From a bacterium (GTDB lineage: Bacteria > Bacillota_I > Bacilli_A > Izemoplasmatales > UBA1188): a stretch of DNA of 64,000 bases. Both the position numbers and the translations under genes were made by a program. The DNA lies in NCBI GenBank assembly GCA_017960565.1, contig JAGCYY010000006.1, forward strand, positions 36,675 to 100,674. The letters run 5' to 3'. Numbering within the stretch: the first letter of the stretch is position 1; each line of letters begins with the position of its first letter. Below the pieces are notes generated by a model. The model saw nothing but the letters and a program-made list of their open reading frames with translations, made no database searches and had not been told where the DNA came from. Below, in pieces: positions 1 to 64,000 of this stretch.

Positions 1-3000
1 GAAGTAGCTTCAAGTCCTGTTAAGTTTGCAGAGCCAAGATACTTGAGACCGTTTCCGAATGTTACAGATGTTAGGCTAGTACAGTTAGCGAATGCTCCAT
101 CACAGAGACGAGTTAGGCTTTGAGGGAGTGTAACTTGAGTTAATCCAGTTCCACTGAATGCATAAGCACCAATGCTCTTTAAGCCTTCAGCAAATGTGAA
201 TGAAGTGAGGCTTGAACAGTTATAGAATGCATAACCATCAATTTGAGTGAGTGGAGATGCGAATGTTATTGTTGTGAGTGATGTACAGCCATCAAACATA
301 TGCTTACTGCTGATACTTGAAGCATTGTATGTTACAGTTGTTAAGTTCACGCAGTTTGCAAATACATAACCTTTATTGTTCATTTGATATGTATCAGTTC
401 CATCATAGAATGATCCAATTGTTGTAACTGTTTCAGGAATAACGATTGCTGTTAAACCAGTGCCTTCGAATGCAAAGTTACCAATTGAAGTTACTGTTTC
501 AGGAATTGTGAATGATGTGAGTGAAGTACAGCCTTGGAATGCATAATCACCAATTGAAGTGATGTTAGATCCCATATTAACTGTTTCAAGTGAAGTACAT
601 CCTTGGAATAGATAACCACCAATTGTAGTAACCCCTTCAGGAAGAGTGATTGATTTTAGGTTAGTACATCCTTGGAATGCATATGAATCAATGTTAGTTA
701 TTGTTGATGGTAATACGATTGATTCAACATTAACACCTTCAAATGCGAATGATGCGATTGAAGTTACTCCTTCTGGAATAATTATTGTACCACCCTTATA
801 TCCAGAGAATGCTCTAGATGGGATAGTAGTTAATGATGCAGGAAGAGTGATTGATGTTACATTTTCACAACCAGAGAATGCATATTGTTCAATTTGATAT
901 CCATCAGGAATTACGATATCACCGCTAGCATTTACAACACCAACAATCTTAGGAGTAGCCATTGGTAATATTTGTTTACTTTGCCAGTCATTGATTCTTA
1001 CAATGAACATGTTATCAACTAATACATATCTATCATTTTGTTCATCAATTGTTAGAACTAGGTTAGGACAATTGTTGAATGCTGCATAGTCGATACCATA
1101 TGAAGTAGCTTGAGGTGTAGTATTGTTGATATTGTATTTAGCTACACTGCTTGGTAAATGTAATGTTCTTAAACCACTGCCATAGAATGAACGGTTACCG
1201 AAGTTAAATACTTTTCCAGATGGTAAGAATGGAAGAGTGATTTCTTCAAGGCTTGTACAGTTCATGAATGATGTTGCAGCGAATGTGAAAGCATTTGTTG
1301 AAACTGAGCTTGGGAATGTAGCAGGTAACAATACTGTAGTTAGATTTGTACAACCATTAAATGCATCAGAACCAATTTGATATAGTCTAGTTGAACTGAA
1401 GTCAATTGTAGTGAGTGATGTACAGTTCATAAATACACCATTACCAGTCATTAATGTATTTGTTGGGATAGTTAGAGATGTAAGTGATGAACATCCATTG
1501 AATGTTTCATATCCAAGAGAACCACTTGTGTTTCCTTTGAAACCATTAACTGTTTCAAGACTTGAGCAACCTTTAAATAAGTAGTTACCAAGAGATGATA
1601 ATGCAGCTTCTTGAGTGAATGTTACAGTTTTAAGACCAGTACAATTTTCAAATGAACTTGCAAGTACACGTTGTAATTTAGAAGGAAGAGTTACTTCTTC
1701 TAATGATGTACATCCGAAGAATGAGTTAGTACCAATGCCAGTAATATCATCACTGAATTCTACAGTTTCAAGACTTGTACAGCCATAGAATGCAAAGCTT
1801 ACAGTGTTTGTTCCAAATGTAGTTGTATGAGTACCACCAATTCTAATTACAGATTCAGGCATTGAAATAGATTTGAGACTTGTACAATTGTAGAACATAT
1901 ATTGTGGAACATATATACCTGTATTTGATAATGTGCAAGATTCTAATGATGTACAGCTATCAAATATATGTTCACCTAAATTTTGAACACTATCAGGAAT
2001 TGTGAATGTAGTTAGAGATGTACAATTTCTGAATGCATATGATCCAATAGTGAGTAAGCCAGTTGCTCCTTCTGCGCCTGTTTCAAAATTAACTGTTGCA
2101 AGTTTTGTACAGCCATCGAATACATAACCAGCTGGATTATTTACATCGTTAGCTGTAGTTGCAGTTCCACCTAAACGCGTTACAGAATAAGGAATTGTGA
2201 TAGTTTCTAAGTTTACACAATTCTTGAACATACCTTCGCCAAGATATGTAGTACCATTAGCGATAGTTACACTTGTTAAAGCTTTGTTGTTAGCGAACAT
2301 GTTAGGGCCGCAAGTTGAGCCTTCAGCAAGTGCTACTGTTGTTAGATATGGGTTGAATGCAAATACATAATTTCCAAATGTAGTGATAGTTCTAGGAACT
2401 GTTACAGTTCTAAATCCAGCATTTGCGAATGCATAATCACCAACAGTTGTAACATTAGCTGTTATAGGGAGAGTTGTCATTGCTAGACAGCCGGCAAATG
2501 CATAATTACCGATAGACGTTACTGAGTTAGGTAGATTGATAGTAGTTAGACTCTTACAATCTTTGAATAAGTAATTATTAATTGTGCTTAAAGTTGATCC
2601 AGATGCAAATTCAACAGTTTGAAGATTGATACAATCTTTGAATGCATATTCGCCGATTTCAACTACTGTATTTGGAATTATAACTTTAGTCATTTCTGTT
2701 TGGCCAGCAAATGCATATGAAGAGATTTGAGTAATTCCATCTGGAATATTGAATGTACCAGTAAGTTTACCATATACATTTCTAATTGCAGTACCATCAA
2801 GATTTAAAATGATAGGGTTAGTTGCATCAACTTTTAAGTTAGGGTTGCCGGAAGCAACTGTAACTGTTGTTAAAACTGGGCAGTTAACGAGCATGCAATC
2901 GATAGAAATAACAGATGATGAGAGTTGTAATGTAGTAAGTTTCTTACAACCTTCGAATAAGTAGCTTGGAGCGCTTATGAATTGGCTGCTTCCGCCGCCA

Positions 3001-6000
3001 CCTTGGCTGCCTCCACCTTCGCCGCCTTCTTCCTCTTCACCATTACGGGTTTTTAATTCCATGCCGCATTCAGGACATTTTTCTTGGCCTTCTTTTACGG
3101 TAGCACCGCACTTAGGGCATTTAAGTCCTTCTTCTTCAAAGTGTAATTCATTACCACATTCTGGACATTTTTTGTCATCTTTAGTTACGGTTGCATCACA
3201 CTTAGGACAATGTAGTTCTTCTGTTGAACCACCGCCACCATTAGCTACTAAAGTTACATTACCGCCAAGAGCGATGTTGATGCTAGCGCCTTCAGTATCA
3301 ACTGATTCAGGGAAAGTGAATGAAGTGATTGCTGTATTAGCGAATGCTCTAGTACCAATTTGAGCTAAGTTAGATTTACCAGAACCGTTTAAAGCGAATG
3401 TTACCGTTGCGAGATCAGTACAGTTATAGAATGCTTCTTGACCGATTTGATAAATAGTAGCAGGGAATGTTATAGAAGTTACACCAGTGTTCTTAAATGC
3501 ATAAGCACCAACACCTTGGAGTGTAGCACCATTTGCAATAGTAACTGTTGTTAAAGCTGTATCGTTTGAGAATGCATATTCTCTAACGAATATTAAGCTT
3601 GTAGGTAGACTAACCGATGTTAAGAGTTGGTCACTATAGAATGCATATTTACCAATTTCAGTTACGCCTGCAGGAACTACTACATTAGTGAGTGAAGTGT
3701 ACTTGAATGCACCATCACCAATTGCATATTGTCCACCAGGGAGGTTGATTGATTGTAACTTAGTTGGATTATAAGATGATTTACCTCTAAATGCACCTTG
3801 ACCGATGTTTTCGAGTGTTGTGCCATTAGCGAATGTTACAGTTTCTAAGTTTTGACATGCAACAAATGCCCAGTCACCAATAGTCTTTAATGTTGAAGGG
3901 AATGAAACTCTTCTTAATCCCATCATACCGCCGAATGAAGCAACACCGATAGAAGTTGTCTTTTCAGGAAGAACTAATTCTTCGATTAAATTACATCCTG
4001 CGAAGATAGAGATAGGATCCATTGCTCCTTCTTCTTCACTTGAATCACCAGAAGCTTCAGATCTTCCTTTATAATCACCATCTTCGAATACAAGGTTGCT
4101 TGTTCTATCGCCTTCAAAGTTAACAGCTGTTAAACCTGTACATTGAGTGAATGCTGAACTCTTGATTGAAGTAACTGATTTAGGAATAGTGATAGAAGCT
4201 AATGATCTACAGTTAGAGAATGTATAGCTTTCGATTGTTTGAATAACACTTGGGAGTGAAATTGAAGTTAAACCCGAAGCATCTCTAAATGCATATTGTT
4301 TAATTTCGAGTGATGTAACACCATCAGCGAATGAAATACTTGTTACACCTTTTTGTTTATTGAATGCATTGTATTCAATTACTTTTACTGTGTTTGGAAG
4401 TACTAATGCGCCAGTCTTTGCGATTGGACATACATCAACCTTGATGAAACCTGTGTTATTTTCACCATCGAAAATATATTCACATAATACACCGTCACTT
4501 GATAAATATTTAGCGTTTTGTGCTGAAACGTTGATAGCTGTTAAGCTTGTACAATCTTCAAATGCTACGATTGTATCAAAATTGATTCTATTTCTACCAA
4601 TTGTGATTGTTGCAGTTTCAGTTGTGAATTCAGCATTTTTACCAATATTTATAGTATTTAATGATGTACATTTTTCGAATGCTCTATTTCCAATTGTTGT
4701 AACTCTATCAGGAAGAGTTATAGTAGGAATGTTCTTACATCCAGCAAATGCATAATCGCCAAGTGTTAATGGGCTTGTTCCACCATCAACGAATGTAATT
4801 GTTTCGAGGTTAGGACAATTGAAGAATGCATAAGCACCGATTGTTGTAACAGTGTTTGGAATTGTGATTGAAGGCATCTTCTTTTCTTCGAATACTCTAT
4901 CACCGATTGTTGTGATGGTTGCTGGAAGAGTGAATGCGCCTGTGAATTGTGTTGGATAATAAAGGATTGCTGTTACTTGTGAGTTGTATAATACACCATC
5001 GATAACTGTGAAGTATTCGTTACCATTTTCAACTTCTACAACTTCAAGTCTTGTTGCACCAAATACACCAGCTACATTGAATGTATGAACATCTTTGCTC
5101 ATCCATAAATGAGTGATATAGAATGCAGGGTTAGAACTTACGTTAGAACCGAATGCACCAGATGCAAATTCTAGATTTTCATCAACACTATTAAGTCTTA
5201 CTGATGAAATTGCAACCATATTACCGAATGCAGATTTACCAAGAGTCTTTAAGTTAGCAGGAAGAACGAGCTCTGTGAATGTTGTAGAGAAGTTACCTGC
5301 ATTATAGAATGCTTCTACACCGATTGATAATCTTGGATCTGTTGCAGTTCCTTGGAAGTTGATAGCACTAAGTCTACTACAAGTCTTGAATGCATAGTCT
5401 TCAATAGTTGTAACATGTCCAGGGATTGTAATGCTCTTTAGGTATCTTGCTTCTTGGAATGCTTTAGTAGCAACTGTTGTAACACCTGTTGGAATTACAA
5501 AGTCATCATCACGAGCACGTGGGAAGTAAATAAGTTTAGTTCCATCAGCGCTATATACAACACCATCAACTGATTTAAATTTAGCACCTTCGAATTCACC
5601 AATAAAGTTAACTTGCATTAAAGCAGTGAGTGAAGGGAGTGTATCAGCTGAGAATTGATCAACTCTCTTAGGGAAGTTGATTTCTGTAATTAAACTATTT
5701 TGTCCAAAGATGTTAGCACCAAGGTTAAGAGCTTTTTCAGTTTGGCCTTCAGCAGCTAACAAGAATTCAACAGTTTCAATGTTATATGCACCAACAAATG
5801 CAGCTTCATTGATAGTTGTTACAGATGCTGGAATAACAACACCAGTAATACCTGTACATCCTTGGAATGTATTGATTGGAATTGAAGTTACTGTGTTTGG
5901 AATAGTATAAACACCTTTTGTTGTTCCATAAGGAACCCATCTTAAATCAACTTCAGTTGTATCAGCGTTTTTAAATACTAGTGAGCCGTTAAATGATGAA

Positions 6001-8756
6001 TATTTAACATCTTCTTCATTTACACCATCTACTGAGTAGATATATACACCTTCTAGATTACTACAGCCTTTGAATGCTGAACCGATTCCGTTAGGACCAT
6101 CATTACCTGTTTCAATATTTGAGATAGAATTAGGGATATTGATCTTAACTAGATTTTCATAATCTTTGAATGCATAGCTTTCTACAGTTTCTACAGGTTT
6201 TCCATTATATGTACTTGGAATAGTTACTTCATCTAGATATAAAGCACCTTCACTAGCTGATACAGCATAAGCTGTTTCATTACCATTTAATGCGAACTTG
6301 AATACATCAACCCAACCTGCATATAAAGTTACAGTATCAGTAGCGTCTCTCCAATTGAATCTTGAAGCACCAGTTTGATCTGTATATCTAATACCTTGGC
6401 CATTGATTTCTGAATACCAACCATAGAATGCTTTTAATGGTGAATTAGATTTTGGAACTGGAAGATTGAAAGAAGTACCAAATACTACTGATTGACTTCC
6501 ATCACCTTGTACACCAAGATCTGTATAATTTAAAGCTACATCATAAGTGTTTGCATCCCATCCAGCATATACTGTGATATCACCAGCAGATGTGAATGTT
6601 GTAGCATTGAATTTTTGTCCATCACTAGCTGCAGCTTCAGCACTTTGATACCAACCTCTGAATGTATAACCATTGTATTGTGGAGATGCAAATTGTGGAA
6701 CTTCATCACCAACTACGAAATAGCTAGGTTCAACTTCTGCATCACTATTTGTGGTATTGAATGTCACTGTGTAAACATCAACTTGATATGAGAAATAGTC
6801 GCTTGCACTTGGAGTTTGTGTTCCATAAACTGGAGCTACATAGATTGTGTGTCTACCACCAACGATTACTTTATCAAGTTTATTAGTGTTAGTTACAGTT
6901 TCAGCTTGACCATCGTCAACTTTTACAGAATATTTAGCTGTGCCAATTACTGTATTCCAAGTGATAGTACCGTTAGCATAAGAAATTTGTGTAATACCAT
7001 CTTTTCTAATAGTTACTGCTTCAGATTCAAGTGAGTTGTTTGAAGCATCAGCTGCAACCGCAATTACAGATACGCTGATTTCATCAGCATCAGCAATTTC
7101 TGAACCAGATAATGTATATTTGTTAGTTGTAGCATTATAAGTTTGACCATTAATCTTTACTATATAGCTTGTTGCACCTGGAACTTGATCCCATGTGATA
7201 TCACTATCATATGCTGCAATGTTCTTTGGTGTAGCAAGATCAGTTTTATTTAATGCGCCAGTCTTAGCTTCTGAATAATAACCAACTTTAACAGGAGTTA
7301 CTGAATATTCAAAATTACCATAGAAATTATCAATAACAAGTTCTGTTGTTCTTACGTTGAATGTTTGTGGATTTCCATCCGCAACAGTAATAACTACTTG
7401 ATATGATTCCGCATCTGTAACTGCGTCCCAAGTTAGCTTTTGTCCATCAGATACATAATTAACTGCGCTGATTGCTGCTAAAGCTCTTGTAACATTATAA
7501 ACTTTAGAAGAACTGCTTGCGTAGTTGTTTGCACTTGCTGTTACAGTAAAGTTGATACCATCTTTAGCCATTTCAACATTTGAGAAATCATATGAGTTTT
7601 CATCTCCTAGAGGAACTTCAACTGGTGTTCCACCATTGTCGATTGTTAACTTATAATCTGTTGCATTTTGAACTCTATTCCATGTTAGAACAAATCCTTC
7701 AACGCTGAATTTAGATACTTTTTCAAGACCTTTGTTTACGAAATAAGCTCTACCAACGTTGTTTCCGCTTGAAACTTCTACAACATAGTTACCAGGTAAT
7801 TCGTTAGCGAAGTTATAAGTATCGCTAGTTGTTGAAACGTTCTTTGTGTAGAATGGAGAAGTATCGCCTTCTTTTGTGATGCTAACTGTGTAAGATTTAC
7901 CAACACCTTTAGAATCCCATTCAATCTTGTTTCCTACAACTGATACTAATGGAGTTTCACTTGTAAATACAGCATATAGAACTGTATCTTGAGTTAATTC
8001 CATTCCAGCTTCGAATTTGTAAGTAAGTTTGCTAGAATCTTCATAATCTGATACCCACCAACCAGCAAATGTTTTGCCTGCTGCTTCTACTACTGGGAGG
8101 TTATACATTGTTTTATGGAATGTATAAGTGTCTTCTACTGTCACACCAGCAACACCAGTAACAAATTGAACTACAAATTCATCGTCAGTTGATGTTTCTG
8201 TTCCATAGTTTGCGTATAGTATTGTATCAGCAGTGATTATTTCTTGATTGAAATCAAACACCTTAGTAAATGAACTGTCCTTGTACCAACCGATGAATTT
8301 ATATCCGGCTTTAGTTGGGTCAGCAGGTTTAGTGGCTTTTTGACCATTTTGAACTTGTTGACTTTGAACAGTTGAACCACCATTTGTATTGAAACTAACA
8401 GTGTAATTCACTTTTCTATATAAGGTATATGTTTCGCCTTTATAAGTAAATGAAACTTGATTAACACCAAAATTTACACTTACATTGCTTGTATCACCCT
8501 CGAATGTTAATACAAGATTGCTGCCATCAAAAGAATAGACACCTGTCAAGGTTTCACTTCCAACTGTGAGAGTGAAGGAATTTTCGTCTAGACTAAGTGA
8601 TGCAGTTTGAGAAAGCGCACTAGAAAAGTACTCCCCTACTTCACCTTGATCAACAAATAGAGTGGTCTTTTTCTTACACCCAGCTAATAATAAGATGAGT
8701 GATAAAGACAAAACTACAAGACTGCTTAAAAAGATACTCTTAAATGTTTTCTTCAT
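1..8756 (-). CDS. Giant surface lipoprotein, partial (at least 2918 aa; 3' end beyond window): lipobox signal peptide, Listeria-Bacteroides (Flg_new) repeats, Fn3-like modules, long BspA-type LRR_5 array
   Basis: ATG at 8756 with GGAG RBS (revcomp of 8763-8766) 6 nt upstream. Hand translation gives MKKTFKSIFLSSLVVLSLSLILLLAGCKKK (lipobox LLAGC). The frame at 3239 is in phase with 8756 (difference 5517 = 3x1839). Flg_new-like YTVSFNTNGG...GYKFIGWY lies near 8400. W..V.gA.sY Fn3-like modules lie at about 8000-7000. Dozens of AF.gC.sLtsi.iP..vt.Ig repeats run from about 6230 to 1. No complete minus-strand ORF is listed in the track here, consistent with one ORF that is open to the window edge. 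Confidence 0.85.
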   Translation of the reverse strand, partial: MKKTFKSIFLSSLVVLSLSLILLLAGCKKKTTLFVDQGEVGEYFSSALSQTASLSLDENSFTLTVGSETLTGVYSFDGSNLVLTFEGDTSNVSVNFGVNQVSFTYKGETYTLYRKVNYTVSFNTNGGSTVQSQQVQNGQKATKPADPTKAGYKFIGWYKDSSFTKVFDFNQEIITADTILYANYGTETSTDDEFVVQFVTGVAGVTVEDTYTFHKTMYNLPVVEAAGKTFAGWWVSDYEDSSKLTYKFEAGMELTQDTVLYAVFTSETPLVSVVGNKIEWDSKGVGKSYTVSITKEGDTSPFYTKNVSTTSDTYNFANELPGNYVVEVSSGNNVGRAYFVNKGLEKVSKFSVEGFVLTWNRVQNATDYKLTIDNGGTPVEVPLGDENSYDFSNVEMAKDGINFTVTASANNYASSSSKVYNVTRALAAISAVNYVSDGQKLTWDAVTDAESYQVVITVADGNPQTFNVRTTELVIDNFYGNFEYSVTPVKVGYYSEAKTGALNKTDLATPKNIAAYDSDITWDQVPGATSYIVKINGQTYNATTNKYTLSGSEIADADEISVSVIAVAADASNNSLESEAVTIRKDGITQISYANGTITWNTVIGTAKYSVKVDDGQAETVTNTNKLDKVIVGGRHTIYVAPVYGTQTPSASDYFSYQVDVYTVTFNTTNSDAEVEPSYFVVGDEVPQFASPQYNGYTFRGWYQSAEAAASDGQKFNATTFTSAGDITVYAGWDANTYDVALNYTDLGVQGDGSQSVVFGTSFNLPVPKSNSPLKAFYGWYSEINGQGIRYTDQTGASRFNWRDATDTVTLYAGWVDVFKFALNGNETAYAVSASEGALYLDEVTIPSTYNGKPVETVESYAFKDYENLVKINIPNSISNIETGNDGPNGIGSAFKGCSNLEGVYIYSVDGVNEEDVKYSSFNGSLVFKNADTTEVDLRWVPYGTTKGVYTIPNTVTSIPINTFQGCTGITGVVIPASVTTINEAAFVGAYNIETVEFLLAAEGQTEKALNLGANIFGQNSLITEINFPKRVDQFSADTLPSLTALMQVNFIGEFEGAKFKSVDGVVYSADGTKLIYFPRARDDDFVIPTGVTTVATKAFQEARYLKSITIPGHVTTIEDYAFKTCSRLSAINFQGTATDPRLSIGVEAFYNAGNFSTTFTELVLPANLKTLGKSAFGNMVAISSVRLNSVDENLEFASGAFGSNVSSNPAFYITHLWMSKDVHTFNVAGVFGATRLEVVEVENGNEYFTVIDGVLYNSQVTAILYYPTQFTGAFTLPATITTIGDRVFEEKKMPSITIPNTVTTIGAYAFFNCPNLETITFVDGGTSPLTLGDYAFAGCKNIPTITLPDRVTTIGNRAFEKCTSLNTINIGKNAEFTTETATITIGRNRINFDTIVAFEDCTSLTAINVSAQNAKYLSSDGVLCEYIFDGENNTGFIKVDVCPIAKTGALVLPNTVKVIEYNAFNKQKGVTSISFADGVTSLEIKQYAFRDASGLTSISLPSVIQTIESYTFSNCRSLASITIPKSVTSIKSSAFTQCTGLTAVNFEGDRTSNLVFEDGDYKGRSEASGDSSEEEGAMDPISIFAGCNLIEELVLPEKTTSIGVASFGGMMGLRRVSFPSTLKTIGDWAFVACQNLETVTFANGTTLENIGQGAFRGKSSYNPTKLQSINLPGGQYAIGDGAFKYTSLTNVVVPAGVTEIGKYAFYSDQLLTSVSLPTSLIFVREYAFSNDTALTTVTIANGATLQGVGAYAFKNTGVTSITFPATIYQIGQEAFYNCTDLATVTFALNGSGKSNLAQIGTRAFANTAITSFTFPESVDTEGASINIALGGNVTLVANGGGGSTEELHCPKCDATVTKDDKKCPECGNELHFEEEGLKCPKCGATVKEGQEKCPECGMELKTRNGEEEEGGEGGGSQGGGGSSQFISAPSYLFEGCKKLTTLQLSSSVISIDCMLVNCPVLTTVTVASGNPNLKVDATNPIILNLDGTAIRNVYGKLTGTFNIPDGITQISSYAFAGQTEMTKVIIPNTVVEIGEYAFKDCINLQTVEFASGSTLSTINNYLFKDCKSLTTINLPNSVTSIGNYAFAGCLAMTTLPITANVTTVGDYAFANAGFRTVTVPRTITTFGNYVFAFNPYLTTVALAEGSTCGPNMFANNKALTSVTIANGTTYLGEGMFKNCVNLETITIPYSVTRLGGTATTANDVNNPAGYVFDGCTKLATVNFETGAEGATGLLTIGSYAFRNCTSLTTFTIPDSVQNLGEHIFDSCTSLESCTLSNTGIYVPQYMFYNCTSLKSISMPESVIRIGGTHTTTFGTNTVSFAFYGCTSLETVEFSDDITGIGTNSFFGCTSLEEVTLPSKLQRVLASSFENCTGLKTVTFTQEAALSSLGNYLFKGCSSLETVNGFKGNTSGSLGYETFNGCSSLTSLTIPTNTLMTGNGVFMNCTSLTTIDFSSTRLYQIGSDAFNGCTNLTTVLLPATFPSSVSTNAFTFAATSFMNCTSLEEITLPFLPSGKVFNFGNRSFYGSGLRTLHLPSSVAKYNINNTTPQATSYGIDYAAFNNCPNLVLTIDEQNDRYVLVDNMFIVRINDWQSKQILPMATPKIVGVVNASGDIVIPDGYQIEQYAFSGCENVTSITLPASLTTIPSRAFSGYKGGTIIIPEGVTSIASFAFEGVNVESIVLPSTITNIDSYAFQGCTNLKSITLPEGVTTIGGYLFQGCTSLETVNMGSNITSIGDYAFQGCTSLTSFTIPETVTSIGNFAFEGTGLTAIVIPETVTTIGSFYDGTDTYQMNNKGYVFANCVNLTTVTYNASSISSKHMFDGCTSLTTITFASPLTQIDGYAFYNCSSLTSFTFAEGLKSIGAYAFSGTGLTQVTLPQSLTRLCDGAFANCTSLTSVTFGNGLKYLGSANLTGLEAT
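2983..3241 (-). other. Embedded double zinc-ribbon module (2 x CxxC-X10-CxxC) flanked by Gly/Glu/Ser linkers, inside the giant LRR protein
   Basis: Hand translation of revcomp 3241-2983: GGGGSTEELHCPKCDATVTKDDKKCPECGNELHFEEEGLKCPKCGATVKEGQEKCPECGMELKTRNGEEEEGGEGGGSQGGGGSS. Locally GC-rich, which also produces the spurious Pro-rich plus-strand ORF 2977-3363. Confidence 0.8.
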
Positions 8757-8988
8757 ATTTGTCTCCTTTTTTTCTTCCGTAAATACTAAATCCTTGTTAT
8801 ATTATATTTTAATATAATAGGGGCATCCACGAATAATTTTTTATAACAATATACTATACATTGCTTTAAAAATAAATAGGAAAATTAAAAAAAACAAATT
8901 TTTTTATCTTTTTGACGTTTTCTTTTTAATTTTTTTTCAATAATATTGTAATTTTTGCACATTATGAATTATTATGTGAAAAAAATAA

Positions 8989-9021
8989 GAGTTGAATAAA
9001 TCAACTCCTATAATTTTTTTT
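8989..9021 (-). terminator. Rho-independent terminator downstream of the 9043-9690 gene
   Basis: Hairpin GAGTTGA-ataaa-TCAACTC (8989-9007), flanked by an A-run (8979-8985) and a T-run (9011-9021), so both strands read stem plus U-tract. Confidence 0.6.
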
Positions 9022-9042
9022 GAAAATCTTTTATTTAAATTG

Positions 9043-9690
9043 CTAGTATTTAACTATTTTGTATTTAAACAGTTTGTGTAGTTTTGCAAGGCCAAAGCTA
9101 AGTGCTAAGGTTAGTATAATCATCACAATAAGTGATACAAATTCAAGTCCATTAGTATCAAAACCATAGAAATCAGGCCATTCACCTCTAAACTTTACCA
9201 TTGTTAAATAGACAATGCCATAAATTAATACTGATAAGCCGCCAAATAAAAATTCTTTTGGTTTAATTTCTTCTTGAGTTTCAATTAAAAAAGAGATGAG
9301 CGCAAAAAGCGGGCAGATAAGATGAAGATAAAAACTAACACCTGAAAATAATAAAAGAAATGGATAAAAATTCCATAAAAACAATAATACTGTAAGAAGA
9401 GTTACCATCACCGCAACTGTCCCAATGAATTTTAAAATGATGAATATACGTGGTATTTTGTTTTTATCATATATGACATTTATTATTTCAAAAATCATGA
9501 TAGGAATGGATACAAGCGCCACTAATATATTAGAATCAATTGTAAAATATCTAAAACAAGTAACACCATATACTTCCATGTTTCCTGTTCCACCAGATAT
9601 GAAAAATGAAACAACTGACATGGCAACTAAAACTATAGTTAAAACATTTAACACAAAGGCAATGAAATTTAAAGAACGTGTTCTAGCCAT
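9043..9690 (-). CDS. Polytopic membrane protein, Pr6Pr/FAR-17a-like
   Basis: 215 aa with about 6 hydrophobic helices. The FRYFTIDSNILVAL motif resembles the YFT.qSN signature of Pr6Pr-family proteins. Starts 7 nt after the galE stop. Confidence 0.5.
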   Translation of the reverse strand: MARTRSLNFIAFVLNVLTIVLVAMSVVSFFISGGTGNMEVYGVTCFRYFTIDSNILVALVSIPIMIFEIINVIYDKNKIPRIFIILKFIGTVAVMVTLLTVLLFLWNFYPFLLLFSGVSFYLHLICPLFALISFLIETQEEIKPKEFLFGGLSVLIYGIVYLTMVKFRGEWPDFYGFDTNGLEFVSLIVMIILTLALSFGLAKLHKLFKYKIVKY

Positions 9691-9697
9691 AATAACC

Positions 9698-10708
9698 CTA
9701 CTTGATATAGATATGCTCTTGGAATCTCCATTGGTCTTCCATCATCTCTTCTATTCCGTATTTTGCCTTAAATCCTAGTTCATTGTATGCTTTAGTTGGG
9801 TCAGCATAACTAGCTGCTATATCGCCAGGACGTCTATCACATATCTTATATGGTATTTCTAAATTAGAAGCTTTTTCGAAAGCTTTTATTACATCCAAAA
9901 CAGAATACCCATTCCCAGTGCCTAAATTATAAATTAGAAGACCGTGAACTTTAGAAAGTTTGTCGATCGCAAGAACGTGGCCATAAGCTAAGTCAGATAC
10001 GTGAATATAGTCTCTTACTCCAGTACCATCTTTTGTATCATAATCATTTCCAAATACTCTAACATATGGTCTAATTCCAGCCGCTACTTCTGCAATATAT
10101 GGAACGAGGTTGTTTGGAATACCATTTGGCCTTTCACCAATTAAGCCAGATTTATGTGCGCCTACTGGATTAAAATATCTTAAGATTGCAATTTCCCAAG
10201 AATTATCTGAAGCATATAGATCTTTTAATATGCCTTCGATATATAGTTTCGTTCTTCCATATGGGTTAGTGGCATCTAATGGCGCTGTTTCTTTTAGAGG
10301 AACCTCTTTGCATAAACCATAAACTGTAGCGCTTGAAGAGAAGACAATTCTCTTGACATTATATTCTTTCATTGCTTCTAAGAGAACTAAAGTCGAATAG
10401 ATATTGTTGTTATAGTATTCAAGTGGTATCTCACATGATTCACCTACTGCCTTAAGTCCAGCAAAATGAATAACACCAGAGATATTGTTTTCTTTAAATA
10501 TCTTTCTTAATAATTCTTTGTCTCGAACATCGCCTTTATAGAATGATATTTTTTTATTTACGATTGTCTCTAATGTTTTATGGACTTCTTCTTTTGAATT
10601 ATATAGATTATCAATGATGACAACTTCATATTTATTGTTGTATAGTTCTACGATTGTGTGGCTACCGATATATCCCAGTCCACCTGTAATTAGTATTTTT
10701 CCCATCAC
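9698..10708 (-). CDS. galE: UDP-glucose 4-epimerase
   Basis: 336 aa. N-terminal Rossmann motif ILITGGLGYIGSH, catalytic YGRTK (YxxxK), and full-length GalE-like sequence (VRDYIHVSDLA, YNLGTGNGYSV). Confidence 0.9.
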   Translation of the reverse strand: MMGKILITGGLGYIGSHTIVELYNNKYEVVIIDNLYNSKEEVHKTLETIVNKKISFYKGDVRDKELLRKIFKENNISGVIHFAGLKAVGESCEIPLEYYNNNIYSTLVLLEAMKEYNVKRIVFSSSATVYGLCKEVPLKETAPLDATNPYGRTKLYIEGILKDLYASDNSWEIAILRYFNPVGAHKSGLIGERPNGIPNNLVPYIAEVAAGIRPYVRVFGNDYDTKDGTGVRDYIHVSDLAYGHVLAIDKLSKVHGLLIYNLGTGNGYSVLDVIKAFEKASNLEIPYKICDRRPGDIAASYADPTKAYNELGFKAKYGIEEMMEDQWRFQEHIYIK

Positions 10709-10742
10709 TAATTCCTCCCATTTTATTTTATCATAAACACAA

Positions 10743-10776
10743 ATAAAAAGAGTTATATTAGATGCAATATAACTCA
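10743..10776 (-). terminator. Rho-independent terminator of the ABC permease gene (overlaps its TGA stop)
   Basis: GAGTTATATT-agatgc-AATATAACTC (10750-10775), followed on the minus strand by TTTTTATTT. Confidence 0.7.
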
Positions 10777-11544
10777 GTTTCTTTTGATAATATATGCTGA
10801 TAAAGCTTCAACTAAGATCGCTAAAAAGATTAATATGAAAGTCCAAGCGAAGACAGTTGGATATTCTAACCACGACTTAGCATTTAAAAGCGAAAAGCCG
10901 ATAGATCTTTGTGTTTGAGAAATATATTCCGCCATAACCATAGCTTTAAATGATAACCCAATAGACTGTGCTAGTGAAATAGATATTTCGTTTTTTATTA
11001 ATGGTAAATATGATTTAGTTATCATATTGAATTTGTTTTTTGAATACAACCTGGCAACATATATATATGATTCATCGATGTTAGTTATTCCTTTGTATAC
11101 TGCTTCATATACTATTGGAATGATTAAGAGAATTGTCACAATGATTGGAGAGAAAGTTAAATCACCTAATCCATTCTGCCCAAACATAATTAGAATTATT
11201 AATATGATAGACGCAATAGGAAGAGCTCTCATTATTTTAATAAATGGTGATAGAAAATAATGGACTTCTTTTCTTTGACTCGATAATACACCGAGAACTA
11301 TTCCAAAAAAGACACCAATTATTAAAGATATCGATATTCTTATGAGTGTATAGAGAATCGTGAGATAGGTATCACCGCTTTTTAATATCTCAAAAAGAGA
11401 TGAAAAAACCGATGGTATTGAAGGCAATATTATATTATTGTCAATAATCAAATAGGCAAAAAGCCATATTAAAAATATGGCTAATACACCTAATGATTCA
11501 AATATATATTTTTTATAATTAGGCTTTGAAGTAGAACTCATCAT
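10774..11544 (-). CDS. ABC transporter permease (NitT/TauT-type binding-protein-dependent inner membrane component)
   Basis: 256 aa with 6 predicted TM helices. An EAA-like loop region (ARLYSKNKFNMITKSYLPLIKNEI) is typical of BPD_transp_1 permeases. Overlaps the upstream SBP gene by 26 nt. Confidence 0.7.
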   Translation of the reverse strand: MMSSTSKPNYKKYIFESLGVLAIFLIWLFAYLIIDNNIILPSIPSVFSSLFEILKSGDTYLTILYTLIRISISLIIGVFFGIVLGVLSSQRKEVHYFLSPFIKIMRALPIASIILIILIMFGQNGLGDLTFSPIIVTILLIIPIVYEAVYKGITNIDESYIYVARLYSKNKFNMITKSYLPLIKNEISISLAQSIGLSFKAMVMAEYISQTQRSIGFSLLNAKSWLEYPTVFAWTFILIFLAILVEALSAYIIKRN

Positions 11545-12448
11545 CTATGGTTCCACCTATTAATTTATCGTTATATTCATTGATGATGCTAAAGAATTTT
11601 TCTATGTTTTCTTTTGCAGCTTTTGCATCATTTAATTCGATTTCGCTTCTTGGGATTGCCTTTATTAGTTCATCTTTAGTAAATGAAGTATAAAGTGTTG
11701 AACCAAGTTCAGCTGATTCTTCTATATTTTTATTAACTTTATTCACAGAAGATTTTAAGTTAGATAAATATCTTTTTGCGATATTTGAGTCTAAATCGCT
11801 TCTTATAAATAGTGCAGCTTGAGGAAGATTGTTTTCTTTTGTGACTTTTGTATATTCTTCTTTTAAAGATATTGTTTTAAGGCCTTGAACTGCTCCTTCT
11901 AGTTTTGATAGCTGTGGCTCACTTATTAAGGCAACAATAGAATTATCCGCTATGAATGCTGACATGCTTTCTGCAACATTTCCAACATAAGATATGTTTA
12001 GACCGGTGATATTGTTTTTATCGAAAATATAATTCGCAACTATTGAACTCATCTGTCCTTGGCCAAATAACACGATATGTTTATCTTTGATGTCATCTAA
12101 TGTGAAATTACCATCTTTTTTGATTACTAGATAATAGTTACAATTTACTACAGTCGCAAGCAATTTATAATTTTTGTTGTTTAAATACATCTTTGCGCCT
12201 AAGTTGAGTGGTGCATAGATGAAATCATATGATTTAGATGTGAAAGCAGCCGATAATGAGTCAGCACCTTGAACCAGATCTATTTTATAGTTATATGCTT
12301 CTTTTTCTTTTTGAACATACATCTGTGAAACTGCAGGAGTTCCCATAGGTGCTAGAATTTTAATTTCTGTGGATTCTTTATATTTACCACAAGAAGCAAG
12401 TGTAAATAAAATTAATAATGAGATTATTGATAATATAATTTTCTTCAT
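11519..12448 (-). CDS. ABC transporter substrate-binding lipoprotein (NMT1/SsuA-like)
   Basis: Preferred start is ATG 12448 (MKKIILSIISLLILFTLASCGK, lipobox LASC) with AGGAGG RBS (revcomp of about 12457-12462). The 51-codon extension in the track has no RBS. Periplasmic-binding-protein-like sequence. Confidence 0.65.
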   Translation of the reverse strand: MKKIILSIISLLILFTLASCGKYKESTEIKILAPMGTPAVSQMYVQKEKEAYNYKIDLVQGADSLSAAFTSKSYDFIYAPLNLGAKMYLNNKNYKLLATVVNCNYYLVIKKDGNFTLDDIKDKHIVLFGQGQMSSIVANYIFDKNNITGLNISYVGNVAESMSAFIADNSIVALISEPQLSKLEGAVQGLKTISLKEEYTKVTKENNLPQAALFIRSDLDSNIAKRYLSNLKSSVNKVNKNIEESAELGSTLYTSFTKDELIKAIPRSEIELNDAKAAKENIEKFFSIINEYNDKLIGGTIDDEFYFKA

Positions 12449-12497
12449 TTTTCTTATCCTCCTTGACAATTCTAATACATAACATATAAAATATGCT

Positions 12498-12511
12498 GTA
12501 ACATATGTTAC
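12498..12511. promoter_or_regulatory. Perfect 14-bp palindrome GTAACATATGTTAC in the divergent crp-like/ABC intergenic region; candidate Crp/Fnr-family box
   Basis: Read directly. Lies between the SBP start (12448) and the crp-like start (12519), immediately upstream of the GGAGGA RBS of the regulator. Confidence 0.45.
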
Positions 12512-12518
12512 GGAGGAT

Positions 12519-13127
12519 ATGATGTTTAATAATTTTTTATTGAAAGATATTAATATAGATGTTCCATATGAGGTTAGAAAATATAAGGCTTCTTCTACCA
12601 TCTTTTTTGAAGGAGATAAGATGGTCTATGTTGGAATAATTGAAAAAGGAAATATCATAATTAAAACATCTAATATTGATGGGTATGAATTTGAGATACT
12701 CACAATAAAAGAAGGGAATATTTTTGGGGACATGCTTGCGATAGCGAATAAAGATGCACTTCCTGGAAACATTATTTCAAGCACTGATTCAACCATTGTT
12801 TTATTTAAGAATACAGATTTTATTAAACTCATTATGAACAATAAAGAATTCTTAAGTAGATATCTAAAATACACAGCAGAACTGAATATAGAAAAAACAT
12901 ATAAAATTAAATTATTGGGGCAGGCATCTATTAGAGAAAAGATATTTTTCTTTATGAAAGAAGAGATTAAAAAAACTGGTTCTAATAGAGTTATATTAAA
13001 TATGACAAAAGAAGAGCTCGCAACAGCTATGTCAACTAATAGGCCAAGTCTTTCAAGAGAACTTATGAGAATGAAAGCCGATGGAATAATTGATTATGAT
13101 AAAAAAAGCATTACTTACCTAAAGTAA
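12519..13127 (+). CDS. Crp/Fnr-family transcriptional regulator (cNMP-binding domain plus C-terminal HTH)
   Basis: 202 aa. Beta-roll-like FFEGDK...GIIEKG...GDML, and C-terminal HTH TKEELATAMSTNRPSLSRELMRMKADGII. No N-terminal Cys cluster, so Crp-like rather than Fnr-like. Confidence 0.8.
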   Translation: MMFNNFLLKDINIDVPYEVRKYKASSTIFFEGDKMVYVGIIEKGNIIIKTSNIDGYEFEILTIKEGNIFGDMLAIANKDALPGNIISSTDSTIVLFKNTDFIKLIMNNKEFLSRYLKYTAELNIEKTYKIKLLGQASIREKIFFFMKEEIKKTGSNRVILNMTKEELATAMSTNRPSLSRELMRMKADGIIDYDKKSITYLK

Positions 13128-13134
13128 TGCGTTT

Positions 13135-13662
13135 TTAATTATAAATTAATTCATATTCATATTCTTCTTTTATCCCTCTTTCGTCCGGATAAACTCTTTC
13201 TGATATATTTGTACGTTTAAATCCTAGTTTTTCCATTAGATGATAAGAAGGATAATTTCTTGTATCCGTATGAGCAATAAAATGATTATGGCCAAGGTTT
13301 CTCATATATTCTATTAAAGCTTTAGCTGCTTCATAGGCAATTCCTTTTCTTTGATGATTTCTATCTATAATCCAACCTATTTCTAACTTTAAATCATCAT
13401 ATATGTGCAGCGAAATTGATCCAACATGAATATTTTCAAAGATAATCGCAAAGTCGAGATTGATAGGTGGATTTTGAAGCCATGCCTTTTCATCCATATA
13501 AAGATAATAATATGAATCTTCTCTTGTCCTATTTTTTGATACGAGTAGGTATTTAGAATTTTCTTCATCTCTTGAATAAGCATCAAAGGTGTCGAGATAT
13601 GATCTATCAAGAGGTGTTAAGATAAGCCTTTCTGTTTTAATTATTATTTTCTTTTTCTTCAT
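13135..13662 (-). CDS. GNAT-family N-acetyltransferase (RimJ/RimL-like)
   Basis: 175 aa. Acetyl-CoA motif A-like HQRKGIAYEAAKALIEYM. ERLILTPL N-terminus is typical of the RimJ/L subgroup. Confidence 0.75.
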   Translation of the reverse strand: MKKKKIIIKTERLILTPLDRSYLDTFDAYSRDEENSKYLLVSKNRTREDSYYYLYMDEKAWLQNPPINLDFAIIFENIHVGSISLHIYDDLKLEIGWIIDRNHQRKGIAYEAAKALIEYMRNLGHNHFIAHTDTRNYPSYHLMEKLGFKRTNISERVYPDERGIKEEYEYELIYN

Positions 13663-14290
13663 TTGGTAATTGTTCAGGTGATTTATTCTCTTTATTGAAA
13701 GATGAGACTATCAAATTGATTAATATTGCACCAATTGAATTTCCAAGAATATATATAAGAAATGCGATAAACGCAAATGGTGTAAATGATTGATATCCAC
13801 ATACATAATAGAATAAATTTGCGATACAGTGTTCAAATCCAGATAATATAAATACCATTATGCAAATAATTACTATTAATATTGATTTTGTTTTCCTATA
13901 CATTAATACTGCAAGATGAATGATAGCTCCACAAAGAAGTGAATCAAATATCATTTGATACCATGTTTTATCTAATTTTGCTTGAACGATTGTAGCACAT
14001 TCATTCACAACTGCTTGATTAGAAAGGCCCATGAGTGCCACAAGAGCTATACCCACAAAATTAAATATAATTATCAATAAGAGATTGATGATCATTTCTT
14101 TGTTGAATTTGATTTCTCCTATTTTCCCTGTATAGAGATTCGCTTCTAAGACAAATACACTAATGAGACCAAGAGAAAAGAGAAATGCTCCAACATATGG
14201 ATTCCCTTTACTAACACATGATGTATATACAAAAGCACCAAGCCCTATTAATATACCAGCAAGGATTGATTTAAGAATTAACTTTTTCAT
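13637..14290 (-). CDS. Formate/nitrite transporter (FNT) family protein, short form
   Basis: 217 aa. KSILAGILIGLGAF, LEANLYTGK and GFEHCIANLFYY match the FNT signatures (L.TG and FEHS.AN). Confidence 0.75.
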   Translation of the reverse strand: MKKLILKSILAGILIGLGAFVYTSCVSKGNPYVGAFLFSLGLISVFVLEANLYTGKIGEIKFNKEMIINLLLIIIFNFVGIALVALMGLSNQAVVNECATIVQAKLDKTWYQMIFDSLLCGAIIHLAVLMYRKTKSILIVIICIMVFILSGFEHCIANLFYYVCGYQSFTPFAFIAFLIYILGNSIGAILINLIVSSFNKENKSPEQLPNEEKENNN

Positions 14291-15587
14291 TTTCTTTCAC
14301 CTCTTCTTCTTTAAGTTTAGTTTTAGGTTGTATCTTTATTGATTCAAGAAGTTTTCTAAATTTGATTCTTCTAACATAGTGCATAAATGATGAACATAGA
14401 ACGAATCCAAAACTGATTCCAGCTAGAACTAAGAGACACTGTAGGGCATTTTCCATAAACAATGTTCCATTAGCCCATACAACACCTAACATTGAATAAT
14501 ATAATAGATCTCCTGGAATGATTGGAATTATTGATGGATATAAATATAGTGTTGAAGGTTCTTTTTTGATGTTTGCGAGTATTTCTGAATATAAAGCAGC
14601 GAAGAATGCAGCAATCACTGTGTATAGAATTCTATAAGATGTTAGATGACTTAAAAGAATAATTGTGATTCTTATGATTAAGCCACCCATTGCCCCAAAT
14701 GCTAAATCTTTTGGATTGATATTGAATACTATACTAAATCCAAAAGATGCTAGAAGTGATAAACCTATTAATTCTATATCGTGTAATAGGCCTTCTCTTA
14801 CTACGATTGAATCTTCTAAATTTGGAAGAGATGAACCAAATAAGAAGAATGCTGAGGCAATGCCGGCCACAATTACAATTACTTCCAATATGACTTTTAA
14901 GAGTTCTATTATACCATTCATTTCATTACCACATAGAATATTTCTTGCTGAGTTGACCATCGCAACACCGGGGAGAAGATATAATGCGCTAGTTATGATT
15001 GTTACATAGAAGTTCGTTATTAGTTCTATTTTAAAAAACAATATCGTTAAAGATCCTGTTATAAATGTTGCTACAAAATTTCTGATTATATGATTTAGTT
15101 TTATTTTGCTAAATAATTTTGATAAGAAATATAATAAAACCGTATTAAAGATAGCTACTATTAGTTCTCTATATGTTGCACCAAATATTCTAGAAAGACA
15201 TGACATTGCGAGTATGTACCCAAGAAAAGTAACCCACCATGGGTAGGTGTTGTGGTTTATTGATTCTAGTTTTTCATCTAAAAGTGCTGCATTTGGTATA
15301 TCTCGTACAATTTCATAAGAAAGATTGTTTAAAGCTTTAAGTCTATCAAGATTTAAAGAAAAACTTGATTGTATAGAGATTTGTCTTTGTGAATATTCAC
15401 CAGTTTTGGAATCTGTAGCACTGACAGAGATAAATGTGCTTAAAGAATGCAAAGAGATATTATCTAGTTCATATGCATTACATATTTTCATTATTGTCAT
15501 TCTAACACGCTCTAGGTTTGCACCAGATAGAATTAGTTCTCTTGCGATTTTCGTTGCGAAGTCTAATACGTACTCAATATTATTCAT
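14271..15587 (-). CDS. Threonine/serine exporter family protein (fused ThrE/YjjP-YjjB, DUF1212+DUF3815)
   Basis: Start chosen at ATG 15587 (MNNIEYVLDFATKIARELILSGANLERV), with GGTGA RBS 4 nt upstream. About 10 TM helices. The N-terminal sequence is typical of ThrE-family proteins. Confidence 0.65.
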   Translation of the reverse strand: MNNIEYVLDFATKIARELILSGANLERVRMTIMKICNAYELDNISLHSLSTFISVSATDSKTGEYSQRQISIQSSFSLNLDRLKALNNLSYEIVRDIPNAALLDEKLESINHNTYPWWVTFLGYILAMSCLSRIFGATYRELIVAIFNTVLLYFLSKLFSKIKLNHIIRNFVATFITGSLTILFFKIELITNFYVTIITSALYLLPGVAMVNSARNILCGNEMNGIIELLKVILEVIVIVAGIASAFFLFGSSLPNLEDSIVVREGLLHDIELIGLSLLASFGFSIVFNINPKDLAFGAMGGLIIRITIILLSHLTSYRILYTVIAAFFAALYSEILANIKKEPSTLYLYPSIIPIIPGDLLYYSMLGVVWANGTLFMENALQCLLVLAGISFGFVLCSSFMHYVRRIKFRKLLESIKIQPKTKLKEEEVKENEKVNS

Positions 15588-15636
15588 GTTTTCACCTACC
15601 ATAAATAATTATAATATTTTATTTTAGATTGTAAAT

Positions 15637-15663
15637 AGAAAAAGAGACAATAAAGTCTCTTTT
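15637..15663 (-). terminator. Rho-independent terminator after the XRE-family gene
   Basis: AGAGAC-aataaa-GTCTCT (15643-15660), with an A-run before and a T-run after on both strands. Confidence 0.7.
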
Positions 15664-15698
15664 CAGTGTACATCAAGTCATATTTATTGTTTTAAATA

Positions 15699-16391
15699 TT
15701 AATCATCTTCATCAAGTTCTTTTGTTTTTAAAACATATTTATCTATTGGGTCAGCAATAGTATAGAAAATCGGAATTGAAATAAATAATATCCACATTGG
15801 ATGCCACAATGAATATTCCATTCCAAGGTAGCAGAATACTGCAGTCACTAATACTGGATATAAGAATTTAGTAACTCTTTTTTTAAATATTGCTTCAAAT
15901 ATGGACATTATAACTGGCATAAGAATCCAAAGCACCCATGAAACATACCATTTATCAAACATAAAAGACCAAATTAGATAAGCAATTAACGTTAATATAG
16001 TTATTACACCATCTATTACTGAAAGAATGATGGTTCTTTTTTTATTTAATGGCTCTTCAGTTCCATCTTTATTAATAAATCTAACGTTTTTGTTTTTGAT
16101 TTCTATTGCTTGTCCTTCATCATCTGACAGTTTTATTGATTCTTCTTCCGATTTATCTAATGTTCTTCTTCTAATTTCTTCATTTGATTCATTATCATAT
16201 AATAATTCATCTAATGACATATCATATAATCTCGCAAGAACAATTAGATTATCTGTGTCTGGAGATGATTCAGCTCTTTCCCATTTAGATACTGCTTGTC
16301 TTGATATACCAAGTTTATCAGCAAGTTCTTCTTGTGAATATCCATTTTCTTTTCTTAGTTTTTGAAGTCTATTAGCAATTTCAATATTCAT
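15699..16391 (-). CDS. XRE-family HTH regulator fused to a C-terminal 4-TM membrane domain
   Basis: N-terminus LRKENGYSQEELADKLGISRQAVSKWERAESSPD is a classic HTH_3. The C-terminal about 110 aa are hydrophobic helices. Confidence 0.8.
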   Translation of the reverse strand: MNIEIANRLQKLRKENGYSQEELADKLGISRQAVSKWERAESSPDTDNLIVLARLYDMSLDELLYDNESNEEIRRRTLDKSEEESIKLSDDEGQAIEIKNKNVRFINKDGTEEPLNKKRTIILSVIDGVITILTLIAYLIWSFMFDKWYVSWVLWILMPVIMSIFEAIFKKRVTKFLYPVLVTAVFCYLGMEYSLWHPMWILFISIPIFYTIADPIDKYVLKTKELDEDD

Positions 16392-16506
16392 AATTCTTCC
16401 TCCATCTTACACCTATAATTTAGCAAATTTCTTGGTTGCATTCTACCAAATCTAGTTTGAAAATGCGCAACTATTGGTTTCATTTGGGTTTATTATATAT
16501 ATTATA

Positions 16507-17823
16507 CTAATATTTTAATAGATATTCATCATATTCCCAAGAAGTAACTATTGTTTTGTATGTGTTCCATTCTTTTTCTTTTGAATCTATATAGATATCG
16601 GAAACAATAACGCCTAATGCATCTAATACTACTTTATCTTTCTTTAATTCTTCGATAGCTTCATGAAGATTTTCTGGTAGAGATTCAATACCTTTCATCT
16701 TTAGTTCATCTTTCGAGTAATTAAAAATGTTGTTGGAAACGAGTTTTGGTGGATCGATCTTGTTTTTGATTCCATCAAGACCAGATTCAATAATAGCAGC
16801 AAGAGCTAAATATGGATTGCATGATGGATCAGGGTTTCTTAACTCTATTCTTGCACCCTTTTCTGTCGCAAGAGGAATTCTAATTAGAGGCGATCTATTT
16901 TTGATTGACCAAGCGATGTTTGTAGGGGCTTCAAATCCCGATACTAGTCTTTTATATGAATTGATTATTGGATTTGTGATTGCAGCAAAGCCTTTAGCGT
17001 GTTTTAATAACCCACCAATAAAATATAAGGCTTCTTGTGATAATCCACCTTCTTTGTCTCCTTTAGTTATGTTTTTTCCATCTCTATTTAATGACATATT
17101 GGTGTGCATACCACTTCCAGCAAAGCCAAATAGTGGTTTTGGCATGAATGTTGCGAAAAGACCTTGTTCTCTTGCGATGGCTCTTGTGGTCAGTTTAAAT
17201 GTAATAATCTTGTCTGCAGCATCTAGTGCATCTGAATATTTAAAATCGATTTCGTGTTGTGATGGACCATTTTCGTGATGTGATGTTTCGATAATGTATC
17301 CCATCTTCTTTAATGCCAAGGATATAGACCTTCTACATATTGAACCTCTATCAACTGGGGCAATATCAAAATAACCACATGAATCTTTTATTGTTAGATC
17401 AGGATATCCGTCTTTGTTTTGTGGAAATAAGAAGAATTCGCATTCGGGGCCAACATTTATTTCTATACCCAAATCTTTGGCATCTTTAATAGCTCTTTTT
17501 AAAACATATCTAGGGTCGCCTTCAAAATGAATATCTCCTTTATAAACATCGCAGATTATTCTTGCGACTTTTCCTGGTTCCTCTAAGAATGGAAGAATAG
17601 TAAATGTGTTTAAATCTGGAACTAGTTTCATATCAGATTCTTCTATTCTTGCAAAGCCTTCAATAGATGAACCATCAAACATGCATCCGTTTTCTAAGAC
17701 GTTTTCTAGTTGGTCTTGAGTAATTGTCACACTTTTGATCATTCCAAAAATATCAGTAAACTGTAATCTAATAAATTCGATGTTTTCTTCTTTTGCCAGG
17801 TTTAAAATCTCTTCTTTTTTCAC
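16507..17823 (-). CDS. glnA: Glutamine synthetase type I
   Basis: 438 aa with a GTG start. IEFIRLQFTDIFG, ECEFFLF, GSGMHTNMSL and NRSPLIRIP are canonical GS-I motifs. Confidence 0.92.
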   Translation of the reverse strand: MKKEEILNLAKEENIEFIRLQFTDIFGMIKSVTITQDQLENVLENGCMFDGSSIEGFARIEESDMKLVPDLNTFTILPFLEEPGKVARIICDVYKGDIHFEGDPRYVLKRAIKDAKDLGIEINVGPECEFFLFPQNKDGYPDLTIKDSCGYFDIAPVDRGSICRRSISLALKKMGYIIETSHHENGPSQHEIDFKYSDALDAADKIITFKLTTRAIAREQGLFATFMPKPLFGFAGSGMHTNMSLNRDGKNITKGDKEGGLSQEALYFIGGLLKHAKGFAAITNPIINSYKRLVSGFEAPTNIAWSIKNRSPLIRIPLATEKGARIELRNPDPSCNPYLALAAIIESGLDGIKNKIDPPKLVSNNIFNYSKDELKMKGIESLPENLHEAIEELKKDKVVLDALGVIVSDIYIDSKEKEWNTYKTIVTSWEYDEYLLKY

Positions 17824-17866
17824 AATTTGAATACTCCTATCTTGTGTTTTTAATAAATTATTTCAT

Positions 17867-17930
17867 AATGTGAATTTTTTTCAATAGTTTTTTTAATAAA
17901 TCCATGTTTTTGCATATAAAAATTCACATT
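17867..17930. promoter_or_regulatory. 13-nt perfect inverted repeat pair upstream of glnA
   Basis: AATGTGAATTTTT (17867-17879) and AAAAATTCACATT (17918-17930) are exact reverse complements, 38 nt apart, 44-107 nt upstream of the glnA start. Confidence 0.35.
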
Positions 17931-18203
17931 TAGGCTTTTTAGCGGAAAGTTTTTATGATGGTAAGTGAATTTAATACAATATCTCTTAAGTTTCCTTCTT
18001 CTTATTATTTCTTCGAATAACAATTCATTGATATTCGCAATAATCGGCCTTATTATATCAATATCTGCAATCTTTATTTATAAAAAGATAAAAATACATT
18101 CCCTCTTTTATATGAAAAAGAAAATAATTTCAAAAAATCAATACAAAACAACTAAAATATTATAAAATATAAATATAAACTAAATTTTTTAGAGGTGAAC
18201 AAT

Positions 18204-18587
18204 ATGGCAGTAGCAAAAAAACCAGAACCAAAGAAACCAGCAGCTAAACCAGCTCCGGCAAAAGCCCCGGCTAAACCAGCTGCAAAACCAGCGCCAGCTA
18301 AGAAGGAAGTTAAGCCAGCTGCAAAAGCTCCAACAAAGGCGGCTCAACCAGCTAAAGCTCCGGCAAAAGCTGATCCAAAGAAAACTTACCACGTTGTAAA
18401 AAGAAAAGAAGACAATATGTGGGAAGTTAAACTTGCTAAGGTTGGTGATGCACAAGGTAAAGCTATCAAATTATTTAAGACTAAAGATGAAGCTACAGCT
18501 TATGTAGCAAAGATGGCTGAAAACCAAGGTGCAAATGTTGCGGTGCACGCATCTAAGGGCAAAAACAAAGGTAAAATTCAAAAGTAA
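18204..18587 (+). CDS. DUF2188-domain protein with Lys/Ala/Pro-rich histone-H1-like N-terminal tail
   Basis: ATG 18204 follows an AGAGGTG RBS. The N-terminal 60 aa are PAAK/PAPAK low complexity. The C-terminus YHVVKRKEDNMWEVKLAKVG...LFKTKDEATAYVAKMA matches the DUF2188 pattern (YHV...W.VK...F.TK.EA). Confidence 0.7.
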   Translation: MAVAKKPEPKKPAAKPAPAKAPAKPAAKPAPAKKEVKPAAKAPTKAAQPAKAPAKADPKKTYHVVKRKEDNMWEVKLAKVGDAQGKAIKLFKTKDEATAYVAKMAENQGANVAVHASKGKNKGKIQK

Positions 18588-18593
18588 TAAATA

Positions 18594-18675
18594 AAAACGT
18601 GACTGAGTGAAGTGAACTGAAAAAGTTGGACCAACAACTTTGGAGGTTCACTTCAGAGTTCACGTTTTTATTTTG
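18594..18675 (+). terminator. Long-stem rho-independent terminator
   Basis: AAAAACGTGACTGAGTGAAGTGAAC...GTTCACTTCAGAGTTCACGTTTTTATTTTG: extended imperfect hairpin followed by a T-run. Confidence 0.8.
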
Positions 18676-18705
18676 CAAAAAATCATTTCAAAGACATTAG
18701 ATTTG

Positions 18706-18734
18706 TTGACAAACGAACATAAAAATGTTAAATT
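18706..18734 (+). promoter_or_regulatory. Sigma-A-type promoter of the zur-znu operon
   Basis: TTGACA (18706-18711), 17-nt spacer, TAAATT (18729-18734) preceded by TGt (extended -10). Confidence 0.6.
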
Positions 18735-18757
18735 AATTTGCGAGTTACTTGCAAATT
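18735..18757. promoter_or_regulatory. Candidate Zur/Fur-family operator (AATTTGC-N9-GCAAATT)
   Basis: A 7-nt perfect inverted repeat immediately downstream of the -10 and upstream of the zur RBS. Confidence 0.5.
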
Positions 18758-18769
18758 GGTGGAGATTAT

Positions 18770-19171
18770 ATGAAAAATTACAATACTCAACAAAGACAAC
18801 TGCTTCTTAATATTCTTAAAAAACATGTAGACGAATCAATATCTACTTCTTTTATCATATCTGAATTATCAGAATTCGATATTAGCGAAAGTGCAGTATA
18901 TAGAAACCTACTTCTTCTTGAAGAAGAGGGAAGACTTAGAAGAACTTCAAAGCCAGGCGATAGAAAAACTTATTATCAATATATCGATGAAGATGAATGC
19001 AGAAATCATATACATATTTCATGTGTTAAATGTGGAAAGACATCACATGTATCGCATATTTTAAGTGAAAACCTTGCTAAAAGCCTTGTTGATGAAGATG
19101 ATTTTGAATTAGATAACAATGAAACTGTAATATATGGAATATGTAAAGATTGTAAAGGTAAATTATCATGA
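18770..19171 (+). CDS. zur: Fur-family metalloregulator, probably Zur
   Basis: MKNYNTQQRQLLLNIL... has a winged-helix N-terminus. HISCVKCGK...CKDCKG supplies the two CxxC pairs. First gene of a zinc-type ABC operon. The start at 18770 has a GGTGGAG RBS. Confidence 0.75.
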   Translation: MKNYNTQQRQLLLNILKKHVDESISTSFIISELSEFDISESAVYRNLLLLEEEGRLRRTSKPGDRKTYYQYIDEDECRNHIHISCVKCGKTSHVSHILSENLAKSLVDEDDFELDNNETVIYGICKDCKGKLS

Positions 19172-20091
19172 ATAAAAAGTGGTTATGTTTATTTATTATT
19201 CTCTTTTCGTTGTTTTTTGCTTCTTCTTGCACAAAAAAGAGTAAAAAAGAATATGATTTTAGGATTGTAACAATAGATTATTCAGTCTATGATTGGACAA
19301 TGAATATTTTAGGAGAAAAAAATAAGGATTTTGATGTTACCTATTTATTAGATAATGGTGTAGATATCCATAGTTATCAGCCATCTATTAATGATATTAA
19401 AGCGATATCTTCTTCTGATCTTTTCATCTACATTGGCGGAGAAAGCGAATCTTGGATAGAGGATTTATCTATCAAAAACAAATTGTGTCTTTTTGATTTT
19501 CTTGAAAATATAAAAGATGAAGAAATTGTCGATGGGATGAAAGATGAAGAAACAGATATTGATGAACATATATGGATGTCTTTAAAAAATGCGATAATAT
19601 TTGTTTCAGTTATTGAAAATAAAATATGTGAAATAGATGCTTTAAACAAGGAAAGATATAAAGAAAATAGTGAAGCATATATTCAGAAATTAGAAAATCT
19701 AGATAATGAGTATACATCTAGTATAGAAAATAGTGCTAAAGATACAATTCTTGTAGGAGATAGATTTCCGTTTAGGTATCTAGTTGATGATTATAATCTA
19801 AATTATTATGCTGCCTTTCTTGGATGTTCATCTGAGACTGAGGCAAGTTTTAACACAATTATATCTTTAGCTAAAAAGATTGATGAACTTAACTTATCAA
19901 CAATTCTTATTACTGAAAGTTCTAACGGAAGAATTGCTGAAACTATAAAAGAAAACACAAGAGATAAAAATCAAAACATTTTAGTATTAAATTCTTTACA
20001 GTCAGCAACATCCAAAGATTATAAGAAAGGAAAAACTTATCTTTCAATAATGGTAGAAAACTTAGAAATATTGAAAGAAGCTCTTAAGTAG
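19168..20091 (+). CDS. Metal (zinc-type) ABC transporter substrate-binding lipoprotein, TroA/ZnuA family
   Basis: Lipobox FFASSC. IHSYQPS and DEHIWMSL match conserved metal-ligand His motifs of cluster-9 SBPs. 4-nt overlap with zur. Confidence 0.8.
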   Translation: MNKKWLCLFIILFSLFFASSCTKKSKKEYDFRIVTIDYSVYDWTMNILGEKNKDFDVTYLLDNGVDIHSYQPSINDIKAISSSDLFIYIGGESESWIEDLSIKNKLCLFDFLENIKDEEIVDGMKDEETDIDEHIWMSLKNAIIFVSVIENKICEIDALNKERYKENSEAYIQKLENLDNEYTSSIENSAKDTILVGDRFPFRYLVDDYNLNYYAAFLGCSSETEASFNTIISLAKKIDELNLSTILITESSNGRIAETIKENTRDKNQNILVLNSLQSATSKDYKKGKTYLSIMVENLEILKEALK

Positions 20092-20099
20092 GCATAAAT

Positions 20100-20798
20100 A
20101 TGACGGAACTAATATGCAAAAATTTATCTATTGGCTATGACAATAGTATAGTTGTCGATAATTTATCGTTCGAAGTTAATAGTGGTGATTATTTAGCTAT
20201 TGTTGGGGAAAATGGTGTCGGTAAATCTACACTAATTAAGACAATCTTAGGTTTGATTAAACCTATGTCTGGAGAAATTGAGTTTTCAAATGGACTCAAA
20301 AGAACTGACATTGGTTATCTACCTCAACAAACTAATATTCAAAAAGATTTTCCTGCTTCTGTTTTAGAGGTTGTGTTATCTGGGAACGTTTCCAAAATGG
20401 GATTTAGGCCATTTTATAATAATGAAGAAAAAGAAAAAGCTAGGAAATGCCTTGAAAAAATGGAATTAAGGGATATTGAGAAAAAATCTTATAGAGATCT
20501 ATCTGGTGGTCAGCAACAAAGAGTTCTTCTTGCAAGAGCACTATGTGCTACAGAAAAGATATTGCTTCTTGATGAACCAGTCTCTAGTTTAGATCCAAAA
20601 GGTACTATAGATATGTATAGTATAATTAGAGAACTAAATAGTGCTGGCACAACAATCATTATGATTTCACATGATTTAAATTCGGCTATTAAAGACGCGA
20701 ATAAAGTTCTTCATATAGGACATAATATATTCTTTGGTGAAAAGAATGAATATTTAAATAGTGAAATTGGAAAAAGGTTCATTGGAATGGAGATATAG
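20100..20798 (+). CDS. Metal ABC transporter ATP-binding protein (ZnuC-like)
   Basis: Walker A GENGVGKST, signature LSGGQQQR, Walker B LLLDEP. Confidence 0.85.
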   Translation: MTELICKNLSIGYDNSIVVDNLSFEVNSGDYLAIVGENGVGKSTLIKTILGLIKPMSGEIEFSNGLKRTDIGYLPQQTNIQKDFPASVLEVVLSGNVSKMGFRPFYNNEEKEKARKCLEKMELRDIEKKSYRDLSGGQQQRVLLARALCATEKILLLDEPVSSLDPKGTIDMYSIIRELNSAGTTIIMISHDLNSAIKDANKVLHIGHNIFFGEKNEYLNSEIGKRFIGMEI

Positions 20799-20801
20799 GT
20801 T

Positions 20802-21653
20802 ATGGGTGAAATATTTGAACAATTAATGACGTATCTTGAATTTCCTTTTGTCCGTTATGCATTTATTGTCGGTATATTGGTATCAATATGTGCATCATTA
20901 TTAGGTGTTACTCTTGTCCTTAAAAGATTTTCATATATTGGTGATGGGCTTTCGCATGTGGCATTTGGTGCAATGGCTGTTGCAGCCATCGCAGGACTTA
21001 CTAATAAAATGATAATTGCGATGCCTGTAACTATTATTGTTGCGATTCTTATTCTAAAAACTAAACAAAATAAAATGAGTGGTGATTCTCTTATCGCAAT
21101 GATTTCTGTAGGGGCACTTGCCTTGGGTTATCTCTTGATGAATATATTTCCTTCATCTTCTAATATCAGTGCAGATGTTTGTACATCGCTATTTGGATCT
21201 ACATTGATATTAACCTTATCAAAGACAGAAGTGTGGATATGTCTCGCACTATCTATTCTGATTCTTGTATTGTTTGTAGTATTTTATAATAAAATATTTG
21301 CGATTACATTTGACGAAAATTTCGCAACTGCAACAGGAACTAAAACAGGAATTTATAATTTAACCATTGCAATAATAATCGCTATAGTGGTTGTGCTTGC
21401 GATGAATCTTGTTGGATCGTTACTTATATCCGCACTTGTAATATTCCCTGCGCTTTCTTCAATGAGGGTATTTAATAATTTTAAATCTGTGACTATAAGT
21501 TCGATGATTGTATCAGTTGTTTGTGCTGTCGTCGGCTTAATAGCATCAATAATTTGGAGCACTCCTGTTGGGCCAACAATTGTTGTAGTGGATATTATAA
21601 TATTTTTTATATTCTTCGCTGCTGGGCTTATTAAAAGAAAAGCAGTTCAATAA
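20802..21653 (+). CDS. Metal ABC transporter permease (ABC-3/ZnuB-like)
   Basis: 283 aa with about 8 TM helices. Typical ABC-3 sequence (GDGLSHVAFGAMA) and operon position. Confidence 0.8.
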   Translation: MGEIFEQLMTYLEFPFVRYAFIVGILVSICASLLGVTLVLKRFSYIGDGLSHVAFGAMAVAAIAGLTNKMIIAMPVTIIVAILILKTKQNKMSGDSLIAMISVGALALGYLLMNIFPSSSNISADVCTSLFGSTLILTLSKTEVWICLALSILILVLFVVFYNKIFAITFDENFATATGTKTGIYNLTIAIIIAIVVVLAMNLVGSLLISALVIFPALSSMRVFNNFKSVTISSMIVSVVCAVVGLIASIIWSTPVGPTIVVVDIIIFFIFFAAGLIKRKAVQ

Positions 21654-21657
21654 AATA

Positions 21658-21698
21658 AAGAGATAACGGATTAAAAATTCGTTATCTCTTTTGTTTTT
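21658..21698. terminator. Bidirectional terminator between the convergent znuB-like and DUF1846 genes
   Basis: AAGAGATAACG-gattaaaaatt-CGTTATCTCTT, with a flanking A-run and T-run. Confidence 0.75.
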
Positions 21699-23181
21699 AT
21701 TTATTATATAGCTTTCTTGCGTATGAGACTGGTTCTTCTGTCACATAAACACCAAGTTTATTAAAGATCTTATAGTCATATTGATCTAAGATGACAGATG
21801 AATGTGCTTCACATCCTCTAAGTTTAGGCAGTTGTTTTAAAGCGATTTCAGCAAGAGGATTTGTACTAGCTTGAATAGCGAGAGCGATAAGCACCTCATC
21901 AGCGTGTATTCTTGGATTATGATTCTTTAAATCATTTATCTTAAGCATTCCAATAGGTTCAATGACACTTGGTGATATCAGCGGAATAGAATCATCTATT
22001 TTGCCAATAACTTTAAGAGCGTTTAAGAGAAGTGCTGCAGATGAATCAAATAATTCGCTTCTTCTTCCTGTGACAATTTTTCCTGAAGATAGTTCAATAG
22101 CCATTGAAGGATAACCACAAGATTGTGATTTTTTAAGACATGCTTCAACACATTTTCTATCATTAGTTGAAATGTTTAATTTGTTCATAAGCATCTCTTC
22201 TTTCATAACTGCATCATCAGAGAACTTGCCGTAGAAATTATTTTTCTTTGCTTGATAATATCTTCTAATGATTTCTTTCTTACAGGCTTTAACTACTAAA
22301 TCATCATTTTGAATTGCGAATCCTATCATATTAACACCCATATCTGTTGGAGAGTTATATGGGCTCGATCCATATATTTTTTCAAATATAGCTTTAAGAA
22401 GTGGGAATGTTTCAACATCTCTATTATAATTTACTGCAAGCTTGTTGTAGGCTTCTAAGTGATATGGATCAATCATGTTTACATCACTTAAATCAACTGT
22501 AGCAGCTTCATATGCAAGATTGATTGGGTGGTTTAAAGGTAGGCTCCACACTGGAAATGTTTCAAATTTAGCATAACCAGCACGAACACCTCTTTTGTTT
22601 TCGTGATATAGTTGTGATAGACATGTAGCCATTTTTCCTGAACCAGGTCCTGGTGCAGTGACAACAACTAATGGTCTAGATGTTTCAATATATTCATTCT
22701 TGCCAAGACCATCTTCACTAACAGTTAGAGAAATGTTTTGAGGATAGCCATTGATTTTATAATGTTTATATACTTTTATATCATTTTTAACAAGTTTGTT
22801 TTCAAAAGCATCAACAAGTGGGGTTGATTGATAGAAAGATAATACTACACTTGATACATAGAAATCAGCGGCATGGAAAGCATCGATCAATCTTTCTACT
22901 TCTGATTCATAAGTGATTCCAAGATCGTTTCTTACTTTGTTTGAATTTATGTCGTTAGCGTTAACTGCTACAACTATTTCTATATCGTTTTTCATTCCTG
23001 AAAGCATTTTTATTTTACTATCAGGTTGGAAACCTGGAAGGACTCTAGATGCATGATAGTCATCAAATAGTTTACCTCCTATTTCCATATATAGTTTGTT
23101 TTCAAAAGAAGAAATCCTTTTCATAATTTCTTCTCTTTGTATCTTTAAATACAAATTATTATCAAACGCTTGTTTTGCCAT
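21697..23181 (-). CDS. DUF1846 (UPF0371) family protein
   Basis: 494 aa. The N-terminus FDNNLYLKIQREEI...GGKLFDDYHASRVLPGF is characteristic of UPF0371. Confidence 0.7.
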   Translation of the reverse strand: MAKQAFDNNLYLKIQREEIMKRISSFENKLYMEIGGKLFDDYHASRVLPGFQPDSKIKMLSGMKNDIEIVVAVNANDINSNKVRNDLGITYESEVERLIDAFHAADFYVSSVVLSFYQSTPLVDAFENKLVKNDIKVYKHYKINGYPQNISLTVSEDGLGKNEYIETSRPLVVVTAPGPGSGKMATCLSQLYHENKRGVRAGYAKFETFPVWSLPLNHPINLAYEAATVDLSDVNMIDPYHLEAYNKLAVNYNRDVETFPLLKAIFEKIYGSSPYNSPTDMGVNMIGFAIQNDDLVVKACKKEIIRRYYQAKKNNFYGKFSDDAVMKEEMLMNKLNISTNDRKCVEACLKKSQSCGYPSMAIELSSGKIVTGRRSELFDSSAALLLNALKVIGKIDDSIPLISPSVIEPIGMLKINDLKNHNPRIHADEVLIALAIQASTNPLAEIALKQLPKLRGCEAHSSVILDQYDYKIFNKLGVYVTEEPVSYARKLYNK

Positions 23182-23283
23182 AAACTTGTCCTCTAAAACG
23201 ATAGTTTTTTTATAATATATATTCTAACTTGAAATGAAAAAATATCAATAGAAAATTTAAGTTTTTAATTAAAAATTAAATAT

Positions 23284-23323
23284 ATAAAAAATTCTCCAGT
23301 TATATTTTTGTTTGTTGGAGAAT
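23284..23323 (-). terminator. Rho-independent terminator after the VOC-family gene
   Basis: ATTCTCCA-17 nt-TGGAGAAT (23291-23323), with T-runs on both strands. Confidence 0.65.
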
Positions 23324-23335
23324 TTTTTTGCATTT

Positions 23336-23875
23336 TTATCTAAGTCTTTCAGTATCTTTAGTTTTAAGTCCGAGCCAAAGGCTAAATGCCGTTCTTCCAC
23401 CTAATCTCATCTTGCCAAGTCTTTGTTCAGCACCTTCGACTATACAGCCAAAACCATCACCCGGTCTTGTCATATATGCAAAACGACATTTACTATGTGT
23501 TCCATTTACGAGTCCGTTTTGTGTTACTTCAAATCCTTTTTTCTTATATTCTTCAATCCATTTATCTAAGTCTTTTACAAAGAAACTTATGTGATGAAGA
23601 CCGCCTGCAGGATTTAGTTTTAAGAATCTACTATAAATGTTGTCGATACCTGGCCCAACAGTTATGAGTTCTATTTCTGTTTTACCACAATATCCGATTG
23701 CCATATCATATCCAGGATCAGTAAATGGTTTTCCTTCAAAATATAATTCGCCTTGTGGTTCATTTACTGGTCTATACCATTTTTTGATGTTATAGACAGC
23801 ACCATATTTGTCCATTCCTTCTTCCATATTAGGAACGACAAAACCTAGTTGATTAACCATTTTATATTTTTTCAT
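23336..23875 (-). CDS. VOC (glyoxalase/bleomycin-resistance/dioxygenase) superfamily protein
   Basis: Start ATG 23875 (MKKYKMVNQLGFVV) with GAGG 9 nt upstream. LGFVV...GLHHISFFVKDLD resembles paired beta-alpha-beta-beta-beta VOC modules. Confidence 0.6.
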   Translation of the reverse strand: MKKYKMVNQLGFVVPNMEEGMDKYGAVYNIKKWYRPVNEPQGELYFEGKPFTDPGYDMAIGYCGKTEIELITVGPGIDNIYSRFLKLNPAGGLHHISFFVKDLDKWIEEYKKKGFEVTQNGLVNGTHSKCRFAYMTRPGDGFGCIVEGAEQRLGKMRLGGRTAFSLWLGLKTKDTERLR

Positions 23876-23876
23876 A

Positions 23877-24689
23877 TTATTTAGCCTCATTTATTGGTTC
23901 AATATCATTTTCATATCCAGCAAGCTTGTTTGCACGAATTAGCCAGCTTGAAAGTTTTGGGCTGATGCAGTCAGCGACTATTAGTAATCTTGAAGAAAAT
24001 CTTGGCACAATGATCTCTGGTTTTTTCTTTATTACACATTTAACAGCGGCTTTTGCGACGATGATTGGATCATTTTTCTTAGAGATTTTAGGACAATCTA
24101 CATGTTTGATTTGTGGAGTATCCATTCTTCCTGGGAAGATTACACCGATGTGTACGTTTGTTCCTCTAAGTTCTTGACGTAGAACTTGGAAGAAGCCATT
24201 CATTGCGAATTTACTAGCTACATATGCTGAATCAGGAGGTAGTCCAACTTTTCCATCAACTGAACATGTAGAAATAAATGAACCAGAATTCTTTTCTAAG
24301 AAATATGGGAGTATTGAATATAGACAGTTAAGTGAACCATAATAATTTACTTCCATTATTTTTCTTATTTGATCGATTCTTAAGTCTTTTGCAGCACATC
24401 TTAAATAGATTCCAGCATTAGAATGGAAGATATCGATAGATCCGAATTCTTCTATTGTTTTATTGATGGCATCTTTTATAGATTCTTGGTCTGTTACATC
24501 ACCAATAAATACTAAAGCTTTTCTATTTAAAGCTTCAATCTCTTTTTTTACTTCTTCAAGTCTTTCTTTGTTTCTTGAAAATAATGCGACATTGGCGCCT
24601 TCTTTTGCAAACTCTATTGCGGTTACTCTACCGATCCCGCTTGAAGCACCAGTGATGAATACATTCTTATCTAATAATCTTTGTTTCAT
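23877..24689 (-). CDS. Short-chain dehydrogenase/reductase (SDR)
   Basis: TGASSGIG cofactor motif, NAG, and catalytic YVASK (YxxxK). Confidence 0.85.
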   Translation of the reverse strand: MKQRLLDKNVFITGASSGIGRVTAIEFAKEGANVALFSRNKERLEEVKKEIEALNRKALVFIGDVTDQESIKDAINKTIEEFGSIDIFHSNAGIYLRCAAKDLRIDQIRKIMEVNYYGSLNCLYSILPYFLEKNSGSFISTCSVDGKVGLPPDSAYVASKFAMNGFFQVLRQELRGTNVHIGVIFPGRMDTPQIKHVDCPKISKKNDPIIVAKAAVKCVIKKKPEIIVPRFSSRLLIVADCISPKLSSWLIRANKLAGYENDIEPINEAK

Positions 24690-24829
24690 TTTCTCTCCTT
24701 TGCTACAGATATATTTTAAAGAAATGATTTGTTATAAACAAGAAAAGGTTATTCTCTATTATTTAGATAACCCATTATAGATTTCAAAAATGTATTAAAT
24801 ATAATAAAATCTTAAAAATATTGATATTT

Positions 24830-25510
24830 TTATTGTTTATCGTTTAAAAGATCTTTTCTTCTTTCTTTTGTCCTTTTGAAAGCTTCTTCTTTTCGCCATT
24901 TATCAATTTCTTGATGATTTCCTGATACAAGAACTTCAGGAACAGTCATTCCTAAAAAATCAAATGGTTTTGTATATTGTGGATATTCTAATAAATTATT
25001 TTCAAAAGAATCTATAGGTGCACTATCGTCATTATGTAGTACCCCTTTAATGAGTCTAGATACACTATCTATTATCACCATCGCAGGGATTTCGCCACCC
25101 GTTAGTACATAATCACCTATAGATATTTCTTCATCGACAAACGTTCTAATTCTTTCATCAAAGCCTTCATAATGTCCACATATTAGGATGATGTGTTCAT
25201 AATTTACGAGTTCTTTTGCGACAGTTTGAGAATATTTTCTTCCTTGTGGTGTTAAAAGAATTTTATGAGCTTTTTCATATCCTTCTATGTCATGCAGACA
25301 ATCATATATTGGAGGGCACATAAGAACCATTCCAGCACCACCACCATATGGTGAATCATCGACATTGTGATGTTTGAACTTTGAATAATCTCTAAAGTTG
25401 TGAAGTTTTACTGATATTAGATTGTTTTCGATTGCGCGCTTTAAAATAGAATCTTGTAAGATTCCTTCAAACATCTCTGGGAACAATGTTAAACAATCAA
25501 ATTTAATCAT
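24830..25510 (-). CDS. trmD: tRNA (guanine37-N1)-methyltransferase
   Basis: 226 aa. FDCLTLFPEMF, DDSPYGGGAGMV and GHYEGFDERI are canonical TrmD motifs. 4-nt overlap with rimM. Confidence 0.92.
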   Translation of the reverse strand: MIKFDCLTLFPEMFEGILQDSILKRAIENNLISVKLHNFRDYSKFKHHNVDDSPYGGGAGMVLMCPPIYDCLHDIEGYEKAHKILLTPQGRKYSQTVAKELVNYEHIILICGHYEGFDERIRTFVDEEISIGDYVLTGGEIPAMVIIDSVSRLIKGVLHNDDSAPIDSFENNLLEYPQYTKPFDFLGMTVPEVLVSGNHQEIDKWRKEEAFKRTKERRKDLLNDKQ

Positions 25511-26010
25511 AATAATCCTTCCATATCCGTTATATAGATTACTTTGTTTTCATCATCTATTGAATCGATAAATTCATCTAACAAAGGAACCATTTTTTCT
25601 TTTTCATCCTTTTCTAGTTTGATGATGAGATAGTCGCACTGTGGAAGAGCATCAATTCTTATTACTTTTCCTACGATATTGTTGAAGTATGAAACATTTA
25701 GATCTATGAGATCAGAATAGAAATGCTCATTCTCTTTTAATAGATTTTTATCTTTTTCTGCATATAATATCTTTGATAAATATGGCATTACATCATCGAT
25801 TGATTCTAGCCCTTCAAATGACACTAACTCATAATTGAGCATCGATCTATGTGATTTTACCACAAGGGGTTTATAGCCTTTATTTGATTTTATATATAAT
25901 GTGGCACCTACTTTAAATCTTTCATCCACAAAAGAGGAGTCAGTTTTGACTTTAACTTCTCCTTTGATTCCGTGTGTTTGTACGATTTTACCACAATCAT
26001 TGTATTCCAT
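25507..26010 (-). CDS. rimM: 16S rRNA processing protein RimM
   Basis: 167 aa. GKIVQTHGIKGEVKV N-terminal motif, PRC-barrel-like C-terminus, and position upstream of trmD. Confidence 0.85.
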   Translation of the reverse strand: MEYNDCGKIVQTHGIKGEVKVKTDSSFVDERFKVGATLYIKSNKGYKPLVVKSHRSMLNYELVSFEGLESIDDVMPYLSKILYAEKDKNLLKENEHFYSDLIDLNVSYFNNIVGKVIRIDALPQCDYLIIKLEKDEKEKMVPLLDEFIDSIDDENKVIYITDMEGLL

Positions 26011-26025
26011 TATATATACCTTATT

Positions 26026-27198
26026 TTAAAAATCTAATGTAGATGTTTCTTGTAATAGTTTATGTAATAAGTTTTTGAGCATTGACATTTCTTCTTGATA
26101 TGTTGGTTCTTCTTTTCTGTGTTTAGATACATATCTAATCATGTGGACAGCATTTAGACATTCAATTTTTTTATTTACTTCATTAATTCTATTTTCATCA
26201 TCTGTCTTAAGATATAGGCGAATAAATTTAGGCCATATTTTTGAATATACATCCTTGTCCATACCAAGGAAACTTTGTACCTTTTCTTCTGAAACTAAAC
26301 CTAAACCAACATATGCAAAATATGTGTCTGTAAGATCGAATATTGGATGGCCATATGAAAGAGTATCCATATCTATCATAAGTGCTTCGTTATTTTGAAG
26401 CATAATATTGTTTGTGTGAAAGTCACAGTGAAGCATCTTAAGAGGAGCTGGAAGTGCTTTAATTAAAGATTCAACTTTTAGGTAATCTTCATTATCTAAA
26501 TATTCTTTGGCAGATTGAATCCATTTTCCACCAATCTCAAGATTTGCGTTTGGCATATCAGTAGGTTTTACATCTGTGGAATGAATTATATGAATAAGTT
26601 CCACCATTTGTTCAACATATCTATCTAAATTTTCACTATATCTTGCGATAGCTTCAGACATAGATAAAGCATCTAATAACTCAAATACAGAACCGAATTT
26701 ATCTCCCACCTTAACGACATCAAAAGAAATTGATGTAGGAACACCTAAAATGAATGCTTTTCTTGCGAGTTCTCTTTCTCTATTTATTTCATCTAAACAA
26801 TCATTGTTTTTGTAAACTTTAATGATTGTATCAGCATTGTATTTATATACTGTGCCTTTTGCGCCCTTTCCGATGATTTCACATCCATCGACAGACATTT
26901 TTCTAAATGCTTTTTCAATCTTTATCATTTCTGAAAAACCAGTCATTTCAAAGATTTCATAGACTTCTGTGTTCGCATTTATTACTCTTAGTGTCGCTTC
27001 TTTCTTTCTTAATCTTAAGATTACTCTAAGACCCGCTGATGAAATATACTTAAGGTTTTCAGCATCTATTACGATACTTCCTTCTTTATATTTTTCTCTG
27101 ATCTCTTGAATCTCTTTCTCAACAGCTTCAGCGTTTGTGGTTTCAAGTCTTTCGCCTAATACTAGATATAGGGTATCATCTTTAAATTCGTGTTTCAT
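26026..27198 (-). CDS. STAS domain fused to an aminoglycoside/choline-kinase-fold (protein-kinase-like) domain
   Basis: Start ATG 27198 (GGTG RBS 9 nt upstream; the track GTG 27210 has no spacing). STAS: LYLVLGERLETTNA...LKYISSAGLRVIL...EIFEMTGF. Kinase fold: IGKGAKGTVYK, IIKVYK, HCDFHTNN (26407-26430) and MIDMD. Confidence 0.75.
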   Translation of the reverse strand: MKHEFKDDTLYLVLGERLETTNAEAVEKEIQEIREKYKEGSIVIDAENLKYISSAGLRVILRLRKKEATLRVINANTEVYEIFEMTGFSEMIKIEKAFRKMSVDGCEIIGKGAKGTVYKYNADTIIKVYKNNDCLDEINRERELARKAFILGVPTSISFDVVKVGDKFGSVFELLDALSMSEAIARYSENLDRYVEQMVELIHIIHSTDVKPTDMPNANLEIGGKWIQSAKEYLDNEDYLKVESLIKALPAPLKMLHCDFHTNNIMLQNNEALMIDMDTLSYGHPIFDLTDTYFAYVGLGLVSEEKVQSFLGMDKDVYSKIWPKFIRLYLKTDDENRINEVNKKIECLNAVHMIRYVSKHRKEEPTYQEEMSMLKNLLHKLLQETSTLDF

Positions 27199-27213
27199 AT
27201 TAGTTTGCACCTC

Positions 27214-30063
27214 TTATTTAATTTTCTTTTTTATAGTAAATATATTTTTATCTTCTTTGTATTCATAGCTTACGCTATCCATAGTTTTCTTAACCATGAA
27301 AATGCCAAGCCCACCGATTGATCTTTCTTCTGCGGATAATGTGATATCAGGATTAGCCTTAGAAAGAGGGTTAAATGGCATACCTGAATCAATAAATCTT
27401 ATTGTTGCATATTCATCATCAATAAGTATGCCTACAGTTGCCTCTCCTTCTTTTCCGTTATAAGCATAATGAGCAATATTCACAAAGATTTCTTCTAAAG
27501 CAACCGATATTTGTGTCATAGCTTTCATAGATGCATCAGCTTTTTCTAATTCTTCTGTGATGAAATTAGTTACATTTTCCAGTTCGCTGTCATCAGCTTT
27601 AAATGTTCTTTCTATCATTGGGTTCTTATCTCCATAATATGTGACCATAAGCATTGTGATGTCATCAAATTGATCAGCCTCACCCTTAAAGTTATCAATG
27701 TCCGCTTTAATTCCAAGAAGAGTGTCTTTCATAGAATCATCTTTATGGTTATTTAGATATTCTTTTAATCTATCATCACCATATAATTCTTTTTTGGTAT
27801 TGTTTGCCTCTACAACACCATCTGTATAAAGATATAATTTATCTCCTGGGTTTAAATCTAATTCATATGTTTTATATTTAAGCCCGTTCATTCCACCAAG
27901 AACTAGTCCTGGTCTAGAATTTACATATTCGAATCCGCTATCTTTACGATAAACAAGAGGCGGATTATGGCCAGCATTAGAATATGTGACATGGCCTGTC
28001 TTATAATCTAATATACCCATCCAACACGTCACAAACATACTTGCTTCATTGTTTTTGCAAAGTTCTTCGTTCGCTTCTGTGATGACATCAGCGACTGATT
28101 TTCCTGATTCAGCCATATTTTTGAGTAAAGTCTTAGATCTCATCATGAATAAAGCGGCAGGTATACCTTTGCCTGATACATCTGCGACTAGGAAGGCTAC
28201 AGTTCTTTCACCTACCATATAGAAATCGTAGAAGTCCCCACCAACTTCTTTAGCGGTATCCATTGTTGCATAGATATCAAATTCATTCACGTTAGGGAAT
28301 GGAGGGAAGATAGATGGAAGAGATGCATGTTGAATGTTTTTAGCGAGTGATAATTCATTATCTAGTCTCGCAGATTCTAGCTCTATATAATGTTTAAGTG
28401 TAGAAACGGTAGAATTAATATCATCAGAAAGCGAAGAAAATTCTTCGCTTGTATGAACATCTACAACTGTATCTAAATCTCCGTCGATGATTTTTGATAA
28501 ACTATTGTTTACGTTTCTTATGTTGTTTACTACATATCTCTTAATCAAGAAATAAATATGGAAGAAGAATATTGCGAAGACAATAACTTCCATAAATGAA
28601 TTTATATATGTAAGGGCGTCTCTTGTCGAAAAAGCTTCAGCTTCTGGCATAACTGCGACAATTAAGAAAGATGAAAGTCTTTTGAACATGACAAAAGATT
28701 CTTCTTTTCCTAAAGTTGTCCTAACACAGGTCATTTCTTCTTCTTTTTCCACTAGATTTAAGATATCTTCAAGCAGTTTTTCTTCCAGTACAACTTCTTT
28801 CTGAACATTTTGGTTTTCGTTGTTTAAGACAATATAATAACCTGTGGTTCCTATATGTCTTGACTCAACAAATTTTTCTACTGTGTTTTCAATATGATTA
28901 TCAAATTTTTCTTTATCGTATCCTATTTGAATGAATTCTGTGTCATTAAGTTTTACAGCAGAATATTTTCTATAGATAGATGAATCCATTCCTATTGGCC
29001 CAAATTCTTGTACCATCTCTAACACATCGGATCTATCTAGAATATCCATAAACGCTCTTGATTGATCTGAATCTCGCATATTGAAACTTAAATTTTCAGG
29101 ATGAGTACTTTTGGTGATAGTGCCATCAGCACTTATGACATTTATCTCAGTGATGTCAAATGTATCTTTTAAAGTGTTTAAATCTATTGCGTTGTTGAAT
29201 CTATAGATGTTAACGATTTCGTGATTCTTAACTAATAAAGTTTCGCTTAATTCATCTTCATCAGAATTTTTAGTAATTTCATTTGATATATCATTTATGT
29301 TTGTGGTAAGAAGGTTTTCGTTCTCACGAGTTGCGGTGTTAGTTTCAAGAAAATACACGAAAGTTGTAGTCGCAAAATATGCAAGAACAATCGACACAAG
29401 CAGCCAGATTTGAACTTGTTCAGAGATTTTTTTAGGTCGTTTTTCGCTGTGTCTTATCCTAAATGACATGAAAGTAACGAGCGCGACTGAAAGCATTACG
29501 GCGATAGAATTTACTAAAACCATTGGTATAGTGCATATCTCAACGATTCTTATAGCTTCTAACGGATCGTTTAGATGAGTGACGAATATTAATGTCATAT
29601 GCAAAACTTCCATAACGACACCTGTCGCAAAAGCGAGGCCTAATGAAGGTCTCTTGTTGTCGAACATATATTTTCTGAGTATTGCAGCATAGAATCCGGC
29701 AATTATTGTCGATACAGAGCAAGCGATTTGTGAATACGCCATATCACTTCTCCAAAGAACTGCCAAAAATCTTTCTACTCCACCGATCACTCCGGCTACT
29801 ATTCCAGCTACAGGACCAAAGATTAGTCCAGCAGAAAGTGGCGCTGCATCTCTAACGTTTGCGCTTGCGCCACCAATTGGAACACCAAATTCTGTCCCAA
29901 TAATGGCAATGCCACCAAAAAATATACCTATGATCACTTCTCTTGTGAATCTAGGTATGTTGTTGAAGTTTGTGTGTTTTATCAATTGATGAAAAGCACC
30001 AGATAAAAGAATTGGAGCTAAAGCACATAAAGATAACTGAAGTACTATTGAAAAATCTATCAT
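27214..30063 (-). CDS. Membrane sensor with 5TMR-LYT-type N-terminus, extracytoplasmic segment, HAMP, a PP2C (SpoIIE/RsbU-type) phosphatase and a C-terminal RsbW/SpoIIAB-like HATPase kinase domain
   Basis: 949 aa with GAGGT RBS. aa 1-200: ANVRDAAPLSAGLIFGPVAGIVAGVIGG. TM helices at about 217-238 and 488-508 flank about 245 aa. HAMP-like at about 509-562. PP2C at about 575-810 (EVGGDFYDF, ADVSGKGIPAALFM, LYLYTDGV, DDITML). aa 818-949: EEIFVNIAHYAY, IDSGMPFNP and GGLGIFMVKK (N, G1 and G2 boxes of anti-sigma-type kinases). Confidence 0.8.
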   Translation of the reverse strand: MIDFSIVLQLSLCALAPILLSGAFHQLIKHTNFNNIPRFTREVIIGIFFGGIAIIGTEFGVPIGGASANVRDAAPLSAGLIFGPVAGIVAGVIGGVERFLAVLWRSDMAYSQIACSVSTIIAGFYAAILRKYMFDNKRPSLGLAFATGVVMEVLHMTLIFVTHLNDPLEAIRIVEICTIPMVLVNSIAVMLSVALVTFMSFRIRHSEKRPKKISEQVQIWLLVSIVLAYFATTTFVYFLETNTATRENENLLTTNINDISNEITKNSDEDELSETLLVKNHEIVNIYRFNNAIDLNTLKDTFDITEINVISADGTITKSTHPENLSFNMRDSDQSRAFMDILDRSDVLEMVQEFGPIGMDSSIYRKYSAVKLNDTEFIQIGYDKEKFDNHIENTVEKFVESRHIGTTGYYIVLNNENQNVQKEVVLEEKLLEDILNLVEKEEEMTCVRTTLGKEESFVMFKRLSSFLIVAVMPEAEAFSTRDALTYINSFMEVIVFAIFFFHIYFLIKRYVVNNIRNVNNSLSKIIDGDLDTVVDVHTSEEFSSLSDDINSTVSTLKHYIELESARLDNELSLAKNIQHASLPSIFPPFPNVNEFDIYATMDTAKEVGGDFYDFYMVGERTVAFLVADVSGKGIPAALFMMRSKTLLKNMAESGKSVADVITEANEELCKNNEASMFVTCWMGILDYKTGHVTYSNAGHNPPLVYRKDSGFEYVNSRPGLVLGGMNGLKYKTYELDLNPGDKLYLYTDGVVEANNTKKELYGDDRLKEYLNNHKDDSMKDTLLGIKADIDNFKGEADQFDDITMLMVTYYGDKNPMIERTFKADDSELENVTNFITEELEKADASMKAMTQISVALEEIFVNIAHYAYNGKEGEATVGILIDDEYATIRFIDSGMPFNPLSKANPDITLSAEERSIGGLGIFMVKKTMDSVSYEYKEDKNIFTIKKKIK

Positions 30064-30077
30064 CTATACTACCTCAT

Positions 30078-30374
30078 TTATTCAATAGTTAAAATATCCG
30101 AAAACCCAGTCATATCAAATATTTCTTTAACGTCATCACAAACATTGATAACCTTCATGCAACCATTTGTGTTCATTTGTTTTTGAGACATAAGCATTAC
30201 TCTAAGTCCTGCAGATGAAATATATTCTAATCCGTTAAAATCAAAAATAAGTTCTTTAGTGGTTGGAATAATTTCATTTAATTTAGATTCTAGTTCTGGA
30301 GAAGTTGTAGTATCTAATCTTCCAACTAAAATAACTGTCGATTTGTTTTCATCTCTTAGAATGTCGATTTGCAT
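30078..30374 (-). CDS. STAS-domain anti-sigma-factor-antagonist-like protein
   Basis: 98 aa. VILVGRLDTTTSPELE...LEYISSAGLRVML...EIFDMTGF, with the conserved phosphorylatable Ser context. GAGGT RBS. Confidence 0.85.
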   Translation of the reverse strand: MQIDILRDENKSTVILVGRLDTTTSPELESKLNEIIPTTKELIFDFNGLEYISSAGLRVMLMSQKQMNTNGCMKVINVCDDVKEIFDMTGFSDILTIE

Positions 30375-30483
30375 AAAAGTACCTCGATTGTTGATTTATA
30401 TTCATATGATAACATAAATTATTTTTAAATTAAATATTAAAAATAAATTACCAACTTAGGAGTTTAAATCATTTAAATAAACA

Positions 30484-30517
30484 AACAAAAACACCTACTT
30501 TAAAAGAAAGTAAGTGT
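30484..30517 (-). terminator. Rho-independent terminator after the DegV-family gene
   Basis: ACACCTACTTTA-aaag-AAAGTAAGTGT hairpin (30491-30517), with a T-run on the minus strand (revcomp of 30484-30490). Confidence 0.7.
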
Positions 30518-30542
30518 CTGTTTAAAATATTAATTGCGTTGT

Positions 30543-31445
30543 CTATTCTAGTGGTTCATCTTCTCTTCTCTTCATGAAGAGTCCATAACCAGCTAGGAAT
30601 GGTCCTGTATGACAACCAGTAACAGGAGATGCAACTACATCTTCGTGGTTGCATTTAAGACCTAAACTTTGTTCAAGTTCTTTAAACATGTCTATGGATT
30701 TTTCTCCAGTATAGTTATGCCATAAAAGATAATCTTCTTCTTTTCTATCACCGATAATCTCTTTCATTTTTTCAATTGCCATAGTAGCGCCTTTCTTTAA
30801 ACCAAAGGTTTGAGCAAACGCTTCTAAGACACCTTCTCTTGAAAAATGCATAACTGGGGTTATTTTTAATAATTTACCGGCAAAAGCTTTTCCGCCTTTT
30901 AATCTTCCATTATAGATTAAATAATCTAGTTTACCACAGACACCAATAAATTCTTGGTGAGCTATAGACCAATTTAATTCTTTGATGATGGTTTCTGTAT
31001 CAACACCTTTATCAACTAGTTCTTTAGCTTGAACTGCAAGTAATCCTTCACCAAAACAAGTTGTTTTAGCGTCTATTACTGTAGTCTTTAAAACATCTTG
31101 GAATTCTTTGCTTACGAGTTGAATTGCGTTGAAGGTTCCACCAAGATAAGCGCTTAATGTGATTATTATAGCTTCAGTATAACCTCTATCAACTATTGAT
31201 TGAAATTTCTTTCTTATAGATTCCATCGGTGGAATTGCGCTGTGAGGTAGATGTTCTTTAGGATTTTCTATAACTTCTAATGTTTTAAAGAAATCATAAG
31301 GATTTAAATCTAATCCTTCATAATAATCTTTGTCATTATAATTTACAATAATATGAAATTGTTCGATATCTAATTCTTGATATCTTTTTGGTGCATAACT
31401 GAGGCAACCTGTCGATGTACAACATACTATTCTTTTTTCTTCCAT
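30543..31445 (-). CDS. DegV-family (fatty-acid-binding) protein
   Basis: Start ATG 31445 with GGAGGA RBS 7 nt upstream. LSAYLGGTFNAIQL and VTGCHTGPFLAGYGLF resemble DegV motifs (SS.LSGTY..A; G...G.H.GPG). The N-terminal motif is atypical (CCTSTGCL instead of DS.ADL). Confidence 0.6.
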   Translation of the reverse strand: MEEKRIVCCTSTGCLSYAPKRYQELDIEQFHIIVNYNDKDYYEGLDLNPYDFFKTLEVIENPKEHLPHSAIPPMESIRKKFQSIVDRGYTEAIIITLSAYLGGTFNAIQLVSKEFQDVLKTTVIDAKTTCFGEGLLAVQAKELVDKGVDTETIIKELNWSIAHQEFIGVCGKLDYLIYNGRLKGGKAFAGKLLKITPVMHFSREGVLEAFAQTFGLKKGATMAIEKMKEIIGDRKEEDYLLWHNYTGEKSIDMFKELEQSLGLKCNHEDVVASPVTGCHTGPFLAGYGLFMKRREDEPLE

Positions 31446-31600
31446 TTTAATGTCCTCCATCGCTATCTTAACACAAGTGTTAAAACTTTATATGATAATG
31501 TCATTCTCATATTAAGAGAAATGAATGTATCAAAGAATAGAAATGCAAATAATTGTTTTAACATCGGCTTTTTTGGCTTTTTTTAAGCAAAAAATATAAA

Positions 31601-32479
31601 TTAAATGTTTAAAAGAATTAGTGCAGCAATTATTATTAATGCACCAATATAATCCTTAAATTTTAGTTTTTCTTTAAACATTATTACACCAAAGATTGTT
31701 ACAACTAGGATAGAGCCTACACACAGTGTTGGATAAACAACTTGTGCTGGAATAGTTTCTAGTGCTTTTAGTGTTAAGAATGATGAAAAATAGTTTGGTA
31801 TACCTATTATTAAACCAAATAATAGATCTGTTAAACCTATTTTTTCTCTTTTTATGATTAAGAGGATAAGTGAAAATATGAATGCAGAACCAAATATTGA
31901 AAGTAAGAAGAAACCATTTAGTTCTGGAATAGAGATATGTTTAAAGACGGTTGTCGAAGAATCACATATACCACTGAATAATAAAAATATAACTAGGAGT
32001 AGATATGCTGGGTTGAATGATTTTTTGTCTGAAAGAGGATTCTCGGTGTTTTCTATATCGTCTTTTTTCTTAAAATCAATGTTCATTATGATGATTGCGA
32101 TGACTGATAAAACAATTCCAATTATCTTAAGTGGGGTTGGCAGTTCGTTAAAAAAGATCATCGTTACTATTACTGGAATGATTTTACCAAGTTTAGAAAA
32201 GATGTTTGATAAAATTACTCCGTTTTTTCTTATATTGAATTCATAAAAGAGAAATGTGACCAAAAAGAAAAAACCCATGATTATTCCATACCATAGTGGG
32301 AATGTATATTCTTCTTTCGGTATTGATTCCGATATATTTAAGAAAAATAATGAGCACAGTATGCAGGTAGCATAGTTTGCGAGAAACATCATTGTTTTGC
32401 TTTTCACGCGTCCATTTGAGAGTCTCATCGCAACAGTTATTACTGGTGCTGTCATTATTGCAAAAATTAGATAAACCAT
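31601..32479 (-). CDS. 10-TM membrane protein, probable DMT/EamA-like transporter
   Basis: 292 aa, two-fold repeated 5-TM pattern. No diagnostic motif recognised beyond topology. Confidence 0.4.
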   Translation of the reverse strand: MVYLIFAIMTAPVITVAMRLSNGRVKSKTMMFLANYATCILCSLFFLNISESIPKEEYTFPLWYGIIMGFFFLVTFLFYEFNIRKNGVILSNIFSKLGKIIPVIVTMIFFNELPTPLKIIGIVLSVIAIIIMNIDFKKKDDIENTENPLSDKKSFNPAYLLLVIFLLFSGICDSSTTVFKHISIPELNGFFLLSIFGSAFIFSLILLIIKREKIGLTDLLFGLIIGIPNYFSSFLTLKALETIPAQVVYPTLCVGSILVVTIFGVIMFKEKLKFKDYIGALIIIAALILLNI

Positions 32480-32493
32480 GTTTTAATCCCTGT

Positions 32494-32907
32494 TTATTTA
32501 TTTAAAGATAGATTTTTAATAAATTCAGTTAAATTTTTGATATCATCTTCATTTGGACGATTTTTATTGATTCCTTTAAAACTTCCTTTTGTGTGGAATT
32601 CATCTTCAGATAGATTTATTCCAAGTTTTTTGGTGATGTTTTTCATCTGCGAATATGTTGATTTGATTAATGCTGCACTACTTATGTTAATTAATAGTTT
32701 TATTTTATCTTTGTTTCTATTTAAGAATTCTTTTACATTTTTATCTATTCCAGCATAATAAACGCTGTTTGCTAGAAACAAAATATCCACTTCTTCTATT
32801 AAATCATTTTCTATAGATAGTGCCTCTATTGATAGTTCATTTCCAACTGCCTCGGCAAGTTTTTTAGAATTTCCTGTTTTAGTATAATATCTAACCGCAA
32901 TGTTCAT
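32494..32907 (-). CDS. Flavodoxin-like protein
   Basis: 137 aa. The N-terminus IAVRYYTKTGNSKKLAEAV matches the flavodoxin FMN phosphate loop (T.TGNS/T). Confidence 0.65.
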   Translation of the reverse strand: MNIAVRYYTKTGNSKKLAEAVGNELSIEALSIENDLIEEVDILFLANSVYYAGIDKNVKEFLNRNKDKIKLLINISSAALIKSTYSQMKNITKKLGINLSEDEFHTKGSFKGINKNRPNEDDIKNLTEFIKNLSLNK

Positions 32908-32983
32908 AGTGTTCCTCTCTTTTTTATTTTTATCCTTTTTTATTATACAATAATAAAATATATTTCTTAACGATTATTTATAA

Positions 32984-33014
32984 ATAAAAAACACTGATGA
33001 ACGCATCAGTGTTT
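32984..33014 (-). terminator. Rho-independent terminator of the PadR-DUF1700-DUF4097 operon
   Basis: AACACTGATG-aacg-CATCAGTGTT (32990-33013), followed on the minus strand by TTTTTATTT. Confidence 0.8.
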
Positions 33015-33039
33015 GAAATTATATGACAATAAACGTAAA

Positions 33040-33936
33040 TTATTCTACTCCCTTGACTTCGATAATAATACTTCCTGATGAAGTATTTATTTCACATAAA
33101 GGCCCTGAAGTGTTTGGAACATCTTCTTTTCCGCTTGAAGCATGAGTTCTAAATGTTTTTGGTGTTAATAAATTACCTTTTACAGAACCTGATGATGTTT
33201 TAATATCTAACGTATAGGCATCGCTATCTTTGAATTTAATAGACCCTGATGAAGCTTTGACTTTTAGGTGTCCTAATAATATGTAGTCAGTAAAATCAAT
33301 ATGCCCTGATGAAACACTTATATCTGCGCTTTCGCCTCTTATATGTTCAAACTCAACATGACCAGATGAAACATCGATTGTGGTTGTCTTACTAAATGTG
33401 GTGTTTTTAGCATTTATACTTCCTGAAGATGTTTTAATTATTGAATCCCCATTCACAATGATTTTATCGATGTTGATGCTTCCTGATGAAGCTTTTAAAT
33501 CCATGGATTCAAATTTTAAGTCACCGCCCATATTGATGCTTCCGCTGCTAACATTAATGGTTAATTTATTATATACATTTGTAGGTAGATATAGTGTAAC
33601 GCTTAAACCACCGTTATATCCGAACATTTTTTCAAAAAATTGTAAGTTATCAATTTGTTTTATAACTAATGTATCTTCTGATATAGTAACCTCGTGATAA
33701 AGTTTTTCTTTTTCTACACATTTAATTGAACATTTATCATCTTCTGAAGCTTTTATTTCAATTTTAGATGAAAATGTTTTAATGTTGATGTTGGAAAATG
33801 CTTCATCTATAGTGTGTTCGTTTTCGATGGTTTCTACTTTATAAGAGCCGTCTGATGCAGCTTTTATAACTAAAGCACCACCAATGACCGCTAATATAAT
33901 TGCAATAATTAATAAGCTAATAATCCATTTTTTCAT
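33040..33936 (-). CDS. DUF4097-family beta-strand-repeat protein (putative adhesin fold), N-terminal membrane anchor
   Basis: At least seven repeats of SSGSI/SSGH(V/I) spaced about 20 aa apart, plus one N-terminal TM helix. Confidence 0.75.
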   Translation of the reverse strand: MKKWIISLLIIAIILAVIGGALVIKAASDGSYKVETIENEHTIDEAFSNINIKTFSSKIEIKASEDDKCSIKCVEKEKLYHEVTISEDTLVIKQIDNLQFFEKMFGYNGGLSVTLYLPTNVYNKLTINVSSGSINMGGDLKFESMDLKASSGSINIDKIIVNGDSIIKTSSGSINAKNTTFSKTTTIDVSSGHVEFEHIRGESADISVSSGHIDFTDYILLGHLKVKASSGSIKFKDSDAYTLDIKTSSGSVKGNLLTPKTFRTHASSGKEDVPNTSGPLCEINTSSGSIIIEVKGVE

Positions 33937-33943
33937 AAACTTC

Positions 33944-34519
33944 TTAACTCCTTGTGACTATTTTCTTTTTAATTGACAAAGCAATTTTTTTAGAGAGTTT
34001 AATTGTAAATTTTGTTGAAGCTATACATGCAAATAATGTAAATATTGCTAAACTCAAAGATAAGATTGAATATCCGATATATATAGTTTCATAACCTAGT
34101 GATAAGTAACCGATTAAGAAATAGATACTCCCACCAATAAAACTTATTTCTAAAGAGTAAGCAACTATCACTAATACGAAGATAAGAATATAAGCAACTA
34201 GGCATAGAGTAAAACCTAGTATTATTAATGGTAGCCAAATTGGAAAACCTAATATTATTAATGCAATTTCTATTGGTTTAATATTTCTCTTAGGTATAAC
34301 TTTCTCTTTAACAAGTTTTATGAATGGTGTGTCTTTAGCAATCTCAGATACTACTTCATCTACTGAACCTATTTCTTTTACTGCTTCCTCTTCTGTTTTC
34401 CCTTCTTCTATTTTGTCATCAATGATTTCACTATAAAACTCAATGCGATCTCTTATGTCTTCTTTTGGAAGACCACCAAGTCTATTTTCTAATTCTTTTA
34501 AAAATTTTTCTTTATTCAT
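33944..34519 (-). CDS. DUF1700-family membrane protein
   Basis: Start ATG 34519 (MNKEKFLKELENRLGGLPKEDIRDRIEFYSEII), forming an ATGA overlap with the padR stop. C-terminal TM helices. Confidence 0.7.
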   Translation of the reverse strand: MNKEKFLKELENRLGGLPKEDIRDRIEFYSEIIDDKIEEGKTEEEAVKEIGSVDEVVSEIAKDTPFIKLVKEKVIPKRNIKPIEIALIILGFPIWLPLIILGFTLCLVAYILIFVLVIVAYSLEISFIGGSIYFLIGYLSLGYETIYIGYSILSLSLAIFTLFACIASTKFTIKLSKKIALSIKKKIVTRS

Positions 34520-34827
34520 TGGTTTTCCTCCATAATAAATGAATAGACATCCATAAGTTCTTTCCATTCGTTCTTGAAATCTTCTATTCTTTTTAACCCT
34601 TTTTCTGTTATGTGGTAATATTTTCGGATTCTTCCGTCATGAATAATTGTCCTTACCACGAGCATATGAGTTTCTTCTAATCTTTTTAAGATGGTATAAA
34701 GTGTAGATTCAGATAGTTCTAAAACAGGTTTAACATCTTTGATGATTTTATAACCATATGAATCTTCGTTCTTTATAGCGGTTAAAACACAAACATCTAG
34801 AATTCCTCTTTTTAACTGAGCATCCAT
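34516..34827 (-). CDS. PadR-family transcriptional regulator
   Basis: 103 aa. LDVCVLTAIKNEDSYGYKIIKDV...STLYTILKRLEE is the PadR winged-helix signature. Confidence 0.88.
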   Translation of the reverse strand: MDAQLKRGILDVCVLTAIKNEDSYGYKIIKDVKPVLELSESTLYTILKRLEETHMLVVRTIIHDGRIRKYYHITEKGLKRIEDFKNEWKELMDVYSFIMEENQ

Positions 34828-34828
34828 A

Positions 34829-34868
34829 AATACCTCGCCTTTCGTAATACATCATATCACGAGGTATT
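34829..34868 (-). promoter_or_regulatory. Leader inverted repeat able to sequester the padR RBS (or a PadR operator)
   Basis: AATACCTCG (34829-34837) and CGAGGTATT (34860-34868) are perfect 9-nt complements. The left arm contains the GAGGT RBS of padR on the minus strand. Confidence 0.4.
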
Positions 34869-34936
34869 GTGTTTGTAAATTGTTTTTTAAAAGAAATTTA
34901 AGAAATTAAGATATATTATATGAATAATTGGTTAAT

Positions 34937-34961
34937 AAAAAAGGCTTAAAAGCCTTTTTTT
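34937..34961. terminator. Bidirectional terminator
   Basis: AAAAAAGGCTT-aaa-AGCCTTTTTTT. Confidence 0.7.
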
Positions 34962-34971
34962 GATAAATCAT

Positions 34972-35067
34972 TTACCACGAAACTGCACATTATTTTTAGC
35001 TTCTCACCACGAAACTGCAAACATTTTTGCTTGTTTTACCACGAAACTTCTTATATAAATAACAGAG
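34972..35067. repeat. Three tandem direct repeats with an exact 32-bp period (core ACCACGAAACTGCA)
   Basis: Cores at 34974-34987, 35006-35019 and 35038-35048 (third copy ACCACGAAACT then diverges). Non-coding, between two terminators at the left edge of the high-GC module. An inverted partial copy TTTCGTG lies at 35108-35114. Confidence 0.8.
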
Positions 35068-35094
35068 TTTTAATGTAGAAAAGTCTTAATAATT

Positions 35095-35129
35095 AAAAAT
35101 CAGCATATTTCGTGTTGAGCATTGTGCTG
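35095..35129 (-). terminator. Probable terminator of the epimerase-family gene
   Basis: The minus strand reads CAGCACA-15 nt-TATGCTG followed by ATTTTTAATT (6/7 stem). Confidence 0.5.
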
Positions 35130-35156
35130 TTTAGTTAGGATCTTCTTTGATATAGA

Positions 35157-36179
35157 TTATAGGATGTGTTTTCGGCGAACAGGACACATCACATGGTTGT
35201 ATATCCATTTGACCATATCGCCGATGCTTTGTTGGAGTGAGCGTGGCGAATATCCGAAACAGAGTTCAGCTGCCTTTCGACTAAATTTTCCGTTCGATTT
35301 CAAAACCGCTATAGAATAAGGTGTAAAATAAAGTGGTTGTTGTTTTCTTAGACTTCTTTTTTCAATGAATGGAGCTGCAAATTTTGCTAAACAAAACGGG
35401 AGGTATAGTGGACTGCGATTGATTCCGGCTTCAGTTTTTGTTAAATTCAATAAATCACGTATAGTCGCATAATTGCCTGAGAGTATATATCCTCTTCCAG
35501 GCTCACCACATTTAGCACAAGAAATGATTCCTGCAGCAACATCTCTCACATCTACAAAATCATATCCTCCCTTTACAGCGAAGGGCATTTTACCAAAAAG
35601 ATATGATATTAGCATATTTGTAATGCTACCTTTTCCAATATCACCAGGCCCTATGATTCCTGAAGGATAGACAACAGAAGCATTCAGCCCTCGTTTGGCA
35701 GCTTCAAAAACAAGCGAAGTTGCGATTGCCTTGCTTTTGGCATAATCTCCACGGACTTTTTCTGGTGAGAATACTACATCTTCATCCATAGTAACATTCT
35801 TCGGTTTTTCTGGTATAGCATGAACAGAACTAACATAAACAAGCTTTCCTACACTATATTTTTCACAATATCGGATGATGTTATTTGTTCCACCAACATT
35901 GATTCGATAAATGCGTTCACCAGGATGAGACGCTACTGAAACAATACCAGCGCAATGAATAACGCATGTGTGATTATCAGTATCCATAAAAAATTGTTTA
36001 AGAGAAGTTTCATCACAGATATCTCCCCAAACGATATTTACGCTTGAGGGCAAATTATTAACAAACGGATCATTCTTTAAAACTAGTGCAGTAACATTAT
36101 TATTTTCTTTCATTAATTCATTAATGACTGCTCTACCAAGAAAACCCGTTGCTCCTGTAATCAAATATTTTTCAAACAT
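35157..36179 (-). CDS. NAD(P)-dependent epimerase/dehydratase-family oxidoreductase (3-beta-HSD/dihydroflavonol-reductase-like)
   Basis: 340 aa. ITGATGFLGRAV Rossmann motif and YAKSK catalytic YxxxK. A 100-nt sample is 47% GC against about 30% in neighbouring core genes. Confidence 0.8.
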   Translation of the reverse strand: MFEKYLITGATGFLGRAVINELMKENNNVTALVLKNDPFVNNLPSSVNIVWGDICDETSLKQFFMDTDNHTCVIHCAGIVSVASHPGERIYRINVGGTNNIIRYCEKYSVGKLVYVSSVHAIPEKPKNVTMDEDVVFSPEKVRGDYAKSKAIATSLVFEAAKRGLNASVVYPSGIIGPGDIGKGSITNMLISYLFGKMPFAVKGGYDFVDVRDVAAGIISCAKCGEPGRGYILSGNYATIRDLLNLTKTEAGINRSPLYLPFCLAKFAAPFIEKRSLRKQQPLYFTPYSIAVLKSNGKFSRKAAELCFGYSPRSLQQSIGDMVKWIYNHVMCPVRRKHIL

Positions 36180-36288
36180 AACTATAGCCCCCTTTCTCTA
36201 TACATGTGTTGATTATCTTTCACAAGTATAGTATAGTTTAAGCGTAAATTACCTTCAACCATCAATGTTTGCTTAAAAGAAAGATAAA

Positions 36289-36311
36289 CAACACCTGCCC
36301 ATCAGGTGTTG
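36289..36311. promoter_or_regulatory. Candidate TetR operator: perfect 9-nt inverted repeat CAACACCTG-N5-CAGGTGTTG
   Basis: Lies in the divergent epimerase/tetR intergenic region, 30 nt upstream of the tetR-family start. A related GTGTTGA half-site occurs again near 36205. Confidence 0.55.
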
Positions 36312-36340
36312 AATAATAAGACAGAAAACGGAGAATTGTC

Positions 36341-36889
36341 ATGAAAAAAAGTGATGCAAGAGTACGTTATACGAAACATATTCTAAAAGAATCTTTACTT
36401 AAACTATTAAGAGAAAGACCAGTCAACAAAATCACAGTTAAAGAAGTGTGTGAGCTAGCAGAATTAAATCGTGCAACATTCTATACACATTATAGCGACT
36501 GTTTTGCACTACTAGAGGCTATCGAACAAGAACTTATTGATGCGTTTGGAGAGTCGTTAAAGTATGTAAATTTCTTTGATGTCACAGCACTTATCGAAGC
36601 AATCTATATTATGGTAGAACAGCATGAAGACGCGTGTCGTGTTTTAGTTTTTAATGGAGCAAGTCCTTCTGTTCTTAGTCGTATGATAGATCTTGCTCAC
36701 GATTCAAGCATCAATTACTGGAAAGAGCATCTAAACAACGCTACTGAAATAGACTTAGAAATGCTTTATACTCATCTTTCAAATGGTCTTATGAACATTG
36801 TTGTTGGGGGTTATGATAAATACCCACGTGAAGATGTTATTAAATTTGTAAACAAGATTGTTAGTGGCACGTTGTCGCTTTATATGTAA
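36341..36889 (+). CDS. TetR/AcrR-family regulator (DhaS-like subgroup)
   Basis: 182 aa. The N-terminal HTH ITVKEVCELAELNRATFYTHYSDCFALLE is typical of the dihydroxyacetone-kinase-regulator-like TetR subgroup. Confidence 0.8.
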   Translation: MKKSDARVRYTKHILKESLLKLLRERPVNKITVKEVCELAELNRATFYTHYSDCFALLEAIEQELIDAFGESLKYVNFFDVTALIEAIYIMVEQHEDACRVLVFNGASPSVLSRMIDLAHDSSINYWKEHLNNATEIDLEMLYTHLSNGLMNIVVGGYDKYPREDVIKFVNKIVSGTLSLYM

Positions 36890-36905
36890 GTTATTATATT
36901 CAAAA

Positions 36906-36945
36906 ATGCACCGCATCTCATTATTTGATGCGGTGCATTTTATTA
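36906..36945 (+). terminator. Rho-independent terminator of the tetR-family gene
   Basis: ATGCACCGCATC-9 nt-GATGCGGTGCAT followed by TTTTATT. Confidence 0.8.
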
Positions 36946-36973
36946 CTTTTGTTTCTTGGTAATATATTATAAA

Positions 36974-37023
36974 TTACAGCTGTAAATATACGGTGGTGTA
37001 TATTGTTATATCGCCGCCTATTT
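36974..37023. repeat. 50-bp direct repeat, copy A (left boundary of the RM/recombinase cassette)
   Basis: TTACAGCTGTAAATATACGGTGGTGTATATTGTTATA is identical to copy B. The next 13 nt have 2 mismatches. Contains the dyads TTACAG|CTGTAA and AATATAC-N6-GTATATT. Confidence 0.9.
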
Positions 37024-37031
37024 TCTGCATT

Positions 37032-39248
37032 TTATTTGATTAATTCATATTCATACAATTTATCTTTAATGTATTTATCAAAATAGGCGTCTGTTTTTTT
37101 TCTAAGTGCTTCTAGATAACTATTTAATTCAGGGTGATTATAGACCTTATTATCATTTTCGTCTTTATAGTATGTATTCAAATCGTCTGCTATTTGATAC
37201 AATCCATAAGTATATTTAGAATTATACTCAGGAACTTTTTTTGCTTCACCAATCAGTCGGTTAAATAGATCTAACAATTGCCTCTCATCTTTATTCAAAG
37301 ATAGGGTGGCTAATTTTTTTGAAGCAACTGTGTTTTCATCAAAGCATAACTCGTTTTTAATAATCGTAGGTTTGCCGTCAACGAGTAACTCTTGGCTTTT
37401 ACATTTGTTATAATAATCTAAACATCCAAAAATAAAAGCACGTTTTAATAGTTCATTATCTTTTTCGTAGTCAAATCCCCTGTCTGTGCTGCAGCATATA
37501 AATTCGTTTTCCTTCCAATCCCTACAAAACATTAGATAATGCTTGATTGAAATAATAATCATTTTTTTATAATAATTATTCAATGTAACATAAAATCCGT
37601 GATTATCTGAAAATCTTAGTCGAACTAAGTTAAAATTTAGGTTTGGATTAGAAATCCCAAATCCTCTTCCAACAAAATACCCCAATATTTCATTATCATA
37701 ATATGATCCTATTTCGTTTGGTTCAAAATTGCCATCTGTTTTACAAGAATATTTTATTTTAGCGTGTTCTCGTATTTTTTTATCAAATATTTTGGTAATT
37801 TCATTTGTGACTCTAGTAGCCGACATATCATCGGAATAGATTGCTAATTCGTTATTTATTTCTAAAGCCTCTAAAGATATTTCATCTATATTTTCATTCA
37901 CATTTTCCCATAGTATACATGCAATCGCTGAAGGCGATGCATGAAAATATTTTTTATTAAACAAGAAGCCTTTTCGAAACCTCTTATTAATTAATTTATC
38001 TATTTTCCAGTACTTAATTGGACTGAATACAATATAACTGTCGTTTTCTTGCCTTAAATAATATTTAAAAGCTGACCATATAAATCTATTAGCAAGCTCG
38101 TTTGTTTTAGATATGCCGTTAATTTTCATTTGTTCCAAAACATATGAATTTATTTTTTTTCCTTCTGATTTTATACCAGTCATTCCACTTGTATCGTCAC
38201 GATATGGCGGATTTTCATATAATATTATTGTACACTTCTCATCGTCAAGATATTTTTTTATAATAGGGTTATCCAAATATTCCTTTGACATAGCGTCAGC
38301 ACATTTTACAAAGCCTCTATCATAAGTATCTTCCATTTCAATAGGGGGAATAATTGCTCTTACTTTTTCTCCTAACCGTTCACATAGAACTTTATACTCA
38401 TAATATTCATATGTAGATAAAATACAGTGTGATAATTGTGCTTCAGAAAGAATAGATTCTAAATTTCCCGTACCAGCACATCTATCTAAAATAATATAAT
38501 CATTCCCAATCGGAACCCTTGAAATTGCTATTTCCACCAACTCCTTTGCTTTGATGCAATAAGGAATAGGAGTATAGAAAGCGCCAAGATCTTTTTTATT
38601 TAATCTATCATTTAATTTATCCATTAGATATTTAAATTTTTCATTGCTTTTTTTCTTATATGGATTAATTAAACTTTTAAAGTGTCTAGGTTCGCGTATT
38701 TCACCCAAAGTTTTGCTTGAGGTATCATCATCGCCTAAAAAATCGCCTTTTGTAGCCTTTGGGTTTTCTCGATAATATCTTTCTGCCCATCCAACAATAC
38801 AATTTTCATCCAAATCAATGGGTGTGTATTTTTCTTCTCTAAGTAGTGATAAAAGATTATATGCCCCTTCTTGGTAACTATAATCAATCTTGTTTGGGGT
38901 AGACTTTGCAATAAAGGCGTCATTATTTTTGCTTGCTGCACCATAATATACTTTATGTATTTCTTCAAAATAGTCTTTCGAATTAAATACATATGCACAC
39001 CAATCATTTAAACTTATCAAAATGATGTTATAGGGAATAGATTCGCCTTTTATTCTCATTTTTGAAAGATATTTTATTGTTTGGAATAAGACTTTGTTGA
39101 TATTAGAAATGTTTAATTTGAATTCTAAAATATTTCCTTTCCATACGCCGTCCGTATTATCTACTAAAACAGGATTGTTTCTCCAATCAATAGCGAATTT
39201 ATCAAAAAAATCTATTTGTCCCTCTTTTTCTGTCAAATATACTTTCAT
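37032..39248 (-). CDS. Single-chain Type IIG/IIL-like restriction-modification candidate: N-terminal PD-(D/E)xK-type motif plus gamma-class N6-adenine DNA methyltransferase plus C-terminal putative TRD
   Basis: Start ATG 39248 (MKVYLTEKE) with GGAG RBS. TDGVWKGNILEFK = D-X8-E-X-K (39117-39152). GAFYTP, ILDRCAGTGN (motif I) and NPPY (38202-38213, verified by hand translation). About 380 aa follow NPPY. Confidence 0.7.
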   Translation of the reverse strand: MKVYLTEKEGQIDFFDKFAIDWRNNPVLVDNTDGVWKGNILEFKLNISNINKVLFQTIKYLSKMRIKGESIPYNIILISLNDWCAYVFNSKDYFEEIHKVYYGAASKNNDAFIAKSTPNKIDYSYQEGAYNLLSLLREEKYTPIDLDENCIVGWAERYYRENPKATKGDFLGDDDTSSKTLGEIREPRHFKSLINPYKKKSNEKFKYLMDKLNDRLNKKDLGAFYTPIPYCIKAKELVEIAISRVPIGNDYIILDRCAGTGNLESILSEAQLSHCILSTYEYYEYKVLCERLGEKVRAIIPPIEMEDTYDRGFVKCADAMSKEYLDNPIIKKYLDDEKCTIILYENPPYRDDTSGMTGIKSEGKKINSYVLEQMKINGISKTNELANRFIWSAFKYYLRQENDSYIVFSPIKYWKIDKLINKRFRKGFLFNKKYFHASPSAIACILWENVNENIDEISLEALEINNELAIYSDDMSATRVTNEITKIFDKKIREHAKIKYSCKTDGNFEPNEIGSYYDNEILGYFVGRGFGISNPNLNFNLVRLRFSDNHGFYVTLNNYYKKMIIISIKHYLMFCRDWKENEFICCSTDRGFDYEKDNELLKRAFIFGCLDYYNKCKSQELLVDGKPTIIKNELCFDENTVASKKLATLSLNKDERQLLDLFNRLIGEAKKVPEYNSKYTYGLYQIADDLNTYYKDENDNKVYNHPELNSYLEALRKKTDAYFDKYIKDKLYEYELIK

Positions 39249-39515
39249 ACACTTGCTCCTTTTCAATATAAAAATTCGAAGTCTCAAATTGTATACATTT
39301 TGATTCCTCTTAAATTCTTCGAAAATCTAAATAAATTATATTATATTTTTCTCAAAATTGCCACACATTAGCAAATAAAACACACTTTTTTTCACACTTT
39401 ATTAAATCTAAAAAATCATACATTGTTATACTTGACTGATACCTTTTTTTATTTATAAGATAATTTGATATAATCTTCGCTTTACTGATGTATATATAAA
39501 GTGGAGGTGATCATT

Positions 39516-40118
39516 ATGATTTATGCATACATACGTGTATCAACTAAACATCAAAATATCGATAGACAATATTTAGAGATTAAAGAATTTGGAGTAGATG
39601 ATAAATATATCTACATTGATAAAGAATCAGGAAAAGATTTTGATAGAACCAATTATCAAAAGCTAATTAGAAAAATAAAAAAAGACGACCTACTGATTGT
39701 TAAGTCAATAGATCGTCTAGGTAGGAATTATAAGATGATACTTGATGAGTGGTCTTATATAACTAAGATTAAAGAGGCTGATATTAAAGTATTAGATATG
39801 CCTTTACTTGATACTAGAATAGAAGGTAAAAATTTGGTTGGTAAATTCATATCAGATATAGTACTTCAGGTATTATCATTTGTTGCTGAAAATGAAAGGA
39901 ACAATATTAGAGAAAGACAAGCTGAAGGAATAAGAATTGCAAAAGAAAAAGGTGTTAAGTTCGGTAGACCTAAAGCTACTCTTCCACCTAACACCAATGA
40001 AATATTAAATAGATATATAAACCACGAAATAACAAATACTGAAGCTGCTTCTATTATTGGAGTATCTAGAGGTACTTTTTTTAGATTAGTTAAAGAAAGA
40101 AATAAGACATTCGTATAA
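39516..40118 (+). CDS. Small serine recombinase (resolvase/invertase family)
   Basis: Start ATG 39516 after a GGAGGTGA RBS. MIYAYIRVSTKHQNIDRQ (catalytic Ser), SIDRLGRN, ENERNNIRERQAEGI, and C-terminal HTH AASIIGVSRGTFFRL. Confidence 0.88.
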   Translation: MIYAYIRVSTKHQNIDRQYLEIKEFGVDDKYIYIDKESGKDFDRTNYQKLIRKIKKDDLLIVKSIDRLGRNYKMILDEWSYITKIKEADIKVLDMPLLDTRIEGKNLVGKFISDIVLQVLSFVAENERNNIRERQAEGIRIAKEKGVKFGRPKATLPPNTNEILNRYINHEITNTEAASIIGVSRGTFFRLVKERNKTFV

Positions 40119-40258
40119 GCGTTATTCAAATATGCTCATTTATGATGCTATATTTCTGAATAAACAATATATAACCAAATAATAAAAACGCTAGTACTTT
40201 GGCAAAAGTCATCGTATTAGCGTTATTGTTTTGATGTAGTAAATGTTTTTAATATAAT

Positions 40259-40308
40259 TTACAGCTGTAAATATACGGTGGTGTATATTGTTATACCACC
40301 GCCTATTT
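40259..40308. repeat. 50-bp direct repeat, copy B (right boundary of the RM/recombinase cassette)
   Basis: Same 37-nt core as 36974-37010, then CCACCGCCTATTT against TCGCCGCCTATTT in copy A. Same orientation, 3285 bp from copy A. Confidence 0.9.
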
Positions 40309-40316
40309 ACTTTAGT

Positions 40317-43300
40317 TTAATAGTCAATGCTGATAGATGTCTCTAAGGTTCCTTCATTTGAAACAAATGAACCAACAGTAATTGTAACTCCAACATCTGT
40401 ACCATCATACCATTTTAATGAAGATATGATATCGCCTTCTTTAAATAAATCTTTATCTTTTACAACGTAATTATAATCTTTATCGATATTATTGCTTCCA
40501 TCAGCACATATTAAGTCGATCAATTTAAATCTAGCATCACCATTATTATATTTGGTTATTTCATTTATCTCTGAAATAATCCATAATTCGGTTCTACTTT
40601 TTAGTGTTGCGTTAATATGCCATACCATAATGCCAGGCACAGATGGTAATCCACATTCACGATTGCTCTTTAGTGCGTTAACTCCTGTTGGAGTATACAA
40701 AGCAATCATATAATATTCTTCGAAATATGATCCACCATTTGTTTTAGAAATAATAATTGTATCACCTGTTGCTTCAAAAGAACTTAATGTTGTTTCATAA
40801 TCCATATTGACTACTACTGTTGGAGATGTCCAACCTAAAATTGCTTTTGAATAAGGGTCGTGGTCACCTTGGTTAGCGTGCATCATCGCAAATCTTCCAA
40901 CACCGCCTGTAACACCGCCATCAGCAAAATCATAATAATCCGCAAGTCCAAGAGCGTGTCCTGTTTCATGAATTAAAGCTTCACAGTTGATATTAACTCG
41001 GAGTGAATTAACTTCATCAATCTCTAAAGAATCTAGATATTCTATATCAACAGGATCATCAAAGAATTCTATGCTCATCCAAAGATATCCATGAAGACTA
41101 GTATCATCAAACTCCTCATTGCTTTCTATATTATAATAATATGCCCACCACATATTTGATTGTTCAAAATCAAATGTGTCATAATATGGTGCTAAATATA
41201 TTAAATATATACAATCAATGTTCCAGTCATTGTTTTGATCATATAATGAATAATCAATTAAATTATCATAATGCTTAACTGCATCTACTAAATATTTTTG
41301 CTCATCAACTCCAGATTTTCCTGAATATAAATTATATGCTGTATTTGTCTCATAGATATCTAGTACAGTTGCGTTTAAATTTAATTTACCATAAGATGCT
41401 TTTTGATAATATTCTTTTAATGAATACCAACCAGTGTTACCTTTAGTATCATTAAATGCTGTCTCTATTTTTTCTTTTATTTTTGTCTTACTACCATATT
41501 TTTCATAATTTGTGTTAGTAAATCCAATTGGAATAACTAAGATATTAACATCTCCTTCAGATGGTAATGATGGTTTTAAATAAATATCATCACCAAGTTC
41601 ATCTAAAGATTGATATTTAACATTTTCTCTTATTTCTGGCAAATAGAACAATATATCAATATTTTTAGTATATTCATTATAAGATATAGCGATATTTGCC
41701 ATACCATTTTTAGATGAATCATAATTAGATGCTTCTACGCTATATTCACCCTTTTCTAACAAGCTATAACTGCCATCTTCATCACGGAAATGAACAACCA
41801 AATCAGAAATCGCATCATTTAAACTTATTCCTCTTTCTGATATTGATTTATTTGAATAACTTAATAATAGTCCATATTCTAAATATATAGAACTTTGTTT
41901 TGTAAGCCTTGCTTGTAGTGAATCGGGACCGATTGAAATTGCGACATTCTTTAAATTGCAATCGACATTTGAGCTTAATTTTTCACACATCTGATTATAA
42001 AAAGCGACTTCGTCTTTTGAAACAAATAGTTCAAAATTATTGCCCGATCTATCGGTTAAGATTACAGTTTCAGCAGTAGTTAAATTAACTTTATTAAAAG
42101 AAACACCCTCTAAATTAACAATATCATTCCTATCATAAATATTAATTCTAGATAAATCTTGAATATCCCTATTTTTCATTGTAAGAGAGCCGAGTATACT
42201 GTAATCTTTTTTATCATCTACAATGATTCTATGAAGTCCATTAAGAATATCAATTTTTCCATAGATATTAATACACTGACCAACTTTTGCACCATATGGG
42301 AAACCAATTCCTTTGAATAATACCATGATAGCATTCTCTTGAGAAGTATCAGTTATCCATACCATATAGTCATTGTTAGGGGCAGGCATATAAGCTTTTA
42401 CATATCCTGATAAATTAGAAACTTCTTCACCTTGAGATTTGTTATAACAATCGAGAATATAATCAGCTGGGAAACCATTTTCAGGTTCTCTTTCATATTC
42501 AGGTAGTGAAAGAGAAGTTATGCCTGTTTTAGTTAACCATAAATTATATACTAAATTATCATTGTAATCACCATCTTCAATGCTTGATGTTGCCTTAACA
42601 AATAGATTACCACTGATTATTTCTAGTTCGAAAGAATTAAAAGATTCTCTTTTCCAAACCTTTTGAATAATGCCATCTTTTGTACCCCAGTGCTCGCTAT
42701 CTTGATCATAGAAAAAGCTTTTTCCTACTTTGTTTAATAACTCATCTTTGGCTTTATATTTATTTTCATCAATTTGTTCAAAATCTTTTTCATCAATAAC
42801 ATATTGATACTTACGCATATAACATTGATTCATCTCAATAAAAATATCAGAATCATCAATTGTTGAATACCAATTATTATTCCTTTTGTTTAAATATATC
42901 ATTTCACTAGGGTCTTTAATTTCCCCATTATCCGGTTCATAATATATTTCTACAGTATATGAATAATAATCACCGGTTTCTTCATCTTTTTCATTATATA
43001 TTTTCTTCCAATATCTAATATCTTCATATTTAGAAAATACTTGGTTATTTAATAATACATCATCACTGTACTGAGTTAATTCAGCAGTGTATGATGAAAT
43101 ATCCATTTGATTTATATAATAATTTAGACTGTTTTCTTTAGGAAAAAATTCGTTTTTCCATTCATCTTCAGTGCCCTTATAGTTTGGATGATACTTTATA
43201 TATAATTCATATGGTGAAAGTTTATCGTTATCATCCTCTCTATAAGCTTTAATGCCGCTATCAATTTCATCAATGAACACATTACCATTATCACCTATTT

Positions 43301-43514
43301 TAAACACATGGTTTTCTTTTGCCAAAGGAAAAGTTAATGTGTGTCCATCACTAAAAGTGATTGTATAAATATCATTTTCTTCATCGCTCGAAGTCTTATT
43401 AACTTCTACTATTTCTAATTCGTTATTGCCATTATTTTTACATCCAACTAAGTTAAATGTGAAAATCAAGGCAATAAAAGCTAAAAATACTACTACAAAA
43501 AACATTTTTTTCAT
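40317..43514 (-). CDS. Large lipoprotein with C-terminal M6/InhA-like zinc metalloprotease domain
   Basis: Start ATG 43514 (MKKMFFVVVFLAFIALIFTFNLVGC lipobox) with GGTGA RBS. HETGHALGLADYYD (HETGH at 40956-40970, verified by hand translation) matches the HE.GH.LGL.D.Y pattern of M6-family domains. The N-terminal about 630 aa have no motif I recognise. Confidence 0.7.
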   Translation of the reverse strand: MKKMFFVVVFLAFIALIFTFNLVGCKNNGNNELEIVEVNKTSSDEENDIYTITFSDGHTLTFPLAKENHVFKIGDNGNVFIDEIDSGIKAYREDDNDKLSPYELYIKYHPNYKGTEDEWKNEFFPKENSLNYYINQMDISSYTAELTQYSDDVLLNNQVFSKYEDIRYWKKIYNEKDEETGDYYSYTVEIYYEPDNGEIKDPSEMIYLNKRNNNWYSTIDDSDIFIEMNQCYMRKYQYVIDEKDFEQIDENKYKAKDELLNKVGKSFFYDQDSEHWGTKDGIIQKVWKRESFNSFELEIISGNLFVKATSSIEDGDYNDNLVYNLWLTKTGITSLSLPEYEREPENGFPADYILDCYNKSQGEEVSNLSGYVKAYMPAPNNDYMVWITDTSQENAIMVLFKGIGFPYGAKVGQCINIYGKIDILNGLHRIIVDDKKDYSILGSLTMKNRDIQDLSRINIYDRNDIVNLEGVSFNKVNLTTAETVILTDRSGNNFELFVSKDEVAFYNQMCEKLSSNVDCNLKNVAISIGPDSLQARLTKQSSIYLEYGLLLSYSNKSISERGISLNDAISDLVVHFRDEDGSYSLLEKGEYSVEASNYDSSKNGMANIAISYNEYTKNIDILFYLPEIRENVKYQSLDELGDDIYLKPSLPSEGDVNILVIPIGFTNTNYEKYGSKTKIKEKIETAFNDTKGNTGWYSLKEYYQKASYGKLNLNATVLDIYETNTAYNLYSGKSGVDEQKYLVDAVKHYDNLIDYSLYDQNNDWNIDCIYLIYLAPYYDTFDFEQSNMWWAYYYNIESNEEFDDTSLHGYLWMSIEFFDDPVDIEYLDSLEIDEVNSLRVNINCEALIHETGHALGLADYYDFADGGVTGGVGRFAMMHANQGDHDPYSKAILGWTSPTVVVNMDYETTLSSFEATGDTIIISKTNGGSYFEEYYMIALYTPTGVNALKSNRECGLPSVPGIMVWHINATLKSRTELWIISEINEITKYNNGDARFKLIDLICADGSNNIDKDYNYVVKDKDLFKEGDIISSLKWYDGTDVGVTITVGSFVSNEGTLETSISIDY

Positions 43515-43911
43515 TTTAGTCACCAATTTAAATATTATATATTTATATGATACACATATTTATAATTATCGTAACATTTTTTAAGTTGTGTTTCAATACG
43601 AAATATAAGTGGATTAGAAAGTAATTGTTTATTTTTATGTTGATTCCTCTAGTTCATCATTTTATGATAAAACACTAAAAACTCTTTATGTTTTATTTCT
43701 GTGCTACCAACATCACAAACTCAAAGCAGTTTAAAAATACTAGGATAATTTACTAACTTCTAATTTATTTTAAAATGATTATATAAACTTCCATTTAATG
43801 TTTCTTGTTTCTGCTATATTGCATATCTTTTTAAGTTTATATTTTAAATATAAAGTAAATTGTTTTTATTCTAAATTTTATGTAAAATATTACATATAAA
43901 AAGGAGTTATT

Positions 43912-45630
43912 ATGTTAGAAAAGTATATTAAAGCCGCACTAGGGCAAGAGGCATGCTCATTAGTTTTAAAAAATGCAAAATATGTTAATGTATTTACCCA
44001 CAAAATATGTACAGGTGATATCGCTATTAAAGATGATAAGATTGTAGGAATTGGTACATATAGTGGAGAAGTTGAAATAGATTGTACAAATAAAATTGTA
44101 ATTCCTGGTTTAATTGATGGACATGTTCATATTGAATCAAGCATGCTGACACCTGAAGGTTTTGCAGCACTAGTTCTTCCGCATGGAACTACTTCTGTTA
44201 TTGCTGATCCACATGAAATAACTAATGTCTCTGGAATGGATGGCTTTAATTATATGGTTGAAGCTAGCAAGAATGTTCCAATGGATATTTATATGCAGCT
44301 TCCATCTTGTGTTCCTGCAACACCATTTGAAACAAGTGGTGCTATTTTGGATGGAAAGACTATTGAGGCTGAAATAAAGAGGGAATCTGCTTATGGACTA
44401 GGCGAATTTATGAATTATCCTGGAGTACTGTCTTGTGAAAGTGATGTACTAAGAAAAATTGAAGGTGCTTTAAGAGAAAATAAAATAATCGATGGTCATT
44501 CTCCGTTCTTAGTTGGAAAAGAATTAAATGCATATTTGTCATCTGGAATATCTACTTGTCATGAATCATGTTCAGTAGAGGAGATGCAAGAAAAGTTAGA
44601 TAAGGGTATGTATACACACCTTCGTGTAGGTTCATATACAAAAGATTTAACTTTGGTTAAAGCGATTAATAACGATAATTATCACCGTGTTATTATGTGC
44701 ACAGATGATAAACACTGTGCAGATATTTGTTATCAAGGGCACTTAGATGAAGCATTAAGAAAAGTTGTCAAAGCTGGACTTGATCCAATAACTGCGGTTA
44801 CTATCGCGACTATCAACTGTGCTACTTGTTATAATTTAAAATATCGTGGAGGAATTGGGCCTGGATATTATGCTGATTTAGTAATTATAGATAACTTAAA
44901 AGATTTTAATGTATCTAAAGTTATTAAAGATGGCGCGGTTGTAGCTGAAAATGGAAAAGCATTATTTGATACAACAAAGAGATATTTACCAAAATCAGTA
45001 TTAGATACTGTTCATATTAAAGACTTCACTAAAGATGATTTTAAGATTAGACTAAAAGGAACAAAAGCTAATGTCATGACCACAATTAGTGGTGGTGTAA
45101 TGACAGGTTTAGAGGTATGTGATATCAAGACACAAGGTGATGATGTCGATATTAAAGGTACTGATATTTTAAAAATCATTGTAGTAGAACGCCATAAGAT
45201 GACCGGAAATATCGGTAAGGGATTAATTAAAGGATATGGCTTTAAAGGTGGCGCAATGGGAATATCGGTTGCCCATGATTCACACAACATTATCCTAATT
45301 GGTGATGATAATGAAGCTCTTCTTAAAGCTTTAAATGTATTAAAAGAAAATGGTGGTGGGCTTGTGCTTGTCGAAAAGAATAAAAATAAGGTTTATTCAC
45401 TACCACTAGAAATTGCTGGACTCATGTCTAATATAGATCCACTCGATTTAGTTGTTAAATCTCAAGCATTATTTGATAAAGCATATGAAATGGGAGTGAC
45501 AAAAGATAAAGAAGCTTTCTTCTCTTTAATGTTCTTGTCTCTTGCGGTTATACCACATATAAGACTAGTTGATAAAGGATTAGTTGATGTATTCAAGTTC
45601 AGTTTCATACCACTAGATGCTGATGAATAA
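43912..45630 (+). CDS. ade: Adenine deaminase
   Basis: 572 aa. VIPGLIDGHVHIESSML metal-binding motif, ADPHEI, and full-length Ade-like organisation. AAGGAG RBS. Confidence 0.88.
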   Translation: MLEKYIKAALGQEACSLVLKNAKYVNVFTHKICTGDIAIKDDKIVGIGTYSGEVEIDCTNKIVIPGLIDGHVHIESSMLTPEGFAALVLPHGTTSVIADPHEITNVSGMDGFNYMVEASKNVPMDIYMQLPSCVPATPFETSGAILDGKTIEAEIKRESAYGLGEFMNYPGVLSCESDVLRKIEGALRENKIIDGHSPFLVGKELNAYLSSGISTCHESCSVEEMQEKLDKGMYTHLRVGSYTKDLTLVKAINNDNYHRVIMCTDDKHCADICYQGHLDEALRKVVKAGLDPITAVTIATINCATCYNLKYRGGIGPGYYADLVIIDNLKDFNVSKVIKDGAVVAENGKALFDTTKRYLPKSVLDTVHIKDFTKDDFKIRLKGTKANVMTTISGGVMTGLEVCDIKTQGDDVDIKGTDILKIIVVERHKMTGNIGKGLIKGYGFKGGAMGISVAHDSHNIILIGDDNEALLKALNVLKENGGGLVLVEKNKNKVYSLPLEIAGLMSNIDPLDLVVKSQALFDKAYEMGVTKDKEAFFSLMFLSLAVIPHIRLVDKGLVDVFKFSFIPLDADE

Positions 45631-45656
45631 AAAAAGCAGTTGAACTGCTTTTTTCT
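45629..45656. terminator. Bidirectional terminator between ade and the LRR gene
   Basis: AAAAAAGCAGT-tgaa-CTGCTTTTTTC. Confidence 0.8.
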
Positions 45657-45734
45657 TTCGGTCAAATGCTTTATCATAAAATCGGGATTTAAGTTAAATA
45701 CTCTAACCTTAACTGTTATTACCGCTTATTATCT

Positions 45735-46877
45735 TTACCAAGAGATAGGCATGTCGTCAACCATATGCCAGTAATTACCTTCTTTTTGCGGAGGGTTTTC
45801 TGAATAATAATATACTTTAGTGTTTTCCGTGCTATAGGAAGAAGATAAAGAAAGTATCATTTTTTGGGTGGCTGCCGATAATTCAGACTCATCGCCGTTT
45901 ATAAATATGCTATCTAAATTATCATTCTCTCTAAAAAGAAAATCTCCACAATAAACTAAATCTTTCCCTATAACAATTTGCTTTAAGGATAAACAAGAAG
46001 TAAATGCCGCTTCGCCAAGTCCGCGCAATCCATCGGGAATAAATATATTTTTAATTTCGTAACAGCCGTTAAAAGCGGCACTGGCTATACATTTACAATT
46101 TGTATTTACAAAATAAAAATCATATGGCCAATTTTCTTCGTATATGGGTCTTGCACACATCAAAACGATAAAGGGGTTTGTATCATTACCTAAATAGTTC
46201 AAACCACCATCTGCGTTGTACGTTACCGGAGAACTATGGAAGGCCTCTTTACCTATATGCAATATATTTTCATGAATAACCACAGTGGTCAGGCGATCAC
46301 AATTATAGCACACGCGGGAACCTATGGTTTCTGTATTCTTTCCAAAATCGACTTTTACAAGCGACTGACAATATTCAAAAGCGGAATTTCCTACTTTTTT
46401 TATGGAATTAGGCAGAGTTATTTCTTCTATGCCGGAAGCTGCAAAAGCGGATGTATCTACTCTCTCAACACCTTCTTTTATCTCTACCGATTTTAGTTTT
46501 TCACAACCTCCAAAAGCCCATTCCGGTATACTTCTCACCGTAGAAGGAACAGTCACCGAGAGTAGATTTCGACAACCATAAAAGGCCGAATATCCTATTT
46601 CCTCTATACCTTCTGGAATGATAAGAGAAGTAATTTCTGTTTCTCTAAACGCATCATGCGCAATAACTTTTATAGGCAACCCTTTGTACTCGGCTGGTAT
46701 TTTGATCTTTGTCGTCCGTCCAATGAATTTTTGTAGAGTATAACTCTTATTATCCTCATTTAATTCGAATTGGAAATCCGATGTGGAAGTTGCATTATCA
46801 TAGAATACAAAAAATGGCACAATTAAAAGAGCCAAAATAATCACTGAGATAAGCGCTAACAACGATAACTTTTTCAT
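45735..46877 (-). CDS. Membrane-anchored BspA-type leucine-rich-repeat (LRR_5) protein
   Basis: Start ATG 46877 (MKKLSLLALISVIILALLIV) with GGAGGA RBS. Repeats of the form IPEGIEEIGYSAFYGCRNLLSVTVPSTV, ITLPNSIKKVGNSAFEYCQSL. A 100-nt sample is 41% GC. Confidence 0.8.
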   Translation of the reverse strand: MKKLSLLALISVIILALLIVPFFVFYDNATSTSDFQFELNEDNKSYTLQKFIGRTTKIKIPAEYKGLPIKVIAHDAFRETEITSLIIPEGIEEIGYSAFYGCRNLLSVTVPSTVRSIPEWAFGGCEKLKSVEIKEGVERVDTSAFAASGIEEITLPNSIKKVGNSAFEYCQSLVKVDFGKNTETIGSRVCYNCDRLTTVVIHENILHIGKEAFHSSPVTYNADGGLNYLGNDTNPFIVLMCARPIYEENWPYDFYFVNTNCKCIASAAFNGCYEIKNIFIPDGLRGLGEAAFTSCLSLKQIVIGKDLVYCGDFLFRENDNLDSIFINGDESELSAATQKMILSLSSSYSTENTKVYYYSENPPQKEGNYWHMVDDMPISW

Positions 46878-46947
46878 TTTGCATTCCTCCATGACCATTT
46901 ATTTTTTTTATTTATAATCTATAAGAAAACTTATAGGTCATCACACT

Positions 46948-47035
46948 TGGTGCGGATGACAAGACTTGAACTTGCACAGACAAAATATCTATTAGAACCT
47001 GAATCTAACGCGTTTACCAATTACGCCACATCCGC
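46948..47035 (-). tRNA. tRNA-Leu(CAG), class II, CCA encoded
   Basis: Revcomp GCGGATG-TG-GCG..CGC-G-TTAGA-TTCAGGT-TCTAA-long variable arm-GCAAG-TTCAAGT-CTTGT-CATCCGC-ACCA. Anticodon loop TT-CAG-GT. Confidence 0.9.
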
Positions 47036-47043
47036 ATATATTC

Positions 47044-47052
47044 ATTATATCA
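47044..47052 (-). promoter_or_regulatory. Extended -10 element (TGATATAAT) driving tRNA-Leu(CAG) independently
   Basis: Revcomp of 47044-47052 is TGATATAAT, ending 8 nt upstream of the mature tRNA 5' end and downstream of the 12-tRNA operon terminator. Confidence 0.55.
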
Positions 47053-47077
47053 TATAGGAAAAGAATAGCTCTGAAAT

Positions 47078-47103
47078 CAAAAAAAAAAAAACAGCGAACT
47101 GTT
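47078..47103 (-). terminator. Terminator of the 12-tRNA operon
   Basis: The minus strand reads AACAG-ttcg-CTGTT followed by 13 T (A13 at 47079-47091 on the plus strand). Confidence 0.6.
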
Positions 47104-47112
47104 AGAGTCTTA

Positions 47113-47188
47113 TGGTGGCTCAGGCCAGAATCGAACTGGCGACACATGGATTTTCAGTCCATTGCTCTACCAACTGAGCTACCGAGCC
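47113..47188 (-). tRNA. tRNA-Phe(GAA)
   Basis: Revcomp GGCTCGGTAGCTCAGTTGGTAGAGCAATGGACTGAAAATCCATGTGTCGCCAGTTCGATTCTGGCCTGAGCCACCA. Confidence 0.93.
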
Positions 47189-47197
47189 ATTCATAAG

Positions 47198-47274
47198 TGG
47201 CGGTCCCGACGAGACTTGAACTCGCGATCTCCAGTGTGACAGACTGACATGTTAACCAACTACACCACAGGACC
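47198..47274 (-). tRNA. tRNA-Asp(GTC)
   Basis: Revcomp GGTCCTGTGGTGTAGTTGGTTAACATGTCAGTCTGTCACACTGGAGATCGCGAGTTCAAGTCTCGTCGGGACCGCCA. Confidence 0.92.
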
Positions 47275-47285
47275 GTATATTTATT

Positions 47286-47361
<76 letters not shown>

Positions 47362-47374
47362 ATATTAATAAGAT

Positions 47375-47467
47375 TGGCGGAGAAAGAGGGATTCGAACCC
47401 CCGCGGGACTTTCATCCCCTGTCGGTTTTCAAGACCGATCCCTTCAACCAGGCTTGGGTATTTCTCC
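47375..47467 (-). tRNA. tRNA-Ser(TGA), class II
   Basis: Revcomp GGAGAAATACCCAAGCCTGGTTGAAGGGATCGGTCTTGAAAACCGACAGGGG...GGTTCGAATCCCTCTTTCTCCGCCA. Confidence 0.9.
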
Positions 47468-47480
47468 GTAATTATTAAAT

Positions 47481-47557
47481 TGGTGGACCCAGAAGGACTC
47501 GAACCTACGACCACCCGGTTATGAGCCGGAAGCTCTAACCAACTGAGCTATGGGTCC
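47481..47557 (-). tRNA. tRNA with CAT anticodon, most likely tRNA-Ile2 (lysidine-modified)
   Basis: Revcomp GGACCCATAGCTCAGTTGGTTAGAGCTTCCGGCTCATAACCGGGTGGTCGTAGGTTCGAGTCCTTCTGGGTCCACCA. It resembles the Bacillus tRNA-Ile(CAU) body and occupies the Ile slot of the conserved Ala-Met-Ile-Ser-fMet-Asp-Phe order. Confidence 0.75.
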
Positions 47558-47564
47558 ATAAATA

Positions 47565-47641
47565 TGGTAGCGGCGGTGGGGATCGAACCTACAACCTTGC
47601 GGGTATGAACCGCACGCTCTAGCCAATTGAGCTACGCCGCC
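47565..47641 (-). tRNA. Elongator tRNA-Met(CAT)
   Basis: Revcomp GGCGGCGTAGCTCAATTGGCTAGAGCGTGCGGTTCATACCCGCAAGGTTGTAGGTTCGATCCCCACCGCCGCTACCA. Confidence 0.85.
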
Positions 47642-47665
47642 AGGTTATCTTTATAAAAAAAATAA

Positions 47666-47741
47666 TGGTGGAGCATAACGGGATCGAACCGATGACCTCC
47701 TGCTTGCAAGGCAGGCGCTCTCCCAGCTGAGCTAATGCCCC
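47666..47741 (-). tRNA. tRNA-Ala(TGC)
   Basis: Revcomp GGGGCATTAGCTCAGCTGGGAGAGCGCCTGCCTTGCAAGCAGGAGGTCATCGGTTCGATCCCGTTATGCTCCACCA. G3:U70 is present. Confidence 0.93.
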
Positions 47742-47748
47742 GATTGTT

Positions 47749-47835
47749 TGGTACCCAAGGCCGGACTTGAACCGGCACGTCATTGCTGACAATGGATTTT
47801 AAATCCATCGCGTCTACCTATTCCGCCACTCAGGC
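47749..47835 (-). tRNA. tRNA-Leu(TAA), class II
   Basis: Revcomp GCCTGAGTGGCGGAATAGGTAGACGCGATGGATTTAAAATCCATTGTCAGCAATGACGTGCCGGTTCAAGTCCGGCCTTGGGTACCA. Confidence 0.9.
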
Positions 47836-47845
47836 ATCTAGAGAC

Positions 47846-47921
47846 TGGTGACTCGCTGGAGATTCGAACTCCAGACCCCTTGATTAAAAGTCAAGTGCTC
47901 TACCGGCTGAGCTAGCGAGTC
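47846..47921 (-). tRNA. tRNA-Lys(TTT)
   Basis: Revcomp GACTCGCTAGCTCAGCCGGTAGAGCACTTGACTTTTAATCAAGGGGTCTGGAGTTCGAATCTCCAGCGAGTCACCA. Confidence 0.93.
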
Positions 47922-47929
47922 TTAAGAGG

Positions 47930-48006
47930 TGGTGCCGAAAGTAGGAATTGAACCCACAACCTACTGATTACAAGTCAGTTGCTCTGCCAGATTGCGCTAT
48001 TTCGGC
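47930..48006 (-). tRNA. tRNA-Thr(TGT)
   Basis: Revcomp GCCGAAATAGCGCAATCTGGCAGAGCAACTGACTTGTAATCAGTAGGTTGTGGGTTCAATTCCTACTTTCGGCACCA. Confidence 0.9.
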
Positions 48007-48017
48007 ACTTATTCTCA

Positions 48018-48093
48018 TGGTGGGAGATGACGGGCTCGAACCGCCGACCCTCTGCTTGTAAGGCAGATGCTCTCCCAGCTGAGCTAATCTCCC
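48018..48093 (-). tRNA. tRNA-Val(TAC)
   Basis: Revcomp GGGAGATTAGCTCAGCTGGGAGAGCATCTGCCTTACAAGCAGAGGGTCGGCGGTTCGAGCCCGTCATCTCCCACCA. Confidence 0.93.
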
Positions 48094-48109
48094 ATATATT
48101 TGCTCGGTT

Positions 48110-48186
48110 TGGTGGGCCAGGATGGACTTGAACCATCGACCTCTGCCTTATCAGAGCAGCGCTCTAACCAACTGAGCTATTGGCCC
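48110..48186 (-). tRNA. tRNA-Ile(GAT)
   Basis: Revcomp GGGCCAATAGCTCAGTTGGTTAGAGCGCTGCTCTGATAAGGCAGAGGTCGATGGTTCAAGTCCATCCTGGCCCACCA. Confidence 0.92.
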
Positions 48187-48217
48187 GAGAAGTTTCCTCA
48201 TAAAACCGCGCTTTATT

Positions 48218-48246
48218 ATTTTACTTTAAGTTAATGCTTTTGTCAA
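48218..48246 (-). promoter_or_regulatory. Sigma-A-type promoter of the tRNA operon
   Basis: The minus strand reads TTGACA (48246-48241), a 17-nt spacer, then TAAAAT (48223-48218), about 30 nt upstream of tRNA-Ile(GAT). Confidence 0.65.
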
Positions 48247-48299
48247 TTGTTTTTTTGCATATGTTTTCTTTAATTAAAGAAATGTCATAAAACATAGTT

Positions 48300-48983
48300 T
48301 TATTTATTCTTGTGAAGTCTTATTGGATATGTTTTTGGTGTTTCTTTAATTTTTTCAATTACGATAATTTCGTAATTTCTATCTAAAACTTGGTATTTTA
48401 TCTCATCTTTTACTTCTGCACCTATCTTTTTGAGAAGAGTTTTAGCTTCTTGGAGTTCATAAGATGCCCTTCTTTGACCTTTCATCGCAATAAGTTTTCC
48501 ACCTATTTTTAAAAAAGGTATTGTGTATGGAAGTTGCTCAAGAATGGTTGAGACAGCCCTCGTTGTGACATAGTCATATGTGTCAAGTTTTGTAAAATCT
48601 TCAGCTCTCATATGATTGACATCTATGTTGCTTAATTTTAAGGTATTTACTATAGATTTTATAAAATCAACTTTTTTCTTTGTCGCTTCTATGATAGATA
48701 TATTCATATTCTCATTCACAATTTTTAGTGGCAATGCTGGAAAACCAGGTCCTGAGCCAATGTCTAGTAGTTTTATATCTTTTTTTGTTAGATCAATGGC
48801 TTTCATTACCATTAATGAATCATAGAAATGAAAATAATATACTGATTCTTCGTCTATCAACCTTGTCAGGTTTGTGGTTTTGTTTGCTTCAACTAAAAGT
48901 GAAAAGAAAGAATCAAAATTCTTTATCATCTCTTCTGTTAAGTTGATTCCTTCTTTTTTTAAATCTTCAATAAACGTTTTCAA
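48300..48983 (-). CDS. rsmG: 16S rRNA (guanine527-N7)-methyltransferase
   Basis: 227 aa. LLDIGSGPGFPALPLKI SAM motif, TTNLTRL N-terminal motif, and position downstream of mnmG. Confidence 0.88.
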   Translation of the reverse strand: MKTFIEDLKKEGINLTEEMIKNFDSFFSLLVEANKTTNLTRLIDEESVYYFHFYDSLMVMKAIDLTKKDIKLLDIGSGPGFPALPLKIVNENMNISIIEATKKKVDFIKSIVNTLKLSNIDVNHMRAEDFTKLDTYDYVTTRAVSTILEQLPYTIPFLKIGGKLIAMKGQRRASYELQEAKTLLKKIGAEVKDEIKYQVLDRNYEIIVIEKIKETPKTYPIRLHKNK

Positions 48984-48990
48984 TGTAACA

Positions 48991-50850
48991 TTACCTTTTT
49001 GCTTTAATATATGTTAAGAGTATTGCGACATCAGCAGGATTTACCCCACTGATTCTATTTGCTTGACCAATTGAAGTTGGGTTTACAATTTTTAATTTTT
49101 CTTTTGCTTCACTTGCAAGATTATGAATGTCATCATAATTAATATCTTCTGGAATTTTTAGTGCTTCAACACGTTTTAGTTCTTGTGCTTCTTTTTGTGC
49201 TTTTTTGATGTATCCTTCATATTTGATATCTACATCTATCTGTCTTATTAGTTTATCATCAATTGCTATGTCTTTTTTTAAAACTAAAAAAGCTTTTTTG
49301 TAGTCATAATCTGGTCTTTTAATTAAATTATACAAAGATTCTTTGTTTGAGATTGTTGAAAGACCTAAGCTAATACATATTTCATTTTGTTCTTTTGTCC
49401 CTATAATATATTCGCCTTTTAGTCTTTCTTTTTCTTCTTCAATTGTTTTTTGGCTTATTAAGAATTCATTATAGTCTTCGTCACTTATTAGACCAATTTC
49501 GTGACCATATGGCATTAATCTTGTGTAAGCATTGTCGTTTCTAAGTAGTAATCTATGTTCCGCTCTCGATGTCAACATTCTATATGGTTCTTCCGTCCCT
49601 TTTGTCACAAGATCATCAATTAGAACACCTATATATGCTTCATCTCTTCTTAAGATAAAAGGTGGAAGAGAGTCTAGCTTTCGAGCTGCATTGATGCCAG
49701 CCATAAGACCTTGGCAAGCAGCTTCTTCATAGCCGCTTGTGCCGTTGATTTGACCAGCTGTATAAAGATTTTCAATGATTTTTGTCTCTAATGTTCTTTT
49801 GATTTGTAATGGATTTATGGCATCATATTCAATAGCGTATGCATATTCCATTATAACGGCATTTTCAAGACCTGGGAGACTTTTTATCATCTCATCTTGA
49901 ATATCTTCGGGCATTGATGTTGAAAAACCTTGAAGGTACATTTTATGAGAATTAGGAGAGACGGGTTCAATAAATATTTGATGTCTTTCTTTGTCTTTAA
50001 ATCTTACTAATTTTGTTTCAATTGATGGACAATATCTTGGTCCTACACCTGTGATTTCGCCACCATATAGTGCTGATTTTTCAAGATTATCAAGAATAAT
50101 TTTGTGTGTTTCTTTGGTTGTATGAATGAGATAACATGGTATTTGTTTATCAAGAGGGAGAAAGTTTTTGGTTTTATATGAAAAACCTTCATTGTCCCTA
50201 TCTCCGTTTTGAATAATCATATTAGAATAATCTATAGATGTATCGAGAATTCTCGCAGGAGTACCGGTTTTTAATCGCATTATTTCAAAACCTAATTCTT
50301 TTAGTGAATTAGATAAAGATTTATATGTTTTCTGCCCCTCAGGCCCAGAAAAAACCTCGTTACTTCCCTTAAAACAAACCGAATTTAGATATGTGCCTGT
50401 AGTTAAAACGACAGCGTCACATAGAAATAATCTTCCATCTTCTAAATCTAATCCTTTTATTTTTTTGTCTTCTGTGAGAATGCTTCTAACATAGCCTTCT
50501 ATAAAATCTAGATTTTCTTGATTCAATATAACTTTTAACATCTCTTCATGATATTTATATTTATCTGATTGACATCTAAGTGCTTGAACAGCTGGACCAT
50601 TTGACCCATTTAGTAATCTCATTTGAAGATATGATCTATCCGCAATTACTCCCATCTCTCCGCCAAGAGCGTCTATTTCTTTTACCAAAATACCCTTCGC
50701 TGGTCCACCGATCGAAGGGTTACAAGGCATTGAGGCTATATAGTCTTTATTTCCTGATATTAATAGTGTTTTCTTTTTTAATCTTGCAAGAGAAAGGGCA
50801 GCTTCACATCCAGCATGGCCTCCTCCTACAACTATTGCATCGTATTTCAT
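48991..50850 (-). CDS. mnmG: tRNA uridine-5-carboxymethylaminomethyl modification enzyme MnmG (GidA)
   Basis: 619 aa. YDAIVVGGGHAGCEAA FAD motif, GPRYCPSIE, AGQINGTSGYEEAA. Confidence 0.93.
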   Translation of the reverse strand: MKYDAIVVGGGHAGCEAALSLARLKKKTLLISGNKDYIASMPCNPSIGGPAKGILVKEIDALGGEMGVIADRSYLQMRLLNGSNGPAVQALRCQSDKYKYHEEMLKVILNQENLDFIEGYVRSILTEDKKIKGLDLEDGRLFLCDAVVLTTGTYLNSVCFKGSNEVFSGPEGQKTYKSLSNSLKELGFEIMRLKTGTPARILDTSIDYSNMIIQNGDRDNEGFSYKTKNFLPLDKQIPCYLIHTTKETHKIILDNLEKSALYGGEITGVGPRYCPSIETKLVRFKDKERHQIFIEPVSPNSHKMYLQGFSTSMPEDIQDEMIKSLPGLENAVIMEYAYAIEYDAINPLQIKRTLETKIIENLYTAGQINGTSGYEEAACQGLMAGINAARKLDSLPPFILRRDEAYIGVLIDDLVTKGTEEPYRMLTSRAEHRLLLRNDNAYTRLMPYGHEIGLISDEDYNEFLISQKTIEEEKERLKGEYIIGTKEQNEICISLGLSTISNKESLYNLIKRPDYDYKKAFLVLKKDIAIDDKLIRQIDVDIKYEGYIKKAQKEAQELKRVEALKIPEDINYDDIHNLASEAKEKLKIVNPTSIGQANRISGVNPADVAILLTYIKAKR

Positions 50851-50960
50851 ATTCTATTTTAACCACATTAACTATATCATAAAAAGGATTTATTTGTGAA
50901 TTTTTGAAATAGAAAAATAATATTTATATTATAATATTATTAGATGGGGGTTTATTTTTT

Positions 50961-51668
50961 ATGAAAGCCAAAATTTTAATTATTGAAGATGAGATGAAAT
51001 ATGCTTATATTCTTGAAAGATTCTTTACATCTGATGACTATGAAGTTACTATCGCTTTTGATGGAATGAGTGGTCTTCAAAAATTTAAAGAAACAGACCC
51101 AGATATTATTTGCCTAGATATTATGCTTCCTAAAATGGATGGATGGGAAGTAGCTAAAAGGATTAGAGAAGTATCTAATGTTCCAATTATTATGATGAGT
51201 GCTCTATCAGAAGATGGGGATATTTTAAAAGGTTATGGCTTGCATGTAGACGATTATGTTACAAAACCATTTAGAACTCCTATTTTACTCGCAAAAGTAA
51301 ACAACATCCTCGAAAGACGTAGACAACTTCAGGAACAATCTCGTGCTAGCTTACTTCAAGGGGTTGATGAAAACAAAGATTTAACCGCTGGCAAGATTAG
51401 ACTAGTAAGAAAGAATATGCAGTGCTATATTAACGATGAAATAGTTAAAATCACAAAGACAGAATATAAATTACTAGAATACCTAATGGAAAATCGCGGA
51501 AAGAATTGTACAAGGGAATCATTATTCCACACTTTCTGGGAAGGAAGAGATATTGACGATAGAATCATCGATACATATATCAAAAAACTTAGAAAATTAG
51601 TGGCTAATGGTGAGTGTGAAATTATCACTGCATTCGGTATAGGATATAGATTTGAAGAGAGAAAATAA
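50961..51668 (+). CDS. OmpR-family response regulator
   Basis: Receiver domain (ILIIEDE...DIICLDIMLPKMDGWEV...KP) and winged-helix C-terminus (LTKTEYKLLEYLMEN...GIGYRF). Confidence 0.88.
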   Translation: MKAKILIIEDEMKYAYILERFFTSDDYEVTIAFDGMSGLQKFKETDPDIICLDIMLPKMDGWEVAKRIREVSNVPIIMMSALSEDGDILKGYGLHVDDYVTKPFRTPILLAKVNNILERRRQLQEQSRASLLQGVDENKDLTAGKIRLVRKNMQCYINDEIVKITKTEYKLLEYLMENRGKNCTRESLFHTFWEGRDIDDRIIDTYIKKLRKLVANGECEIITAFGIGYRFEERK

Positions 51669-53397
51669 ACTCAATGATAGAATAATAAAAACATCTTTCC
51701 AAACACAATTATTTTTAATTGTGCTTCTTTGTTTTATTCTTTTTGTAGTCATAGACTATGTAATAATTGAGTACTCTTTTAGAAATAGATATATTAAATC
51801 AAAAGTTGAAAGTGTAAGCGAAGATGTTATATTCCTTTCTTCTTCTTTGAATGAAGGGAATAAATCTATACTAGAAGTTCTAGAAAATTTTACTGAAGAA
51901 AAAGGCTATATTACTGTCATTGTTAATTCTAAATCAGGAACATTTTCCCTCACAGACTATGAATATTCTGCTTATAAAATCAGAGTCCAGTGTGAATCCG
52001 AAATATACGATCTTTATATTCCGGAATATAATATAATCTTAAAAGAGAACGATGTTATAGATATCGACATAGAGATTCAAGAAAAAGATAATATACATAT
52101 CGTTAGAAATCTATCGATGGGAGGCACTGAATATATAAGTTCAAGTAATAAAGAAGGTCTTATCCATCTAACCTCAGCAACTGTGATAGGATGTGAAATA
52201 CCAAAGAACTTAAATTATCTCTATCGAAACAATAAGATTGTCACAAGGAGTGTAGAATTACTAAACACAAAAATCAAAGATTTTAGTGATGTTAAAACAA
52301 ACACTTCTTCTTATTCTTCTTATTATCTAGATCGATCAAATGGTTATTTATTATCTTTATATAAACCTAATAGTTTTGAAGATGTCAGTGATTTTGTCTT
52401 CGTTATTTCTTCGTTTATTGAAACAGATACTCTCTTGTCTATAGTTTCTTCTTATTATGGTTATATAGTCCTTGGATCTATCATAATTGCGGTTGGAATC
52501 GCTCTATTTATTTCAAGAGCTTTCTCTAATCCATTAAAAACATTAGAAAAAGAGATGAAAAATCTAGCATCTGGCAATTATGAACAATCAGAACATGTCT
52601 TTAAAAATGTGGAAATGGTTTCTTTACAAAACACCATAAACGAAGTTAAAAAAGATACAGAAGCTAATGTTTCTGATATTGAAAATCAAAAAAAGTCATT
52701 AGAGAAACTTAATCAAGAGTTACTTAAAGAGGAGGAACTTAGAAAATCGTTTATCGCAAGACTTTCACACGAACTTAAAACGCCTCTAATGGTAATAAGC
52801 GCAACAACTGAAGCAATGATGAGTAGGCTCATTCCGGAAAATGAAATCGATAATGAATATAATAATATCCTTACTGAAGTAGATAAAACGACAGGAATAA
52901 TTAAAGACATTATCAATACATACAGAAATTCTACTACTGAAATGAAACTTAATTCTTCTAGATTTAAGTTGAATGATTTAGTAGAAAATATTCTTCATGA
53001 AACGCTACCGATTGCACAAAACAAAAAACTAAAAGTTAAATTGAATATCAAAACACCTGTGTTTATATTCGCTGATGAAGAACTAATTGCGCAAGTTGTA
53101 TCTAATTTTATAACTAATGCATTTAAATATACCTCTGATAGAAATATAGTTGAAATAAATATCTTAGATCAAAAGACAAGCGTTACATTTGAAGTCATCA
53201 ATCATGGTTCTAAAATCAACGATGAAAATCTCGAGAAAATATGGCTTCCTTTCTTTAGAGAAAATGAAAACATTGATAGCACATCTACCGGTATGGGGTT
53301 ATATATTGTAAAAAGCATTTTAGATGCGCATAAGTATGAATATAGCGTTTCAAATATTGAAGGTGCAGTTAGATCATACTTCAAAGTAACAAAATAA
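51652..53397 (+). CDS. Sensor histidine kinase (2 TM, extracytoplasmic domain, HAMP, HisKA, HATPase_c)
   Basis: TTG start overlapping the regulator by 17 nt (no in-frame ATG before the first TM helix). H-box FIARLSHELKTPL, N-box FITNAFKYT, G-box STGMGLYIVKSIL. Confidence 0.82.
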   Translation: MKRENKLNDRIIKTSFQTQLFLIVLLCFILFVVIDYVIIEYSFRNRYIKSKVESVSEDVIFLSSSLNEGNKSILEVLENFTEEKGYITVIVNSKSGTFSLTDYEYSAYKIRVQCESEIYDLYIPEYNIILKENDVIDIDIEIQEKDNIHIVRNLSMGGTEYISSSNKEGLIHLTSATVIGCEIPKNLNYLYRNNKIVTRSVELLNTKIKDFSDVKTNTSSYSSYYLDRSNGYLLSLYKPNSFEDVSDFVFVISSFIETDTLLSIVSSYYGYIVLGSIIIAVGIALFISRAFSNPLKTLEKEMKNLASGNYEQSEHVFKNVEMVSLQNTINEVKKDTEANVSDIENQKKSLEKLNQELLKEEELRKSFIARLSHELKTPLMVISATTEAMMSRLIPENEIDNEYNNILTEVDKTTGIIKDIINTYRNSTTEMKLNSSRFKLNDLVENILHETLPIAQNKKLKVKLNIKTPVFIFADEELIAQVVSNFITNAFKYTSDRNIVEINILDQKTSVTFEVINHGSKINDENLEKIWLPFFRENENIDSTSTGMGLYIVKSILDAHKYEYSVSNIEGAVRSYFKVTK

Positions 53398-53405
53398 AAT
53401 ATTTC

Positions 53406-53434
53406 TTGCATTAATCACTTCTTCTTGATAAAAT
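53406..53434 (+). promoter_or_regulatory. Sigma-A-type promoter of rpmE
   Basis: TTGCAT (53406-53411), 17-nt spacer, TAAAAT (53429-53434) preceded by TGa (extended -10). Confidence 0.6.
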
Positions 53435-53486
53435 ATCTATGCACGAACTTTCTATGGACTAAAGTCCATGGCGGAAGGAGTTAAAA

Positions 53487-53702
53487 ATGAAGGAAAGAAT
53501 TCATCCTAAATATTACGAGGCTACAGTAACATGCGTAACATGTGGTTCAGTATTTAAAACTGGTTCAACTAGACCAGAAATTAAAGTTGATACATGTTCT
53601 AATTGTCATGCTTTCTACACAGGCAAACAAGTATTCACTCAAGCAGCTGGTAGAATTGATAAATTCAATAAACGTTACGGTCTCAAAAAAGAACAAGAAT
53701 AA
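53487..53702 (+). CDS. rpmE: 50S ribosomal protein L31 (zinc-ribbon, C+ type)
   Basis: MKERIHPKYYEATVTCVTCGSVFKTGSTRPEIKVDTCSNCHAFYTGKQ is a canonical L31 with CxxC...CxxC. GGAAGGAG RBS. Confidence 0.93.
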   Translation: MKERIHPKYYEATVTCVTCGSVFKTGSTRPEIKVDTCSNCHAFYTGKQVFTQAAGRIDKFNKRYGLKKEQE

Positions 53703-53807
53703 AAATATAAACAAGTCTACTGGTTGTGGACTTGTTTTATTTTATTATCTTGAAAATTATATTCTTAAATGATAATCTATTATATGGTATTTCGGAGGTT
53801 TTTTAGA

Positions 53808-54392
53808 ATGAAAAAATTTGGTTCTATCGAAGTTATTTGTGGTCCGATGTTCGCTGGTAAAACAGAGGAATTATTGAGAAGGATAAGAAGACTTGAATAT
53901 GCTCACAAACACGTTGTTCTTTTTAAGCCATTAATAGATGATAGGTATGAGAAATCATATATTGTAAGCCATAACCATAATAAAGCGATGTGTGTTGCAA
54001 TAAAAACTTCTAATGAAATGCTTAAATATGTAAAGGATGATGTAGATGCTGTCGTTATTGATGAATTTCAATTCTTAGATGATGATGCGGTTGATATTGC
54101 AATCAGTTTTTCAAGAAGAGGAATACGAGTTATTGCATCAGGACTAGATAGAGACTTTAGAGATGAACCATTCAATAATATGCCAAGATTACTTGCACAT
54201 GCTGACCTTGTCACAAAGCTGACAGCTATTTGTGTTAAATGCGGTGAACCAGCTACATGTACACAAAGAATGATAGATGGTAAGCCTGCCCCTTACAACA
54301 ATCCACAAATTCTAGTTGGAGCAAGCGAGTCTTATGAAGCACGTTGTGCAACATGCCATGAAGTTCCAGGAAAGATATATAAATATGAATAA
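53808..54392 (+). CDS. tdk: Thymidine kinase
   Basis: Start ATG 53808 after GGAGG. GPMFAGKTEEL P-loop, VIDEFQF, and C-terminal CVKCG...CATCH zinc motif. Confidence 0.9.
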   Translation: MKKFGSIEVICGPMFAGKTEELLRRIRRLEYAHKHVVLFKPLIDDRYEKSYIVSHNHNKAMCVAIKTSNEMLKYVKDDVDAVVIDEFQFLDDDAVDIAISFSRRGIRVIASGLDRDFRDEPFNNMPRLLAHADLVTKLTAICVKCGEPATCTQRMIDGKPAPYNNPQILVGASESYEARCATCHEVPGKIYKYE

Positions 54393-54822
54393 TCTATATA
54401 TGAATGAAGCCTTAAATGAAGCTAAAAAAGCGTATGCATTAGATGAAGTTCCAGTGGGCGCAATTATTGTACTAGATGGTAAAATTATCGGAAGAGGATA
54501 TAACGAAAGGATAAGGGATAATCGTATTTCTTCTCACGCTGAAATAAAAGCGATTGAAGATGCTGAAAAAACACTTGGAAGACTCAACTTAGAAGGCGCA
54601 GAAATATATGTGACACTTGAACCTTGCCCAATGTGTTCCTTTGCGATAATGGAATCACATATATCAAAACTCTACTATGGAGCAAAAGATGAAAAACGAG
54701 GAGCGATTTCAAATCTCGATATATTCAATAAAAAATTAGGTTCAAAAGTTGAAGTTTATGGTAATATATTAGATGAGGAAAGCAGCGAATTGCTTAAGTC
54801 TTTCTTTAAAGAAAAGAGGTAA
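54385..54822 (+). CDS. tadA: tRNA-specific adenosine deaminase
   Basis: Start ATG 54385 (8-nt overlap with tdk; ATG 54400 is also possible). EVPVGAIIV, HAEIKAI and PCPMC deaminase zinc motifs. Confidence 0.88.
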   Translation: MNNLYMNEALNEAKKAYALDEVPVGAIIVLDGKIIGRGYNERIRDNRISSHAEIKAIEDAEKTLGRLNLEGAEIYVTLEPCPMCSFAIMESHISKLYYGAKDEKRGAISNLDIFNKKLGSKVEVYGNILDEESSELLKSFFKEKR

Positions 54823-54930
54823 TCTCTTATGAAGAATCCTTGCTCAAGGTGTATTGAGTGAATTAGGTCAGGTCTTGACGGAAGCAGCCTTAAGGTCGGT
54901 CGTCTGTGGGTAGGGATTCTTGATAAGAGA
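54823..54930 (+). ncRNA. ffs: Small (4.5S-type) signal recognition particle RNA
   Basis: Terminal helix TCTCTTATGAAGAATCC...GGATTCTTGATAAGAGA. Conserved domain IV sequence AGGTCAGGTC...GGAAGCAGCC. Followed by TTATTTTTT. Lies immediately downstream of tadA, as scr does in Bacillus subtilis. Confidence 0.8.
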
Positions 54931-54943
54931 TTATTTTTTATAA

Positions 54944-54975
54944 CAAAAACAACAGGGTTTTACCTGTTGTTTTCA
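54944..54975. terminator. Bidirectional terminator between ffs and the gtrA-like gene
   Basis: AACAACAGG-gttttа-like loop-CCTGTTGTT (54948-54971), with a flanking A-run and T-run. Overlaps the gtrA-like stop codon. Confidence 0.7.
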
Positions 54976-55487
54976 TTAATGTTCTCTTTTTCTTCTTTTC
55001 TCTTTCTTGATCTTTTAAATACAAAACCAAGAGCGATGTAGAAAGGTGGAATAAGAATGATGGATGCAACTAGATTAGATAATGTCCTAAGCCAGCCTGA
55101 TGGATCTGAATCTAAACTAAATATAATCATTGCCAGATACCAAATCAATAAAGTAAATAGATATGTTAGAACGAATCTCAATATAAATGCTAGAAATGCT
55201 TCTAAAAATGTTTTGGTATCATTATTTCTTTCATTATATGTAAATCTTGCGTTTGCAAAATATGAAAATAATGAAGCAATTAGAAAAGCTAATAGTGTAG
55301 ATGTACCCATAGATATGTAATACATTATACCAGCATCTTTGGTTGATATATCGGTTGTACTAGATATATCAAATATATATATCATGCCCTTCATTACTGC
55401 AAAATTGATTACTGTGTTTATAACACCAATGACACAAAATATTAGAAAGTTTTTTGTGAAGAATTTTTCTTTAATAAATTTAAACAT
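54960..55487 (-). CDS. GtrA-family membrane protein (polyprenol-linked sugar translocation)
   Basis: Start ATG 55487 (ATGTTTAA overlap with the GT2 stop). 4 TM helices. FLIFCVIGVINTVINFAVM and ARFTYN are typical of GtrA-like proteins. Confidence 0.75.
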   Translation of the reverse strand: MFKFIKEKFFTKNFLIFCVIGVINTVINFAVMKGMIYIFDISSTTDISTKDAGIMYYISMGTSTLLAFLIASLFSYFANARFTYNERNNDTKTFLEAFLAFILRFVLTYLFTLLIWYLAMIIFSLDSDPSGWLRTLSNLVASIILIPPFYIALGFVFKRSRKRKEEKENINENNR

Positions 55488-56409
55488 CTTTTTCACCAAG
55501 TGATGATTCTTCTATAAAGTATAGAGGTCTCTTCATCGCTTCTTTTCTTGTTGAATAGAGGACATATAATACGAAATATAGACTAATATTTGTGACGAAC
55601 ATTAAAATAGATAATATTAATAAAATAATAAATGTATCTACTGAATTAAATATTCCAAAAATTTCAAGAACCACAGTTGTGATAATCGATAAGAAACTAA
55701 TTATAGATGCAACAACAGGGACAACCAAGAAAAAACTTGAAAATTCATTTAATCCTGAAATACCGTATTTAAATAATTTCTTAAAATTCCATTTTGATTT
55801 GCCTTTAGTTCTATCAACATATTCAAACTCTAAACAGTATTTTTTATATCCTACAAAAGAAAGAAGCCCTTTCATAAATCTAAATTCGTCTGGCATCTCT
55901 ACAAATGCTTTAACAACTTGTTTATCAACCATCATAAAATCTTTTGTAGATTGTTCAATAGGGACATCTGCATGTTTATTGAAGAATGAATAGAACATTC
56001 TTGCCCATAGTTTTCTTCCAAAACCTTCTTTTTTTCTTGAATTTTGTTTTGTATAGATTATCTTATATCCTTCGTTGTATTTTGATACCATCTCACTAAT
56101 TAGATATGGTGGGTGTTGAAGGTCTGCATCTATAATTATCACAGCATCAAAATCAAGAGATTCTTTTAACCCAGCATACATAGCGTTTTCTTTACCAAAA
56201 TTTCTTGAAAATGAAATATAGTTTATTTTTGGATCTTTCTCTCTTAGTTCCTTGATTTTATTTAATGTTCCATCTTTTGAACCATCATCAACAAATAGAT
56301 ATTCATATTCAAACCCACTAGATTTGAGATATGGTTCAACGTTGTTATAAAAATCATTTATGCAATCTTCTTCATTGTAAGCTGGAATTATTACTCTCAA
56401 GTTTAGCAT
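55480..56409 (-). CDS. Family 2 glycosyltransferase, polyprenol-phosphate sugar transferase type (CsbB/GtrB-like)
   Basis: VIIPAYNEE, VDDGSKDGT and IIDADLQHPP (DxD region), plus two C-terminal TM helices. Confidence 0.85.
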   Translation of the reverse strand: MLNLRVIIPAYNEEDCINDFYNNVEPYLKSSGFEYEYLFVDDGSKDGTLNKIKELREKDPKINYISFSRNFGKENAMYAGLKESLDFDAVIIIDADLQHPPYLISEMVSKYNEGYKIIYTKQNSRKKEGFGRKLWARMFYSFFNKHADVPIEQSTKDFMMVDKQVVKAFVEMPDEFRFMKGLLSFVGYKKYCLEFEYVDRTKGKSKWNFKKLFKYGISGLNEFSSFFLVVPVVASIISFLSIITTVVLEIFGIFNSVDTFIILLILSILMFVTNISLYFVLYVLYSTRKEAMKRPLYFIEESSLGEKDV

Positions 56410-59400
56410 TTTCTTTGCCTCCTTTTTTCTTAATTAATAACGATATAGATACTATTCCTAGATAGAATATAATAGAAGCTATAGATACTATTGCACCTAA
56501 TTTTAAACCATTTGGAATAAATTGTAATGTTATATCGTTTGATTGAATATTTTTTGGAACAACAAGTCCAATAAAGCCACCATTTACTTTAATTATATCC
56601 TCAACTTCTCCAGATACTACCTTCCATTCGCTAGAATATGCGGTAGGAATCATAATCATATCATAGCCTTCTTCTTGTTCTTTTGTATATGATATATTGA
56701 TTTTTGATCTCTTTGTAGAGATTTTTTTGTTTTGGTATGAGTCTTGATATGTTTCGTTTAATGAATATGATAATAATTTTATTGTTGGTGGAGTAGCAAG
56801 ATTATATATTTCGTTTGTTTTTATAATGTATATATTGACTAATCTTCTATCTATCGTCATTTCACTACTTGCTGACTCAATACTTCCATCATCATATTCA
56901 AATAGCACTGTGTCGAATGGCAAGCTCTTAGTCCCAGAATCTCTTAATACTACACTTATTATTTTGTTATCATATTCTTTGTCGACACGAAATCTAAGTG
57001 CCGCAGATAAGCCGTCGTTTGCTGGGATTTCGCGACCATTTTCATAGTTATTTACTTCCTTAATTGATGGGAATATTCCTTCTACTGTATATGATAGAGT
57101 AGGAACAGGTGATAAAGTGGTAGTTCCTTCTTCTGCAAGAACATATAAACTTTTTGGTTTTAGTTCATATTTGTTATCGCTACCATAGACAGGTATATGG
57201 AATGTTGAACCATTTTTGCTTCCGACATGTTCTCTTGTTATATATCGTTGTTCTAAGTTCTCAAATTCTAAGAACATATTGTTGTTTTCTGTTAATTCTT
57301 CAACTCTATTTGAAAAGCTAAATATATTTATAGCATAGCTTCTGGAAGTTATTTCATCATCATCGGTAAAGTTATATTTATAATATAGTTTATCGTTTAT
57401 GTTTACAATTTCTTTGTTGTAAGCAGAGATAGATTGTTGTTGTTTATAGATTGTTGTTGTGCTGATTTCTTCTACTGCTTCACCAATTTTATTTGTTAAG
57501 TTATATCCTTGTAGTTTATCTAATAATTCATCGTCAACAACAGCTACATTGGTTAATTCTTTTTCTTTTGATACTTCATTAAGTGATTTGGTCACTTTTT
57601 TGAAATTATCAAAGCTTGTATACTCATCATAAACTAAGAATTCTTGATAATCTTTGAATTTTAATAAAATGTAATCATCGTTTTTAGTGACAAGATCAAA
57701 AATGTTTTCATCATAATTTGCAAAAGATGATTCATTTGTCGCAACAACATATTTATATCCTAAAAAAACATTTAAATAATAAGAATATGTATTTAAGGCT
57801 TTTTTAGATGCCTGTCCTTCGTTTTTAATATCAAATATTAATTCAACAACTTCATCTGTGCCAGCATATATGAATGAATGGAATATATCAGAGTTGGCAC
57901 CTGTCGGTATTAAACTTGATGTGTTTGTCCTTAAAATGTTTGGTATAGATGAATCTACATATATCTTATATATAGCTGGTTCGTCTATATTCTGTTCTAA
58001 AAAATTTGATAATTTATATGAATTTACAAAAGTCGTTTCTTTTCCTTCGTTGATCACACTTGCACCAAAAGAGAAACACCCGCTTAAAACCACTTCTATT
58101 CCAAGAACAATTCCAAATACCACTTTCTTATTATTTAGAATCGCGAAAGTATTTATAATCATAATTGCGAGAATTAAGATAGATAGATATTGTTGGCCAA
58201 CCTGGACATTGATATCAAATAGATCAGCATCAGAACCAAAATTTTTAGACCATATCTCATTAGATACCTTACCATAATCTATTAGAAGCATGGTTGCGAT
58301 TAAGGCTATTATCAGTATTGTCGATATGATTATTAAGATTGTTTTAAGTTTTTTATGCTTTTCTTCTTTTTTCTTTGCCTTAATATTTAATACGATACAA
58401 GACAAGAAAAGAATAAAGAGAGCTAATATTGTTAAATAGAATAGATTGTTTATAAATTTTATGACTTCAGGATTTATTGATGATGAGATAGCGATTGCCC
58501 TTGTTTTTGCGAGGTGATGATAAGCTCCAAATATTCCAAAGAACAAAAGAACTAATAATCCTATTATTGTTGGCTTTTCATTGAGGTTATATAGTCCGTT
58601 TTCGTTTACTGCATAAGCACTCGCAAGTAGAATTGGAATTGTCACAACGTTAAACCATCTAGTATATAAAACGTCTAGACTTCCAGATAAAATATATGAA
58701 AAGAAAGGAAGCCACATCATAAATATAGAAAGCAGGATAACTGCTTTATAAACGTTGCTTCTTCTATCTTTCATCGACCATATATATGTTGATAAAACAA
58801 GACCTATTCCAGTTACATAAAGCGATATATGTTCGATTAAATAGCTACTTTGATATCCATAAAACGATGATGGATAGAGTGGTGTGAATGTTGTAGTCAT
58901 AACCCTATAATATTCTTCAACATTAAAGAAAGAAGGTAGTACTAATATATCACCAACATAACGCCTTACAGAAACTGATTTATATAGATATCTTAACTGG
59001 ACAAATGAATCTTGAATTATGCTATAACTATGCATAAAGCCTTTAGGCGTTGTAAAAAGCCTAAAGACAGCTTTAGCGCTGCAAACAATGAAAGTTATAA
59101 ACACATCTATATATGTTTCAAACATAATGAATAGTGACTTTAAGCTACCGCCACCAGCTACTTCTCTTGAGGTTGATTGAAGCACAAATTCAATGCTTGG
59201 GAAAAACACAACAAATGCCATAAGAAGGCCGAGAACGATTAAAAGAACATATGTAATTAGTTTTAAAACTGATTTAAATATATTTCTCTTTTCCATCAAA
59301 AGCATAAACAAAAGAGAAAAAGCCATAAAGGCAAAGACAGTATAAGCTAGGTAATAATTATAGAATACTAGAAGCATTGAATATAGTGGAACAAAGTACC

Positions 59401-59995
59401 ATTTCCCTTTTAGGAAATAATGACCAATAATAAGAGAAAAAGGAAGATAAAATGCTAAACTAGTAAAACTTGGAAAACAAGAAAAGCATGTTATTCCGGA
59501 AGATGAAAAATATAATAATCCAATTAAGAAAGATGTTTTTGGTTTATATCCTTTTACTGCTAAATATGCACCTATAGCTACAGCACCAGCAATAAGCTTT
59601 ACTATTTCTATAATACTCATTGCAATTTCGGTATTCATCAAAAATGACAGAATAAAGATTGCTAAAGTGAAGCCATCAAGTGGAATATAGTATGTGTCAG
59701 AAAAAATGCTAGATCCTAAATAATTCTTAAATGAATACCAGGAGAAGTTCCCGCTTTTAATGTTGTCAATAAAATCGCACATAAATGGATAGTATTGAAG
59801 AGAATCATCTGACCAGTTGTTGTAGAAGTTGTTTCTGAATATCAATATTACAAGAAAATATATTGCCATAATGATAAGAAGCATTGAAGCAAGGAAAGTT
59901 AATGCTTTTTTGTTTGAAGAAAAAACGTTCTCAAAAAACGATTTTATTTTTTCTTTAAATGTCTTCTTTTCTTTAATATCAATTATCCCTTCCAT
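56372..59995 (-). CDS. YfhO-family polytopic membrane glycosyltransferase (GT-C-like), unusually long (1207 aa)
   Basis: About 14 N-terminal TM helices with YfhO-like sequence (SDDSLQYYPFMCDF), a large extracytoplasmic C-terminal part and a final TM helix. Genetic linkage to GT2 and GtrA mirrors csbB-yfhO. Confidence 0.7.
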   Translation of the reverse strand: MEGIIDIKEKKTFKEKIKSFFENVFSSNKKALTFLASMLLIIMAIYFLVILIFRNNFYNNWSDDSLQYYPFMCDFIDNIKSGNFSWYSFKNYLGSSIFSDTYYIPLDGFTLAIFILSFLMNTEIAMSIIEIVKLIAGAVAIGAYLAVKGYKPKTSFLIGLLYFSSSGITCFSCFPSFTSLAFYLPFSLIIGHYFLKGKWYFVPLYSMLLVFYNYYLAYTVFAFMAFSLLFMLLMEKRNIFKSVLKLITYVLLIVLGLLMAFVVFFPSIEFVLQSTSREVAGGGSLKSLFIMFETYIDVFITFIVCSAKAVFRLFTTPKGFMHSYSIIQDSFVQLRYLYKSVSVRRYVGDILVLPSFFNVEEYYRVMTTTFTPLYPSSFYGYQSSYLIEHISLYVTGIGLVLSTYIWSMKDRRSNVYKAVILLSIFMMWLPFFSYILSGSLDVLYTRWFNVVTIPILLASAYAVNENGLYNLNEKPTIIGLLVLLFFGIFGAYHHLAKTRAIAISSSINPEVIKFINNLFYLTILALFILFLSCIVLNIKAKKKEEKHKKLKTILIIISTILIIALIATMLLIDYGKVSNEIWSKNFGSDADLFDINVQVGQQYLSILILAIMIINTFAILNNKKVVFGIVLGIEVVLSGCFSFGASVINEGKETTFVNSYKLSNFLEQNIDEPAIYKIYVDSSIPNILRTNTSSLIPTGANSDIFHSFIYAGTDEVVELIFDIKNEGQASKKALNTYSYYLNVFLGYKYVVATNESSFANYDENIFDLVTKNDDYILLKFKDYQEFLVYDEYTSFDNFKKVTKSLNEVSKEKELTNVAVVDDELLDKLQGYNLTNKIGEAVEEISTTTIYKQQQSISAYNKEIVNINDKLYYKYNFTDDDEITSRSYAINIFSFSNRVEELTENNNMFLEFENLEQRYITREHVGSKNGSTFHIPVYGSDNKYELKPKSLYVLAEEGTTTLSPVPTLSYTVEGIFPSIKEVNNYENGREIPANDGLSAALRFRVDKEYDNKIISVVLRDSGTKSLPFDTVLFEYDDGSIESASSEMTIDRRLVNIYIIKTNEIYNLATPPTIKLLSYSLNETYQDSYQNKKISTKRSKINISYTKEQEEGYDMIMIPTAYSSEWKVVSGEVEDIIKVNGGFIGLVVPKNIQSNDITLQFIPNGLKLGAIVSIASIIFYLGIVSISLLIKKKGGKENAKLESNNSSLQ

Positions 59996-60078
59996 ATTAA
60001 TTAATTATATCATAATATAAAAAATAAAAGAGAACTTAAGAATAAATTCTCTTTTATCGATATTTATTATTGTTTTAA

Positions 60079-61335
60079 TTACATCACACTAACATTCTTA
60101 ATTTTAAGATATTTAGGGCCATTGTATCCTTTAATTTTAACTATTTCTTTAGAGGTTGTTAAAGTGTTTAGTGCATTTTTGAAGCTTCCACTGAATGAGA
60201 ATCCGCTTACTGGAATTTCTTCTTCGCCATTATGGTATATTCCAAGTCTTACTTCACCACCTATATAATCTCCTCTAACATCTATTTGAATGCCTGATAA
60301 AGCAATTATTTCTATATATTTGCCTTTTTTAAGAGAATCAAGTGATTTACTACCTTTCTTGACTTGTATTTCATCAGGGACACCGCTTGGATCTATTCCA
60401 AGATATTGTCCCATAACATTATCACCATAGTATGATGTTAGTGCACCTTTATCAACAACATTAAATTTCTTTAATAATAAACCATCATTATCAAATGCTT
60501 TTGCTTTAGATGATGGTGCTAAAGTTATAGATAATTTTGTTTTAGCATTAGCATCTACAAGCATATCTCCTGGTTTCTTATCTGTTGCACCACTAAATAC
60601 CATGCGATATGAATAATCATCTATAAAACTCTCAAAGAATTCACCACAATCATTGTCTTTAAGAATAACGTCACATTTTTTGATTTTTGGTAGTTTAACA
60701 GCTTTATACCTTGCCTTAACGTCTTCTAAAGCTTGTTTAACGTTTGATTCTATTTGATCATAATCAAGAACTGGATAACTATCAAATTTATAGATTTCAA
60801 CTTTGTTGTCTCCATCATATGATGGAATTGATTCTATTTCTAGATTGTAGTTTGTCTTTGTGAGATTAACACCTTTTGAATTTACAACGTGGGTTGTGAG
60901 TTCGTTATAGAATAGTTCTACTGCATTAAATTTTAGGTTTGGAGTAGCATATTTTGTATAGATGTCATAAACTTTTTTGGTAATTGTTTCAAATGAATCA
61001 TTAAATGGAGCATCTTTAAATGATTTTTTCTTTTGCCCATTAACTAGATTAAAGTCTTTATTTGAAACAAAAGTTGCTGCATAAACTGCATCTTTTATTA
61101 ACTTTTCTAGTTCTTTGTTTGAAACTTTATGACTTAAATTAAAATCTGATGAGCCAATTAGATTGTTGTGTCTATTGTATACTGTTACTTGGTATTCACA
61201 TGTCTCAACAAGTCTAGTAGTCTCGAGTTTAGAAAGCACAAAGAATGCTTGGTGAGATTTTTCTGTTCTTTCTATGATACGATAATCATCTACGCCTTCA
61301 ACTTGATTTAAAACTTTAACTAATTGCTTAATCAT
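60079..61335 (-). CDS. pmbA: PmbA/TldE-family protein (TldD partner)
   Basis: Start ATG 61335 (MIKQLVKVLNQVEGVDDYRI), 4-nt overlap with the tldD stop. Family assigned from its position as the partner gene just downstream of tldD plus general PmbA/TldE-like sequence; no diagnostic motif identified. Confidence 0.7.
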   Translation of the reverse strand: MIKQLVKVLNQVEGVDDYRIIERTEKSHQAFFVLSKLETTRLVETCEYQVTVYNRHNNLIGSSDFNLSHKVSNKELEKLIKDAVYAATFVSNKDFNLVNGQKKKSFKDAPFNDSFETITKKVYDIYTKYATPNLKFNAVELFYNELTTHVVNSKGVNLTKTNYNLEIESIPSYDGDNKVEIYKFDSYPVLDYDQIESNVKQALEDVKARYKAVKLPKIKKCDVILKDNDCGEFFESFIDDYSYRMVFSGATDKKPGDMLVDANAKTKLSITLAPSSKAKAFDNDGLLLKKFNVVDKGALTSYYGDNVMGQYLGIDPSGVPDEIQVKKGSKSLDSLKKGKYIEIIALSGIQIDVRGDYIGGEVRLGIYHNGEEEIPVSGFSFSGSFKNALNTLTTSKEIVKIKGYNGPKYLKIKNVSVM

Positions 61336-62735
61336 CCTATCTTTACCTTCGCTTTCAATGATGCACCGCCATCGCTGACGCGTACCCATTCTTTATATCC
61401 TTTTCCACAAGACCCTGATCCTGTAACTTTGAAGTTTGTTCCAATGGCTTCGATTGATTCTAACAGATCAATTACATAGCCACTCATAACTACCGGAGCT
61501 ACGATTTTACCTGTAAATTTACCATCTTTAATTTCACGGCCATATGCTGCAGAACATTGAATTCCCCAGTTTTTAGGATCTTCCATACCGTTGTCTGTAT
61601 CAAAGATCATATATCCGTAATCAACGCTCTTTATCATATCTTCTACGGATGTATTACCGCCTTCAAAGAAAGTATTTGTCATCCTTGTATAAGCTTTTCT
61701 TTTGTAAGATTGTCTTCTTCCGTTTCCTGTAGGTTTTGTACCAAGTTCACTTGCTGAAAGCATATCAGATATGCCTCTTCTTAAAATTCCTTTTTCTATA
61801 ATAACTGTGTCTTGTGCTACAACACCATCATCATCAAAGAAATAAGAAGCTGCTGAATGATGAGCGCTTGCGCCATCGTGCATAGTAACAAGAGGTGATG
61901 CTACTTGTTTGTTCATATAATCAAGAGATTTAGCTCTGTCTTTAACAAACATGTCCATTTCTACACCATGACCGAATGCTTCATGAACAATTAATCCTGT
62001 GATAGTTGGGTCAGTGATAATTGTGTAGAATCCAGGTTTTGGAGGTACAGCATCTAGTAATTCTACAGCGGTTTTCTTAGCATAATCGATGATTGATTGG
62101 ATACCGTTTATACCTTCTTCAAATGTTGCATATCCTTCTCCTGAATATGCATCTCTAACATTTTCGCCTCTTCTTGCAAGAGCATACGCCATAGCATTAG
62201 TCCATGTATAATACTGTGTTAGTTCTTTGTTTTTAGAGATGAACATTTTTGAATATTCATTTATCTCAATAGCAACTGTGATATTAAACACGATGTCATC
62301 TAGATTGTTTTTAGGGAAAGCACTAATTATATCAACTACTTCGTTTATTTCGTAGTTCTTTCCTGTGTCCTTTCTTATGAAGTCCTTTACTAGAGGTTCT
62401 TCATTGATGTCTACTGTCTTAACAACAGGTAGGCCTTTCTTAGTTAATGCTTCTTTTTTGATTGTTTCAACTATTGAATCAAAGTTTTTATCGTTTATTT
62501 CGTTTATTGAATATTCAAAATAAACATCGGTTCCTTTTACCTTCACAACAAATCCAGATTCTGTTAAAGAGCTGTTTCGAACTGAAGTGAGTGCTCTATC
62601 AGCGTGAACTTGTGTTCCTTTTACATCGGTTCCTAAGCAACTTACATATTCAAAGTCTTTGCCAAGAGTTTCAACCAATTTTTTTATTATTGGTTTCTTC
62701 TTTTTTAAATAGTTAGAAAAACGATTGCTTACCAT
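61332..62735 (-). CDS. tldD: TldD-family metalloprotease
   Basis: 467 aa. The HEAFGHGVE (HExxxH) motif and the GSCGKG C-terminal motif are typical of TldD. Confidence 0.85.
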   Translation of the reverse strand: MVSNRFSNYLKKKKPIIKKLVETLGKDFEYVSCLGTDVKGTQVHADRALTSVRNSSLTESGFVVKVKGTDVYFEYSINEINDKNFDSIVETIKKEALTKKGLPVVKTVDINEEPLVKDFIRKDTGKNYEINEVVDIISAFPKNNLDDIVFNITVAIEINEYSKMFISKNKELTQYYTWTNAMAYALARRGENVRDAYSGEGYATFEEGINGIQSIIDYAKKTAVELLDAVPPKPGFYTIITDPTITGLIVHEAFGHGVEMDMFVKDRAKSLDYMNKQVASPLVTMHDGASAHHSAASYFFDDDGVVAQDTVIIEKGILRRGISDMLSASELGTKPTGNGRRQSYKRKAYTRMTNTFFEGGNTSVEDMIKSVDYGYMIFDTDNGMEDPKNWGIQCSAAYGREIKDGKFTGKIVAPVVMSGYVIDLLESIEAIGTNFKVTGSGSCGKGYKEWVRVSDGGASLKAKVKIG

Positions 62736-62741
62736 TCTTTT

Positions 62742-63731
62742 TTATTTCCTTTCGTAATTTATTATTTTTTCTTTATAGTTTAATATTAATTCTTCTAGAT
62801 CAGCTTGTGTGGTTGTTTCATTTAATGTGCTTTTAAATACAGCGCTATCTTTCATTCCTTTTACATACCAAGCCGCATGTGTTCTCATCTCCATGACAGC
62901 AATCTTTTCACCTTTTAATTCTTTTAAATAGTGAAAATGTTCAAGCATAGTATCAAATTTGATGAGATTGTTTGTTTTCTCATAGGTTCCTTTTGTGAGA
63001 TAATCATTGATTTCTTTAAATATAAATGGGTTTCCCATTGCAGCTCTTCCTACCATTACATAGTCACATCCGGTTTCATCTAACATTCTTTTAGCGTCTT
63101 CTGGGGTCTTGATGTCACCATTACCGATTACTGGGATCGATAGATTATCTTTAATTTCTTTTATTATCATCCAATCTGCGTTTCCTTTAAATAGATCAGT
63201 TTTGGTTCTTGGATGTATTGCGATCGCTGAAGCGCCAGCTCTTTCTATTGCCTTCGCAACTTCTAGATAGTTTTTGTGTTTATGATCGAAACCAGATCTT
63301 ATTTTAACAGTAACTGGTGTAGTCACCGAATGAACAACTTCTTTTACAATTTCATAAACATAATCTGGGTCTTTTAAAAGCGCAGCACCTGCACCGCTTC
63401 TTAAAATCTTAGGCACAGAGCATCCCATATTTATATCTATGATATCTGGATGCGCAATTTCTTCAACAATCTTAGCGGCGCTTGCGAGTTCTTCTTTTTT
63501 GTTTCCAAAGATTTGAATAGAAAATGGTCTAAGTGATTCATCAAATTTTAAAAGACTTAGTGTTTTTTCGTTGTGATAGATAAGCCCTTTATCAGAAACC
63601 ATTTCTGAGCACAAAAGACCATCATTATATTTTCTTACAACATAAAAGAATGCTTCGTTTGTGACACCAGCCATTGGCGCGAGAATAAGCTTACTTCTGA
63701 GTTCTACATTTCCTATTTTATTCATTGTCAT
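62742..63731 (-). CDS. dusB: tRNA-dihydrouridine synthase
   Basis: [25 protein letters not shown] (catalytic Cys), TVKIRSG, HPRT. Confidence 0.88.
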
Positions 63732-64000
63732 ATGGAAGTGGATGTTTCCTTAGAAGATCTATGACCTCTTCTTTAACTTCTATTAGTTTGTTTTCATCTT
63801 TAGAGTTCATTAAAGCTTTGTCGATTAGATGAACTGTTTTAATGCATTCATCCATTGAAAACCCTCTTGTGGTAATGGCAGGAGTACCAATTCTAAGTCC
63901 GCTTGTGATGAATGGCTTTTCAGGGTCGTTTGGAATTGAGTTTTTATTCACTGTGATATTTACTGTATCTAGAAGTTTTTCTGCTTCTTTTCCTGTTAAT
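63718..64000 (-). CDS. glyA: Serine hydroxymethyltransferase, C-terminal part only (5' end beyond window)
   Basis: [31 protein letters not shown] is the conserved GlyA C-terminal region. The reading frame stays open to position 64000; the track's internal Met is not the true start. Confidence 0.85.

What the first reader, a model, noticed from the sequence alone, without database searches (positions are those of the whole stretch)
36974..40308. RM gene plus small serine recombinase bracketed by 50-bp direct repeats with nested dyads: candidate excisable defence cassette
Seen: 36974-37023 and 40259-40308 are direct repeats in the same orientation, 3285 bp apart. They share 37 identical nt (TTACAGCTGTAAATATACGGTGGTGTATATTGTTATA), then 13 nt with 2 mismatches. 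Each copy carries two dyads, TTACAG|CTGTAA and AATATAC-N6-GTATATT. Exactly two genes lie between them, divergently transcribed. One is a 738-aa nuclease-motif/N6-adenine methyltransferase fusion. The other is a 200-aa resolvase/invertase-type serine recombinase (YIRVST). A 100-nt sample of the RM gene is 21% GC, against 30% in a nearby core gene and 47% in the adjacent module. Established: small serine recombinases bind dyad-symmetric sites and delete DNA between directly repeated sites. Inference: the repeats are the recombination sites of a minimal, self-excising RM cassette. I do not recognise this arrangement as a described element type. Alternative: the repeat is a dispersed terminator or REP-like element, since CGGTGGT...ACCACCG forms a hairpin followed by T-rich sequence in copy B.
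Basis: partly seen in the sequence, partly recalled or inferred. Interest (0 to 1): 0.7.

Follow-up and report, generated by a model that had tools for sequence, protein, structure and literature searches.

The report
Switchable restriction-enzyme cassette flanked by repeats
The repeats are real and bracket a small imported cassette, but the recombinase inside most likely flips a 125-bp promoter to turn the neighbouring restriction-modification gene on and off, and the flanking repeats look like a duplicated piece of the insertion site rather than excision sites.

Summary
Observation confirmed. The repeats are 56 nt with 53 identities (37-nt exact core), at 36968-37023 and 40253-40308. They are the only two copies in 64 kb. 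They bracket exactly a 738-aa gene and a 200-aa serine recombinase.

Interpretation only partly supported. The 738-aa protein matches no Pfam, NCBIfam or PADLOC model. Its AlphaFold model resembles the single-chain Type IIG/IIL enzymes BpuSI and MmeI.

The recombinase's real sites lie between the two genes. They are two 28-bp dyads centred at 39293/39294 and 39418/39419, flanking a 125-bp segment that carries a promoter-like element. Related loci carry this segment in either orientation, between flanks that stay in direct orientation. There the same recombinase-plus-switch module sits beside Type I, II, IIG and III restriction-modification systems. It is therefore a phase-variation switch, ON in this window.

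The flanking repeats form a terminator-like hairpin. They contain only one recombinase half-site. Their sequence is unrelated to the repeats flanking two sister cassettes (L005, L109). Solitary relatives of the gene that have no recombinase also carry flanking repeats made of host sequence.

Best reading: insertion with long target duplication, as described by Furuta et al. 2010. No empty site or circle was found, so self-excision is unproven and disfavoured.

The parts
36968..37023 (.). Direct repeat copy A. It is a terminator-like hairpin and ends 8 nt from the RM gene's stop codon.
   Evidence: Hairpin -17.9 kcal/mol on the + strand and only -10.8 on the - strand, because of 2 substitutions. 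Flagged as terminator-like.
37032..39248 (-). 738-aa predicted single-chain restriction-modification enzyme (Type IIG/IIL-like). N-terminal D33...E42-x-K44 nuclease motif, D255xxGxG261 and N346PPY349 N6-adenine methyltransferase motifs, and a C-terminal domain.
   Evidence: No Pfam, NCBIfam, PADLOC or PDB sequence hit. More than 3,500 full-length homologues and 280 clusters at E<=1e-30. Invariant residues. AlphaFold model pLDDT 83.7. Foldseek top hits BpuSI 1.8e-8 and MmeI 1.9e-7, then M.TaqI.
39280..39307 (.). RM-proximal crossover site, AGTCTCAAATTGTA|TACATTTTGATTCC. It is a dyad centred between 39293 and 39294.
   Evidence: Highest dyad score in the whole window (24.5; background mean -17, sd 7), and it was not used to build the matrix. 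The same site sits about 223 nt upstream of the recombinase start in most related loci.
39294..39418 (.). 125-bp invertible segment (inverton) carrying a promoter-like element, with a -10 TATAAT at 39340-39335 on the minus strand. In this window it points at the RM gene (ON).
   Evidence: The segment is inverted in L095, L099-L103, L109 and L121 relative to the window. The inner half-sites swap between the two orientation classes. L097 compared with L095, L099, L100, L102, L103, L109 and L115 shows both flanks in direct orientation with the middle left unaligned in that orientation. A conserved extended -10 (TGATATAAT) lies inside the segment. Promoter scan. Only about 27 nt plus the ribosome-binding site lie between the site and the RM start codon, which leaves no room for another promoter.
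39405..39432 (.). Recombinase-proximal crossover site, AATCTAAAAAATCA|TACATTGTTATACT, centred between 39418 and 39419.
   Evidence: Same-strain scaffolds from two samples (L011, L012; L225 is another extract of the same scaffold as L011) start exactly at 39418. That is the first base shared by the two predicted orientations.
39516..40118 (+). 200-aa small serine recombinase, best read as the DNA invertase of the adjacent switch.
   Evidence: PF00239 at E=3e-27. Best NCBIfam hit is the Mpi invertase family, but below its cutoff. PDB: Sin 1.4e-33, Tn3 and gamma-delta resolvases about 1e-21, DNA-invertase chains 4m6f/3uj3 (Gin, from my memory) about 1e-14. More than 120 clusters at 82-92% identity.
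40104..40252 (.). The last 5 codons of the recombinase plus a 3' spacer with its own hairpin. This stretch is not shared with the sister cassette L005.
   Evidence: Homology to L005 and to all other module loci ends at 40096-40105. No significant match elsewhere.
40253..40308 (.). Direct repeat copy B. It is the better hairpin, lies 8 nt from the stop codon of the M6-type metalloprotease gene (40317-43514, -), and is probably that gene's native terminator.
   Evidence: -22.6 kcal/mol (+) and -19.6 (-), z about -4. Terminator-like.

Best explanation
A 3.2-kb horizontally acquired cassette sits between the convergent tetR-like and metalloprotease genes. It has three working parts.
(i) A single-chain Type IIG/IIL-like restriction-modification gene.
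(ii) A 125-bp invertible promoter segment bounded by two 28-bp dyad sites.
(iii) A small serine recombinase that binds those dyads and flips the segment.

The RM gene is therefore expressed in only part of the population (phase variation). In this window the switch is ON.

The 56-nt direct repeats are not the recombinase's substrate. They are two copies of the terminator hairpin of the insertion site, duplicated when the cassette arrived. This is the pattern called 'insertion with long target duplication' for RM genes.

What is shown: the repeats, the dyad sites, the two orientations among homologous loci, and the association of the module with many RM types.
What is inferred: recombinase-catalysed flipping in this organism, promoter activity, nuclease and methylase activity, and the origin of the repeats by target duplication.
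For: Invertase and switch.
- The dyad scan singles out 39293 and 39418 (24.5 and 19.8; the next best is 12.8).
- In most related loci two such dyads lie 125-126 bp apart, about 223 and 97 nt upstream of the recombinase start.
- The inner half-sites are exchanged exactly. L097's left inner half TACGTTTTGATACC is the reverse complement of L100's right inner half GGTATCAAAACGTA.
- L097 compared with seven other loci shows both flanks direct (about 258 bp and 680 bp, 87-92% identical), while the intervening ~122 bp is not aligned in direct orientation. Its inner half-sites are the swapped set. Direct reverse-strand alignment of the segment was shown for L095, L099-L103, L109 and L121 against the window.
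- A conserved extended -10 lies inside the segment.
- Scaffolds from two samples begin exactly at the predicted crossover, 39418.

Cargo. The genes divergent from the module in other loci are a D12 methylase with an AlwI-type endonuclease, EcoRI-type methylases, Type III Mod and Res, an N6 methylase with an S subunit, Eco57I-like with ResIII, and a C5 methylase.

RM identity of the 738-aa protein.

Repeats as duplicated target.
- Their sequences are specific to each context.
- They abut the cassette ends. Homology to L005 stops at the RM stop codon.
- The repeat is a terminator-type hairpin placed directly after the protease stop codon.
- Solitary homologues are bracketed by host sequence: 88 nt of the 5' coding part of a flavoprotein-like gene (my reading of the translated sequence; not run against a domain library) in L035, a tRNA-Arg 3' end in L025, and a hairpin in L089.
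- Flanking repeats were found at 3 of 65 family genes against 1 of 228 shifted control intervals.

The phenomenon is documented in PMC2853133.
Against: - No empty site (a single repeat copy between the tetR-like and protease genes) was found, so target duplication is not demonstrated for this locus.
- Both orientations were never seen in one sample. The only within-population hint is where two scaffolds start.
- The repeat contains TATATTGTTATAC, a 12/13 match to the window's own outer half-site. This is among the best half-sites in 64 kb (rank 5 and 14; P about 0.003-0.009 for a 56-nt stretch). That is unexplained under pure target duplication.
- By sequence the recombinase is nearer to Sin and gamma-delta resolvases than to the DNA-invertase chains in the PDB. 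Enzymes of that group can delete between direct sites.
- 125 bp is short for a serine-recombinase inversion loop (my own knowledge).
- The published screen for long target duplication excluded RM units linked to recombinase genes.
Confidence: 0.6

Rival explanations
1. The two direct repeats are the recombinase's recombination sites. The recombinase deletes and re-integrates the 3.3-kb cassette, making it a self-excising RM element, possibly in addition to flipping the promoter.
For: - Three cassettes that carry this recombinase as their only recombinase are bracketed by direct repeats: the window, L005 and L109.
- The window's repeat holds one high-scoring half-site in the same orientation in both copies.
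- The recombinase's closest solved relatives are resolvases (Sin, gamma-delta) that act on direct sites.
- The central dinucleotide of the true sites is self-complementary, so the sites themselves do not dictate inversion over deletion (this step is my inference).
Against: - The repeats lack the second half-site (left-half score -1.0). As dyads they score 9.9 and 8.4, within the range of the window's chance hits (next best non-site 12.8), against 24.5 and 19.8 for the true sites.
- The repeats of L005 and L109 have no significant half-site. They share no sequence with the window's repeat, although the DNA-binding regions of the recombinases are near-identical.
- Most module loci have no flanking repeats.
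- Homologues without a recombinase have the same kind of repeats.
- A 2-bp serine-recombinase crossover does not by itself create 40-56-nt duplications (my own knowledge).
- No empty site was seen in any assembly of the species.
Confidence: 0.12
2. The repeats are attachment sites left by site-specific integration carried out by an integrase encoded elsewhere. On this view the cassette is a non-autonomous island mobilised in trans, or the remnant of a larger island.
For: - The L109 repeat starts at the 3' end of tRNA-Thr.
- The L025 repeat is the 3' end of tRNA-Arg.
- The L005 cassette lies about 150 nt downstream of two tRNA genes.
- Tyrosine integrases lie near some family members: L007, L030, L053/L054, L083 and L089.
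- PMC2853133 lists site-specific recombination as one of three classes of repeats that flank RM genes.
Against: - The window's site is not at a tRNA gene, and no integrase lies within 10 kb on either side.
- The L035 repeat is 88 nt of coding sequence, and the insert supplies a new start codon. That is atypical for att sites.
Confidence: 0.15
3. The repeat is a dispersed terminator or REP-like element. On this view two copies flank the cassette by chance, or the cassette landed between two pre-existing copies.
For: - Both copies are strong hairpins flagged as terminator-like. They sit after convergent gene ends.
- Only 64 kb of the genome could be searched.
- PMC2853133 lists 'chance insertion between repeated sequences' as a class.
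Against: - There are only two copies in 64 kb even with 3 mismatches allowed. Both lie exactly at the cassette ends, each 8 nt from a stop codon.
- None occurs in about 2 Mb of related loci except in contigs of the same locus.
- Independent cassettes show the same bracketing with other sequences.
Confidence: 0.08

Closest known systems
Promoter invertons driven by small serine invertases (Hin/hix in Salmonella; Mpi and the capsule promoters of Bacteroides fragilis)
   Same: A small serine recombinase is encoded next to a short segment bounded by two dyad sites of about 26-28 bp. The segment carries a promoter. Both orientations are found. The best NCBIfam hit is the Mpi family.
   Different: The NCBIfam score is far below the Mpi cutoff (83.7 against 272). 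By sequence the enzyme is nearer to Sin and to Tn3/gamma-delta resolvases than to the DNA-invertase chains in the PDB. The segment is only 125 bp. The central dinucleotide is self-complementary. The regulated genes are RM systems rather than surface structures. No enhancer was sought.
Phase-variable restriction-modification systems (phasevarions; hsdS shufflons; invertons near RM or orphan methylases in gut bacteria, PMC11741434, PMC7672463)
   Same: RM activity is switched by site-specific DNA inversion, and a recombinase gene is adjacent.
   Different: The described cases mostly change hsdS coding sequence or use simple-sequence repeats. Here a whole RM gene is switched ON/OFF by promoter inversion. 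The same invertase-plus-inverton module is coupled to Type I, II, IIG and III systems. I found no paper that describes this module, but my literature search was limited.
[quoted passage not shown] 2000, cited from memory; Furuta, Abe and Kobayashi 2010, PMC2853133)
   Same: A small RM unit under 20 kb is bracketed by direct repeats over 30 bp that are specific to each insertion site. The published repeats run to about 46-65 bp in the table rows I read, and sometimes overlap gene ends or tRNA genes. Repeats of this kind occur at solitary members of this RM family.
   Different: No empty-site comparison is available here. The cassette also carries a recombinase gene, a situation the published screen deliberately excluded.
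Type IIG/IIL single-chain enzymes (BpuSI, MmeI)
   Same: The domain order is the same: N-terminal PD-(D/E)xK-type motif, gamma-class N6-adenine methylase, then a C-terminal domain. These are the best structural matches.
   Different: There is no detectable sequence similarity to them or to any Pfam or NCBIfam model. It is a separate family of about 280 clusters at 50% identity with E<=1e-30.
Tn3, gamma-delta and Sin res-site resolution systems
   Same: A small serine recombinase of the same superfamily. The divergent gene arrangement with the sites in the intergenic region recalls tnpA-res-tnpR.
   Different: There is no transposase and no three-subsite res. The two sites flank an invertible 125-bp segment instead of lying on two replicon copies. 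The flanking direct repeats are not res-like.

Membership tests
Small serine recombinase (resolvase/invertase, PF00239) | N-terminal catalytic domain with the serine nucleophile | tested here: met
   PF00239 at E=3e-27 over residues 7-152 of the 205-aa ORF. Motif YAYIRVSTKHQ.
Small serine recombinase (resolvase/invertase, PF00239) | C-terminal helix-turn-helix DNA-binding domain, total length about 180-210 aa | tested here: met
   200 aa. It aligns end to end with gamma-delta resolvase (query 2-196, chain 3-183) and with Sin.
Mpi-family master invertase (NCBIfam NF009949) | Score above the curated equivalog cutoff | tested here: not met
   83.7 bits against a cutoff of 272. It is the best hit, but the protein is not a member.
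Promoter inverton with cognate invertase | Two recombinase-type dyad sites flanking a short segment next to the recombinase gene | tested here: met
   Dyads at 39293 and 39418 are the two top scores in 64 kb. Equivalent pairs lie 125-126 bp apart in most related loci.
Promoter inverton with cognate invertase | Both orientations observed between conserved flanks | tested here: met
   Met among homologous loci. 4 loci share the window's orientation and 11 have the opposite one. The inner half-sites swap exactly. Both flanks stay direct at 87-92% identity.
Promoter inverton with cognate invertase | Both orientations coexist in one population | tested here: inconclusive
   Scaffolds from two samples start exactly at the crossover base 39418. 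No contig with the flipped orientation of this locus was recovered. Raw reads were not available.
Promoter inverton with cognate invertase | A promoter lies inside the segment | tested here: inconclusive
   A consensus-level match (GTGGCA-18-TATAAT) points at the RM gene. A conserved TGATATAAT is present in related segments. There is no room for a promoter outside the segment. No transcript data.
Self-excising cassette / res-type resolution between direct repeats | Each direct repeat contains a complete recombinase crossover dyad | tested here: not met
   One half scores 10.9 or 9.4 and the other scores -1.0.
Self-excising cassette / res-type resolution between direct repeats | Site sequence conserved among cassettes with near-identical recombinases | tested here: not met
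   The window, L005 and L109 repeats are unrelated. Half-site P is 0.39-0.87 for L005 and L109.
Self-excising cassette / res-type resolution between direct repeats | Excision products exist (empty site, circle junction) | tested here: inconclusive
   None was seen among 8 contigs carrying the TetR-like protein, 6 carrying the deaminase and 6 carrying the recombinase. Assemblies cannot reveal rare events.
[quoted passage not shown] | The insert contains R and M functions, is under 20 kb, and has a repeat over 30 bp | tested here: met
   A predicted R-M fusion gene. The insert is 3.2 kb. The repeat is 56 nt with 53 identities.
[quoted passage not shown] | The repeat aligns to a single copy at the empty site of a related genome | not testable with these tools
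   No syntenic relative was found. Protease homologues at 57-58% identity lie in other contexts.
[quoted passage not shown] | No other mobility gene in the unit | tested here: not met
   A serine recombinase is present, although its sites lie elsewhere.
Type IIG/IIL restriction-modification enzyme | Gamma-class N6-adenine methylase motifs in the order SAM-binding then NPPY | tested here: met
   D255, G259 and G261 are invariant, as is N346-P-P-Y349. Fold matches to M.TaqI, BpuSI and MmeI.
Type IIG/IIL restriction-modification enzyme | N-terminal PD-(D/E)xK nuclease | tested here: inconclusive
Type IIG/IIL restriction-modification enzyme | Match to curated MmeI or Eco57I family models | tested here: not met
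   No family was reported in Pfam even with the E-value limit raised to 10, nor in NCBIfam or PADLOC at a limit of 0.1.
Dispersed REP-like or terminator repeat | Many copies at unrelated intergenic sites | tested here: not met
   Two copies in 64 kb with up to 3 mismatches allowed. The rest of the genome could not be searched.

The most novel reading that the evidence does not exclude
The invertase-plus-inverton unit may be a portable 'phase-variation module' that travels together with, and exchanges, RM cargo of any type. The same small serine recombinase may also catalyse integration and excision of the whole cassette at pseudo-sites such as the half-site inside the window's repeat. That would make it a minimal self-mobile, self-regulating defence element with one recombinase doing two jobs.
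Probability: 0.1. Interest if true: 0.75.

Novelty: new variant of a known kind. Interest (0 to 1): 0.45.

Why it matters
The result reassigns the recombinase from 'excisionase' to 'ON/OFF switch' for a restriction enzyme.

One conserved serine-invertase and inverton module (over 120 protein clusters at 82-92% identity) sits in front of Type I, II, IIG and III RM systems in gut and rumen bacteria. Population-level switching of whole RM systems by promoter inversion may therefore be common in these communities. That would affect phage resistance, gene flow and methylome heterogeneity.

The work also defines a sizeable family of Type IIG-like enzymes that has no Pfam, NCBIfam or PADLOC model.

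Finally, it adds Firmicutes-type examples to the unexplained 'long target duplication' mode of RM gene insertion. One case (L035) preserves the interrupted host gene by supplying a new start codon.

Tried and rejected
1. An inverted-repeat search in the intergenic region found nothing convincing. The sites are imperfect dyads, not long inverted repeats. They emerged only from comparison with related loci.

2. Contig breaks at 39109-39118 looked like a second breakpoint. L227 starts with an Illumina adapter, and L001 ends in 33 nt of unknown sequence, so I treat these breaks as artefact or unexplained.

3. L226 seemed to carry different cargo. It is the same gene with a +1 frameshift in a T8 run.

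4. By eye, GTATCAAA-like motifs in the L005 and L109 repeats looked like half-sites. The matrix test rejected this (P 0.39-0.87).

5. The empty-site search failed. I tried exact look-ups of the TetR-like protein, the deaminase, the recombinase and the RM protein, and the contexts of protease homologues.

6. The 146-nt spacer 40104-40249 has no relatives.

7. The L131 329-nt repeat belongs to an unrelated element carrying fragments of integrase and large serine recombinase genes.

8. Plasmid and phage collections hold only distant recombinase relatives.

9. Rfam finds nothing in the cassette.

11. The genome-wide scan for the 37-mer was not run.

Full report
**1. Observation.** The two repeats exist as described. 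The 37-mer TTACAGCTGTAAATATACGGTGGTGTATATTGTTATA occurs at 36974-37010 and 40259-40295. It occurs nowhere else in the 64-kb window on either strand, even with 3 mismatches allowed, and 0 matches are expected by chance. The following 13 nt differ at two positions. My own extension gives 56 nt with 53 identities, 36968-37023 / 40253-40308. The repeat tool gives 70 nt at 89%. Between the repeats lie exactly two real genes, divergently transcribed: a 738-aa ORF (37032-39248, minus strand) and a 200-aa serine recombinase (39516-40118, plus strand). The flanks are a TetR-like gene (36341-36889, +) and an M6-type metalloprotease gene (40317-43514, -). The compositional argument is weak. The cassette is 28.5% GC against a window mean of 32%, and the protease gene is 29.2%. 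The 47-49% GC region is a cluster of 13 tRNA genes.

**2. The 738-aa gene.** It matches nothing in Pfam (even with the E-value limit at 10), NCBIfam, PADLOC or PDB sequences. It nevertheless belongs to a large full-length family. There are more than 3,500 hits in the 90%-clustered database and 280 clusters at 50% identity with E<=1e-30. The family is spread over Firmicutes, Bacteroidota, Actinobacteria, Saccharibacteria, Elusimicrobiota and streptococci. Invariant residues include D33 and K44 (E42 is conserved in at least 90% of sequences), D255/G259/G261, and N346-P-P-Y349. These correspond to a PD-(D/E)xK-type motif followed by gamma-class N6-adenine methylase motifs. An AlphaFold model (pLDDT 83.7) finds BpuSI (Type IIG, 1.8e-8) and MmeI (Type IIL, 1.9e-7) as best PDB matches, then M.TaqI and Type I M subunits. 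I therefore accept 'RM gene' as a well-supported prediction of a separate Type IIG-like family. Nuclease activity is inferred.

**3. What the recombinase does.**
- The recombinase has an unusually large set of very close relatives: over 120 clusters at 82-92% identity.
- I fetched loci for them and aligned them to the window. In L095, L099-L103, L109 and L121 the stretch 39418-40097 aligns directly, but 39286-39433 aligns in reverse orientation immediately upstream.
- A multiple alignment of the regions upstream of the recombinase shows a conserved outer half-site, TACATTTTTATAT. It is joined at a fixed point to one of two alternative inner halves.
- I built a half-site matrix from these recombinase-proximal sites and scanned the whole window. 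The top dyad is at 39293 (24.5), which was not in the training set. The second is 39418 (19.8). The next best is 12.8, against a background mean of -17 and sd of 7.
- In most related loci two such dyads lie 125-126 bp apart, about 223 and 97 nt upstream of the recombinase start. The inner halves are exchanged exactly between the two orientation classes. For example, L097's left inner half TACGTTTTGATACC is the reverse complement of L100's right inner half GGTATCAAAACGTA.
- L097 aligns to L095, L099, L100, L102, L103, L109 and L115 in direct orientation on both flanks (about 258 bp and 680 bp, 87-92% identical). The ~122 bp between them does not align in that orientation, and L097's inner half-sites are the swapped set.
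- Oriented alike, the segments share an extended -10 (TGATATAAT) that reads toward one end. In the window that end faces the RM gene. A GTGGCA-18-TATAAT match lies at 39364-39335 on the minus strand.
- Only about 27 nt plus the ribosome-binding site separate the left site from the RM start codon, so no other promoter fits. The window is therefore in the ON state. Of the 15 segments I oriented and aligned, 11 are OFF and 4 are ON.
- Scaffolds of the same strain from two samples start exactly at 39418. That is the first base common to both predicted orientations, as expected if both coexist. This is the only within-population hint.

**4. What the module regulates elsewhere.** The genes divergent from the module in other loci are RM systems of many types:
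- a D12 methylase with an AlwI-type endonuclease (L095);
- EcoRI-type methylases (L096, L097);
- Type III Mod and Res (L099), and Type III-type Mod methylases (L113, L117, L118);
- an HSDR_N fusion (L100);
- an N6 methylase with an S subunit (L109);
- an Eco57I-like protein with ResIII (L107);
- a C5 methylase (L121);
- D12 methylases (L102, L104).

Several human-gut loci share a 1.7-kb module while the RM cargo differs. The module comprises a leader, the inverton, the invertase and a 97-aa HTH ORF. This supports both the switch function and the RM nature of the 738-aa gene. A 70%-identical homologue (L007) instead has a tyrosine integrase and 39-nt inverted repeats spaced 125 nt apart upstream. 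That is a second type of switch on the same gene family.

**5. What the direct repeats are.**
Copy B, next to the protease stop codon, is stable on both strands (-22.6 and -19.6 kcal/mol). Copy A is weakened on the minus strand by its two substitutions (-10.8). Both copies are flagged as terminator-like.
- The sister cassette L005 lies after two tRNA genes in another genome. Its RM protein is 77% identical and its recombinase 86% identical. It is bracketed by repeats of 39-47 nt with a quite different sequence.
- Cassette homology between the window and L005 ends exactly at the RM stop codon and about 5 codons before the recombinase stop.
- L109 carries a 6-kb island bracketed by a perfect 54-nt repeat that begins at the 3' end of tRNA-Thr. 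The island holds a Type I-like RM system, the module, a GGDEF gene and the HTH ORF.
- The three repeat pairs share no sequence. Only the window's repeat contains a good half-site: TATATTGTTATAC, 12/13 to the window's own outer half, with P about 0.003-0.009. The partner half is absent. The L005 and L109 repeats have no significant half-site.
- About 20 other module loci have no flanking repeat of 24 nt or more, apart from L109.
- Solitary members of the RM family with no recombinase are tightly bracketed by long repeats of host sequence. L035 has 88 nt (87/88 identical) of the 5' coding region of a flavoprotein-like gene (my reading of the translation). The inserted DNA supplies a new start codon for the downstream copy. 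L025 has the 3' end of tRNA-Arg. L089 has a 52-nt hairpin. L041 has about 130 nt.
- Such bracketing was found at 3 of 65 family genes against 1 of 228 shifted control intervals.
- This is the pattern published as 'insertion with long target duplication' of RM genes. In that paper repeats over 30 bp, specific to each site, flank RM units of all types (PMC2853133).

**6. Limits.**
- I could not find an empty site. All reachable assemblies of this species carry the cassette. The nearest protease homologues (57-58% identity) are not syntenic.
- The rest of the genome could not be scanned for the 37-mer.
- Target duplication is therefore the best-supported reading (about 0.55-0.6), not a demonstrated one.
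- The alternatives are integration by an integrase acting in trans (0.15), recombinase-mediated excision at the repeats (0.12), and a dispersed terminator repeat (0.08).
- The half-site inside the window's repeat remains unexplained.

**7. Comparison and novelty.** The region works like a Hin- or Mpi-type promoter inverton, but it is not an Mpi equivalog (83.7 bits against a cutoff of 272). By sequence the recombinase is nearer to Sin and gamma-delta resolvases. Phase-variable RM systems are well known, through simple-sequence repeats and hsdS shuffling. Invertons near RM genes in gut bacteria have been catalogued (PMC7672463, PMC11741434). RM units flanked by long direct repeats are also known. 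Three things appear new at the level of a variant:
- one conserved serine-invertase and inverton module coupled to RM systems of every type;
- its travel with the RM cargo as a repeat-bracketed unit;
- an unmodelled Type IIG-like family as cargo.

My literature search was limited to open-access text.

**8. Verdict.** Interest is moderate (0.45).

Noticed in passing
window 38153-38160 (T8 run; A8 in gene sense, near codons 363-366): Contig L226, from the same locus in another sample, has one extra T here. This splits the RM gene into 376-aa and 365-aa ORFs. It could be slipped-strand inactivation, which would be a second layer of switching, or an assembly error.
   Followed up: partly
window 39109-39119: Contigs L001 and L002 end here. 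L001 continues into 33 nt of unknown terminator-like sequence (AAGACCGCTCTGTTCAGGGCGGTTTTTTTTAGA), exactly at the E-F-K codons. L227 begins with an Illumina adapter and then window base 39109. This is probably an artefact, but the L001 junction is unexplained.
   Followed up: partly
window 36999-37011 and 40284-40296: Both repeat copies contain TATATTGTTATA(T/C), a near-match to the recombinase's own outer half-site at 39419-39431. With one mismatch or fewer to TATATTGTTATAC, the only hits in 64 kb are these three plus-strand positions and one at 8841 on the minus strand.
   Followed up: partly
L007 4698-6001: A 70%-identical homologue of the RM gene has a divergent tyrosine integrase. It also has 39-nt inverted repeats (5753-5791 / 5917-5955) enclosing 125 nt just upstream of the gene. 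This looks like an independent inverton with a different recombinase class on the same RM family.
   Followed up: no
L035 3531-3618 and 5986-6073: An 88-nt repeat (87/88 identical) brackets a solitary RM homologue. It is the 5' coding part of a flavoprotein-like gene (my reading of the translation). The upstream copy is cut short by a stop codon. The downstream copy continues into the full gene, with a new start codon and ribosome-binding site supplied by the insert.
   Followed up: partly
L041 5791-5918 and 8693-8819: A repeat of about 130 nt flanks the RM homologue in Limosilactobacillus portuensis. It contains a G9/G10 homopolymer tract.
   Followed up: no
L095, L099-L104, L109, L121 (about 5522-7240 in locus coordinates): These human-gut loci share a 1.7-kb block while the RM cargo on one side and the genes on the other side differ. 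The block comprises a leader, the inverton, the invertase and a 97-aa HTH ORF. It looks like a hot spot for RM exchange.
   Followed up: partly
window 46948-48186: A cluster of 13 tRNA genes on the minus strand.
   Followed up: yes
L009 727-1377: The 83%-identical RM homologue P0004 has no recombinase. Instead a 216-aa gene with no Pfam match abuts its start (stop codon directly followed by the RM start codon). Two tRNA-like repeats lie downstream.
   Followed up: no
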